Positions 1 through 64,000 of a stretch of DNA of 64,000 nucleotides are shown piece by piece. The number at the start of each line of letters is the position of its first letter. Within the stretch, counting starts at the first letter, position 1. Origin of the DNA: Eutreptiella sp. 'Long Island Sound 2002' (Eukaryota > Protista > Euglenida); NCBI GenBank assembly GCA_964036045.1, contig OZ038378.1, forward strand, positions 41,044,001 to 41,108,000, given 5' to 3'. The position numbers were made by a program, and so were the translations under genes. Below the pieces are notes generated by a model that searched no databases, had not been told where the DNA came from, and was given only the letters and a program-made list of their open reading frames with translations.

Positions 1-91
1 GTTGCGCATGAATCCTCGCACAAGACAAGGTATTGCCGACCTGAAGCAGGACTAGCCGAGTCCTGGGTCTAAGCAATGGTTACTGCGCTTT

Positions 92-521
92 GTGCCTGCT
101 GCGTTCCAGCTCTTCCGCTGCATGCTGGTGCTGGCAAAGCCGATGAAAGTGGCAGAAACGGTACCCAGTACAGGGGTCATGACAACATTGACCAAGGAAC
201 AGCGGCTTGAGTTGCAGGGAAGTGGGCTTATACTCCATCGGGAATTACCATTGGCCAACCGGGTTGCCGTTGCACAAGAGCAAATCCGCGAAGAAATGAC
301 ACAAGGATGCTCTGTGACATGGGTAGACCAGTTTTGCAAGAGCCGGTAGAGCAAAAATCCAGATGGACCACGGGACATCTCCTTGTCATGCACTGCTATT
401 GCTGTCCTCACAGGCCTGACAGTGAGATTGTCGTACGCTGGGTGGCCTTCCGCAGAGAAATTGACAACACGGGTCAAGGACGTGGCACTACATATGCGGG
501 AGTCAGTCAGTGAGCTTTTGA
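92..521 (+). pseudogene. 5' part of element A gene 1 (putative DDE-like transposase), cut by the LINE insertion
   Basis: TWVDQFCKSR...SCTAIAVL aligns with B gene 1 HDNWVKKNF...NGTVVAVL. One in-frame stop at 349. The frame resumes after the LINE at 6373. Confidence 0.65.
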
Positions 522-534
522 TGTCACTTTCTGA

Positions 535-1674
535 GTGTCTATTTTTTTTCGGTGTCTTATCTGCCATGCTTGCCCAGGATGTCGACGCCCAGGCTGTGTG
601 CTAAGTACTACACCGCCATTGTTCTGCGGCACGGGCCAGATGAGTGCCCCGCAGCATTTCACGCCCGGGGAGCCGGTCATCACTACCTCCGATTCGAAGC
701 AGCTGGCCTACAATGGCATGTTCGATGCTGCTCAATTCGCTGTTCAAAACAGTCTTTATGTACAAGCTGGCTTGGACCCACAGAAGTCCTACACGCTTGA
801 CTACGTCCAGTCTTTGACTACCCCCGATCAGCTGCTCAAGGTATTTTGGGGTGATTCGCCCTGCATCGTGATCATTGGGGAGGAGGCGCAAACAGAGGCG
901 CTGTATAGTGTGGCTGAGCACATCGCCAAGTTGCTGCCGACTGTGGGGTCCTTGTCAGTGGTGCTTCTGGCTGACCCGGCAGGGTTTGAGACGGCTGATT
1001 TCATCATGGCAGTGATCGCGGTCCAAAAAGGTTTTCCTCTCTGAGCTGAACGCATTTGGCGTGCCGATCGGGTGGTTTCCAGCTCCCTGAAAGGTAAACA
1101 GTGGATACCCTGGGTGCTGCACACAACGCACAGTTCCAGGTCGTTAATGCGGCGAGCATCGTTCAAGAAATTCTGTCTGCAGATGCCTGGCCCCGACCTA
1201 GTCTGGTACCCTGTTCCACCGTGCCCGGCAACAATGTTAGCTGTACAATACCACAAGGCATGGGAATCGGAACTCCTTGGCTGGCCTAGAACTGAGATTT
1301 GTAACGAGGTGGTTGCCCCAGGCTCGGACATAGAGCACACCAGGGTGCTGTTCACGGAGTTCGACAAGACGGCAGCAGCTGAGTTAGTGGAGCATTTCGG
1401 CCGGGCCCCGGATTTGCAGTAATGGGTGTTCCCTGGTACAATGGGACGGCGTTCCAAGAAAAACAATGGCGCCTGTCGGCGTTCATCAAGAGGGATCATA
1501 AGAGCCAGCATGCCCCGTTCCTCTTCTCGTATATCCTCGCGGGCTTCTGGGATATGGGGGAGATCTTGGGAGTGAGTACGGATGTTGCGCTGCAGGCGTC
1601 AACGTACAATCACGTTCGAATAGGTTTAACCGCGTCTGCAATGGAACACTTCCGCCCGGCAATGCTGAAGCTTA
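535..1674 (+). pseudogene. N-terminal region of the LINE ORF, unassigned (possible eroded endonuclease end)
   Basis: ORFs 535-1044 and 1072-1422 are in the same frame as the RT ORF, separated by stops. ADHKAVVLQL at about 1684 resembles the APE SDH strand, but other APE motifs are not recognisable. Confidence 0.4.
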
Positions 1675-4611
1675 ATGACGGGGGCCGACCACAAGGCTGT
1701 TGTGCTGCAACTTTCTCCGCCTGCCACGGTCGAGGGGAAACCTCGCCCACGTTTCCCGGAGGGGATGCTGAGCGATGAACAGGCCATGTTGGAGTTGCAG
1801 GAGCAAGTGGCGTCCATTTCCATTGACGATCCGGAGGACTGGTGGGCAGAGGCATTATCCGTTGTGTCCGCGGCGGGGCGTCAATGGGCTGGAATGAACA
1901 GCTCACGGGGGTTTTCGCGGGTGGAGGCCCTGGTACGCAACAGCTCACCGACACGTGTGATACCGGCGGGATGGGAGTATCCGGATGAATTAGGGGTGCA
2001 ACCTAAGACCCATCAAGAGGCCTACCAGTGCCTAGCTTCTGTCCTAGCAGATGAGCAGCGAGAGGGTCGGATGCAACCGTCCGTCACTAAACTGCGGCGC
2101 GAGATACTTAGCAAAGAGGAGCAGCGGGGGGATTCCGCAGCCAAGAGAAAAAGAGTGCAACGCCTCATGAAGGAGATGCAAGGGCGACGCATGGTGCAGA
2201 GAATGCGGGACTCATCGGGGAACTATGTCACCAACAAGAGAGACATGGCGCGACTGCTTGAGGAGTTTTGGTCCCCGATTATGAGTCCAACGGGAGTGTC
2301 TGAAGAAGAATGCGACCGCTACTTGCGCAGTCTCCCAATACCTCCCAGGGTACAGGCGGCTTTGCCGCTGTTGTGGCGTCCACTCACGGAGCACTTGGTT
2401 CGGGAAGCACTACATAAAATGCGCCCGTGTTCCTCGCCGGGCAATGACACAGTACCGGCAGCGGTATATCAGAGTATGGGGCCCCTCTTCGCACCGCGTA
2501 TGCATGCCATCATTGAGCGTTCTTTGGATCGAGGAGTGGCGCCGGAAGGCTGGTCCACCCCCATCTTGAAGTGCATACCCAAATCAATAACATCGGAAAC
2601 CGCGGCGGAGCAGAGGCCACTGGCCCTGCTTAATTCCAGCATTCAATGGCTCACGACGGTCTTCTGCTACGTGTTTCAGCAAGTCACACCTGCCCCCCAG
2701 AAAGGGTTTTTACTGGGGAGGCAGATGGTTGAGCGCACCATAGCAGCAGTGGAGTTTTGGAACCAATCGAGTGATTGCATTCTTGTGGCAGTGGATTTCG
2801 CCAAAGCGTACGATTTTGTCCAGCACACCTTTGCAAGTGCTGTCGTGCGGTACCTCGGCGTTCCTGGCCATTACGTGGTGCTCTTGGTTGCTCTTATGTG
2901 CTCCCCTTTGGTCATCGAGGTCTGCAGCGAGGTGCAGCCGGACATGGTGGTGCAGCCAGGGTCGGGGTTTCGACAGGGGGACCCATTATCACCAGCCCTT
3001 TTCTCGGTGCTGACATTGGCTCTCTTCTATGCCATTAAGAGACTCCACTGCAAGGTTGAGGTTCTGCTGTATGCAGATGATATCCTCCTGATGATCAGAG
3101 GCAGCGGAAGCACGGCACGGGCGGACGTCAGGGCGGTAATGTACGAGTTATCATTGTACGGCTACTTATCAGGGCTACGAATAAATCATCAAAAGACGTA
3201 TGCTCTGGTCAAAAACTCAGCGGGGCGGGCACCGAAGACAGTTGCAGGAATAGAGGTCACGAAGTCATTGAGGTACCTGGGGGTGCAGCTGGGAAACCTG
3301 AGTGAGGAACAGGCATATGGCACGGTAATTGTCAAGATGCTCTTGCGAGCCCGGTACATCTCGACCCTTCCCCTCACGCTAGGGGAAAAGGCGTCTGTGT
3401 TGAAAATTTGGGCTGCGCCGTGCGTTTACCTCACTGCGAAGGTCTACTTTCCCTCACCCTCAGTGGTACAGCAACTCATCGCCATACAGTCCGTGGCTCT
3501 TGGCCTGAACAGTTGGGGTCTTACACGGGACATCTTGGCAGATCCGGCGGCCATGGGAGGTATAGGGCTGGCCCCCTTGGGCGCTTACGCTTTCTGGATT
3601 CACTCACGGGATTTTGTGCAACATGTGCGCGGTACCACCCCGGGAGGAGTTCGCTCCGTGGATCAGTTTGGGAACTGAGCGCGTTCGGTGGGGATGGTGC
3701 TTACGCCCGACATGCTTCCGTATATTCGACTGGCTCCGAGGACACGTGGTCATCCAGGCACCTCATGTATAGCGTACTCTCGGTTACTTCGGCGGTTCGC
3801 AGCGCCGCCAACTCCACCAAGCGGACGAGAGGCCCAATTAGGAGTATGGCATTCCTCCCTATTCACGGACTCCAGAGGACGATCAGCAGCCCCGCCGAAA
3901 ATGGTTGGTTGTGGGTTTGCCTCTTGGCGTGAGGTTTTTAGCGACGGGTATTTGCGGCTGGATGTGTCACGACAGCTGAAGCCACATTGGCGAATGCTTC
4001 TGACGTCTGCGGGATCTGCAGTACACTCAGTCCAGTCCGGCCTTGCGGAGTGGAGACAGCGGGCTCCTTGTGACATGGGGTCTTGGCCAGTTAAGTTGAA
4101 GTCCCAGAACGTCTTAGTTGCAATTTCGCGGGGCGCAGCACCACCAGTCGCTTGCATGGGTTTGCGGACGTGGGGGCTGTTTCACAAGTTGCGCATCCCT
4201 GGATGGGATTACGATTTCGTTCGCCGCGCTCTCTGGCGGAAACTGGCAGTGGCCAGCCGGTTAATGGCTATTGCACGCTGCTCTAAATGTGCGTTTGATG
4301 GCAAGGACGAGACTCATGCTCACCTATTTGGGGAATGCCGATTTGGACAGTTCGTGCACGAAGCTGTCAGGCACACCTTTGGTCCTCCCTAGGACCTACA
4401 AGGCACTTCCATCGATTTGAGCTGTAATTTCTTGCAGAAGCAAGAGGTGGCGCTTACAACTGCTAAGGGAATTCTTACTTGGTCTGGCATGTCTGTTGCT
4501 TGGTCCCAACGATGTCACGCCGTTTTGGGGAAACAGACAGTCTCCTTACACACCATGGTCGCTCAGTGGGTGTCTAAGCTGGAGTTCTGGCGCCAGTCGA
4601 CCAACCGGTGA
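1675..4611 (+). pseudogene. Reverse transcriptase + zf-RVT-type zinc finger of the LINE
   Basis: Motifs SSPGND, RPLALLN, VDFAKAYDFV, GFRQGDPLSPALF, YADD, YLGVQL and CSKC...ETHAHLFGEC. All lie in one frame with premature stops at 3678, 4392 and 4611. Confidence 0.93.
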
Positions 4612-5607
4612 GTGCATCCATCATCTATATCCCCTTTGTTGTCTAACCTTCGTGCATGGATTGACGCTGGGTCCTTGGGTGCCTACTGGCACGTCCCGAA
4701 GGGACCACGCTATTCGCTTTCCCTGACTGATGCTCAGCGCGCTAGTTTGAAGAGCAAAAAGTTCTCTTATCACATTTCTAAAGTCTTGAAGGAAGTAGAC
4801 GAGCTACAGAGAGGGGGGTGGACGGTGGTATTCACTGATGGCTCTTCCAAGCGAGTGGGGGGCGGGGACCAGGCTGGATACGGTTGTTTTTATGGCGACC
4901 AGCACCCCCGAAATGTGAGTGCCCACGTCCCGGAGGGAGAAACGCAGTCCAACAACAGGGGGGAGGTCAGGGCAGTCCTCTGCGCCTTGGAGGCTAAGTC
5001 GGACTCTGAAAAGATGACAATAGTGGTAGATTCAGAGTACGTTTATGATGCGTTGACCAAGCACATTCTCAAGTGGGAAAAGGCGGGTGGGCGGTCCTCT
5101 TCGGGGGCAGTTTCGCACAGCGACCTCTGGATCCCAGTTTTGGCCCAAATGCGGCGTCACCAACAGGCCGCCCGTTTCATCTGGGTTCCTTCACACGTAG
5201 GGATAGTGGGAAACGAGGGCGCTGACCAGTTAGCTGAGCAAGGCCGCTTGTCCCACCCGTACAATTTGACTCGCTTTGCTAAGAGGCCTGCTTTTGATGA
5301 TGGTTTGACCCGCCAGGAGATGGAGTTGCCTTCTCATTGTTCTTGGGTTTTAAGTGAACCGGGGGAAGAAGTGGAAGGGGGGGGGGGGGAGGTCGAGTAT
5401 ATCAGCAGTGAAAGGAGCCTCACCAGTGCAGAAAATGAGAGTGCAGGGGAGTCGGAAGTGCCGTCTTATGGCGTGACCATAGATTTTACGGACAGTGGGA
5501 GCGAGGCTTACACGAGTGGCGGGGAATCGGGCGACAAGTATGAGCGATTTTTGGCTCAGTTTCTGGGTCCTGACGGATTGTTGCCGCACAAACGCAGAAA
5601 GCCTTAA
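4612..5607 (+). pseudogene. RNase H domain plus acidic tail at the end of the LINE ORF
   Basis: VVFTDGS, QSNNRGE, VDSEY and WVPSHVGIVGNEGADQLA supply the D-E-D-D catalytic set. In frame with the RT. Confidence 0.92.
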
Positions 5608-5923
5608 CACAGAGGGCACCTCCAGCACCTGACGTTCCTACTCTTCTGCGCTTCGCTTGGGCGCATGCTAAAGGAGATCAAGTGTGCTCTTCGACCTTCC
5701 TATTCGTGCTGTTCTCATGGGTATTTATAGGGTCGTTGTACCATACATTTCAGGTTTGAACAGCACAGCTGTCAGTGGCAGTCTTCGTTGAACGGAGTCA
5801 CCAGGTGCCTTTTAGCCCACAGAGCCATGCACACGCCTACTCCTCTGTGTATTTTATGTTTGACGTGGCGGTGCTTATTGGCGGTTCTGCAAGTATAGTA
5901 CCGAAGTGGTTATTGGGGTACCC

Positions 5924-5995
5924 ATCGTCGTAGTACAGCGGTCGTGCGCTTGCCCCGAGGGCTGGGGAGCGTTGGTTCGAGCCCCCGTACGGGCG
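5924..5995 (+). other. tRNA-like head of the SINE (A box / B box); not a functional tRNA
   Basis: T8 A9, D arm GTAC-AGCGGTC-GTGC, and GGTTCGAGCCC B box at canonical tRNA spacing. Acceptor, anticodon and T stems pair poorly. Confidence 0.65.
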
Positions 5996-6320
5996 GCCGG
6001 TATGGGCGCCAGGCATGGTGTGCGGCGTAGCTTGCCGTGGCTTGAAATGCGTAGTAGGTGTGTAGTCCTCGTAGAATACTTGCGTATCATCCGGTAAGGT
6101 ATCTTTTTGGGTGCGATACATATATATGGGACGTACTCTCCCCGCGCCTCGCTTGGGCGCATGCTAAAGGAGATCAAGTGTGCTCTTCACCCTTCCTGTT
6201 AGTGCTGTTCTCATGGGTGTTTACTTGGGTCGTTGTACCATACATTTCAGGTTTGAACTGCAGAGCTGTCAGTGACAGTCTTCTTTGAACTGATTTGTGC
6301 GGAGCCGGATCGTGTGAGCG
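5924..6320 (+). mobile_element. tRNA-derived SINE inserted in the LINE 3' UTR
   Basis: 9-bp duplication GGGGTACCC at 5915-5923 and 6321-6329. The tRNA-like head starts exactly at the left duplication. The tail 6149-6290 is about 140 bp similar to LINE 3' UTR 5653-5795. Confidence 0.75.
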
Positions 6321-6372
6321 GGGGTACCCGGTTGGCCAAGTATCCGACTCTATGCCAGCAGTGAGTTTTTGA

Positions 6373-7930
6373 CTGTTGTGTAGGACTTGGGATCGGATCG
6401 ACTGCCCCTTGGTCTTCTTCGCTGTCCTTTGGACATTTGCCGGGGCAACCCAAGGACTTCATCATGGCGGCCATACGGGTTATGGGACATCAATGTCACT
6501 AAGATGGCGGGATTGGGAGACGTTTTGGTCCCGTTATTGCAAGACAATCCTGGGAACCGCAACCCAGTGAAGGTATTACTTTGTGACATGAACATATGGT
6601 GGAGGTTTGCAAAGGTTGTGCACAATAGGGAGCATGCTGCTTCTCCAGTACGCGGTGCGCTCCGTGACATATGCCCTGTCTATGGGATTTGGCACGCTTA
6701 CAAGGCGTGTGTCACTGCTTTATATAAGGCTTTTTCACTTTTTTTTTCTGCCTGGGGTATGATTGCTTCTTAATGGATCCAACTGCCACACGGGTGTACC
6801 AGTACCCCGCTCTGATTGTCCTGGAGAGGCTCATTCTTTCGTGCTACCTTGTGTATCCTGCACTCCAGTCGCAGTTCGACCGTGGCTTCCGGAGTTTCAC
6901 TGTTGACAGTGAAACTCCCCTTTTGAAGGAGCGCTTGGAGGCCCTACGGGAATTATTGCAGGCTTATGTTCCTGCTGTCTTGCAGTTAGGTATAATGGTG
7001 CGTGATTGCTCCTGGAGACATGGTGCCTCTGGCACTGGTGTTGCAGCACGTGAGGTTTTAGAATGCAGCATGTTTCTGCTGCGGAAGATCAAGCCGACAC
7101 GTAGTGACGGCAACTATAAAAGCACTATCCGCATTGCTCTCCTTCTTTGGAGTTCGTTCCATGATGCATTGCCAGGTAATGCACATGTTGAAGAGAAAGG
7201 CGAATCTATGCCGTCTCGTCTTGTGAAAGCATCAAAGCATGATCTCAGTGCTACCACACTCGAGCGATATGAGTCCTTCTTTTAAACCATCAGAAAGGCT
7301 CGACAAGGAACCACGTTCCAACAGAAGCCCCATATAACATTCTGCTGCGTCCAAACGGTGCAGGGTAGGTTGCAAAACCTGTTGCACTGTTTGACCTCAG
7401 GCATGGCCCCCTTTGTAGACATCAGAACAGGTGAGATTGAGGATAATCCTAAGGCCGCCTGCGTAACTGGTACCAACATTTGGCCACACAGTTTCAAATT
7501 TCCACCTGCCCTCATGGACTCAACAAGCCTGGTTGAGTCAGAGTATATCGTACTGCACCAAAGCCTTCACACTCTTTTTTACCTCTTCGGCAAAGCGTTT
7601 GACAAGGCAGACCGCCGGGCTGTAGCTGTTCAGATGATTGAGCACCAGCAACCACCCCGGGGTCGTGACTATAGTTCCTTTTTTGATGACTATGCAGGAA
7701 CAGCTGCACACCTACGTGGAATGTTACCACATGATGCTATGGCGTTGGGATTGCCCATTTGGGAAAAGGTACCCAGAAAACGCAAAAGGGCTGATGATGT
7801 TGGTGACCAAAACGGGTCTCAGGTAGACTCCGATGATGATGTGGACCTTGATGCCGTGGCATTGGCTGACAATGAGTCGTGCTATGTTGATGCTGAAAGC
7901 GATGACGACGACTGTATCTTAGTTGGGTAG
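6373..7930 (+). pseudogene. 3' part of element A gene 1 (putative DDE-like transposase, acidic tail)
   Basis: RCPLDICRGN, LLCDMNI, PVYGIWHAYK, LGIMVRDCSW and EEKGESMPSRL match B gene 1 RVPLDIVRQN, LCVDMQI, LIYGVWHPYK, IGVLVRDSNW and EEYGEAMLSRL. Contains stops and frameshifts. Confidence 0.7.
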
Positions 7931-10900
7931 GGCTGGCAATGCTCCAGAACACGGATGTATATTGTGGCTAATGGACCTGTCATACTGCCAATGGTTGCGG
8001 TTCCACACTGTGTCCACATACCCCGCGTTTGTTGATGCCTGTGTGTCCAATGCAGTGTCCAGTGCAGTTGCCATCAGGTTGGGGGACAATGACTGACTTT
8101 CACTGTCAACTGTGAAACACCAGGTGAAGGAGGTTGGAATGTATCACATGACGATTATGCGATGGTGCGTTCATAATGCCACAAATGGCATACAAATCAC
8201 AAATCACTTTCACTGTTGACAGTGAAACCCTTGGGAAAAGGATCCAAAATGGGGGGCGGTTCAAACGATGTTCGGCATCCAGTGCAACAATCTGCGCGCG
8301 TGGCATATGATGCCTGTGGTTTCCCTCCTCCCTGCCTGTTGTGGGTCTGTGGCCAGCACGATATCACTCATGGTAGTTCATTTGCGCCGTCATTGGTAAG
8401 AATTTGGAGTGCATTTGGAAAAAAGCGGTTACTGCTTTTTCTGGTTTTGAGGCTTTTTTTCACCACTCATTGGTGAAACAAACAACCAAGCAAGGGTGAG
8501 ACAATGGAATATTTGGTCTCCACACAGAACAAGGTGAACCGAGTATCTGGCATGATAGTGACAAACGAAAACTAGTGCCCTATTGATAACTAAAGACACA
8601 TACTGCTTTGAACCAAATGGCCTGCAACACACTTTCGCTGTTGACAGTGAAACACCGTTCCAAAAGTGCCTCCAACAGGCAATTTCATGGTGTTTTGGGC
8701 TGCTTTTCTGCTACTTGTGGGTCCTCCTTGTTCTCTGCAGGATCCAGTAAAATGGAGGACGCCCCTGTGGAGCCTGAGCACCAAGACCAAGCGGAATCTG
8801 GTGAAGTGCCTACAGATGAGAAACAAGAAGACGTCGAACCGGAGCACAGTTCTGGCGGTGAAGCACATGCTGATGGTGAGGAAAGTGGTTTGGGTGAGGA
8901 GGAAGAGGAAAGTTTGGAGTCTGAAGAAGAGGAAGAGGAGGAAGTTGAGCCAGAGCAGGATGACGAGACCAAAATACAATCGCGACCGTGCATCCTGGAG
9001 GGCGGAGACGCAGAGGTTCAGCAGGTCAGACAATACATCATCGCAAGGAAGTACGTTCATGTAAGCAAGTTGATCTGGGATGACGAGCTGAAGTACGGTC
9101 AGTCACGACGTGTACAGCGACCCCGCCTCGCAAGACTCCGTCGCAGTGTCGACCACCGAGGGCTGATCGAGGAGGTCCGCGGTTATCTACTGGACACAGG
9201 AGGTACATGCCCCAACCAGTGTAGGCTTTTATATCAATCGTTTCACTGCTGACAGTGAAAGTCTCCTGTCTTGTGGCCCTGGTCTGCCTGCAGGAGACAT
9301 CCAGCTGGTGCTCGGCGGACAACACGTGTGCGCCATTGTCAAAGAACTGTAGCTCGCACTGACATCACCGACCGAGCAGGGGGGTCAAGCTGTAGCTGAA
9401 AGTGATGTACCCCGAGAAATGCGATTCAACTATGGCGGTATACGTCGTGAAGCCACACCACTGGAGATCTGCCGCCTTGCCGCACGCCTGCGCCAAAGGG
9501 CCCAGTGGAAATTCTGTGAGACTACTTTCTCTGAGGTGGCTGCTGCATTTCTGCAACGCTGTGCTGAAATCCTAAAGAGGACCGCCTAGAAGTACGCAAC
9601 GCCCGATGCTGGTGAGATCTGGGAAGTGGGCAGAGATGTTGGGGTGCCATACAAGGAGTATATGGACATTGACACAACGGTATGTGACAAGCGAATTTTC
9701 ACTTAGAGGGCCGTGTTTCCACTGAGTTTCACTGTCAACAGTGAAACTATCTCTATCTTACTCCTCAGCGTACCAAGGCTGTCAATGAGTGGAGGGGTCT
9801 GGCGCAGTTCTGTGGGATGATATTGGAAGTTGGCGACAAGTTCACCCGGGCTGTTGCGGCGTTTGACGAGAACAAGTGTTTCAGTCATGCTGCCTTCAAG
9901 GAAAGTGCTGGGCTACCGCGGAAAGTGCTGGGCTACGTACTGTTTGGAGTTTGTCAACTAGGTGGCGAGTCCACGGTCCACAATCAACACCAATAGAGTG
10001 TCCCAGAAACTCAGAAACTTGAAGTGCCTCTGTCACGTCCGGAGTCATGTGTTCTGCCAAGGCAACCCCGAGCTCCACGAAAGCCAACGTATGCATGTTG
10101 CCATCTACTCACATTCGTTGTTTCCTGATTCTACTGCCTGACGTCGCACTGTTTCACTGTCAACAGTGAAACTCATTTCGTGTCTCCTTGCAATGCAGGA
10201 ACTGAGGCCACCGTGCAGATGCTCCGTAACGCAGTCAAGTGGGATGAGAGGTATTGGGCAGTGGGTGCAACAGGCCGCGAGGCAGCGAAGTACCGGCTGG
10301 GAACTGGTCAACCGACATGGTAAAATTTGCGGAAGGCAAAATTCTGGCAGGACCCTTTGCGCGTTGACACACGCAAGTCACTGCGGGAAGCAGTGTGTGC
10401 TGAGGAGACTGAAGCTGGTAGTGGGGGGGCTGCAGCTGAGCTGGATGGAGTGTGCACTACTGCCTTTGCTGGAACCCAGGGGACGATCCACTTCACTGGA
10501 GATGTGGGCAAGCATCTGTATGCCAAGGCCCACCTCCTGTATATTGAAGTCCCAGAAGGAAGTGAGACATCACTTCTGCCGCCGGGATTCGGAAAAGAAG
10601 CTTGCTGCTAAAGGGGTCCCAGCAATCCTGTACGGTCCGAATGTGAAGTACACCCTAGCACGTGTGTTCGAGGAGGCTGCACCACTTCGGGAATGGCGGT
10701 ACACCTGTATCCGGCTGTACACCCCCCGGGAAGACCTGCTGTTCACAAGCAAAAAGCCTGAGGAGTTGACGACACGAACCCTGTGCGCTATCCTAGTGAC
10801 ACCCGGAAGTATTGCACAGAAACCCGCCATACGCTGCTACGAATTTGGAGTGGAGGTCATCGTGGTTCCACTGGCTCCTGGCATTGTTGGCTGGAGGACT

Positions 10901-12696
10901 TGTGGTATCAACTGCACCAGAGCTGCCGGCAGTTGTGGTGATGTTCAACACCCTCCGCAAACCGACACAAGTGTATGGGATGACAGCAGCACTGATTGCC
11001 TGCTTGCCTGGCTGGTTGTTGCGGCTTTGGGTACCTGGGTACCGGATGCCTGGGGAGTGGGGACCGACTCAGTCAAGCAAAACCTGGTGCGGGCTGTACA
11101 GCAATGTGCACGGGAACCAGCAGCAGACTTGCAAGCCGAAGGAGAGCTGTGGCAGGCCCTAACGCCGGTGAATGCGCAGCAACTGTGCCTGCTTGATAAG
11201 AATCTCCGACATGAAGTCAAAGCGGCAGACAAACTGAATCACAAGAGGCGGAAGTTGGTTCTGAAGCAACGGGAAAAGGATGAACTGGCGGCGGCGAAAA
11301 ACTCACTCAAGGAGAATGTTGCAAAGGTTGTTGACTACACGCAAGCAAGGCAGCATGAGATGCTCCTCGACAGCCCATTTGGTGCCCCCACCACTCCAGA
11401 AAACCGGACTGTCCAAGGAGGTTTCACCATTGACAGTGAAAGTGTCGGTCCTGAAGCTGCCTCATCCAGTGCTGTCGATCATGGGGTTCATGTGCCCCCA
11501 ACTGACCTGGAGCCTGCTTTCCATGCTGACAGTGCTGATGCAAAGCCAGCTCCAAAGCCCGCTCGTGCGAACAAGAAGGCGAAATCCAAGACCAGTGCCA
11601 AGACAGGTGCAAAGGGGCAGACTGAGCAGACAAACCTCCCTCAAATGGACCTGGAGGCTAGGGTGGATGTACAGATTATTGACAAGGCCCAGCATCAGGC
11701 AATTGCAGCACAAATCGAGGCTGCCAACAATGCGGGATCTGGCGGACGAGGAGCTCCAGGGCTGAAACGCAAACCCAAAGCACAGGCCGTGACCATCCCC
11801 AGCGTAGCTCAGCTTGAGCAGGCTTCGCGGAGGACCCGCTTTGCAAAGCAGTAGGCTGAATGGGAGGACCTGTCAGTTGTGCTTTTTTGAGAACTGCTTC
11901 TGCTTGTACTGTTGTTGTCCTGTAAACACTTGCTGGTCTGCTGGGTCATCACATTGTACTGTTCACTGCTGCACTGAGTTTCACCGTCAACAGTGAAACA
12001 CACTGCCACCGTGGCCTCTGTGGCCGAAATGCTTGAAGCCATCATTCGTTTTTCTGCTCTGTGATAATATACTGTTTCATTGGGCAGTGCACTGCCCTCA
12101 TTTCAGCTTTTGTTTTCCAACAGACAACAACACTGGGTTATAAGCCCTAAATTTTGCCCTTGAGCTGCTGTCTTGGGCTGCTATTGCATCACCCGCACTG
12201 TGTATCTGCTGATTGCTTGCAGTCGAAAGCAGGCACAAAGTTTTTACTTTCTACCTGCTATTTTTTTTATTATTTTTCTATCTGCTTTTTACAGGTTGCA
12301 CCTCTAAGTGCATTATAAAGATGTGTTTCACTGTTGACAGTCAAAGTGTCTCCCATGCTGGTGTGATTTGCCAGTTCCAGAGTGTGGCATCAGAAGTACA
12401 GTCTTACAACACATGTAGCGACACCGTGTGTACACGTACCGTGCCTGTGTTTTGTGTTGCATATTTACATACACCTGTTTCTCACAGGGGAAGTTGTTCG
12501 TGTATGACTGCAGGCCACCGCCGTAGACTGCATGGAAGGGGGGGGTTCTGGCGATACGGTGTGCCACACCTCAATGCTTCCACAACAATGTTTCACTGTT
12601 GACAGTGAAACAATATGAAATATGAGCCCCACACTGGGGTTTTGGGAAATTGAATTTTTCTGTGAGTTTCACTGTTGGCCACGGAGGCCAACAGTG
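6895..12696. repeat. Dispersed 20-bp palindrome TTTCACTGT-TG-ACAGTGAAA, 11 copies plus a derived hairpin
   Basis: Starts at 6895, 8098, 8208, 8633, 9241, 9727, 10152, 11422, 11979, 12326 and 12591, with 0-2 mismatches and both orientations. Derived hairpin at 12670-12696. Not seen elsewhere in the window. Confidence 0.95.
8752..11854 (+). pseudogene. Element A gene 2: spliced ParB/Srx-like domain protein with methyltransferase-like C-terminal region
   Basis: Predicted exons 8752-9202, 9294-9679, 9769-10088 and 10199-11854 with GT-AG introns. Splicing joins HVSKLIWDDELKYGQSRRV...YLLDTGG to DIQLVLGGQHV in frame. Internal stops and frameshifts are present. Confidence 0.7.
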
Positions 12697-12770
12697 CCCG
12701 TTTTTGCCCGTTTTTGGGCGCCGCAACGACCCGGTATGTCATGTTCGTACCCCCAAGACGGAGGCCCCAC

Positions 12771-13155
12771 CGAGGCCCCCACCGCATGGGTGTGGGGGCC
12801 TCCTTCGCTTTGGGACCACCGGGGCCTCCGCCGCATGGACGTGGGGGCCTCCTTCGCTTGGGGATCACAGAGGCCCCCACCACATGGGTGAGGGGGCCTC
12901 CTTCGCTTTGGGACCACCGAGGCCCCCGCCGCATGGGCGAGGGGGCCTCTTTCGCTTTGGGACCACCGAGGCCCCCGCCGCATGGGCGAGGGGGCCTCCT
13001 TCGCTTGGGGATCACCGAGGCCCCCGCCGCATGGGCGTGGGGGCACCTTCGTTTGGGGACCACCGAGGCCCCCGCCGCATGGGCGAGGGAGCCTCCTTCG
13101 CTTTGGTATTACCGGGGCCCCCGCCGCATGGGCGCGGGGGCCTCCTTCGTTTTGG
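12771..13155. repeat. GC-rich 49-bp minisatellite, about 8 copies, each with an internal inverted repeat
   Basis: Unit approximately CGAGGCCCCCRCCGCATGGGYGWGGGGGCCTCCTTCGCTTTGGGACCAC. GAGGCCCCC...GGGGGCCTC can pair. Confidence 0.92.
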
Positions 13156-15386
13156 GACCCGTGGGCGTGGCCGGATGGATGTAGAGGATGGCTTTAGAGG
13201 AAGCACGAACACCTTTGGCACAAGTGCCGTGCGCTGGGGGAGGGGGGGGGATCGGGCCACGGACCAAGCCCTCATGACCCGCCGGCCATACGCCGCCCAG
13301 TCGGCAGTCACTCGTGGGCTACGGGCCCACACCCGTGAGACAGCGTCCCCCTTCCCTTGGGGGGGTGGTGGACCGTGCCGGAAGTGGAGCCGGCGCTCCG
13401 CCTCGCCCCCCAATCCGTGCCCCTGGGGGGATCCAGCAACGTGTAGGGCGGGAGTGCACGCGCGTTGTGCGGCCCAGGGGACAAGGGGAGGAGACGAAGA
13501 GGAGAGCCGCCGCCATGATGCTTAGCCGGACGGGTTGGGACAGAACCCCCCTCTCGGTCGCTGGCCAGACCGATGAGGGCTGGCGGGCACCATGGGGATG
13601 TGCCGCGGGTGCGCCCGACCGGGGGACCGCATCTCCTCCTCCTCCTCCTCCTCACCACCTGCATGGAGTGCACAGTACATACAGGTCCTGCGCCCCAATT
13701 GGGCTCTCCCTGTGTGGAGAACTGCCTCACCCGCATCCAACTCAGTGGCTAAGCTGACTTTGCTGTACATACCTCTAGGCCACTGCTGCCTAAGCACGGT
13801 GTCTGCCTTGATGGCTGGACTCACCAGTGTCGGAACAAAAAAAAGGGGGGGTTGGGACGGGAACAAGCCCTCCATTGGAGGGTGTATTGCCTTCGTTGGA
13901 CGCGATGAATTGCTGTTGAGCGTTCCGTGCGCGGGAGGGACAACAACGCACAAGGGGAGGCACAAACAGCGCGGAAGAGTGGTGGGCGCATGGGGTATAG
14001 ATTTGCTGGGGGCGAGGTCAGCTCTTGGCGTTGTACGCGTACTGGTTGTGAGGGGGTCATTGCAAATTGGAGTGCGCGGTGCAAGGGAGGCACGGGCTAG
14101 CTGAGGGACAACTAGTGCGTCGCGGGGTGCTCCCGGTCACCAGGATGAGGAACCGGGGAGATCGCTTGGAGGCGCATATGGACCTTGCATGGCTCGTGTT
14201 GCGCTCCCATCCGCATACGGCGACCCGGAGGATACACTCCGGGGAGTTGGGGGTGGTAGAGGTGGAGAGAGAGAGAGACGACGCCCGTTCGGGCATCACC
14301 CGGACGAGCAGGGGCTCCAAGGGCCCTTAGGGAAAGGGTGTAGGGCGGCCCAACAAGGCCCAGAAGACCGGCCCCACTCTCCCAAGTCTCCCCACCTTCC
14401 CCCCCGTCGCCCAAGTGGCGGATTGGCTGCAGAAGCAGCAGGCCAAAGCCCAGTGGCAGCAGCGGGTGGTGCTGGCGGAGGGGGAGGTTTTGCGGCCGAG
14501 GGGGAATCTGTAGGAGGCCTAGCAGGATGTCCAACGGGCCCGGTGAGCGGCGAAGGCGCCGGAGATGGAGAGGGATCAGCTCCGCACGCGGGTGAAGGAG
14601 CCGGAGGCACACAGGCCAAAGGGGTAGGGGCCCGTGCAGCGGCAACAGCAGGGGGTGGTGACCGGCGGGGCGGCAAGGTGGCGGGGACACGACCGGGAAG
14701 GGCTGGGGGGTGGGGGGGGGGGGTTGCACTACCTCTTCGGTGTTGCCCAGGCATGGCGGCGGCAGGCCGAGGCCGCCAAGGGCCAGCTGCCCGCCATGGG
14801 TTCGACGGTGTGATTATTGCTGTCGCAGCAAGAGGCGGGGGCAGCTCGGCAATATGGAGACTGTCCTCCCCAACTATGCGATGACAATGTCAAACCATGA
14901 CATTGTGGCCTCCAAGTACCCACCACACAGAGACCATGGTGAAGGCTGCCTGCACCCCGGATTCTTCGATCCATGAACTGCCCGCGGGATTTGGGACGGG
15001 CAGCAGTGGGCCAAGCCTCACCGTAGCGCCCTTCTAACCGTTGTACATTGGATATGGAACAATGTCGCAAAGATTGCGCGATTTTCGCGCCATTCATGCA
15101 CCGAGACTTTCATGTGCGTATTTCAGAAGATCGCAATTTTCGCACATCTTTCGAATAATTTTGCTGTGCATTTCCGGATGGTTGTGCGTTGCACTCTGCG
15201 GTGCGCTTGGAATCAACTAAAAACTGCCACGGGCTGCACCTTGCACAATATGAAGTGACCTCGAATGTTCTGCCACCTGTTTCGTGCTAGTGCTCTCTTA
15301 TCTTTAGGCCGCGTGGCAGTGGATCCAAGGGAAGGAGCGCCTTCGCCCATGTCAAGTCCAGACAACAAAAGGCACGTCGACTCAAG

Positions 15387-16950
15387 TTGTTGGAAGACGT
15401 CGTCTCCCGGGAGCTAGGTGCAGCGTGCACGGTGCAACACCTGCTGGGTAGAGGCCAGATCGTTTTGACGCCAGTAGCGGGGGGGGCGGTGTGGTGCAAA
15501 CCCTACGGCACCAAACCTATGGGAGAAGACCGCGGTGGCATTGTGGCGCATCCGGTCACACCATCTAGCGAGGGCCGAGGCGCAGTACCCACCCCTCATC
15601 TAGTCAAGGGTGTACCCTAAGAGGACGTGTGGGCTACAATGCAGCAGCTCGCACGGCCCGCTGCAGAGGGCTTTGTTGCCACGAAGTGTGAGGGTATCAA
15701 GCTCTATGGTGCCGTGTGCCTGGTACCAAAGCGGTTGCAGCACCTATGCAGTTGTCGACCGGTCAAACTCGTCCACGTCCAACAACCTGGCGACCCAAGA
15801 CTACATTGGATGCCAATTGCGGTGGATGGTGCGGCATCGTATGTCCATTGCACGCTTGGGGGAATAAGCAGCCCCAAGCAACTTTCAAGCTGGTGCCGAC
15901 TAAGGGGTAGTGACGATTGGGTAACGTTATGTGTGGCTGCCCAAGAGGTGGGCTTCGGCGAACAATCCTCTGACGCAAGTAAGGCTGTATTCTGAGATAC
16001 CGGGGTTTCTGACCGGAAACCCGTGTTTTCCAATTTGACGATGGCAAGGCACACATTTTGATGTCCAATTATAAGAATTGCAAAGCCGAGGCTCCTGAAG
16101 CCTCGGTGCATTGGGTGTGTGGGTGCAATAGGGCACAATGTCTTGCCAACTTAGGGTTGGAACACACCATTGACGGCTAGTGGGAAGTGGTGCTCCCAAT
16201 TGAAGTGATATATCGACACATTGCAGCCAATCGCCGCATTCCGGACTACGGGCTGCACGGGCTGCTGCGCAAGTCCGCGGCTGTTGTTGTGCGTAATTTA
16301 TTTCAACCCATTCTAGATGTTGGCGGCATTCTAGCGAAGAAGCCAACAAAGGGGAGGTTGAACAATGACAAGGCAAACAGGAAGGGAAACGTTAGGTTGG
16401 AGTGTGCCGCGGTTGTGCAATTCATGCGCACCGGGAGGTGGGAGGCACTCATTATGATGTGCCTTGAGGAGGGGGGAATGAACAACAGGCAGGTGGGAGG
16501 TAAACTATGGGGTGCTGTTTATAGGGAGTGGTGGAACAATTTTGCCAAGATAAGCGTGTATGCATGGCAAATGGGATGGTTGTCCGGGGAGGACGTAGGA
16601 AAGCTACACGAATGTAGTATACGAGTGGGCAAGGCCCAATTAGTGTTACAGTGGCCTAAGCTGCCGTGGTCACATTTGTGGATTGACCACATGTATTTCT
16701 TTGCCCGCACGTGGAATAGCTCTCCAGAATTTCATGCTTTGCGATGGAAGGCACCCACTGCCGGCCAAAGCGCATGCTGCGCAATGGCGGTGGTCTAAGC
16801 CTCCTGCGTGACTGCCTAGGTGTGTATGTTGTGGATGACAACCACACCATAGATGACAGCCTCTGTCGAGTGGGGTGGGATGTCACCAAGAGGTCCATGT
16901 GTGGACAAGGGCCCGTGATAGTGGGGTAGTTGGCGGGTTGTGCCCGCAAG
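15387..16950 (+). pseudogene. Element D: decayed Transib/RAG1-like DDE transposase
   Basis: IAVDGA (D1), PDYGLHGLLR (DxxH-type motif), PWSHLWIDHMYFFARTW and MEGTH (catalytic E region) occur in order across frameshifts. Similar layout to the element C transposase. Confidence 0.6.
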
Positions 16951-17469
16951 AGGGCACTTAGTGACCTCAACTATGTACATGTCCTCTCGCAGCCTTTCAG
17001 ACTCCGCAAGCGGCGGGCCTAAGACATGCGGACATGCGGCCACGGCCATGGCCTGTGGTGGCTCTTGGTACTTGAGTTGGTGCACGCCACGCAGTGAAGC
17101 TGCTCACGTGTGCGAAAATCAGTGCGAAAATCGTGCAAATTGTGTGAATATTCGCGTTCGCATCGCCGCGGCTACACGGAACACCCACGGTAGGAATAGG
17201 GCATTTTGTGGGGCACCATGGACCCCAGCGTGCTGATAAAGGGGGGTTTCCGGGTGCAGGGACCGGTTGTTTTTTAGCATTTTTAGAAATATGGTTGCTT
17301 TCTCAACCCTATCAGAGGGGTTTGTTTTGGCCGAAACGGTAGGTTTGGAGACCGATATTTGCGCGATTTTCGCTCCCCATTCCAAAGTTCTCTTACCGGC
17401 CGTTCGCAAAGGGTTCAAAGGGGTTGGTGTTGCCCCCCCCCCCCCCCCCCCCGCACCACCACCACCTGC

Positions 17470-19170
17470 GCACATTGCCACCATGGGGGCTTGGCACAAT
17501 GCTCTCTTCCGCAATAGCCGGCGACAAACGCATGTGGCCATGTTCGATCGGTTCGACGGTCCAAAGTCTATTGGGAACTGTTGGTGCACTCGGGCTGGTT
17601 CTCTCGAGACCCGACGCGGGGCTTACACTCAACTTTTTGAAGTCGGTACCCTACAGCGGTGCACGTAGTGCAGTCCATCCACTTAGGGGACGCTCATGGA
17701 GGCGCCTTGTAACCTCGGTAACTGGCCTGAGGCGTGGAAGTCCCGATCCCTGTTGCGGGAACTTTCACGTGCAGTGTCCAGTCTCATTTGGCTGGCAGCG
17801 GCAGCTGTGTGGCAGCGGTTTGATAAACTTCGTCTTCCTAGCCTGGTTATGATTTCATCCGGCGTGTATTGTGGAGAAAGTGGATAGTTGCGGGGCTGCT
17901 GTGCTCCATGACCAAAATGACCGAACACGATTGCTACCCTTTTGAGCCGGTGGTGGAATCACACTGGCCTTCTTTCAAGATTGCATTTTTATTGAGTGTC
18001 TGGGGTCAACCATGGAGCAGAGGTATGGGCAGCTGGAGGTGGATGGGGGGTGGGCAGAAGTGGGGCATTTGCCAGTGGCACATCTTGTGTGGAGGTTGAC
18101 ATCCAAGCAGGGTTTGTTGTATTGGGCGGGGTTGTCAGCTGTCTGGGTCCCGAGATGCCTAAGGTTGTTTGTATTTGCAATGTTTAAATTCGTGTCCGCT
18201 TGGATGTGTAAATTGCAGTTGTGGGAGTCACAGCAAAACCCCACGCCGCCAAGAAGTGAGGTGCGCCCATTTATGGGTATGTTGCGGTTTTGGCAGAAAG
18301 CGGATAAACTCGGCCCGAGGTGGCATGCACCCAAGGGACGGCAGCCCCTTTTTTCAATGACCGCTTCCCAACACACGGAGTGAAAACGTGCAAAGTATGC
18401 TCAACACATTGAAGACACGATATCAAGATAGGGGGAGCTATAACAAGAGAGGGTGGGATGTAGTGTTCACGGATGGTTCCTCCAAGCGAGTGCCCAGGTG
18501 GGAGCAAGCAGGCAGTGGTGGTACTACGGGGCAGGGGACCACGGGAACTTCACATTCCTCCTAGACTCCTTGGAACCACAGACTAATGGGCGGGCAGAAA
18601 TACGGGCAGTGTTGTATGCAATGCAAACACAGCAGGGGAATGCCCACTGGCTATAGTAACCGACTCTGAATTTTGCTTTCACACTAAGCATTATTCTTCT
18701 TTGGGAGCGACGTGACTGGCTGGGGGTTTTGCGTTCGGATTTGTGGGTTAGGGTGCTAGAGAAGTTGAGGGCAGAGGCGAGGGAATTCAAGTTCTTCCGG
18801 GTCCCGTCACATGTGTGGGTTGAGGGTAACAAAGTGGCTGACCAACTAGCGGAGGCGGGACGCCTCTTGCACGATTACATAAGCGGCGAAAATTCAATAT
18901 GCAGGCAGAAGAGGGGGAAAAGGTGGGGGAGGGTGGGAGGGGCGCAAGTGGACTCACGCCATTGCGTGTATAGGTGTTGTGATCGTTGAATACTTGGGTA
19001 TCTTACGGTAAGGTATATTTTGCTGCGGTTTACGATGCTTGAATGTTGGGCAGTACTTCAGCCCACGAGGCCAGAGCCCAGCCATGAAGCCAATAAATGA
19101 CCAGAAGGCATTGAGGCGCATTGTATGTATTGGACACGGAAGCACTGTGCAACAGTGAACTGATTTGAAA
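17470..19170 (+). mobile_element. 5'-truncated second LINE related to the 522-6358 element (post-RT region + RNase H + 3' UTR)
   Basis: GAWHNALFRNS, GYDFIRRVLWRK, LTSKQGLLYWAG, GPRWHAPKG, GWDVVFTDGSSKRV, QTNGRAE and RVPSHVWVEGNKVADQLAE are colinear with the first LINE. Many frameshifts. Confidence 0.85.
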
Positions 19171-22100
19171 AGGAGGACCACATTGGTGGGTGTGGTACCT
19201 GATTGGAAGAAAACCACCGGATACCATTGCGTGAGTCCTCTTCATGGCTTATGTCAGAAGCGTCCTTTGTGCTGGAAGGGAAGGAGGGATCGCTTGGTGA
19301 CATGTTGGCGGAGGCATTGTTACCCATACGAGGAGTTTTTACACGGGTTCTTGGGACCATAGCTTTACATTTAGTGGCTAATGGCCTCAAAAGTGGCAAG
19401 GGAAGGGCCCGCAGAGGGCAATACTCAGCCGCCCAAGCAGCGGCGAGCGTGAACGTAATGTGTACATAGCACGAGACAAGAGAACACAAAGGCCGAGACC
19501 AGAAATGCCTGTGAGCCGGGGGCATCTGGTGACACGTATCCGAGCCATGCAACCCTTATTGGATGGCGCAAGAGACGAATAAATTGGTGGAGAATGGGAC
19601 TCTAGGAGGTTTTGGCATTCTAATATCCCTTTGTGATGACGTCTAAGAGAGTGCCCCCTGCGCAGTGCACACAGTGCACGCGGTGCAAAGTCATCTAGAT
19701 GTGTGCACAAACTATGGTAGCACAAAATGTGCTCAAAAGTGAGCAGTGGGCACTGAATGCAACATTTGGTTGATACTATTGGTGTGTCCGGGTAAGACGA
19801 GAACTTCATTTTGGTGAGTGATATGGCTCCTTTGAACTATTCATTGGACGCTTGCAAGACCTCTTTGATCACCGACTCCCTCCACAATGGGGGGGCGTCT
19901 ACCAGTACTGAAGTCTCCGTGCGCAACACACTTGTGGAATTGTGCGACCATAAGCTCATTGCGGACGCTACAGGTAACGCGTGCATGGCAAAATTTGCTC
20001 CAACATACCAGAGTGTGAACTGATTCAGGTTAAGCTCTATAATCTTGCACTATTTGGCTTGTGTGCTTGCTTTGCTTGCTTTGCTGATGGACCGTTTGAT
20101 AAAGGGCACCTGTGTGAGTTTGTCTGGGGGTTGCCTACTAGGAGGCGCTCAAGAGGCCCCATCCCCAAAGACATGTACTAAACAATGGGTTTACAGGCAC
20201 ATATGTTAGATATTGCATCACCTCACCCTCAGCCTCTATTCATCCCTTCGTCCCTTCATGCTACTTGTCTATCAATTTTTCACTCAGCCAACGGCGCTTT
20301 GTACTGTGCATCGCAAATTGGGTGTGTGTGCATGTGTGTGTGTGTGTGTGTGGTGTGTTTTGTACATAAGTGGAAAGGCAAAGAGTCTACAGAATGGGAT
20401 GTGGCTCTGGATGCCCGCCGCTGCATTCCCCAAACCACAAATCAGAAAGCGCGGTTTGCGCACTGCAGCGAGGGCATACACATGCTTTCTGAAACACCTG
20501 ATCACAGAAATACCGAACAGTTTCCAAGCGTTGAAGGTTAATGAAGTTGCGGCGTGGTTAGCATGGGTGAATCAACAAAACATGAACTCTGATACGGAAC
20601 TAGACTGCAAGGAACAATTTAACAAAATTCTACCAAGCTGGGTTGACAGCCACATGTCAGAGGGGATTGGTTTCCTGACGAAACACAGGCGCTGGCGGAT
20701 GGCTGAGGTCACTTGGCGTGTCCATCATTCCATGTTGGCACTTGACAGGCTAGGAATTGGTACGAATAAACAGTTCAGGTACCTGACCCATCAAGAGCTG
20801 GCGAGATATTTCTCCTCTGAACTGCAGAAAAACAATAAATGCTGGGCGGTGGGGCAGCTGTAACCCTACCCTGTTTATCCGCGCAGGAACATTCTACTGG
20901 CAGTCCCCATGTTTTTTCCGGGACCGATTTAATGAGACCGACGAAAATGATGTCGCGGAACTGACACATCGCGCCTTTCCACTTTGTTGTCCAGTAGATG
21001 TATCCCTCTGGTGACACGTTCAATGCACCAAGGCGGTGGAATTCCTGTCTACCTTTGTAAGCCGCCCAAATGGAGTGCAAATCTGCACTCTGAGCGGAGA
21101 AATACATTTGTCTCTACCCCTGCCTTGGCCTTGTTGTCAGATGTATGGGATTTTGCATTGCCCTGGGGGAGGTGGAGGAGGTTTTAACCACATCCAGCCA
21201 ACGGCTTTAAAAGATGACTGGAGCTTGCGGGGCCGTCCCTCATGACACCAAAACACACATACAAAGGGTACCTCAGTGGTATCTTTACAGGTGCACTTGC
21301 GAATGGGAGGCCGTGGGTTCAAACATGGTCGGGTCAAATAATGAGGCCCTGGCTTGGCTGCAAACGGCGCTCCTCTCTGGTTACGGGCAGTATGCAGGCA
21401 TGCACAGGGCACTGCAAAGGGCATTTGCAGCGGAGCCCCATTTTCTGCAGGCCACTGTGAAGGCCGTGTATTGATTTCATATTGTGTCGTGGTCGGCCAC
21501 GTGTAGGAGTGGCTCCAGAAGTGGGCACACTGGGAGGGGGAAAGATACATGTCCTGGACACCAAAGGGATGTGAGGATCTTAGGGCATACGAGGTGGTAT
21601 GGAGTTACAACTGGCAAGCACTGGACATGGTGCGCCGTCAGAGCTGCTCACACGTAGCTTGTGTGTGTGTGTCCCCCCGGTGATGGGTGGTTCTTGCAAA
21701 TCTCCAATTTCCGAATCGTCCCAGGGGTGCCAGGGAACAATGGGGCAGGGTCTGGGCACGGGACAGGACAGGCTTGAGCACAGGCACAGGCTCAACCATG
21801 TTTTCCTACTTGCCGGGGTGGACACGACAAGTGGACTGCCCCACCCGTTGGTGCCTACTGACCATGTACTTCTTGTACTGCAGGAAGGCGCCTAGCCGAA
21901 TGCTTTTCCACTCCTTCTTCTACTTTCTTACGGCCTGATGAGATTCGTTAGCGACCAGTGCAGTGCTCTGTGTGGCACGCCTGTTCATCTCGCTTCAATC
22001 GTGTGTGTGTGTGTGTCAGTTTTGGTCCCCAGTGTTGCAATTTTCTGCAGTTGTAATGCATGATACGGTTTGTATTAGTTGATATTGATTCAGCAACACC

Positions 22101-22998
22101 AGTCCCCCTCTCTTTGCCCGCGCTCTTTGTTGCTGTGGTGCTGAGATTCTTATGGTCTTTTCTGCATGTACAAAGTTTGGCATGCTCAAAGTACTGGAAT
22201 TACCCCCCCCCCCCCCTTGCGCAAGCACTGCCTTGTCTAAGCACATGAGCCTGTGTTACCGTCGTTTTGATGGAATTTTCTGACCACGGTTTTTATGGTC
22301 AGAAATGTAACATTATGCAATTGTGCTTCGCTTGTAGAGGGAAAGGCGGGCTTGATCATGCTTGTGGTAGTTCCTCCTGCTCATACCAACATTCTGCTTG
22401 CAATTGCAACCCAATGATGTCCCTGTTGATGTGATTTTCAGCCATGGCTCATGTTGCTACACCTGGCATGGCTGTTAGGTACATCCCGTCCACCGGTGAA
22501 CATGTCTCCGCAACAATGATGAAGTGCAGATTGTGTGGGCCAAAGCGGGCCGTGGGATTTGGGGCCTTGGCCATGTGTTTGAGGGCAAGCTTTACTTCAC
22601 CAAAGATATTGTTGATGACAGTTTTGTCCCAAGGAATAGGAAGCCTAAACCCATTCCAAAACCTGAAGCCAAGCCTGCCCCAAAGGCTGCCCGAAGGGGC
22701 AAGCATGTGCAATTGTTCAAGATGAGGCGCAAGGTGGGAAAGGGCTTCTATTCCACAGCTCCTGATGGCCCTGATGGGCAGTGAGGACCTCCAGAACTCG
22801 CTGAAATTTGCCTGCACATTGTGTTGTAGTGCCCTGTTGCGACAATTGTGCTTAGGGTGAGGTATGGGCAGGTTTCCGGTGACATACGTTCTTTTGGTAC
22901 CGCGCGTCGCGCGCAAGCACTGCCTTGTCTAAGCACATGGGGGGAACGTTAGCGCGCCGGGCGCGCGCAGGGCGCGCGCCGGGCATCTTTTGTGACCC

Positions 22999-23310
22999 GT
23001 GCCCTACCGGTGGACTGTTGCCATTGATATGTTGGGCAACATTATATGGATTTGCCCCTTGGCCCCCGGGACATCAGCAGATGTTTTGATTTGGGATGGG
23101 TATGGACCTTCTCGTACCCGAGGTGATTTCTTTGATTTCGAAGTTGGGGGCCATGATGGTGCTTATAAGGGCCGGATTCATGTCATTGTGCCATTCATTG
23201 GAAGAAAGAATGGCACTTTGACAGCCCGCCAACAATGTTACAATGACGTGCACGGGTGGTATAGGGCACGCATTGAGCAGCTGTTTGCTCGGTTGTGGCA
23301 CGCAAGATGA
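22999..23310 (+). pseudogene. PIF/Harbinger/ISL2EU-type (DDE_Tnp_4-like) transposase C-terminal fragment
   Basis: PGTSADV, HDGAYKG...VPF and LTARQQCYNDVHGWYRARIEQLFARL match the DxGY...P...LT...YN...R..VE..F..L pattern. Confidence 0.8.
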
Positions 23311-23331
23311 GGCAGAGGATGAGGCAGAAGT

Positions 23332-23600
23332 GTGTGTGTTGTGTTGCCAGAACGCTCCACCGTCGCAGTTTGTGATGAGTGTAAGGAGCACTATTGTACT
23401 GAATGTATTGACACCCACACTTGTGGGACCAATGTTATGATGCAGCTCTACTGTTCGCGATACCTCAATAACGCCTATCGCTTCTACTGGAGATCGATGC
23501 GGTTGTGCTATCCTAACCCCCCATTCTCCCAACTTGCTAAGGTGTTGACCAAGATCGCCCTTAAAGGAGCGAGAGTGGTACTGTGTACCCCAGTTTGCAA
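23332..23600 (+). pseudogene. Cys-rich (B-box-like) finger followed by a DIRS-type DNA N6-adenine methyltransferase fragment
   Basis: CDECKEHYCTECIDTH, then AYRFYW...YPNPPFSQLAKVLTKIALKGARVVLCTP, which carries the NPPF catalytic motif in DIRS-MTase context. Confidence 0.6.
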
Positions 23601-25539
23601 TTTTCTTGAGCTGGGGCAGGTTGGGTCACCTAATTCTAAGGGCGTTTCCAAGGGTGTGTGCTTGGGGGCTCTTCGGGGGGAACATAGTCTAAAAGTAGCG
23701 CGCCGGGCGCGCGCCGGGCAAACATTCCCCCATGAGCCCGTGTTACCGTCGTTTTGCTGACTTTCAGCGTGCTTGCGCAAGGGGGGGGGGGGGTAGCCAA
23801 TTCTTGTTCTAGAAGCTTTTTTCTACAAACAGCATTCCAAGAACCCCAAGGCTTGACATGTGAGCTATTTGCATAAGGTATTCGTTGCACACCACACAAC
23901 AGAAATAATTACTGCTTACTTACATGGTGTACACAATGCAAAGACCCCAATGCACACCTGTCTCAAATGCTAGCAAAATGAATGCTTATCCATGGTCTTA
24001 GTTTTTGTTTTGGTTTGGTTTCTTTTGAGCTAGGTGAAAAGCAAAAAAAAATTACCCGGAGCTTAACACCAATGCATGGAGAGGTACATTTGAACACCAC
24101 TAAGCAACATGCAAAGCGTTGAATTTCAACTCTTCAAAACTTTGGACAAATCGTCAATGCAAAACTTGGAAAAATTGCCACAGTGGTTTGCAACGTTGTT
24201 AGCAATGAGCATACTTGTCAAATAGTAGCATGTTGTCTGAAAACAACAATCATCGTAGACGGTGGTTTTTGCAGCTAGTGACCGCCGGTGGACTGGTAAT
24301 TCCGGTCACCTGCATCACTAGTTGCATTCTTTGATGGTATGGTGGTGACTTTGTGGGGAAGTTGGAGGGGGAAATTGGCACCATGTTGTTGGTGAGCATG
24401 TCCAAGGCATTTTAGCCACACAATGCTTTATGAGCGAGCATATAAAGGCATGAGGCGACAAGTATTTTTGGGGAATGGGTTATCATGGATGCATGCATCT
24501 AAAGAAATTTTTCGCAGTGTAATGTGGTGTCTCTCCCTTCACCTCAACAATTCACATGTCAATGAATTCGGAACTGTTGGAGCCAGATAGTGGTGTCTTC
24601 TATCCGCACTAAGAATGAGCATGTGCCCGCCACCATTGTGGGCCCATCAGCCACCCCGGACTGTGTGGCAATCTAGTGTGAACGTTCTGGCTATTCTCAG
24701 GACGCCTCACGTTCCCCATGTCATGTGCTCAGTCTTCCTTGAAGCATGAGCTGTGGCCTCTTTTCTATCACAAGGATACGGCCTCCTTGGCAGGGGCTGT
24801 GGGCACCTTTTTCCCCCATTTTGCTAAAATACTGACATCCAGTTTCGCAGCTAGTGGTCCACAGCCAGTGGTTCATTGCCGTTTTTTGTGTTGGTGGTCA
24901 ACTGAGGGCAGTTGGTGTACCAAACGTTATCAGACAACACCAGTTCCAAACTACCCCAGGCTCCCATTCACCCCCCACCCCCCCTTGTATAGTTTCTGGG
25001 GGGGCAACTTGCGCCAAAAGTCCACAGTGCCAAAGGCGCTGAAGATAATTGTTCCTTGAGTTACAATGTCTTTGTAGTGGAAAGGTCAGGGTTGGGTCCT
25101 AGCACATAGTGCATAGGGGTTCACTGCTGCACAGTTGAAAGGCACCTATGGTACCGCTGATGAGGCTTTTCTTGTGTTAGCACGGTTTCTTTCAGGCTTG
25201 CACCTTGCACATCTCACCGTCATTTGGTGACAGTTCCCCCAGGGGTGGGGGACACCGTTACGCATCGCGGGAGAGGGGGTGTGGGGTACCTGTTCTGTTG
25301 TCCTTGGCCTCAGATAAGATGGGAAGCAACACTGCACAAGTAGGTTGTCCACAGGCTGTCTTGGGGCAGCGTTTGGAAGGAGGCTGTTTGGAAGGAGGGC
25401 GGTTTGGAAGGAGGGCGGTTTGGAGGCTTGGGGAAGTAGATTGCATTTGCACACAGTTCCACAACAACACGAACCAAGAAACAGATGTGACCTGTCAAAG
25501 CGTGCAGTCACCCCATCTGTTCTTCTCATCCTGCATCAG

Positions 25540-25820
25540 CCATGACGCCAACATCAACGATGACACTGGCTGGCACGGTTGACACACTCTCCAATACTCC
25601 AGTCCCCCTGGTGATTGTCCCCATGAACGACCCCATGTTCGTCTTTGGGGGCTTTATCACCTGCTTAATGGGGGCCGTTTCATCCATGACCCTCGCAACG
25701 GCCGCATTGCGCATCGGGCTTGTCCCCATCCAGATCCTTACGGCCATCACCTTCGGCATGCAGGCGGTCTTTGCGCTGCATTTCATTGCAATGGACGGCA
25801 TCATATTGGGCATAGAATGG
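25540..25820 (+). CDS. MHYT-cyclase gene exon 1 (ATG at 25542; first MHYT repeat)
   Basis: Pyrimidine tract + CAG acceptor, hydrophobic ORF ...TFGMQAVFALHFIAMDG..., GTATGT donor at 25821. Could be an internal exon. Confidence 0.78.
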
Positions 25821-27353
25821 GTATGTCTATGGTAGAGCCCAGACCCAGGGTTTTCCTTGAACGACTGAGTCACGAAGAAGGAGGGACCCCCCCCAACACA
25901 GATCATCTGGTGGGAAAACATGAAATTTGCGGACGGGAAAATTGTTCTGGGCTGTTACAGGTGTACATCTTTTTGGGTTCCGGAGCCCCTCCCCCCTCCC
26001 CCACCCCCTGCCTCTCTTCAAGGGACACCTTGCCCAGACCTTTGATAGCGTATCTTGTTTTATGGATTGGGCGGGCAGGCAATTTTCTTGTACCTCTAAA
26101 ACATGCGTAGCTTGCGAATGGATTGTGCATAAGCCCCAAAATGGGTCGAGATTTCTTTCCAGAGATTGCATGTGCAATCGTCCCTTGATGTATTCTCATG
26201 GCGGGGATGGCAGTTGCTCATGGCATTCCCTTCTTGGTAACCTGACCAGTTGTCAATAGTGCCCCCATCTTCTGTGCACAATGGATGCAATACCTAATTT
26301 AAAAAGTACTCCATGCCCCATGATTTGGCCCAAAATCCAAGGGCGTAGAATCTTGTTGGTCACTTGATGCTCATGGAGGGGCCCATCCAATCCCCACTCG
26401 AAATGGAGCCACAAAAATGGCCACCCTTTGCGTGCACTGTGCATGTGCTGAAAGCTTTGCTACTGCTTTGGGACTGCCTTATCTTGGGGCGGCGGGGTGG
26501 GGGGGTGGGCAGTGCCCTCCCTTTCGCACACTGAACACCTTATGATATCCTCCCCTCCCTGTGATGCACGCGCTGTGCGAAAAGTAGGCTATGCTGACCT
26601 GTTTTCCTGAGTTGGTTGAGGTGACCACGGTAACCACTGTGTTCCCAGACACAGGACTGTCCCAGATTCCTACTCAGTCCAAAAACTCAGGGTTAACACA
26701 AACTGTGTTTCACACCGAAATTGCCTGAATGCTGTCAGTTTTCTGAATCTGCTGTTTCTGCCCTTTGGACGTATGCTCACCCGGCGTTGGGTGGTTTTCA
26801 GGGTGGTCACGGGAAAGCTATTGTACTATTGGGCGCTGCACGTGCACTGTGCAGAAAGGCCTACGGCGCTTTGCTGGGCGTAGCAAGGACGCATGAGACT
26901 GAACAACCCGCATACTGTTGAGGGTGTGATGTCCAGGGTGACAACCATCATCAGACCATGGCTAAGACGATGACCCCCCGTGTGACCATCGTTTTTGTGA
27001 TCACCATGTCTGTGGTCCAGAATGCAAAGTCACCAGATGTGAGCCCATGGTGTGTGGGAAGACGCGGAAAGAGGGGCTGGAGCTTGTTGTACATGTGGAG
27101 TGGGGGGGTCCCTGTGTGTGTGGTGCGGCTATCCCTGGATATCACTCCACTGGCACAGCCACGACCGACCGCCATCTCAGTGACCACCCCCAGTTGTCTG
27201 CCCTCTCCCTGTTCCCCATTGACACTCTCTTTCTGGCTGTCAACGCTCGCATGCCAGTCATTGTCACATTTCTTTTGTCATGACAAGGGAGAAATTTTCA
27301 TGTGGGTATTCATTGCTTCCCCACATCCATGTGACCCGGCTCCGCATCAACAG

Positions 27354-27523
27354 GGATTCGACGCCCTCTGGACTTTGGCCTCCTTTGCATGCATCGTCAT
27401 TTTCGGCGGGAGCAGCATCTCTTTGACTCTGAGAATGCGCAACTCACTCGAGCCACAGATCGTACGGGACCACCCAGGCTACCCCAGCGACCCCAGAACC
27501 AAGACCATCGGGTTCCATCTGCG
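27354..27523 (+). CDS. MHYT-cyclase gene exon 2
   Basis: CAG|GGA TTC GAC, GFDALWTLASF...GFHLR, phase-2 GT donor matching exon 3. Confidence 0.82.
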
Positions 27524-29117
27524 GTATGCCACTGAGGCTGCCCTTCTGTCTTGACCCCCAGCCGCAACGCCCCCGCATTCTCCCCACATTGCAATCCCTA
27601 CAATGGGACATTGCAAGCGCAGCATTGCAAGCGCAGAGGGGCACGTGACGGAGCATGTTTCCATTGTCTTGCGGGTACACAACGGGGGGCTTTCCCACTG
27701 CAGAAGGTACTGAGCAGTTGTTGGATGACGAAGGAGTGTGAAATTGCTGCATTCCCGCAAGTTATCACATTCATTCAAATAAATCCACCTCCTTTACAAA
27801 AAGCGCTACTGTTCTCTCAGCAAATGTGTGCCCCCCACGCACACACTCCCCCGCACGGAACCGAAACGCAACTCAAAAGTTGAAATAACAAACAACACGA
27901 CAAGACCTCCTCGCATTCTCCCTGCACCCCGCCCCCACCCGGCTCCGCACCATTCCTCAGGCAAAAATGTAATTTATTCGAGGGGCTCGAAAGTAGAGGC
28001 CGATTTCAGGACACAAACTTCCCCCCCATAGCCCATGGGATGGACACCGAGGGGCAGAAGCAGACAAGACTTGTGAGCAGAGGGACAACAGTCCCACTCT
28101 CACCTCCCAAAACCCCCCTGTGTACAAGCGATGTATACGATTTCCTCAAAACCCAAGCCTTTATGCCACCCCTATGGAATACCACTAAGCAGTGGCCGGA
28201 TGTGAATCCCGGAGGACTGACTGAAACTGATGCATCTGGCTTTTGTCTTCGCCCATTCCCTGTTTTTTCTTCCAGCTCAACTTCGCCCAGTGAAACAGAA
28301 AAGAACGCATCAGCGGCCCAGGCCTGCCAAGCCTGTGTCCAATAGGAAGGGGATGCCTGGACGACACGGAGCGGGGAGGTTATGGGTGTGGGAGTGTCTG
28401 GATGCACGGAAGGTGTGGGGGACGATCCAGGGGATGTTGGGCGGATGCTGTGGGGATGTGGGGAGGATGCAAGGAGGAGGTGTGTGCCTATTGGTTGAAC
28501 GCCATGCACATCGCTGTGGGCAGTAGCGGTGCGGGCGGTTGTCAAGGGTAACCTGGGAGCTTAACCTCTGGTTGTTGGATCATGGGCAGGTGCCGCAGAG
28601 GTACTGGGGGTGTTAAGGACCTGGTTTGCACTTTCAGAAAACGGGCCCACGGTGCAGAGTGGTCTTTGGTTGGCCTCAGGGACTCTGTGCCCCCTCCTGC
28701 CTCCACCCAGTGGGCTACCACCCACTGTGTTGTGGGTTCATGACCATGAAACACAAGTGGCATCCGTCCGGTTCCGTCCAAGTGCCTCCACGATACCGTT
28801 GGAACTGCCGCGCACAAGATGCACCCTGTCTCAGATACGGGGGGCGTATGCACTAGTTACCTGGCTACTTAATCCCCCCAGCCATCGAGCACCCAGTCCC
28901 TCTTGGCAGCACCGCCCCAGGCAGTCCAGCTGGTATGACCAGCAGCTTACCGTCCTTGGCCCGGGCCTTGCTGCCCGCCCTGTGACCACTCACGGCCTTG
29001 TTGGTGGTCTACGGTGGGTCGTGTGCTGGCCGGACCGGGTGCAGGGCCGTGCCTTAGACGAGCGGCCCGGGGGTAACTCTGGGACACTGGCTTGCCCGAC
29101 AAACCTCTCTGTGTCAG

Positions 29118-29508
29118 GCTCCTGCTGTACCTGCTGTACCATGCCCCGCTGCTGAAGCTCTTGACGTGCATCCTCCTCCTCATCGTCGGGGCCGCCGGCT
29201 GCCACCACGCCGGCATGTGGGGCATGCGCGGCATCAAGGGGACCATCGTGCACGCGCGGCTCACGTACGCCTCCTTTGCGACCACCGTCGCACTGGGGGG
29301 CGCCGTCTGCGTGGTCGGGGTTTTGGCGTTCCTTCTGTGCCCCCGCGGCATCACCCGCATCTTCTGCTCCGCCATCTTGGCCGTGGGGATAGCCTGCTTC
29401 CACTACTCATCGACCACGTGGGGGATGGAGTACATCGCAAACGAGCCCGGACTTGCATATGGCCCGGTCTTCAGCAAAGACGCCATGATTGTCCTCATTA
29501 TGCTGCAG
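29118..29508 (+). CDS. MHYT-cyclase gene exon 3 (MHYT repeats 2 and 3)
   Basis: High GC3. AAGCHHAGMWGM and AVGIACFHYSSTTWGM are MHYT-like. AG/GT boundaries in consistent phase. Confidence 0.88.
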
Positions 29509-30152
29509 GTGTGTTCCGAGGGGCCAAGGCAGGAGTTCCTCAAGAACGTCCACCCGTGTGTTACAGGCTAATCGCCGGCAGTTGCCGGCCGTCATTTACC
29601 AGCAGATTGTTGTTGGCTGGCCAGTAACCGCCGGCGGTTTCCCGCCAAGAGCCATCGTTGAACCACAATCGCTGCGGGGTGACCCGTCAGCCGCTGTTGG
29701 TTGCCTGCTGTTTCGGACCTTGCTCTGGCCCCTGAACTAGACGCCCAGTTTTGTTTGCATGCCACGGAGCCTCATGGGCCGCGGGGCGGATGGTTTTAGG
29801 CAATTTTCTGAATTTTGCCCGCTGGACGGGGCCCCACCAAACTTTTCCCCAGGCCCGCATGAGCCATCAGAGCGAAGTCCGGCACACGAGCCCTGAGACT
29901 GCGGAAGCGACAGTCGCCTGCCACTTCCGCGGGTGATAGGAAGAGGTGGTTGGGGTGAAATGGCCTGGGGCCCTGTTTGTGATTCACACACGTGTGTTTC
30001 CGCATGGGGGATTCGCTCCTCAAAAGGCGAACAAGCACGTACTTCCGGAAGTACCAACCGGCATCAGCCTTGATGGCACACACCCGACGTACACACGCCC
30101 TCCTGCGTCTGCTGCCCTATCCCATGCCGATTAGCGCACTCGTCGTCCTCAG

Positions 30153-30398
30153 GGGACCCTGTCGGTCTGTGTCAGTGTCTACTTCAGCAACATGGCCATT
30201 GACAACCACGAGCGGGCGCAGGAGGAGCTGGACATGGCACGGAGCCTGGCGAAGCATATTCAAGCCTTCGACCTTGAGTCCGCTAAGGCGTGCAAATCCC
30301 AGGGCTCAGGGTCGCTGCTGGAGACCTCCCTCTTCCACATTGTCAGCAATCTTGAGTCGTACCGGCCTTTTCTCCCAGATCACCTGTTCCAATCCAAG
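30153..30398 (+). CDS. MHYT-cyclase gene exon 4 (helical linker)
   Basis: CAG|GGG ACC, GTLSVCVSVYFSNMAIDNHERAQEEL...LESYRPFLPDHLFQSK, GTATGT donor, phase 0. Confidence 0.85.
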
Positions 30399-32073
30399 GT
30401 ATGTATCTGTGGGGGAACCACCGGATGGGGTGGTGTGCCCCTCCCCGGCGTGAACAACACGTCGGTCAGAACAACACGAGGTCCATGGAACTTGGCGGTT
30501 GCATTTTCTGGTTCTCCCTAAAGATCAAGTATGATTTGATTCTGTGATTCGGGGCTGGGGATGGTATTTTGGTGCTGCTGAGTACTGCACTGCCACTTGT
30601 TGCCACATGTCGGTTCTTCGGACGTGCAGGTCGTCAGACACGGACCGGGTGCTGAGGTTGTGCCACCACTGGTGTCCTCTCAGAGCGTGCTTGGGCAATT
30701 ACATTTTTCAGAACAATAAGAGGCGTCGATGCCGTCATTTTCAGTGGTGTTGCTGTTGTTCTCGCAAGGGGGTAGTGCCAACCACCGGAAAGTGATGAGC
30801 GACGGATGACCGGCTGACGGCTGGCAGTTGTCTCAGGGTATTCTATGATCCCATGGCAGGTTTCGTCCGTCCGCTGCTGTGTCGTGTGCCCTTTCTTCCG
30901 GGCCCACTTCAGATTCATTTGCCAGTTTCAAACTGCAAAGTAGTGTCACGGGATCTGCTTTTTTTTTGCCATTCGGGAAAGTCCTGGTGCACACGAAGGG
31001 GCTGAAGATGCTCTTTACAGAGCCCTCTGAAGGAGCCATCTCCGTCTCTTGTGGGGAGGGGGCACCTGCACGCGCTTTCCCCATCACCCGGCTCTGTTGG
31101 TCCGGACCTTGCATGTTCGGCAGGAGCTGTTGTGCGCCCCCTGCTATTTCCATGAACAGTGATGGCCTGGTTGCCCCTTAGAGGGACGTGCGGATGGGTC
31201 TTGTTTGGCTGGACATTGTTCCCAGAGGGGGAGGAGTTGCAGGGCCCCCACCGTTCACTGCCGGATGGTGGGGCTGCCACGCCCAGGCTCATCACCCGGT
31301 CCCATGTCTCCACCTGGATGAGCAGTTTCTTGGGAGTCCCGAGTGGTACCCTCGGTGGTACAGCACCCCAAAGACCCCGTTAAGCCAATCCCCCTCCCAA
31401 TTGCAAGAAAGTAACTTACCGCGTCTCTTATCAAAGGGGTCTGGGCAGTCGCCGGTTGATCATTCTATCGGTTCATTCCACTGGTTCTGGACAGGGATTC
31501 TGGGCTTCGTCAGTGGCCCAAACAGACACTTGAATGCCCTGATTGGCTGTCTTCAACAAGTTGTAGCTCTCACGGTTGGGGGGGGGGGGGGGGGCTGGGG
31601 GGGGGGGTTGGAAACGTGACCTTTCCGGAGTGGCCTCAACAATCAGGACTGCTTTGATATTTTTTGATTGAGCCACACCGAAAGGGCCTGTGGAGGAGGT
31701 CCCAATGGGGCCAGTGCAGGTTTTGTCTGGTGGTGTTCTGCGATCTCTGCAACTGATGTGCCAACAGTTTGAGTGGTGGTGTTGTGGCAGTTTCACCGTG
31801 CTGATTTCGTCATCCTGAGGCATGTTATAATGTCCCGCTTCGCTATTTGTCAGGGCATCTCAATTATAGTTGACACGAGCGGCAAGGTCGAGGTCCAACC
31901 GCTGTCGGTTACCCTCCAACCGCCGTCGGTTACCCTTCCTCCGTTCATTGGTTGCCCTTCAAGTGCCCTCCAATTCTGTGACCAAGTAAAGCTGGCAACT
32001 GGACGGCCCGATTTTTTTTCCGGTCTCATTGAAAAATGGCCTGTCCCGCCACACGCTGCGCCCCCTCTCGCAG

Positions 32074-32526
32074 CACGGAGACGACGACACCGACACCGAC
32101 ACCAACACCGAAGATCCCCAGGACCACGATGAATTCAAGGCCAGGGCCGAGTACGAGGGGGACTCGTCCACCACCACTGCCTCGACTGCGGAGACTGCCC
32201 CCGGGATGTCCGCCCGGTCGGGGGCGTCCAGCCGCACGCCCCCGCCCTACGGGAACCTTTCGTACCGCGTCAGCAGCAGCGTCTCCGGGAGCGTCTCCGA
32301 GTCCTCGGAGCGGCGGAAGAGCTCCAATAGCGGCACAGGCTCCTCGATTATCAACATCAACCCGTCGCTACTGAGCCCCAACGCCGCCGCCCGCGCGCTG
32401 GACCGCAGCCGCCACGGCCGGAGTTTCAAGATCCCGGGCTCCCTGGGCTCCGGCATGGGGTCGTTGGAGATTACCCCGCCGGAGGAGAAGAGGACCAAGA
32501 ACCGAAATATGGGCTTGGGCTTGAAG
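32074..32526 (+). CDS. MHYT-cyclase gene exon 5 (Ser/Asp-rich linker)
   Basis: High GC3 island bounded by CAG and GT, phase 0, 453 bp. Confidence 0.82.
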
Positions 32527-32645
32527 GTGTGGACGTTGTGCAGCCCCCTTCACAGTGTGCGTCAACCCTTTGGCATTGTGTGGAACCAGGCCATTGCTTA
32601 GTGGCAGAAAACCTCCACCTTGTGGGAGGGCTGGGTGGGTGGGTG

Positions 32646-33220
32646 GGACATACCGGCTCGGCGGACATACCGGCTCAGCGGAAAAGCGGCCAGCCGGCCG
32701 GCTGGCCGACTGTCCAGTTCATTCCGGTAACCCCCCCTACCAATGACCCCCGTCCCCCGCATACAAAAAACACCTCTTACGTACAGAACAGTAGAGAACA
32801 GGCTTTGAGTCAAAGGTTAGGGTTAGGGTTAGGGTGGTTTGGCGGTCCACACACAAGGCGGTGCATACACAAGGTGGTGCACACACAAGGCGGTGCACAC
32901 ACAAGGCGGTCTGTGGCCACCGCAAGAGTCTTGTTATTTAAGGGGGGTGCGGGGCTGGCCCCCGCATCGAGCGAAGCGAGCCGTCTATCAAGTGAAGCGA
33001 GCTGAAGCGAGGATTTCTGGCTAGGGTTAGGGTGAGGGTAGGGTTAGGTTTATGGTTGCGGTTGCGGTTGCGGTTAGGTTGCCATTAGGTTTGGGGGTGG
33101 GGTTGCTATTACTAGTGCACATATGGGGGTTGCCGGAACGAACCGGACAGTCCGCCAAGCTGGTACGTCCGCCGAGCCGGTAAGTCCGCCGAGCCGGAAA
33201 GTCCGCTGAAGACCATGTCC
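32646..33220. mobile_element. Foldback/MITE-like element in intron 5 with internal telomere-like repeats
   Basis: Imperfect inverted arms of about 100 bp built from CCGGCTCGGCGGAC units. (TTAGGG)3 at about 32817-32834, degenerate TTAGGG at about 33020-33048, and a 14-bp CACACAAGGCGGTG tandem. Confidence 0.7.
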
Positions 33221-33560
33221 GGTTTATTCTGGTAAGCTGGCTGGGTGGGGGGGGCGGGGCTCAGAGCCCGAAAACCAGTTTGTACCTAACATCCGTGTTC
33301 GATGGGGTGGCTGGGTCGGTCGGTCGGCTGGGGTTGCCCAGGGCCCCAAACGACACCACCCTCCTGGGGTCCTTGAGCAATGGCCTGCACTTTTGTGTTC
33401 TTGATTTCCTTTTTTTCTTCTACATGAATCGACCCCAACATCCTGAAACCGACTGTGTGGTAAGGTGCAAGGTGTTGGTAGGTATTGCCGCTGGCGGCCG
33501 TTCCTTGGAGAGCGAACCCTGCAGGTGAGGGGCAGGGGCAGCTTGCTGGATCTGTGGAGG

Positions 33561-33678
33561 ATGACGACAACAACAACAACAATAACAAGAACTACTACTA
33601 CTACTGCTGCTGCTGCTGCTACTGCTGCTGCTACTACTGCTACTAGTACAGGAGCAGCAGCAGCAGCAACAGCAGCAC
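33561..33678. repeat. Compound trinucleotide microsatellite (ACA/ACT/GCT/GCA)n
   Basis: Read directly from the sequence. Confidence 0.9.
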
Positions 33679-34367
33679 AAATGGTAACTAGTTCATGCCA
33701 TGCACAAGGCTCGGGTGTAACGGTGTTGGCGTGAGGTCGTGTTCGGAGGACCCAGAGTGGACTGCCAATCTCTTCGTCCATACCCACCTGGTTTTGCGCT
33801 CTTTCAGCCCTTCAGTGATGGTTCGGGTGCTAGGGTTTGTTTCCATTTTCCCCGTTTGGGACGCACCTTGACTCGGTGCGACTTTTGTGATTGGTGTCCC
33901 CGTTTTGCGGCATCCTTTTGTTTCTGCACATGCTTTTTTTGAGCCGTCGTCGCGTGACATAGCCTTTTGAGGCCATCCCCTATTTTTTCAGCCCCTTGAG
34001 TCTTTCATAGACGTTGCGCCATTGGACCATGCGCTTTCTCGGCGGTCAATCCATAGGTCGTGTAAGGCTTTGAAAACGACCTCCATGGAGTTAGGCCTCG
34101 GTGAGTTGGGTGTCCGCGAACCGATGGGGGGTTGCTCCCATTGCGCTACCCTGTCGGAGGAGGGGACACGCAGAGGAGGTCCTGAGATGGGTTGTGCGTG
34201 AACCATGTGGTGTTGTTTTGGGTTACATTTCCCACATGAGATGTGGTGCTGAGGCCCTTCAAACTTCATTGTCCTGGGAATGACTTTGTGTAAAGCATGG
34301 CCGGCGCCGGTGTGGGAGGGGACGCCCAGGGGCAGAAGCAGCACTGGTGAGCAGAGGGACAACATTG

Positions 34368-35422
34368 CAAGCACCAACGGCAGCAGCATGCCGCAGCATG
34401 CCGCAGCGCCAGATTCTGGGAGCTGTTGGTGGGGGTTTTGAAGCATGCCGCAGCGAGCCAAAATTGTCACATGGCGGACTTTTTTTTTTTCATAACATGT
34501 CAAACCTGTGGACCCTTTGTTACACAGATATCTCAGAATTGGATGGTACCTCAGTGGTCTGTGTACCAGATCCCAGTTTGAGGGGTCCTGGGTTCCATTC
34601 CCGGAAATGGCAAATTTTTGCCCATCAGTTCTTCTCTATTGTTGCCCAGATTTTCGCTTTTTTGGTGTTGTTTTGCCATGTCAAGTCCTAAGGATACTCA
34701 AACTACCGAGGCATCACAGGAGTTGCAGGAGTTGCAGGGGTCTCAGAAATCCACAAGGAACAAGGAGACAACCAGGAGGACCGCAGATTGTTTGCAGTGG
34801 GCCATTGGTGAAGATATTGGGGACCACCTCAGCCTGACTGACAGCCAAGGTGAGTCACAAAATCGGAAACTAAATTGCAATCTCTGTGCTGTTTGGTTAT
34901 CTACAAAAAGGGCCATCTTGAAGGACCATGTTCTGGGGGAAAATGTGAAGCAACATTCGTATGCACGAAAACTTGGGGCACATGCCCGTAAAGCTGCTGT
35001 TTGCCCAGTTGTACCACCTCAAGCAGCGGAAGCAACAACTCAACAACCGCCTACTATTTTTGCCAACATTCCTGCCCCACAACCTGAACCTGCACCAATT
35101 CCCCCAAAAAAGGCAGCAACGGGTTCCTCCGTTTTGGAGGAGATGCTTCAAGAGGGCGCCGCACTGCAGGAGTTTCAGAAGGGCATCACCCGGCCGTTTA
35201 GTTCTACAAATGTTCCTTTGGAAAAGTTGGGGCACGTGGAGATGAAGGAGTTTTTTTGCCAAATACTTGGCACAGTACCCCTTGGTCCATCCTAACAATT
35301 ACCGTGGGACTTGGTTGCCCTGTGTCGCTTTCGGAAAATGATGGTACCCTTGACCAATAGCTTGAAGCATGCCGCAGCATGCCGCAGCGAGCCAACATTT
35401 TCTTGGGGACCGTTGGTGCCTG
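34368..35422 (+). mobile_element. Truncated hAT-like element (CGGBP-type zinc-finger fragment, ORF 34618-35295) in intron 5
   Basis: 13-bp TIR CA(A/G)GCACCAACGG and an approximate 8-bp GACAACAG duplication. An uninterrupted copy of the flanking sequence lies at about 28050-28135. Protein reads CNLC...KDHV...H and FSSTNVPLEKL...KEFF. Confidence 0.65.
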
Positions 35423-35720
35423 GACAACAGTCCCACTCTCACCTGCTAGACATGCGCTCTCCCACCGTCTGTGTACAAGCGATGGAGATCATTTCCTCCT
35501 CAAACCCCAAACCAGTGCGTACACCCGGATGTACGGACCGGCATACTGACTGAGCCTTGCTGGCAAGCCCCCACCCCCATGACCAGACACACTTTGGAAA
35601 AGTTTTTTGGGCCATTTTGTACACAAACCCTTGCCAGACCCCCCCCCCCCTTCATGCACACCCCTGCCTGTAGCTCCTCCAATGCCCCCCACATCAAGCT
35701 GCTTCATCAATGTGGTCCAG

Positions 35721-35951
35721 GTCACAAAGTGCACGCTGCTGAGAATCAAGATTCAGAACCTGGACTTCAGCGGCGCACAGCTCAACCTCGCGGCTGCAGG
35801 GCCGCTCCTGCGGACCTTCCTGCTGACGGCGCACTCCAGCATCAAGAACCACGAGGGCACCATCGTATCCTGCTCGGGGGACACGGCTTTGGCCCTCTGG
35901 AGGGGCAACAGCCCGATGGACGCCCTGGCGTGTGCAGAGGAGATCAACAAG
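35721..35951 (+). CDS. MHYT-cyclase gene exon 6 (class III cyclase-like domain, N-terminal half)
   Basis: IKNHEGTIVSCSGDTALALW. 231 bp, phase 0 at both ends. Confidence 0.88.
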
Positions 35952-36952
35952 GTGTGTGCCACAGAGGCTGGATGGTGGCTGTGCTTCAGAGTTCTTACCA
36001 GCAGAGCCCCTCAATCAATCGCGCACCGGTCCAACGCTGTTCGTCAAATCTGTTTGCGCCGTTCCTACGCCATTCCTCCTCCCAGCTGACCTAGGGCCCC
36101 CAGTAGTTGTGCTGCATTGTTTCCATCGCACGCAATGAGTCGCGCGCAATCCACACATTGTGGAAGGCGGCCACGGCAGCTCCGCCCACATGCTGTCCTC
36201 GTTGACCGCGAATGTGTCACAAGAAGAAGGAGGGAAGGACACAAGCAGATGCCATTTTTTGGTTGCACGTTTGGCCTCTCACGCCGTTCCCCATGGTGGA
36301 CACCATGGAGCCCCATTGGTGGGATGTCTATCGGTTAAGGGGAGGACCACATGTTGCTGTCCCCTTCGAAGACGCCAGGACCGTGGGGCATACGGGACAA
36401 GCTTTTCTGTTGGTGTTGGTGTTTTATTTTTTGGGTCCAAGCGTTGAGTTGGGCATTTGATGGTGGACCGCCGGCGGTTGCTGTTTAAGCCTAACCAGTC
36501 TGGGGCGTCAAAGGCTGTTGGTTGCAGATATGCATGTATACACACGGATACGCATATGCATATATACGCGTATATGTACACGCGTACATGTATACGCCAT
36601 GTCTAAAAGGGAAGTCTGCGTATGCACGCAAACATCCATACATCTTCGCATACATGTCGCCACTGTGAACAACGCCCTTGTCACAACAACAGTAGGTGTT
36701 GTTTCTGCAACTTTTGGAACCCTGTCCTATTTTGCCCTTTATCAATACATTCCCGTTGGCAGTAGGTGTTGTTTCCGTCAAATTTTGGGACTTTAGTGTT
36801 CTTCTCGCAAGGGGGGGGGGGTCACTGCACACGTTGCAGTTTGCAGTACTGGCAGTTATTTTCTGGGCTCCGGCCGTTTTGTCGAGACAGCCATTCCACA
36901 ACGTGCATCCCTTTTGCTGCCCTGCCTGCTGCTGCATCCGACTGCCCCACAG

Positions 36953-37170
36953 GCCCCAAACCTGACCACGGTCCAAGCTGTGCGCCAAGGCCTGTTCCTG
37001 GTGGGCAATTTGGGCGATGCCTCTGTCCGGTACTTCAATGTCGTGGGGCCGCTGCAAGTCGCCTTGCAGCACATGCTGCTGCTGGCGACCCCCAAGACCA
37101 GCTGCATCCTCATCACGGACAAAGAGAAGGAGTACGCGGGCTACTCCAACATCTGCCTGCCCTTCAAGAG
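36953..37170 (+). CDS. MHYT-cyclase gene exon 7 (cyclase-like domain, C-terminal half)
   Basis: GLFLVGNLGDASVRYFNVVG. CAG acceptor, GTACGC donor, phase 2. Confidence 0.88.
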
Positions 37171-37329
37171 GTACGCAATGCAATGCTGCTTTCCACACGG
37201 GTCTCGGATCAGGAGGGGATCATCTACCCCCCGATGCTAAGACAACGACCCCATGTTTCCGCGCTTTTTTGAGAACCATGGTTTTTGTGGTTCCTATGCT
37301 CAGATAATGTGGTTTGTAGTTTTGTGCAG

Positions 37330-37519
37330 GCTGCAGGAGCGGTCAAGTTGCATATCAAAGTGTAGGCATAAAAAACGAAAGAACACTGATGCTGTTCCTG
37401 CACCTGAGATGTCTCAGTTTCCAGCTCTTCAAGATGAGGCCAAGGTTGGCAAGAGGTTCTATTTGGTGCCTGTCAATCAGAATGCAAGCAACAGAGCGGT
37501 ACCTGAGTTGTGCAGATGA
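37330..37519 (+). CDS. MHYT-cyclase gene probable last exon
   Basis: TTTGTGCAG acceptor in the phase required by exon 7, ending at TGA. Codon bias is weaker than in the other exons. Confidence 0.5.
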
Positions 37520-37754
37520 GGGTAAATGCTTCGTATCGTTGTGTTTTGAGAGTTAGGGTTGGCTTAGGACTGCAACATGTGATCCATGGTATGTGTCGTG
37601 CACAAACACACGCTTGCGCAAACACTATGACCCTTTGTTTCCGCACTTTTACTGAACCCGGCCCACGTTAGGACAAGGGGGGGAGATACGGGTAGTGGGG
37701 CACTTTGCAGTCCCCCTTCCTGGGATGCATTGGAACGCCTGAGAACCTAGCACG

Positions 37755-40567
37755 CGGCCTATAATTAACTGCTATTCTAGTCGCTAGTCAAATTCCAAAT
37801 AAACGCGTTTATGCGTTTATTTTCCAAAAAACGCCCATTTTTGGGCGAGAATCGCTGTTTATTGATGTTTATTGATGTTTATCGGTGTTTTCACATATTG
37901 TTGCATGCATTGGGGAAGGTTTTGGGTTGCCTTGTTGTGCCATTCGCTTGCAAGAATTATCCTCTCTCGTCTTCTTGTTTGTTCACCCTTCAGACCCTCT
38001 TTTCCTGTCTCGCATCTCGGGATGGGTGGTGATGTATGGATGTGCCGCCTCGGTCCGGTCGCTCCCGAGGGTGCCGATTGGATGCATTTCAGCAATGCCG
38101 CGGCTGCCCTCCAGTACCTGCACTCCCCTGACGGTGGGTCATTGAAGAAGTTGGCCCACACCCAAGTCATACGCGCCGCCAAGGCGGATGGCACGCGTGA
38201 TGGCCGGGCCTTCACCCTGAAGAAGCCGGCGTCTAGTTCAGGCGCATCGGCTGCCCCACGTCCGTCGTCCTCACGTCCCACCCCCTCCCTAAGTCCTTTT
38301 CTTCTTGTTCCGGTAAGGTGTGCATGTTGTGGTGCAAACATTTGTGGCACCAAGTATTCTTGTCAGAGGTGACACAAGGTGGTTGATGAGGCGTGCATGG
38401 CCATGGTTGGAGCAACTGTGCACTGCTTCTCGTGCACCTGCCGTGCCTGTGGACAGGAAGTGTCCACGCCTGATGTGGAATGTCACACGTGTCATTTCCG
38501 CGTGTGTCCGGGGTGCACCACAGATGGTATTTGCACCTCTTGTGTTGAGAGGTGCCGGCCGTCTGACCCCCCCTCCCCCAAGAAACGGCAGTTCAAAAGG
38601 GAGTGGCTTCTTACCCGGTCTTGGCTACGGTATGATGCTACAACGGACAAGATGTGGTGCATTGCATGTCAACAGTACCCTCAACTTGGCCACTCTGTTC
38701 CCTTCGTGCAAGGTACTTCAAACTTCATGCTGTGGTCCCTTAAGTATCACCAACGGTCGGGCTCACACGCTGTGTCCTTGGCCTTGTGGCAATCAGGTGG
38801 TCCGGTGACGTCGGTCATTCAAACCTTGCCCTCTCATGTGCTACAGGGCATCCTGGCCCTATTCAGGACCGTGTACAGGATTGCGCACCGCTCTGGTCCC
38901 CTCAGACATCTAGAAGGGCATGCCGAGCTCGTGTCACGCAATGGAGGCACAATTATCTCAACTTATCGTTCACCCCCCTCCGGTAGGGAGGTGCTTCCCT
39001 TTATTTCCCATCCATTTCGCATTTCCCAGGGTCTAGTAATCAAGGAGTCTTCTTTTTTCATCAGACTCATGCACAGACCGCGCAGCAAAGAAAGAAGAGC
39101 TTTTTTATGTTCGTGCCGTGGTTGATGGAGTGATGGCTACCAATTATTTCTCTTGCCAACCCCTCCCCTCCGGCACCGCTCCAGGAATAGTCACTGCATT
39201 GAAACGGGCCATGGCCCATGCAGACGTGGATCTTGGTGTTTGGATCCGTAAGCTCTTTTTCTACTACGGGGATGGGGCCAGTGTGGTTCAAGGCGAATGT
39301 GGTGGGATTATCCGCATCGTCGGCGACCTACAGAAGGAGATCGCAGGGTACGATGTGGTGGTGCCATACCACGCATCCTGTCACAGATGCGAGCTGGCCT
39401 TTAAGGCCGCCATCGGCACTGACCATGTGTTTCTTGATCTGCTTGCTGACATGTTGCAGTCTGCTGCGTTGTTTCGGAATAATGCTCCCTCTAGGCTCAA
39501 GACATTGCATGCGGTGGCTCTCGCCCTCGATGCCGCATTCTTGAAATTAGGGGTACTGCACACTCGTCGCTGGTGTGCTTTTGCAGCAGATGTCTTGCGC
39601 CGTGTGAAGCGGTGCTATGTGATTGTTGTGCTTGGTTTGCGTGAGGTACACGTGAGCAAGGCAGCGAAGGCAGCGAAAGCGTGGGGAGCGGAGGAACGTA
39701 GATCCGAGGTTTGGGCACGTGGGGAAGCTGCTTGTCAGGGAACTTCCACATGTGCCTACCTCCCTCATTTCCAAATATGCCAAGGGTTTGGTGAAGGTAG
39801 GGTTTGACACGCTGCAGGTCCTGCCATGTTGCACAGTCAAGGATCTCATGTCAGCAGGTGTGTCAAAGGGCCATGCCCTGCAACTCATGAACTCATGGGA
39901 CTCAGGGTCATCATCAGGGAGCAGTAGTGATAGCAGTGACAGTAGAATTCTGATCAGTAGTGACTCGGATGTGCCCGCCCCGGGGGGGTGGGGCACGGCA
40001 CAAGTAATGCATCAGGACAAGGGGGGGGGGGGTATCCGGACTGAGCAGTCCACAGTGCTAAGCTTTTTTCATGCGCAGGGTATGGATTACAGGAAGGGAT
40101 GAGCCAAGATTATTATTCACATGCAAACGCAAACAGCGGGGAAAAAAAAACAACACACGCAGGAAAAATCATTTCAATTGAATGAAGGTCCCAAAAATAA
40201 ACATTTGAATGAAGGTCCCAAAAGTAAACATTTGAATGGAGGTCCCAAAAATGAACAAGGATTGGGAACATCCAAAAATAAACAGCGTGGGGTTTGTTTT
40301 GTACCAAAATTAAAGACATACAAACATATCTAAACATGTAGTAGAGAATTATACAGACCTCAATGGTACCAGCCACATAGAACAAAGTGGTGTCCTATGA
40401 AACTGCAATGGAAGGAATAGGTATAAGGAGGCAAGCAGCTGCAGAATGACCATTTTTGCAAACAATTTGTTTAAAAAAAAGGTAAAAAAACAACAAATTT
40501 TCACCAAAATAAACAAGTTACTAGTCACTAGTCAAATGGCCTTTGGATAGTGTTTATTTAGAGGCTG
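37755..40567 (+). mobile_element. hAT DNA transposon (ZNF862/TTF-finger type), decayed
   Basis: Imperfect TIR CGGCCTATAATTAAC / CAGCCTCTAAATAAAC. 8-bp duplication CTAGCACG (37747-37754) / ATAGCACG (40568-40575). Subterminal 27-bp tandem at about 40190-40255. Confidence 0.85.
38379..39807 (+). pseudogene. hAT transposase with TTF-type zinc finger; frameshifted and C-terminally truncated
   Basis: KRQFKREW...WLRYD...MWCIAC...FVQGTSNF...LKYHQRSGSH, then GDGASVVQG and YHASCHRCELAF. Confidence 0.88.
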
Positions 40568-41074
40568 ATAGCACGGGGGTCCCCACTTCCCCCCCGGACC
40601 TTCACCCCCCCCTCCTCTTTCAATGCGCAATCTCGCAAAAATTCCATGGCATTTATTCGGGAAACCATCCTCTTACCCTTGAGGCCAGAGACCTTCGGAG
40701 AAGTGGGGTGTTTCCTAGACACCCTCCCCCTTCCCTGCCAAAACCCCTCTCCCCTCCCTTGGCACACGCTAGAAGACCCAATCTCGTTCTAGCCTAGATG
40801 GCGCCAGAAGGCTAGAACGGAAAAAAAGAGTTGCCCCCCCCCCGTGGGGGGTGTGTGGGTACTTTGAGGGTTGTAACCTGGACCCCCCTATCCGTACTCG
40901 GGGGCCCATGGTTTTTTCCCCACAATTTTGCTGTTTTCACCTGCTTTTGGAGTCCAAAAAAATTTTCGTTCTACCGACGTTCTAGCGACGTTGTAGCGAG
41001 CGTCGCTAGAAAGTCGCTGGAACATCGCTAGACGGTCGCTAGAACAATATATATGAATGCTCCGCCACTCCTCA

Positions 41075-43906
41075 AAGAGAAGCTGCCCTGGCTACCATGG
41101 CCAGCTGTGGCCAATTACAGGGTCGCGATGCTCGACCCGACTCACGGAGCGCCGCGTCCCCCCCCCCCCACCCCCCGGTTAGCCCGGTTAGCCCCCCACC
41201 CCACCCCACAGGTCACTTGGAAGGCCACTTGGCGGGCCGGCGCCGGGTCACCTGGTGGTGGGTTAGCCCAATTGGCCCGGTTAGCCCAATTAGCCCCCCT
41301 GCCCCCCAGGCCCCGTTTCGCGAGTCGCGACACGTAGGCTACCCCTCCTGCGTGGTGGGGGGTTGCCGGGGCGCATCCTTGCTCCCGGCACCCCCCTTCT
41401 CACCCCCCGTGTCCCCTTCCTTCTCACCCCCCTTCTCACCCCCCTCCCCCTTGTCGTCACCCTCGTCACCCTCGTCATCCCCCGTCGTTCCCGTCGTCCC
41501 GCCCCTCCAAGGCCGCCCGGAGATGGGCCTCCACCTCCTCCGGGGTGCGGAAGAGGAGCTCCCCCGGCACCCGGAAGGTGCCCCCCTCTTTCTCCCGCTT
41601 CCTCTTCTTCCCCTTCTGCCCCTTCTCCCCCCCCTCCCCGGTGGACCCCCGCGACACCACCCACCAGTCCCCCGGGTCCAACTCCTCATCCCAATCCCCC
41701 AACACCGTCACTTGGCTGACGGTCCCCCCATTGCCCCCCTCTGCCCAAGGGACATACCGAGTGTCCCCCACACCCGGCACGTTCCCATAGGGGTCCCAGC
41801 CCCTATTCTCCAAGGGGGGGGGCTTGGCCTTGCCCTTGGCCTTGGGCTTGGCCTTGGCCTGGGCTGCGGGGGGGGGGCGTCTTCCTCGCTACTCTTCAAG
41901 TGGCGGGGTTTCTTGGGTTTCTTGGGGGCCTGGGGGGGGGGGGGGGGGTTGGGTTTGGGGGTTTCGGTGGGGGGTGTCCTCTCCCCGCTGGCACTGTTGA
42001 TGCTGCTGCTGCTGGTGCTGCTGCTCCGCCTCCTGCTGCTACTCTCCCCTCCCTCCTCCCCCACCCTCACCCAACCCCTGCGCCGCGGGTCCATGCCCCC
42101 CCCGCTCTCGCCTGCCTCCCAACTACCCAACCCGTACAACACCGAGAGGGCCATGTTGGGGTCATTCCCCAACATCTTGCCCAATTCGGTGACCCCACGA
42201 GGTGCGTCCGGCCTCCCCCATCGCGCCACTCCACCCGCACCCCGCGGGGGTCGGCTCCACACGTCTGCAGGCTAACAACCTAAGAAGAGAAACAAGAGGT
42301 AGGTGTTTTCTAGCGGCGCTCTAGGCAACTGTTCTGGCGACATTCTAGCGACGTTCTAGCGGCGCCGGCGGCGGCGGCGGTTTGGCTAGATCAACGCTAG
42401 AACGCTTCCCTAGATCAACGCTAGAAGGCATTCAGCATACCGTGCCTTGCCTGTCGAGGCTGGGGGAGATAGCCCCCAGGGCCTTGGCGAAGGCATCCCG
42501 GGGGTTGCGGGGATGCGGCTGCAAGGATCCCCCCGTTGCGGGGGTTGTGGGGGCCTTGGCCTTGGACTCGGGGCGGGAGGCGATGCTGTGCACCAATCTG
42601 GCATACGCCCCCCGGGTGGCGGCCGACGGGTCGATTCCCCCGATCCCCATGATCTCCGACCACGTCAGCGTCTACGTCCACGTTCTCCCAACGCACTCCA
42701 TACCCCCCAGTCCCATCGCCTGCCAGCAGTGGGCGATGAAACGCCAGTGCCCTCCCCCCTTTTTGACGTCGGGAGTGAAGACGTTGAGTTGGGCCAACTC
42801 AAACATCTTCACCCCCTTTTCGGAGGGGGGAGGGGGGCTACCCCCCTCTTCCTCCCGGGCAACTCCGGTTGCCACCACCAGGCCCCTGTTACCCCTGCCA
42901 CCCGCAGGGGTTTGCCCTGGTGGACCCCTCCCTCGTCCGCCCATACCCACCTCCCCTGCCCCAAAATTTGTGATGCACACGGTGCATAAAAAAACGGAGA
43001 GTCCAAATCGGACTCTCCGGGGGGACGAGGAGGGGTTGGTCGAGGTTTGGGGGTTGGGGGCCGGCCAGGACGGCGGGGTCTCATGGCAGGCCCTGGATGG
43101 ACCCCGCCTCCCTGGCCCCCCCCCCAAAACTCTTAGCCACTACCCCGCCCCCACCGCCTTCTCCTCCACCTCCTCCTTCACCTTCTCCTCCACCGTCTCC
43201 TCCACCTCCACCTCCACCACGTCATCCACCACCTCCTCCTTCACTTTTGCCTCCTTCACCACGATCTCCTCTATCCGCCTGACGCTCCTCTCCAGCTGGC
43301 GGATGTTGTCCTCCTTGTCCCTCACCTTCCGCCTCGCCTTCTCGAGGTTGGCGGCGGCCCAACCCTCACGCTCCTCCTCCCCCTGGGCGTGCAGCGCGTC
43401 CACCTTGGCCTCCCACGCCACCACCTTGGCCTCCGCCCTGGCCTTCGCCCCCCGCTGCGCCCCCAGGGAATTGGAGAGACTTTGTAGCTCCCGACGCAGC
43501 GACTCTAGCTCGTGCTCCTCGTCCTCCTCCACCACCGCCTCCGGCTTGACCGCCTTGGCCGACTTCTTGGCGGCAAGGGGGTGAGGGGGTGGCAACGAAG
43601 GAGGAGGATGTTGGGCTTGGGGTTGGGGCTTGGCCAGGGGTTTTGCCTTGGGCTTGGCCTCGGCCTCGGCCGCCCGGTGGCGCATCACGTCGGCCAGCAA
43701 CTCCGCGGTCTAGCGTTGCTAAACAAAAATAGCAGCAGCGTTCTAGCGACGTGCTAGGCAACTGTTCTAGCGGCGTTCTAGCGACGTTCTAGCAACCGAT
43801 CGTGCTGCCTAGATCAACACTAGAATGCTCCCCTAGATCATCGCTAGAACGCACGATAAAATACCTTTTCCAAAATCTGCTCGATCAAATCCTGCTCGGC
43901 GGACAT
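41075..43906 (-). pseudogene. Element C gene 2: spliced, low-complexity coiled-coil protein of unknown function
   Basis: ATG at 43906. GT-AG introns at 43710-43864 and 42280-42440; the first joins MSAEQDLIEQILEK to TAELLADVMRHR in frame. E/K/A-rich heptads. Later stops and frameshifts. Confidence 0.6.
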
Positions 43907-43909
43907 GTT

Positions 43910-44322
43910 GCTGATGCTGAAGAGTCTGTCCGAGGGAAGCCGGCATGTGGCCCCGGCCCCTCCTCACCTCCATGGCATCCCTGCCCGAGCATGGAATTTG
44001 AGACCGGGGCCCCCGGTGCACAACCCACGACATGTCGAAGTATGCAAACAGCCATGTCATGCATTGTGCTTGCACAACGGCCTCCCTGTGGATGGCCGAC
44101 CATTTACGCCCTGACACCTCGTCCACCCCCTCCACCTGACACCCCCCCCCCCCAATTGGCTGTGCTCGTTATGACCATGTTTCAGAAAGCACTTAATGCT
44201 TTCTGAAATGTCACCGCACAACATGGCCAACCCAAATGGTCAAATGTTCTGCAACATGGCATCTACATCGTGCTCTAGGCTCAGTAGATACCATGATGCT
44301 GTACCAATGGTACAATGCCTTA
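43910..44322 (-). pseudogene. C-terminal part of the element C transposase, downstream of the B insertion
   Basis: Removing B plus one TA gives GCA CTC TTA AGG CAT, continuing as SWYLLSLEHDVDAML...GDISESIKCFLKHGHNEHS, the putative catalytic E region. Confidence 0.65.
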
Positions 44323-44801
44323 GGGGGCCTTAATTGCCCGCCCTGGTGACCCTCAAGAAGTCGAATTTGTTACCCCGAACTGGGGTGTTTTTTTAGGGTA
44401 TGAAATGCAGGGGGGGGGGGTCGCTGTTTCAATTTGTATTTTAAAAGCCATTTTTTGAACCATACCAATCTTCCAATTCTAAATAGTCAATTTCAACCCC
44501 CAAATCAGCCAAGTTCCAAAAATGAAGCGAAATTTCGCCACTCCTTTGAAATTGGCCGATATCATACCCCTTTTTCATGTATTTTTTCACTCATGAGATG
44601 CGAAATTTCGCCACTCCTTCATTATTTGATGTTTTGATACCCTTGTTGTGTATTTGTATATTTGTGTGCTAATTTGATTTCATTTGTACCGAAATTTGTG
44701 CCTTTGATGAATTTTATGAACATTCCGACAATCTTGACATGCAGTATGTTCCCTGTTCTGAGGCAAATATGTGAGTATTTGCTTTGAGGTGACCACAGGA
44801 C

Positions 44802-47076
44802 ATGGATGCGGCACTGCTAAGGGTGGTTGTGGCAAGTCGTGAGTTTCAGAACGTTGATGACCTCATGACCGATGTTGCCAATGGTGGCTCTGCAAGGTTA
44901 TTGGCTTTCTGGGCCTTGGCAATGCAGATCAATCGACGATCACGGAAGGACTTTGCACGGTTGCTGTTTGCCCATGTAATACGGAAGAAGCCCCGTTGGT
45001 ATACTCTTTTCTCAAATCAATTGCTATGCGTGTGGCGACTTCTGAGAAAGATGGCAGCCCCTCATGCACAGTCCCAGGATGTACCAATATCTATTTCATT
45101 GAGCTGGAGGACCCGCCGATTGTTGGCTCCCACAGGACTTGTGCATGCAGCTATGCCCTCACTTGCTGCCAATGCGCGACAACAAGCAACTTGGCTTTGG
45201 CAAAGCATGCAGAACCACCAAATGGCGCTCCGGCATGACAACTGGGTGAAAAAGAATTTTGGGGTGGACCCGCTGCATCCTGACCACTCCATAAATGGCA
45301 CAGTTGTGGCCGTGTTACATTTGCCAGCCCTACCACCATTTCCGGGTCATCTCTCACTAATTGATGCCGTTCAGACAAATGGGGCACGTGTTGATGCTTT
45401 ACAACTTCGTCATGCGGATCTGCTTCGGCGGGTTTATGCTCTTCCTGACATGATTCAGCGTACCTTTGTCAGAGTTCCCCTAGACATTGTGCGGCAAAAT
45501 GTGCTATCTCTCCGTTGGCAACCAATGATGCTGTCTCAACTGCGGTGTGGAACCAAACTGGATCACTTGAAACTGTTAAATACAATCCGCCATGTGCAAC
45601 ATGCAACTCGTCATGATTTACCACTGTGTGTGGATATGCAGATTCACTATGAGCTCTTGAAATACTTGTATGGGGAGAGTTGCACTTCATGGAACTTCCA
45701 TTTGCAGTGGTCAAGCCTCCCCCTCATCTACGGGGTTTGGCACCCGTACAAGCATATGATCACCATGCTTTACCGCAACTTTATGCCCATTATGTGTTTC
45801 ATCGCGAGAGTACACAACAATTTCAAGGAAGGGGATGCAGTACCAACAAAGGTTAAGCTCCTTCATATGGAGAAGACAATACTGGCGCTTTGTCTGAATG
45901 CTGGCACTTACCTACCAAGAGTTCAGGCAAAACTTGATGCATGTGCCGTTGCGGCGCAGAATGAACCATTGACGGACATGCAGTCTAAAAGCAAGGAGCT
46001 ACTTTTGGGGTTGAAGGTGTTGTTGAAGGAGTATTGCCCTGCTGCATTTAGGATTGGTGTCCTTGTGAGAGACTCTAATTGGGCTAGAATGCCTTGGCAG
46101 TGCTGGAGTCCTGTTTGTTGGTTATGCTTTCTTTGGTGGGTGATCAATGGGAGAATGTGGAGTACATCAAGACATTGGTGGCTCCTCTGGTCACATGGCA
46201 GCATTGGCACTCTCGAACGCCCGGTTGTATTCGCAGTGAGGAATATGGGGAGGCTATGTTGAGCAGGTTGTGTGCACAGTGCCGGATATGGACTACCATC
46301 ACATCCCTCAGTGGCACCTCCGAAATTTTTGTAACGTTGATTCGGACCTTGACAGGGAGGAAGAGCCTGCGGTTCTCAGTGACAGAGAAGTGTGTGAAGC
46401 GGTATGGGTCCAATCTGAGACAGTTTATTATGAGTGTGTCTGTTGCATCCTTTTCATTGTACAATGGAAGCCGCCACCCCTTCGGGTAGTAGAAGCAATT
46501 GTGTTGCGTAGTGTAGATGACCTTCGGTTTCCTAGTACATTTGCAGCTGTTCCACCACGTAGCGTTCTTTTCAGTGTCTTCCACAAATGTATTAGGACCC
46601 TTCTTCGTAAGAACCCCCCAAGTCATGACCTTCTTACGGTTCTACAGCAAACAGTGCCTCCATGAACGATTGCAGGGCAACGGAATGTGGATATCCAGAG
46701 AGTGATGCAAATTACCCGCCCGCCGAAGCCCAAACCAAAACCAAAACCCAAACCATGGAAACCCGTTGCAAAACTAGGTGCCCCCCCCCCCCCCCCAGAC
46801 ACGGTGCGCCCATCGCCAAACGTGCCCCAAGGAATCCAAAACCACCAGCCCAACCTGGCCCACAGCAACCAGTACCGCAAAATAGGGTGCAGCATCCGAA
46901 TGGGGGGGGACCCAGGTGCCGACAATGCGAGCGATGACGAGGACGATGGCCCCGAGGTGGCCTTTTTTGCAGTCCACAGTGACAGTGATGACAGCAGTGT
47001 GTGTGATGATGACGACGTAGTAGCTATTCTGGATGAAGAGGAGGTTTTTGGACAGGATACTTCACCATGGGATTGA
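44802..47076 (+). pseudogene. Element B gene 1: putative DDE-like transposase of an unassigned family, acidic tail
   Basis: 486-aa ORF plus frameshifted continuations (46094, 46270, 46687). Candidate D (HDNW), D (CVDM), GVWH and E (EEYGE). Homologous to A gene 1. Confidence 0.7.
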
Positions 47077-47523
47077 CATACCTGTAGTCTTCACAATGTA
47101 GAAGATAGTGTCCCTTGATTGTGTTGTTTTTGCATGGAGTGGCGAAATTTCGCCACATTTGAGATGTTTGATGTTTTCAACAGTGTTTTTAGCATATTTG
47201 ATTTGAGACGCGAAATTTCGCTTGCTTTTGGGTTTTGTGTGTTTTGAGCCTGTGTCCCACAGGGTACTGTTACACTGCTGCCACTTGTACCACTAATGTG
47301 CTATTCATTTTTGTGTGTGATCCCCACTCTCATGATTTTACGTATTCCCTTTTGCTGAGGCTGTCATGATGTGTGATTTCAGCTGCTCTCTGCAACGGTC
47401 CTGGATTTATCCTTGCAAAGGCTATAATTTAGGAATAACTGGTCCGGAAACAACCAAATCACCACTGTCTGTCAACGTTATCCATGCCCAGAGCACCCTG
47501 ATTTCCACCAAGCCTCCACAGTC

Positions 47524-50245
47524 ATGTCATCTGTAGCCCCAAAATCAAACACCAATGTGCCTGTGGCCCTAGAGCCACCCTCTTTATCACAACCCTCGCA
47601 GGGGTCCTCCCGAGGGCCCTAGTCAGCGGAATCCGCACAGCCGGGGCAACACGAAGGCCACTCCGAAAACAGTCACTCTAGCAGATGCCGTCCAGAAGAC
47701 AGTGGTGTTATCCCACAAGGTCCTGCGGGTGGATGTCAACCGCGAGCATGGGCAAATCCGGAAGGTCAGCGAGACCAGACTGAAGCTGCGGCTGGAGGAT
47801 TTGGCTAGGGTACCTCCCGTGGGGATCATCAAGGGACTGCTGGTCTGGCCTGACAATTATATGTTGCTGCACGTGCACCTTCACGTCTGTCGTTTGTGTA
47901 CTGGCCCGGGGACAAATTTTCTTCTGTTATTGCCTCAGTGGGTAGCTTCTGGATCATTGGTGGTCAGCATGTCTTTTGTGCGGCAAGGAGAGTGGCCAGT
48001 GAACGTGAGAAAAAGAATCTGGACCCTTTGAGATCGCAACTGGAGTTTGAGTGTATGGTTCTTAAGTGGGATACTCCCTTGCGCCAGAGGAGACGCATGG
48101 CCGGCCACTAGCAGATAGCACAGCTGTCAGGCACATGAGCATGCATGAGTGAGAGGGCAGTGCTGTTGATGGAGAACTTGGAGGAGCCTGAGAATGCTGA
48201 TCCCAGTCTCATTGACGTGTGCCGCCAGATGTTGGAGGATGCTGGACTGACAGCTGATGAAGGAAGCCTGGTGTGTGACTCTTGCTCTGATGCGCATTAC
48301 TGTCCTGGGCACGAAAAAATTTGGTTGTATACACTTTAGGAAGTCGTGGCACAGCGCTGGCTACCCTTGGCTAGAATGATTCAGGCAACTGGCTATACGA
48401 CAATTGATGGAATACGCAATTTCGAGAAGAGGAGGATTCCCTTGGCACTTGGATCATTCAAACCATTGGAGGGGCTCATTTGACCATACCTTGCACAGTG
48501 TGCCAGATACTTGGCGACTCCACGAGCTACTGTTGCAGGACTGGCTAAAGTGGCACGTGAATGCCAACAGGAAATGCGATGGGGCTGGATTGTTATGCAT
48601 CCTGACTGTCCAGAGGAGTTGGTTCACCCATCCCGCAGTATGTTGTGCAGGCATCCTGAATTGCACTATGAAATCATCGAATTCTGCTGATAGTGGCGAA
48701 ATTTCGCGTCTCAGGTGGAAACATGGTCCGGACACCCAGTTTTTCTCTATAACAGGAAATACATCCGAGATTGCTACCCTACAGCGTCATATCAAGGGGA
48801 TTGGTGCATTGAAGTTCCGCTGTGCAGAGTGGGTGTACACTAATGACATGCCTATGCCTCCCTTGGACTCTGTGTGCAAGGCCGAATTCTGGACATCCTC
48901 AAAATATGTAGACTTCAGGAGCCACCTGGCCAGACCTTGGACTTCCTTTGACATTGCCAGCTCCGAAGTGAATGTGGTTCACTTGAAGACAGTTTCTGGT
49001 TCCGGTGCAGATGATACTGGCGGTGAGCCCCCCTTTCAGCTTGGTCTTTTGAATCCTACTACCATTTTGAATACTACGGTGGTTGGGTTGCCTTTCACAC
49101 TGGCTGTCATTGAGGTTCCAAAGGGCTGGTCCATGGGTCTACCACCTCTTGCTATGCGACATGTTTCAATGGGGAAACCACCGGTGGTTGCTGGTGAATT
49201 GGCGGACGTTCGAATCATCATGAGCCAGCTGCAGACTCACGTAGCTGAGGAGGGAGTGAATCAGGTGAGTGTCATGGTGTACAACACTGGCAGCCGCAGT
49301 CCGAATTTCACTATGATGCAATCAGTGATGACAATTGTCACGTTGACTCCAATTCCAAGGAAGGTACATTGCCCCCTGTGAATTGATCCCCCAAAACAGC
49401 AAAATCTCACAATCGAGCGAAATTTCGCCACTCCCGCCATTTTGCCCAATTTGCACCATCTGTTTAGCTGCCGATGTATGTTACGTTCAGTGAAGGCTCA
49501 TTACCCAGTATCCTGTGTCCTGAGGCTGTTCAATGGGTGCTGAAGGTTCTGAAAGTCCCGATCAATCTTACAAACTAGGTGCTGGTGGGGTCTTGCTCTC
49601 CAAATCTGGCTGTTGAGCTTCACATTCGTCTCAAGGCGGAAATTTCGGTTGTATTTGGTTTCCTCAAAGCTGCGGTTGATGAACTACCTAAAGAAACTGT
49701 TGAGCTCACAACTGGTACTTTAAGAGAGGCTGACTCTCTGGCCCCAATCTATTGGGAGTTTGTGTTGCCACAAATGGACAAGGGTGTGCCTGTCCACAGG
49801 ACTGGAATGGCTTATGTACCTGATGACCCTGATGAAGAGGACTGCATGGATAGTATGCCGGACGTGGATGCCAAGCCCAAGGGAACCCCAAAGCCGAAAG
49901 CATCTAAGCCAAAGCCCAAGAAGGGGACGGCCAGCAATCCCCCCGGTGTCGAGGCAGGTGGCAGTGCCGAGCCCCAAGCAACGCCTACGAAAAGGGGCTC
50001 AATCACCCTCTGTTGAGGCTCTAGCGGCGCAAGATGATGAGGAGCACACACAGGCGCAGCGTCAGCAGTTGGTCACGCCACACAAAGGCAATACACATCC
50101 ACTGTTTGAGCCGAAAGGACAGTCACCGTCACCTGAGGGATTGGAGAACTTTGCGAATTTGGTGAGTGGTGGAACTGCACCAGCAGCCCAGCCACAGCGG
50201 CAACCTCAAAAAGGAACGCGTTTGGGGAACAAACGACGACGGTGA
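47524..50245 (+). pseudogene. Element B gene 2: spliced ParB/Srx-like protein with methyltransferase-like region
   Basis: HGQIRKVSE...GLLVWPD joins GSFWIIGGQHV across intron 47856-47938 (donor reads AT). Then WDTPLRQRRRMAG, KAEFW and AVIEVPKG, all matching A gene 2. GT-AG introns predicted at 48638-48714 and 49364-49490. Confidence 0.68.
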
Positions 50246-50925
50246 TTTGGGGTTGACTGCTATGATGAGACGATGGTGAGTGCAGAACCACCATCCTTTG
50301 AGCAGTCGTTTTGAATTTTAATTTGTGTCCGACTTTATTTGATTTGTTATTCGGACACACCCTTTGTGGGTGTTGGCACATGGAATTGCCTTTTGTAGGC
50401 AACGTTTGGTAATTTCTGTGATGTATGTTTGTGTATCGATTGATTATAAAGAGTTCTTTATGGTTCTAATCGTATGTCCGTGATATTGTGTATCAATCTT
50501 GTACTGTGGCAAGCAGGCAATGCACTGACAGTATTTCATACCTCATTATACTGCATTTTGCCAAATGTGGCGAAATTTCGCCTCTCAATGAAATTCCCTG
50601 AAAATGGGGGTCTGTTTCACCGTACATCAGTGTGCTGTTTCACAGAGTGTCATCTGTACACGACACAAACCCTTCAATGGACAATGCAATTTGTCCTTGA
50701 GTGCTATTTCTTTGAATTTGAATGCCTGTTTTGGATGGTTTGTCAGTGTCCTCAATTGCAGGCAAAGTGGTCCAAGTGGACAATATGGGGCAGGATTTCA
50801 GTCGAAAACTTCATACGTTGTGCGCTACGTGCAATTAGGGGGTAGTAATTCACTATTTTTTTCACCCCATGAATGGCCTTCATTTCGCAGACCCCCCCCC
50901 CACCCCCCGGGCAATTAAAGCCTCC

Positions 50926-52478
50926 TAAGAGTGCCGGCACAAATCCTTTGCCACGGCGGGACCCTTCAATGGGTTAGGGCCTTGATATGTACAATAGAGG
51001 GCATGCAACAGGCCCCACAGGTTCGCGATGGCCTTGTACTTGGCCGTGCTTGGCCTAATGCCGAGGCACCTAGCAATATCCGGCATGCCTCAAAAAAATT
51101 GGCCCTTTCTTCCCCGTCGGGGGAAGCTGACCCAAAAACGCTCCAACCTGCACGCCTCTCCGATAGGAGAATTTGCAAGTCTTGACGGAGCAAAGGGGTG
51201 GCCGCCCTAGCCTCCCGGACTACAAACTCCCCCAACAAGCGGCCCATGGCCATTGTCAAGTGCAAAATGCACAAGACGACCCAAGCACATGGCAATTGCA
51301 AAATCCACTCTCTATTGCAACCACCGGCTTGCAAAGAAGGCGTCCCAAGGAGGAAGGCCGTGTTGTGGGCTTCATCACCCTCCATGGTCCGCGGGATAGC
51401 ACTACCCTCCCAAGTCTTCGTTTGGGCGTTCCATATCCCCCCGTTGAACATGGAGCCCACTTGGGGGCATGTGGACACCCCGATCACCCTTTGTGTCCAT
51501 AGTTGATCCCCCCCGAGGATCACCTTTGCCTCCTCCTTGGAGGCCCCCCATTGGACGAGCCCCGTGTCGATGATCTCTTGAATCACCTAAGCACGAGACA
51601 TTGGGGGTCGTTCATTTCGTGGTACTCTAGTCTAGCCTAACTTCTAGCGAGCGGTGTCGCAGGCGAACTAGAACAAAACTAGAACGAGTGAAAGGCACTA
51701 GGTGAGAGGAGTACCTCCCAATTGCTCTTCCACAACGTCCCAAGGGTATCCATGGCCTTGTCATCGCAATTGGCCAAGCTCAACACCCAAAGGCCCGCGG
51801 GGGAGCGGCCCAGGCGGTCGAGGTTGGCCAAGGAGATGGTGAGTTGGGTCCAATTGCCCTCGGCCACGGGGTAGGCATCCCCCGAATGATGAATGTCAAT
51901 GGGATGGTGCGGTTGATTGACCGCACCAAGCCCGGCCGGGAGAGGATGTATTTGACCCATGAGGCGAAGGGCCATGAGATCGAGGTGGCGTTGGGCCACA
52001 CCGTGGCAACGGGGGGATCCAATTCCACGGGGGCGACCAACTCCTTCCAACGGGCTTGGAAGTCCCCCTCGTTGCAAATTGGACGGGAGTAGGGGCCACC
52101 GAGGACGGTGCGGTGGTACTCCAACTTACGGAGCGTGTAGAGCTCCGAGAAGGTCCTCCACGAGGACTTGGGGGCCCTCATGTTGAGCACAATTTCACAC
52201 ATGGTGGTGGGAAGGAGTAGGGAGGCGGTGCATGCCTCAACGGCGGCCTTCCATGCCTCACACGTGGTTTGGGTGGAACTGGCTGTGTTCACATATTGGA
52301 CGGCGTTGTTGAATTGCCGCCGTGCTAGGGGGCATGATAGCGCCCACGTGGCCAAGTAATGGCCCACCCGCTCATCCTTGAGGTTAGAAGCCCCACTCCC
52401 GGTTAGGTCCCGTAGTTCCTTAGACCCGTAGTTCCTTAGACAAGAGTGAAGTATCCTTCCTGGTTGAGGAGGGAGCAA
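50926..52478 (-). pseudogene. Element C transposase, N-terminal and central part (Transib/RAG1-like, insertion-domain DDE)
   Basis: IIRGDAYP (D1, across a frameshift), LGGDQLW (D2), VVLCILHLTMAMGR (CxxH). GT-AG intron 51587-51714 joins KSNWE to VIQEII in frame. Confidence 0.75.
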
Positions 52479-53019
52479 GGGGAGAAGTGGCGGGGCGTTT
52501 CATTGCAAAGAAATGCGGAATATGTAAGCGTGAGAGAAGGGACCATGGCACAATGCACTATGGCCAATAGCAAGCATGCACAGCGGAACAATGAAGGAAA
52601 TGGCACTTTCTGGTAGACATTGTATCGTTCTAGTATTGATCTATTCTAGCCTAGAACATCTAGTCTAGAAGTTCTAGGCTAGAACGAAATAGGGTCTTCT
52701 AGTGTGTACCAAGGGCTCTGCCTCTAACGCATCCCTGCCCCCTTCCTCATACATGGAGCTCACACCTGCCCAAAAATTCCGCGACACTTGTCAATGGGCA
52801 ACACTGTTTTGACCTGCTTTGGGAGTTGTTGGGTTGAGTGGCGCATGTGCTTTGTGTATCTATTGTACGGTGTATCACACCGCGTGCATCTGCATTCCAG
52901 GATAGCGATGCACTGCCGGCCCCAAGGGGGAGGGGCGGGAATCTGCTCTGCACTCTGAAGACCATCTGCCGTGCACCTGGGTGCGGGGGGGGGGGGGGGT
53001 CTCTCAAGCGATTGCTACA

Positions 53020-53580
53020 GAACCTGCTAATGCAATTTTTCACCTTGGGGGCAACTCAAAAATGGGAGTTTCTCAAACTTGTTTTCTTTTGATTTTGTGA
53101 CCACATAAAGTGACCATCCAAGCTATGTGAAGCATGTTTTAGGCAATATTTATGTTTTCTTCACCTTATATTGGCATTGGCTGCGCGGGGGGGTCAGGGG
53201 GGGAGGTCTCCCAAGGGATTGGTACGCATCGTGCCGATGGAGCTTTTTTCACCTTGGGCAGCTAAAAAATGGAAGTTTTGGAAACTTAATTTTCGATCTC
53301 GTGACCACACAAAATGACCATGCAACATATGTAAAGCATGTTTTAGGCAGTATTTATGCATTTTTGTCCCCTTATATAGGTATTGAGTGCGGGGGATGGG
53401 GGGTGTCCCAAGGGATTGGTACAGAACCTGCAGTTTTTCACCCCGGGCAGCTCAAAAATTGAAGTTTCCGAAACTTTTTTTTGATATTGTGACCCCGCAG
53501 AATGACCATCTAACCAATGTAAAGCATGTCGTAGGCAGGATTTGTGTGTTCTTCACCTTACATGGGCATTGTGTGCGGGG
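53020..53580. repeat. About 195-bp satellite, 3 diverged copies
   Basis: Same unit as 55520-57280 (TGACCATCCAAG.TATGT.AAGCATG...TTTTCACC.TGGGCA.CTCAAAA). Confidence 0.85.
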
Positions 53581-54319
53581 GGGAGGGGGGCTCGCCACCA
53601 CCCCTTACTTCCAACATGCACAGAGCGCAGCCCCACCGACGAAGGGCGCGCATGTACGCCAGCGGAACCGCGAGTGCGCACCAAGCCGAGCACGTGGGGG
53701 CGGGAGGACCCGCTTGAGCCCCCCCGCATTAGCAGCACGGGCACCCAAACCGGACGCCCCACCCCCCCCCCTCGCCCTCCGTGCCAGCTCAGGCGGTGGC
53801 AACATCCCCCCTGCGGGGCCCAGCCCAGCCAACCGACGGCCCCGCCAACCGGGTAGGGCGATGAAGCGCCCTCGCTACCGAAAGTTCTTTCCGGCATCTC
53901 GCGGGTGCTGGCTGCACGCCGCTCGCGGGTGGACCAACGACCCCCCCCCCCCCCCCAAGAGAGGGAGGGAGCTCCTCTTCATCGTCATTTTCCTTGCCCC
54001 CCCTGTCGTCATTGCCGTCACCGCCGCGGTAGTCCACCCGCCCCGCGTTCGTGCACGCGGGGAGGCAAGCCGCCTTGCTGGCCATGGGTTTCACACAGTT
54101 CTTCCCCTCGGAGGGGTCCGCACAGGAGGGTCAGCACGCAATGCGCCACGGGAGGGCGAGCTGGGAAGACACATAGTCCCGACCCGCTTCTCCCTCTCGG
54201 CCGCAGCACTCCCTAGGCGGGGGCCTTCATGGGGGGGAACGACCCTCCCTCCTCACCCCTCGTCCTCTATGCATAGCCGTATGGACATTAATCGGAGACA
54301 AACGTGAAATGGCCATTTC

Positions 54320-54990
54320 TTATGTTGTTTAGTGGCACCTGAAAATCACCTCGAAGAAGGTTGTTAGATCAAGTGCAGGTGCGTACGCCATATACCCCCC
54401 TTTTTGGGGTCATTCGCGTACGATTACCCAAGGTATGGTATCGGATGTCCAACCCCTTGTAAAATCATCTTTTTAGGAGAGAAAATGATCCCCCAATGAA
54501 TTTTTCGTTTTTGACCCCTTTAGCCCCCCGTACCCGGGTACCCCTTTTTTTGGGGGGGGGTGTCAAAACTTCTTTGCGTATTCGCCGTGTTGTGTGTGTG
54601 CATTTGGACCCAGGTCCGGGGCAACTTTTTTCTTGTACATGGACCCCCTAACCCATGGCGGGGGTCCTGGGTCCCAACTCCGGGTACCCCCGGTCGCCCC
54701 CCCCCCCCCTATGGGCCCTTGCTAGTGAGGACTTAGCCGCTTTCACGCTGGATGCAGTTTTCACGATTCATAAAGCTGTTTAGTGACACCTGCAAGATTT
54801 CCGAAATCACCTCGCAGAGGTTGTTAGATCAAAGCCATGCAGGCGTATCTAGGGGAAAATGCCACATACCCCCCCATTTTGGGCCTTTATGGGCCTATTC
54901 GGGCACCCTACCCCAAGGGGTTGAACTGTTAGTTGAACCCCTTGTAAAATCATTATTTTGTCCAATAAACACATCCCCCGATGAGTTTTT
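54320..54990. repeat. Diverged direct duplication (period about 470-480 bp), transposon-terminus-like sequence
   Basis: AAATCACCTCG...GTTGTTAGATCAA...TACCCCCC.TTTTGGG...AACCCCTTGTAAAATCAT occurs twice. Confidence 0.6.
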
Positions 54991-55519
54991 GGTCCGGACC
55001 CGCCAGACCCACCCCCACTTGAAACCCACTTTTCTGAGGTTTTAAGGGGGGTTTGGGGGGGTGGGGGGGTGGGGGTGGGGGTGAAAAATCGACCCCTTTG
55101 AAGCTTTTGAGGGAGCGGGGGAGGGTGGGGGGGGTCAAAAAGGTCTGAAAACCGACCCCCCCTTTTTTTGGGTCGAAAATCATGAATCTTTTTGTTTTTT
55201 TCGATTTTGAGCCGAAAAAATGTTTCCGGGTTGCGACTCCATGGGGTTTGCATGGGGCGGAGTGGGACGAGCGCTTATGTGGTTGATGCACTTTTGAGCC
55301 GTTTTTGCTTTGTTGCCGGTTTTGGCGACCTCGGTGACCCCCTGGTACCCACTCTGAGGGGTGTGAGTGGGATGTTGTGACAGCATATGCGTGCTAGGAT
55401 ACGGAAGGACATTTTTTGCAATCTCTAGCCTTGCTGTGAGCCGGTCACAACCCGTGCCAAAGACGCAAAATGACTGTTTCCACAAATAATGGCCTAGTAA
55501 ATGGGCTGGTAGACAAGCT

Positions 55520-57280
55520 GCTTATGCAATTTTTCACCTTGGGCAACTCAAATACCATGCCCACCTAATATGACCATCCAAGCTATGCAAAGCATGTTTT
55601 AGGCCGTATTTGCGTGTTTTTCGCCCTATCTGGGTATTGGGTCCCAGGGGGCGGGGGTTCTCCCAAGGGATGGGTACGCCACCTGCTGATGCAGTTTTTG
55701 ACCCTGGGCATATGCAGCTCAAAAATTGAAGTTTTCGAAACTTGTTCTTATGATATTTTGATCATTTAAAATGACCATCCAAGCTATGCAAAGCATGTTT
55801 TAGGCCGTATTTGCGTGTTTTTCGCCCTCTTTGGGTATTGGGTCCCGGGGGGGGGGGGGGTTCTCCCAAGGGATGGGTACGCAACCTGCTGATGCAGTTT
55901 TTGACCTTGGGCATATGCAGCTCAAAAATTGAAGTTTTCTAAACTTGTTTTTATGATATTGTGGTCATTTAAAATGACCATCTGAGGTATGTAAAGCATG
56001 CTTTAGGCCGTACTTACGTGTTTTTCGCCCTATTTGGGTATTAGGACTGGGGGTGGGGGTTTCCAAAGGGATGGGTACACAACCTGCTTGTGCGGTTTTT
56101 CACCCTAGGCGGCTCAAAACTAGAAACTTTTCGAAACTTATTTTTATGATATTGTGATCACGTAAAATGACCATCCAAGGTGTGTAAAGCATGCTTTAGG
56201 CCGTATTTACGTGTTTTTCGCCCTAATTGGGTATTGGGTCTTGGGGGGGGGGGGGGGGGGCTTCAAAGGGATGGGTACACAACCTGCTTCGGCGGTTTTT
56301 CACCCTGGGCAACTCAAAACTGGAAGTTTTCGAAACTTATTATTATGATATTGTGATCACGTAAAATGACCATCCAAGGTGTGTAAAGCATGCTTTAGGC
56401 CGTATTTACATGTTTTTCGCCCTATTTGGGTATTAGGTCCAGGGGGGGTCTCCCAAGGGATTAGTACACAACCTGCTTCTGCGGTTTTTCACCCTCGGCA
56501 GCTCAAAACTCGAAGTTTTCGAAACTTATTTTTATGATATTGTGATCACGTAAAATCACCATCCAAGGTATGTAAAGCATGCTTTAGGCCGTACTTACGT
56601 GTTTTGCGCCCTATTTGGGTATTAGGTCTGGGGGTGGGGGTCTCCCAAGGGATGGGTACACAACCTGCTTGTGCGGTTTTTCACCGTGGGTAGCTCAAGC
56701 CTTGAAGTTTTCGAAACTTATTTTGATGATATTTTGATCATTTGAAATGACCATCCAAGGTATGTAAAGCATGCTTTAGGCAGTATTTACGTGTTCTCCA
56801 CCATCTTTGGGTATTGGGTCTTGGGGGGGGGGGGGGTCTCTTAAGGAATGGGTACACAACGTGCTTCTTTAGTTGTTCACCCTGGGCAGCTCAAAACTCG
56901 AAGTTTTGGAAACTTATGTTTATGATATTGTGATCACGTAAATGACCATCCAAGGTATGTAAAGCATGCTTTAGGCCGTATTTACGTGTTTTTTACCCTC
57001 TTTGGGTATTAGGTCCGGGGGGGGGGGGGTTCTCCCAAGGGATGGGTACACAACCTGCTTCTGCGGTTTTTCACTCCGGGCGGCTCAAAAATCGAAGTTT
57101 TCGAAACTTTTTTTATGATACCGCGATCAATCAAAGGGCCATCCAAGGTACGTAAAGCATGTTTAGCCCGTATTTACGTGTTTTTCATCCTAATAGGATA
57201 TTAGGCCCCGGGGGGGGGTCTCCCAAGGGATGGGTACACAACCTGCCTATGCAGCTTTTCACCCTTGGCATCTCAAATAT
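55520..57280. repeat. About 195-bp tandem satellite, about 9 copies
   Basis: The ATGACCATC anchor recurs at 55771, 55974, 56167, 56366, 56555, 56747 and 56942. Length varies with an internal poly-G run. Confidence 0.95.
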
Positions 57281-57289
57281 CGGGGGCTG

Positions 57290-60200
57290 GCTCCTTTTCT
57301 CGCAGGTGCACCGCCCACGACCGTCGACGAGGGGGCGGTGCACAACCGCCCCCGTTCCAAGGGGCGCAAGAAGGGCGGTAGATCCGCCCAACCGCGCCAC
57401 TGCGCAGCAGGCGAAGATTGCCTCGCTCCGGCGCCGGATTGCGTCCCTCGAGGGCGTGATCAACACCCTCCGCCGCGAGGCGGCGGAGTCTCGGGGCCAG
57501 CCGGCCTCGACGCGCCCCAGGGCAGCCGCGGCGGCCCCGGCCGCGTGGACGACAACGGTGGCAACGGCCAAGGCCACGACGACTACCGCGAATGCAGCAG
57601 CCGACAAGACGCCTGCCTCCACATCTAAGGCCGCCGCTACATGACAGTTACAGGCTGTTCACGAAGGGTACACAACGGGCGGGGCAAAACCACGGCCGGC
57701 GTCCCAAGAACGCCTAGGCAAAGCAAGCGGCAGCAGTACCTCGCCTCCCCCCCCCCGCACTCCAATCCCCGTGCGTGTGGAATGGCACTGGCTTAGGCCA
57801 TCGGAGCCTCGAGCACCGTGACGGGTGCCTCTGCCGATCGGGGCATCTTCCCGTCCACCCATTCGCCTCCTCGCAGCCTTCTTGGGGAAAAGAGGACATC
57901 AAGACAACCCGGGGCAACATCACCTAATGGGGAGTGGGAGGCGTCGCGGAGGTGTCCGCTGCCCCGTCCCTCCAGCAGGCTAGCTCTGGTGGCGCGGCCT
58001 ACGCCTCAGCGACGCGATCTGCTGCGCGGGGGTCCCGGCGGGGCGCGGTGCGGGTTGTGACGGCCGCTGGCCGCACCAAGGCGGCGCTCCCGCCAATACA
58101 ACCCACAGCAGCGGTCCTCCGGGTCCTGCTCCGTTCGACGAAAGCAGTGCAGCCGCTCCGCCTCTACCAAGGTGAATCCCGGGCACCATCCGGAAATGGG
58201 GCATCGCCCAAATCACGCGAGGACGACACCCGGCTGAACGGAAGCAGCCCTCCCAAGAGGGAGCCCTCCGATGCGTGGCCTTGGTGCGCTGCACAGTGCA
58301 CGAGGCCCACCTAGCGGCTGCGGCCGCCCTCGCAGCGCATGATGGCGTCCAGTGGGTCACGGCGCTAGTGCACGTCTAGGGCGGCAACAAAGCGGCCCCC
58401 ACGGCGGCGACCCTGCTGCAGGCTCTCCGCCGCTCGAAGACTAGCCTAGCGGTGCCGGACACGTCCGTGCAGGGCGAGGTACCGACCAAGCGCCAACTTT
58501 GGGAGAGCGCCGACCCAGAGGTGGTGGACCCCGCACCGCCGTGGCATGTTCTGCAACTCGTTTGGGACCGTCTCCCGGAGGATGACGAGCGGGAGGCAAC
58601 TGAGCTATTGGACATAGATCCCGCGCCGCTAAACCCCCTGCCATCCACAGTCCAAGTCGGCTGCGTTCTGGACCCGGCGGTCGTGGCGGATGCCGACATA
58701 CGCTGGCTCCACCGGGGTCCTTTGGCAAGGACCACGCCTGGCGGCATCCCAAGCCGCTCATGGGGGCGGCCATGCCCCACCCCCCGCGCATCCCGGCAGC
58801 AGTCGGGGGTTGAAGGTCGAGGTCTCAGCGGATCTCCCGTCAGCGCTGGCGCCACTTGTGATGCGTGCCAGCGGCAAGGCCCGGGGTGTCCATTTCCGGC
58901 CTTGGCTAGTCACGGGAGCCGCCTGCTAGCATCCCGCGTTCGTCTTGTGGTACAAGCCGCGGGCCCTCCCCGCAGGTGTGGAAGACCCTTGCGGAGGACC
59001 AAGAGCTCCATTTGATGTTTGCGGTTCTAGTGGACGGGGGTACCCCGGGCAACGTGGGAGTCCGCGTCTGGGGGACCAAGCTAGCGGACCCCAAGGTGGC
59101 AGCGCCCATCGCTGGCCTGCTAGGCGCACGGGCCCCGGCGCAAACCACCTCTATGCGGGTCCGGGGCTACATGGCACAGCTGAGCCTGGCACTGGACGAA
59201 TATGCGTAGCTCCTGCGCTACGTCCAAGAGCCTCTCTGGCCAGAGGTGCCCATCCGCATCCACGGCTGCACCTAGCTGGCCCACAGTACCCTCGACCGGC
59301 CGGTCTTTGACCTCGAGCTGGAGGGGGCGCCTGAGGACTGGCAGCCTCTCCGGCTGGGCGCGCCTGACACCCGCCTCCCTGACCGCCTCTCGGAGCGGAC
59401 CACCCGCAACTCCTGCGAGAGGTGCTACCAGCCTGCGGGCCCCAGGGCCCGGATGACACACCCGGAGGGATCCGGGGAGGGCCAGCAACAGCCGGAGGCG
59501 GCCCGGGAGACCCTTGGACCACACGGGGGGTTTGGCCATGGCCAACGCGGAGTCGGCAGTGGTTGGCGTGGACCAGGAGAACGACGACATTCTTTAGTGC
59601 TCTTGGCCCTCCTCCTCCGGACCCTCTGCCTACAAGCGATGACCTGCCCACGGTGGTCGACACGGTCGCGAGTGGTGAACTGCGGGGGGGCGGCGACACG
59701 ACCACACCCCGTGGCACCCTACCGGTCAAGCCCGGTGCCGGTGACGGCGGTTCTGGTAGGGGCTCCAGCCCCGGCAACCCCCCCCCCCCCCATCCAAGAC
59801 ATCCCCAGGGACCGTACCCCTTGCCCGGCAGGAGGGTGTCTATACGCCCACACCCCATGCGGTTGCCCCGTGACGAGTTGATGGTCCTGGGTCCCCTCCA
59901 CGGGGAGGTTATCACCCCGGGCGGTGGCAGGGGGTCCTACGCCAGACCGGGGTGGTGGCGGTACGGCAAAGGGCACAGCCGCCGCGGCACTGCACGCTCG
60001 CACCGGGAAAGAACGGGACGGTGGCCAGGGACCCCCCCCCCCTGGGAGCAGCAGCGTCCGTGGGGTGCACAGGCAGCGTGTACCGCCTAACCGGGGAGCA
60101 AGGGGGGTGGGGAGCGCGGCAGCCGGAGGTGACGGGGAGCCCACACCTGAGCCGGTTAACCCCAGCGCCCAGCGCGAGAGATGCGCCGTCCGTGGGACCG

Positions 60201-62620
60201 GCAGGCAGCGAGTTCCGCCTAACCGGCGAGCATTGGGGCTGAGACATGCGATAGGTGAGGGTGACAGCGGGCGCCCCTGGCTGCACCTAGCACCAGTGCT
60301 AGGCCCGCCGCCATTACCACCAGTGTCAGCTTTGGGCGCGGCCGGAAGGGAATCATAGGGTCGGTCTCAGGCGCCGGGGCTGGCGCCTCTGCTGGTTTGG
60401 GCGCCGGCATTGGTGGGCGTGGGCATGGGCTTGGTGTCAGAGGACTTCCCCCCCCTTCCGCCCCCACCGCCGGAACGGGCGGCGGCCACGGGCCGAGCCA
60501 ACAAGGCGCACCGGCTAACCGGGGACTGGCTAGGATCGGCCCCACGACGGCACGAAGCCGCCCCCCCTCCCCTCCTTCGACTGCGACCCCGGCCCTCCTG
60601 CGACGTGCCCTGGCCCCTTGTAGCCTGCCACTAGCCTTTTTTGCCTATGGCGCGGGGAGCGCGAGGACGAGGACGAGGATGAGACCGGGGGCGAGGGCGC
60701 TCGCCCTGGCTCCGGCGATGGCAGCATGGCCTCGCCCTGCTGTGATGGTGGTGCACCCAGGCCACCCTGGTGTTCCCCCCCCCCCACCAGCGCCGGTGAT
60801 GGGCCAGCACCGTCTGTGCCCTGGCCCCCCTCGTGGGGCTGTGCCCCGGGGTCCCGCGCCTTCGAGACCTCTTGGCCGGGGCGTGGAATAGGTGGTGGCA
60901 CACCCACCACCAGCGCGGGGACGGCCCAGTCTGGCTGTCCGCCGTCCCGCGCCCTGGCGTCCCCCAGTTCGGGACCAAGGGGGCCACTTTGGGCCAAGCC
61001 CTGCAGTGGAGGTACCCCCGGGTCCTCTACGCGCGCGTCCCCCGGATGGACGCCCGCAGCGCCCGCCGCCCCTGCACATGGCGCTCGTATCTAGTGCCCA
61101 CGTGGTAGAACGAGAGGGGCGCGGCGCTGTGGCGGCCAACCTGGCATGGCCGGTTGGAGCTCTGGGGCGACCCCCCCGCCTCCTGGCACCCCCCCCCACT
61201 CCGCCGCCTCACCCTCTTCGAGGGAGAGATGGCCGCTGGCAAGCCCCACACCGTGGGGGTGGACTTGGGGGGGCCGGTTGTGGGACAACGAACTCCGCCC
61301 GCCAGCCCCCCCCCCCCAAACCTTGGGCCCACGGCGACGTGGCTGGACGTGGCCAACGCGGTGCGCGCCCTCCCCCCCATGGTCGGCGAGGTGTGGTGGG
61401 CCACCTTGCCGGAGCCGGGGGAGATCCATGCCACCGTCTGGTGGCCCGATGTCCTCTGCCCCGTCAACCCAGGGCTTAACCAGCACCTCCTGCACGCGGT
61501 CGCCTAGGAAGCTCCCCGCCTCGCCGGGGGATGGGAGCAAGGCCACCCCCCGCGCACGCCAGCACCCCCCAGCCCCTGCCGCCTCCCAAAGGCGGGCCGC
61601 CGCCTCCCTCTATGCAGCCCCGTCCACCACCTGGCGCGCCCGCCCTAGGATGGTGACCGACGCCGACCGCCTTACCACGGTGCAGCCGGCCCGGGAGCCT
61701 AATTGACTTGCACGCATGCTTTGTTGCCCCTCTAGCCCCTCCCTTTGCACCCTCTGACTATTGGTGGCTGGGTACGTGGGTGGGGTGGGTCTCCCCCCCC
61801 CCCCCCGCTCGGGCCGCTAGGGGTCCCCTCTGCCCCGCCTCCGCCGGGCACCGCCGTGTCTTCCCCCCCCCTTCTGCTGCTGCGTTGTGGGAAGTGGAAC
61901 AACACCCAGGGCTAATGCGCGTGACGCACGCCAATGTCACGGCCTTGCGCCTGCACTGGCACACGGTCGCCAAGTGGCGCGCGGACGTGGTGCTGAATTT
62001 GAGACCCGCCTCACGGCGGTTGCGCCACAAGTAATGCACGCCCAGGCCGGGGCCTCAGGATGGCAAGCTTTCTTGGGGGCGCCCTTGGAGTCCCGGAGGG
62101 CATTTGGGATGCGCCAGCCCAGGGGGTGGGTATCCTCGTTTGCCAAGGCTTCCCCGCCAGGCAAATCCTGCCCCCCAAAGGGGCGCCCCGGAACGAGGCG
62201 GACACCCTCGCCCAAACCCTGTGGCACTCCACCCGCTGGGGTCATGTCTTGGTGGGCCTGGGGCCGGGGGCGGATTCCTTGCATGCCCAAGTGGCGTACG
62301 GCGTCTCCGCCCAGCCTGCCCTCAACCGGGTCTTCAGGGACCACACCATGCGGTAAGTGGCGCGCCACGGGTCCGCCCCCCAGCTGGGCGGGGGGGACCT
62401 CAACTTCGACCTCGACTACCCGCTGCGGGCACCGCCGTCCGTCTTGGCGTCCCTCTTCACCCGCCGGCTGGTGGATGCGGACCTTGAGCCGGCATCTGCC
62501 CTGGAGCGGGACCCCCTCTGCTCGTAACAAGGCCTGGAGGGTTTGGAGGGCACCAGTCGGCCCAAAATCAAGCCACCACAAAGCGAGGGTGCAGGCCGTG
62601 GGCTGGCCCCCCTGTTGTGA
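57290..62620 (+). mobile_element. 5' half of a decayed GC-rich non-LTR retrotransposon (coiled-coil ORF1-like region + APE endonuclease); RT absent
   Basis: Coiled coil KIASLRRRIASLEGVINTLRRE at about 57400, several fragmented ORFs, then an APE domain. Boundaries are approximate. Confidence 0.55.
61915..62620 (+). pseudogene. Apurinic-like endonuclease (APE) domain, frameshifted
   Basis: HANVTAL...ADVVL..ETRLT, GVGILV, VAYGVS and GGGDLNFD occur in order. Confidence 0.72.
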
Positions 62621-63272
62621 CCAGTAAATCGGGGGCGGGCCTTTTGCCCCCCCCCCCCCCCCCAAGTGGCAAGGCCACCGAAAGCCCCCCCCCCCCCCCC
62701 CCCAACGCCCCGCCCAACCCCCGCCTCCTTCCTCCCCTCCACTGCCCTCTCGCCCTGCAGGCCTGAAGAACGTTAAGCCGGCCCACCACCGGTGGCGGCT
62801 TTGTATACCAAGGGCCCGCCCTGACCCCCCCTCCCCGCACCTGCTTCCTCCACAGGCGGACCGCTTGCGAACGCGAAGCCATCGACGGAGGCAGTGGCGT
62901 GTGCCCTGTGCGGACGGGCGCGCATCCGCGGCGGCAACGGCGTGGCCAGCGCGCCACACGGCTCGCCCACCGCAGCGCAACGGCTAGCGCCCTGAGCCGA
63001 CGGGCGCGCCTTTGTGGCGCCCACCGCAACGCGTCGGCAGCCCCTTGCGTGTCCGGGAGGGCGAGTGAGAGGCGGGTGCAGGGGCCCGCCCCAGGCACGA
63101 ACTCCCCCCCCCCCCCCCCGCCAGCGCCAGCGCCCCCGGGCAGCCGCGGCCGGGGAAAGGGGCAGAGCCCACCGCTACGGTGCTCACAGCGCCGAGGCAA
63201 TGGCACCTACAACGCGCTGCGCTGCCACCCCCCCCCCCCCCTGACTGCCCCCCGCGACCCCCCCACGGAACG

Positions 63273-63460
63273 GGCGGCGCGGCCCCGCTGGTCAGCGGTT
63301 CGAGGCCGCACCGCCCTGCACAGCCCGGCCGCAGAGAACAAGATGTGAAGGAACCGCGGGGAGATCCTGCGGTTTGATGCGAGCCCGAATGCGGGTGAAA
63401 CCCCCCTGAAAGAGGCGGCGTGGCCCCGCTGGTCAGCGGTTCGAGGTCACGCCGCCCTGC
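63273..63460. repeat. 47-bp direct repeat pair with central palindrome CCGCTG-GT-CAGCGG
   Basis: 63273-63319 and 63414-63460. Confidence 0.8.
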
Positions 63461-64000
63461 GCTGCCCATATATACACATAATAGAGCGATGCACGCTGGG
63501 GAACACTAGAGACACTCGGCGCGCACACCCAACGGCAGGGTCCAGAGGTACACACCCGCGCGGAGGGCGTCACAGGGTGTGGGCCTCGCGGTGGCGGCCT
63601 TGGGGCACGTGATGTGAGAGGGCCACACACATACCACACAAACGGGAGCTCCCACAAACTACCCACGGACATACAACAAACGCGCCCGATGAGAAATAGA
63701 TGTGCAGAAGCCGGGGGGTGAACCGGCGGTCTAATGCCAGCCCTATGTGATGTGTATGCATCAAGTAATGTAAGTCGTACAAGCAAAGAACCTCAGTATT
63801 TGTATAATGTAAACCCCCGGCCAACAACCACGGAGGGCCGGGGGAACGGGTAACAGCCCCGGACCCCCCAACGGCAGCCCCAATGGTGAGCGCACCACCG
63901 GATGGGGCATGTCAGCGGGGTAAACATTGCGCTGAGTAACTAACGTAATAAATAGTGCTTACTGCCGTAACTAACGCTTAACGGGTAAGTGGCCGCCCCC

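Follow-up and report, generated by a model that had tools for sequence, protein, structure and literature searches.

Transposons that combine a ParB-like accessory protein with neighbouring inverted repeats were already reported from red and brown algae in 2025. The red-algal Plavaka elements, which belong to the EnSpm/CACTA clade, encode PAG3, a protein with a ParB-like N-terminus (HHpred E-value 0.29). The PAG3 gene is adjacent to inverted-repeat arrays, and Petroll et al. (2025, doi 10.1101/2025.02.11.637652) suggested that the protein binds the transposon that encodes it. The Ectocarpus element Sola1-1_Ec32 carries an accessory gene with ParB-like and DNA methyltransferase domains, whose product was suggested to bind and modify the element's own sequence (PMC12477816). 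An earlier note on the locus described here held that no eukaryotic TIR element of this kind had been described, but these two elements precede it. A ParB-like accessory gene accompanied by palindromes is a design already proposed for algal transposons, and not a new kind of element.

The element studied here, family A, resembles the PAG3-bearing elements in being a TIR DNA transposon with inverted repeats inside it and an accessory protein (the gene 2 product) whose N-terminus is weakly ParB-like. The ParB evidence is marginal in both cases, with an hhalign P of about 0.005 for family A gene 2 beside the HHpred value of PAG3. However, PAG3 has a putative 2OG-oxygenase C-terminus, whereas no enzymatic domain was detected in gene 2. 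The PAG3 repeats are tandem arrays beside the gene, whereas family A has 17 single sites spread over the whole element, introns and coding sequence included. Also, the family A transposase matches no Plavaka/EnSpm model, and its termini are CTT...AAG, in contrast to CA...TG in Plavaka. Sola1-1_Ec32 is likewise a eukaryotic TIR element with a ParB-like accessory gene, but it differs in its methyltransferase domain (none was found in gene 2), its superfamily, its gene orientation and its length (21.5 versus 8.4 kb).

Other known systems share part of this arrangement. In En/Spm (CACTA) elements, the TIRs are the target of the transposase, and TNPA binds 12-bp subterminal motifs, unites the ends and represses the promoter. 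This two-protein design is like that of family A, but the TNPA motifs are short, singly non-palindromic and subterminal only, TNPA is not ParB-like, and the target-site duplication (TSD) is 3 bp. On IncP plasmids, the ParB-family protein KorB, whose R751 sequence was used in the comparisons below, acts on about a dozen scattered palindromic OB operators, many of them at promoters. It thus provides a ParB-family protein and dispersed palindromes on a mobile replicon, but it is bacterial, has a ParA partner and depends on CTP via a GERRxR box that gene 2 does not have. VANDAL elements and their VANC proteins resemble family A in that an element-encoded protein is aimed at element-specific non-coding motifs. 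However, VANDALs are plant elements of the Mutator superfamily, and the motifs of the unrelated VANC are short and tandemly repeated, in contrast to 20-bp palindromes.

Family A is a class II transposon with TIRs that moves by a cut-and-paste mechanism. Its consensus is about 8.37 kb long. The family has dozens of copies, and in one assembly copies were located on 15 or more contigs; ENA assembly ERZ25074135 contains many. A 22-bp TIR, CTTGGGGGTACGAACCTGACAT, bounds copies L001 and L002 on both sides, whereas the copy in the window (the whole 64-kb stretch of DNA that was analysed) has it at the right end only. The 5-bp TSDs differ by copy: ACAGT in L001, CCACT in L002 and CCCCC/CCCCT in L003. 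L001 and L003 are internal-deletion derivatives. The earlier note was correct in calling the element a TIR transposon, but it placed the element at 6895-12754, and the window copy actually extends from before position 1 to 12757, with its left 1.5 kb preceding the window start. This copy is decayed, both of its genes are broken, and it is split by a foreign 5.8-kb non-LTR retroelement at 522-6360. An Rfam search of the window gave no match. Coordinates of the individual features are given in Table 1.

Table 1. Features of the family A copy and of the family B element, in window coordinates
Feature	Position	Strand	Remarks
Gene 1, 5' part	1..521	+	93% identical to L001 7634-8154 and L002 1705-2225; homologous to P0014, P0023
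Gene 1, 3' part	6361..7930	+	resumes after the retroelement; colinear with L002 from 2214
Site 1	6895..6914		within gene 1 coding sequence, reads FTVDSE
Sites 2 and 3	8098-8117, 8208-8227		gene 1/gene 2 spacer; L002 equivalents 3952, 4062
Site 4	8633..8652		119 bp upstream of gene 2 ATG
Gene 2 exon 1	8752..9202	+	acidic N-terminus, then first half of ParB-like domain (YGQSRRV...)
Site 5	9241..9260		in gene 2 intron 1 (9203-9293)
Gene 2 exon 2	9294..9679	+	carries GGQH and the helices that follow it; in-frame stops 9350-9352, 9587-9589
Site 6	9727..9746		in gene 2 intron 2
Gene 2 exon 3	9769..9920	+	3' end approximate; short duplication in window copy
Site 7	10152..10171		in gene 2 intron 3
Gene 2 exon 4	10198..11854	+	C-terminal two-thirds; no known domain
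Site 8	11422..11441		within gene 2 exon 4 coding sequence, reads FTIDSE
Sites 9-11	11979, 12326, 12591 (11979..12610)		3' untranslated and right subterminal region
Split palindrome	12666..12697		two half-sites, GC-rich spacer between; degenerate in window copy
Right TIR	12736..12757	-	ATGTCATGTTCGTACCCCCAAG; next 5 bp ACGGA, the would-be target duplication
Family B element	44319..50929	+	TIR CTTAGGGGGCCTTAATTGCCCG; flanks AATGC/AGTGC
Family B gene 1 homologue	44802-46262		part of the family B element
Family B gene 2 homologue	47669-47862, 47946 onward		ParB-like domain split by intron, placed as in A
Family B palindromes GCGAAATTTCGC, seven	44527, 44600, 47142, 47210, 48696, 49417, 50570		only inside B

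The family A site is TTTCACTGT-TG-ACAGTGAAA, a 20-bp palindrome whose centre is always the asymmetric TG/CA. The conserved unit is 22 bp, (G)TTTCACTGTYRACAGTGAAA(C), with sharp edges and unconserved flanking bases. The earlier note likened its half-site to that of bacterial parS, a putative resemblance. Eleven sites with at most three mismatches to TTTCACTGTTGACAGTGAAA are present in the window, as the earlier note had counted; all are within 6895-12610, none occurs elsewhere in the window, and none is expected by chance (100 shuffles). The consensus element carries 17 full sites, 14 of them perfect, in addition to a left half-site and the right split palindrome. The palindromes are indeed private to the element: six copies, comprising 41.8 kb of family A DNA, contain 65 sites with at most two mismatches, and the 129.5 kb of flanks and insertions around these copies contain none. 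The exact 20-mer occurs six times in 241 million JGI metagenome records, each time singly and in unrelated contigs.

Site positions are equal across all family A copies, even those that are only 80-85% identical. Site divergence in L006 and L007, which are older copies, is 8-10%, whereas the remaining columns have diverged by 13.5-15% (pooled Fisher p=0.003). In young copies the sites are no more conserved than the rest, as expected for dead copies.

Family B is the only relative found to carry homologues of both family A genes. The gene 1 proteins of A and B are 24-25% identical (E-values of 1e-10 to 5e-17), and the gene 2 proteins are 25% identical over 132 amino acids (E = 0.002), with a common intron position. 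Element B starts with CTTAGG and A with CTTGGG, and the flanks of B fit a 5-bp TSD at four of five positions. As in A, the family B palindromes are paired upstream of genes. Element D also has ends that start with CTTAGG and has the TSD TCACT, but genes of more than about 60 amino acids were not called in it. Within its 3.9 kb are about 25 copies of CTGGCCGAAATTTCGGCCAG, 15 of which have a perfect 16-bp core. Elements D and C have only the CTTRGG-type end in common with A, plus the 5-bp TSD in the case of D. The private palindromes differ among these related elements, a pattern suggestive of cis-acting sites read by a protein that the element encodes.

The CMCT clade, comprising EnSpm, Mirage, Chapaev, Transib and Plavaka, is characterized by TSDs of 2-5 bp and 5'-CA...TG-3' termini (PMC12730594). 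The 5-bp TSDs fit this clade, whereas the CTTRGG...CCYAAG termini of A, B and D do not. Elements of the Kyakuja-Dileera-Zisupton (KDZ) group have TSDs of 7-8 bp, in contrast to 5 bp in family A, and no KDZ model is matched.

Gene 1 encodes a putative DDE-type transposase that matches no library model. Its reading frames in the window are 6387-6773, 6773-7285 and 7358-7930, with a premature stop at 7283-7285. Conserved blocks in the gene 1 alignment are VTWADQF, LLCDMNIWWRV, GIWHAYK and VEEKGE, and blocks with conserved D, D and E residues are shared by A, B and the distant homologue P0023. Of the motifs considered for the CMCT clade, H(3)H is present in B and P0023 as WH.YKH, the sequence in A being WHAYKA, and there is no clear C(2)C. 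The gene 1 proteins have no match in Pfam, NCBIfam or PDB, and P0014, P0013 and P0023 match no Pfam family, KDZ-type included, at E-values up to 10. Among all contiguous pieces of genes 1 and 2, compared with Pfam, PHROGs, NCBIfam and PADLOC, a single weak DUF6589 match (E = 0.05) arose, and full-length proteins did not reproduce it. A scan of the JGI metagenomes found no gene 1 relatives, and an AlphaFold model built from a six-sequence alignment had a pLDDT of 31, which is too low for fold comparison.

Gene 2 encodes a product of roughly 880 amino acids. Its exons 1 and 2 are joined across a 91-nt GT-AG intron (...KYGQSRRVQRPRLARLRRSVDHRGLIEEVRGYLLDTGG/DIQLVLGGQHVCAIVKEL), and together they do encode the ParB-like peptide quoted in the earlier note. 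Exon 1 is 92% identical to the paralogous ORF P0024, and L002 has a Trp codon at the first of the stops in exon 2 of the window copy. In the window copy, exon 4 is interrupted by a nonsense codon near 10318 and is frameshifted near 10600. All gene 2 copies examined are broken or deleted, which limits the practical value of the family. No intron-less homologue was found, and an exhaustive phmmer search of 1.84 billion representatives, with the exon 1 piece as query, returned only fragments of family A itself. The exon 4 products P0003, P0004 and P0005 and the family B ORF have no Pfam or NCBIfam match, a 2OG-oxygenase or DNA methyltransferase C-terminus found no support in these libraries, and the AlphaFold model of exon 4 residues 1-205 (pLDDT 43) was unusable.

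The N-terminal domain of the gene 2 product may be a divergent ParB/Srx domain, an assignment that the earlier note suggested and that is weakly supported by sequence comparison. The intron splits the ParB-like domain, and queries of the libraries and PDB were contiguous pieces; no match was obtained at E-values up to 10 in Pfam, PHROGs, NCBIfam, PADLOC or PDB, and when PDB sequences were queried with single pieces or with A+B piece profiles, nothing beyond chance hits came back. By using hhalign, the spliced A+B gene 2 profile was compared with a diverse profile of ParB N-terminal domains (KorB and eight phage ParB proteins or ParB-like nucleases). The two align over 51 columns in the expected box I-box II register, with QxR of gene 2 on QPR and GGQH on GxRR. 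The score is 23.4, versus 11.2 +/- 2.4 for shuffles, and 2 of 400 shuffles reach it. This corresponds to P = 0.003-0.012 for a region picked after the motif had been seen, and the hhalign probability is just 4-11%. Nothing was obtained by hhalign with P1 ParB alone or with a KorB-only profile of 120 near-identical KorB sequences. The CTP-binding arginine box GERRxR is absent, the aligned residues being GGQH(V/M)C in A and GGQHVF in B, and no helix-turn-helix was demonstrated in the gene 2 product.

Our preferred reading, to which we assign a probability of roughly 45%, is tentative: a family-specific protein encoded by the element, most likely the gene 2 product, would bind the palindromes as cis-acting sites. 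The reader of these 20-22-bp sites would probably be dimeric, and the N-terminal domain of the gene 2 product resembles a divergent ParB/Srx domain. That an element protein reads the sites was suggested in the earlier note as well; the different private palindromes of the relatives favour this idea, while the binding, the identity of the reader and its consequences are what we infer. By analogy with En/Spm TNPA, KorB and the PAG3 proposal, the reader may coat or bridge the sites, which could unite both element ends for transposition. Because sites lie upstream of both genes (70-185 bp from gene 1 and 119-650 bp from gene 2), the protein could also regulate both promoters. Alternatively, it could mark the element against silencing.

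It is also conceivable, though rather unlikely, that the gene 1 transposase itself binds the palindromes, either as extra subterminal and internal sites or as a transpositional enhancer, and that the role of gene 2 is unrelated. The sites are concentrated in the subterminal regions: four lie within the first 550 bp of the element, and three plus the split site within its last 800 bp. In copy L003, gene 1 (709 amino acids) is intact and gene 2 is missing, yet sites remain, and the non-autonomous element D retains and multiplies its sites; moreover, gene 1 likewise differs between A and B. However, the palindromes and the TIRs are dissimilar in sequence, which calls for a second DNA specificity, and a transposase acting on both would require two. 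Perfectly dyad-symmetric 20-bp sites across introns and coding sequence would be unusual for a transposase, and the position of gene 2 is kept in both A and B.

Binding by the gene 2 product is likewise preferred over a function of the sites as nucleic-acid structures or host-factor targets, with no element protein involved, which appears improbable. Such sites might form a hairpin or cruciform in a single-stranded intermediate, act as RNA hairpins in introns or UTRs, or be recognized by a host regulator or silencing factor. Each family A site can, if single-stranded, form a 10-bp stem (-9.2 kcal/mol, z = -4.3), and each of the three introns of gene 2 contains one site. However, many sites are outside any transcript, and all 20 positions are conserved in sequence, the unpaired centre included, rather than merely in pairing. 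The use of unrelated sequences in one architecture across families also fits co-evolving element proteins better than a single host factor. Bacteria and organelles do have short mobile units that are palindromic, but it is highly improbable that the palindromes arose by a passive build-up of small mobile insertions or of repair footprints, and mobile mini-insertions were rejected, because site positions are fixed in all copies with no indel, the 129.5 kb of non-element DNA is free of sites, and the coding-region site adds no length relative to P0023, in which the segment aligned with site 1 is unconserved and about equally long.

If a ParB-like gene 2 product is indeed the reader of the sites, this family would offer an unusually clean test of a transposon-borne 'self' label and its reader, which so far have been suggested only for algal transposons. 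The sites are long and nearly invariant, and related elements bear at least three mutually distinct versions of them, which would make it directly testable how specific a protein is for its own site. The non-coding, site-packed element D suggests competition for the reader protein. Because gene 1 has no curated family match, it may mark a transposon lineage that is missed by current annotation pipelines. A broader and more doubtful proposal is that A, B, D and perhaps C represent an unclassified cut-and-paste superfamily, characterized by CTTRGG termini, TSDs of 5 bp and a transposase unmatched by curated models, and that its members rely on a sequence-specific accessory protein derived from ParB/Srx and, in each element, on 15-30 private palindromes of parS type. 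Were this true, a plasmid-style module for self-recognition or condensation would have been rebuilt within a nuclear transposon, the protein and its site would co-evolve between families, and non-autonomous elements would compete by multiplying sites.

The palindromic sites belong to family A, the family of terminal inverted repeat (TIR) transposons with a copy at the left end of the window (up to position 12757). The earlier note had claimed 11 copies within this element, and this is borne out when TTTCACTGTTGACAGTGAAA is searched for with 3 mismatches allowed: 11 matches, against a chance expectation of none, are present in the 64-kb window, all inside the element, and the other 58 kb contains none. 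The comparison suggested there, of the 20-mer inside and outside family copies, yields 65 sites (up to 2 mismatches) in 41.8 kb of element DNA from six copies and none in 129.5 kb of their flanks and foreign insertions. In the JGI metagenome collection, there are only six exact matches to the 20-mer, all of them single and on unrelated contigs.

Family A was defined from an alignment of paralogue loci, which were fetched after the long ORF of exon 4 had been used as a protein query. All but one of the paralogues are in ENA assembly ERZ25074135, whose contigs (up to 7.8 Mb, coverage about 40-58x) indicate a metagenome-assembled eukaryote as the source. The consensus is approximately 8.37 kb long and is bounded by 22-bp TIRs, CTTGGGGGTACGAACCTGACAT, with copy-specific target-site duplications (TSDs) of 5 bp (ACAGT, CCACT and CCCCC/CCCCT). 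It includes 17 full sites (14 perfect), as well as a half-site at the left and a split palindrome at the right. The window copy is incomplete, as its left 1.5 kb precedes position 1, and stops or frameshifts are found in both of its genes. The ParB-like exons are missing from the copy at locus L001, and the copy at L003 is without gene 2, the accessory gene, and has an uninterrupted gene 1 (the putative transposase) of 709 aa. ORF fragments of gene 1 are present on at least 15 contigs.

Transposable elements seem to be abundant throughout the window, and tracts of poly-G and poly-C, 15-20 nt long, are frequent. The non-LTR retrotransposon within gene 1 of the window copy comprises an ORF1-like region, a reverse transcriptase (Pfam RVT_1, E 5e-19) and, as judged from the ORF sequence, a probable RNase H-like ORF. 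Its target duplication, CAGTGAG-TTTTGA, is about 13 bp long, and its 3' tail contains a direct repeat of 150 bp (5640-5790 / 6140-6290). A repeat related to the satellite with units of about 192 bp is also found on another contig of the same assembly.

Coordinates of the features in the window and at the fetched loci
Feature	Locus	Coordinates	Description
Family A sites	window	6895, 8098, 8208, 8633, 9241, 9727, 10152, 11422, 11979, 12326, 12591	match to TTTCACTGTTGACAGTGAAA
Gene 2 exon 1	window	8752-9202	joined to exon 2 over 91-nt GT-AG intron
Gene 2 exon 2	window	9294-9679	exon 1/exon 2 join reads ...YGQSRRVQRPRLARLRRSVDHRGLIEEVRGYLLDTGG / DIQLVLGGQHVCAIVKEL
Gene 2 exon 4, dual-frame stretch	window; homologous positions in L001, L002 and others	10780-11060	two frames open, ~80 codons
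Family B	window	44319-50929	TIR CTTAGGGGGCCTTAATTGCCCG; flanks AATGC/AGTGC
Element C	window	40756-52715	43-nt inverted repeat (40756/52673), 91% complementary, begins CTTGG; B nested inside
Element D	L002	6022-9935	3.9 kb, non-coding; TIR CTTAGGCGTCACAAGTTGCCCGCCC, starts CTTAGG; TSD TCACT
Non-LTR retrotransposon	window	522-6360	full-length; inserted in gene 1 of A
Tandem array	window	12767-13159	eight 49-bp units (86% matches), 10 bp past A right end
Satellite	window	55562-57277	units about 192 bp, 8.8 copies, 85% matches
Satellite relatives	window	52990-53600
Satellite-like DNA	L002	15750-16360
Zinc finger ORF	window	38379-39125	C17orf113-type (Pfam PF25431, E 4e-10); probably belongs to another transposon
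Repeat family	L007	1380-5300	tandem and inverted CTCAGTGAGCGCTCACTGAG units around 396-aa ORF; unrelated to gene 1

Conservation at the A palindrome covers a sharply bounded unit of 22 bp, in which the centre is invariably an asymmetric TG/CA. In young copies, the sites and the remaining columns are equally diverged from the consensus, which is expected if the copies are dead. The older pair (L006 and L007, 80-85% identical to the others) shows divergence of 8-10% at the sites versus 13.5-15% at other columns (pooled p=0.003), which is modest evidence that the sites were constrained while the lineage was active. One site lies within the coding sequence of gene 1. The matching segment of P0023, a distant homologue of gene 1, is unconserved but of about equal length, so this site is derived by substitution instead of insertion.

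The most informative result is that related elements carry different private palindromes. Family B encodes homologues of gene 1 (24-25% identity, E 1e-10 to 5e-17) and of gene 2 (25% identity over 132 aa, E 0.002), and the domain of the latter is split by an intron at a point identical to that in A. Its palindrome, GCGAAATTTCGC, occurs in seven copies, all inside B and nowhere else, which are paired upstream of genes, as in A. Near both of its ends, element C has GTTCTAG-S-CTAGAAC palindromes as well as repeats of TTCTAGCGAC; a clear TSD was not found, nor were any genes assigned to it. Element D is inserted exactly within one A palindrome, and no gene longer than about 60 aa was called in it. 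CTGGCCGAAATTTCGGCCAG is repeated in it about 25 times at intervals of roughly 70-200 bp, and 15 of these copies have a perfect 16-bp core. Because this non-autonomous element keeps little but its ends and dense palindromes, it argues that the palindromes act in cis, by way of a protein that would be provided in trans. The TIRs and palindromes have nothing in common, so a second DNA-binding specificity is needed, which fits the two-protein design of En/Spm. Three of the TSDs (CCACT, TCACT and ACAGT) hint at a CACWG-like target preference resembling the A half-site.

Blocks of gene 1 with D, D and E residues are conserved in A, B and P0023, consistent with a DDE transposase. Conserved blocks include VTWADQF/VLWVDNF, LLCDMNIWWRV/LLDVDIYWRV, GIWHAYK and VEEKGE. 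No curated model or solved chain matches gene 1, and AlphaFold gave no usable model. The 5-bp TSD, together with an H(3)H motif of B and P0023, is reminiscent of the CMCT clade (PMC12730594); however, the termini are not CA...TG. P0023 is an intron-less gene of 731 aa, 32-36% identical to gene 1, on short contigs (L004 and L005, 2.5 kb; other ENA and Logan samples), in which no A-type palindrome was found. Near-identical protein variants occur on several contigs of ~2.5 kb. It is possible that these contigs are transcripts; in that case, a relative is probably expressed in another organism.

The gene 2 peptide quoted in the earlier note is real, and the intron between its first two exons contains one palindromic site. 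Because the domain is split by this intron, the tests were indirect. Library searches used contiguous pieces, either singly from A or B or combined in an A+B profile; these matched nothing in Pfam, PHROGs, NCBIfam, PADLOC or PDB sequences, and exhaustive phmmer with the exon 1 piece returned family fragments only. A locally spliced alignment of B and four A copies, with stops set to X, was also compared by using hhalign. It matched neither P1 ParB nor a profile of near-identical KorB sequences. However, with a diverse ParB N-domain profile (KorB and eight phage ParB or ParB-like nuclease sequences), the best local alignment is 51 columns long and has the register that the motifs predict. The QxR of gene 2 is paired with the QPR box, GGQH with the GxRR box, and a helix with the L..L..SI..G helix. 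The score is 23.4 (P 0.003-0.012, reported probability 4-11%), and only two of 400 column shuffles reach it (mean 11.2 +/- 2.4). We put the probability that gene 2 carries a divergent ParB/Srx-type domain at roughly 60%, a moderately supported reading. GGQH may resemble the GGCHR and DGQHR variants in sulfiredoxin and DndB-type members. The arginine-rich box for CTP is absent, which makes it unlikely that the domain forms a canonical CTP-gated sliding clamp. In the C-terminal two-thirds, no domain was detectable and AlphaFold gave no usable model. In the dual-frame stretch of exon 4, the window copy reads …IRCYEFGVEVIVVPLAPG… and eight other copies read …HPPYAATNLEWRSSWF… in the +1 frame.

The earlier claim that no such element is described in eukaryotes no longer holds. 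Petroll et al. 2025 (doi 10.1101/2025.02.11.637652) report giant Plavaka elements in red algae with an accessory protein, PAG3, whose N-terminus is weakly ParB-like (HHpred E 0.29) and which also has a 2OG-oxygenase domain. Tandem inverted-repeat arrays adjoin the PAG3 gene, and in the proposal of these authors PAG3 would bind and modify the transposon that encodes it. Also, Iyer et al. list fusions of ParB-HTH with Dam in chlorophytes and chytrids. Family A differs in its transposase lineage, and no enzymatic domain was detected in its gene 2. Unlike the repeats adjacent to PAG3, the A sites form no tandem array, but are about 17 single, nearly invariant palindromes of 20-22 bp distributed through the entire element, introns and coding sequence included. 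The interpretation of the earlier note is partly supported as a whole, with a site-reading mechanism that we infer. Family A is a variant of a kind of system that is known, and still hypothetical.
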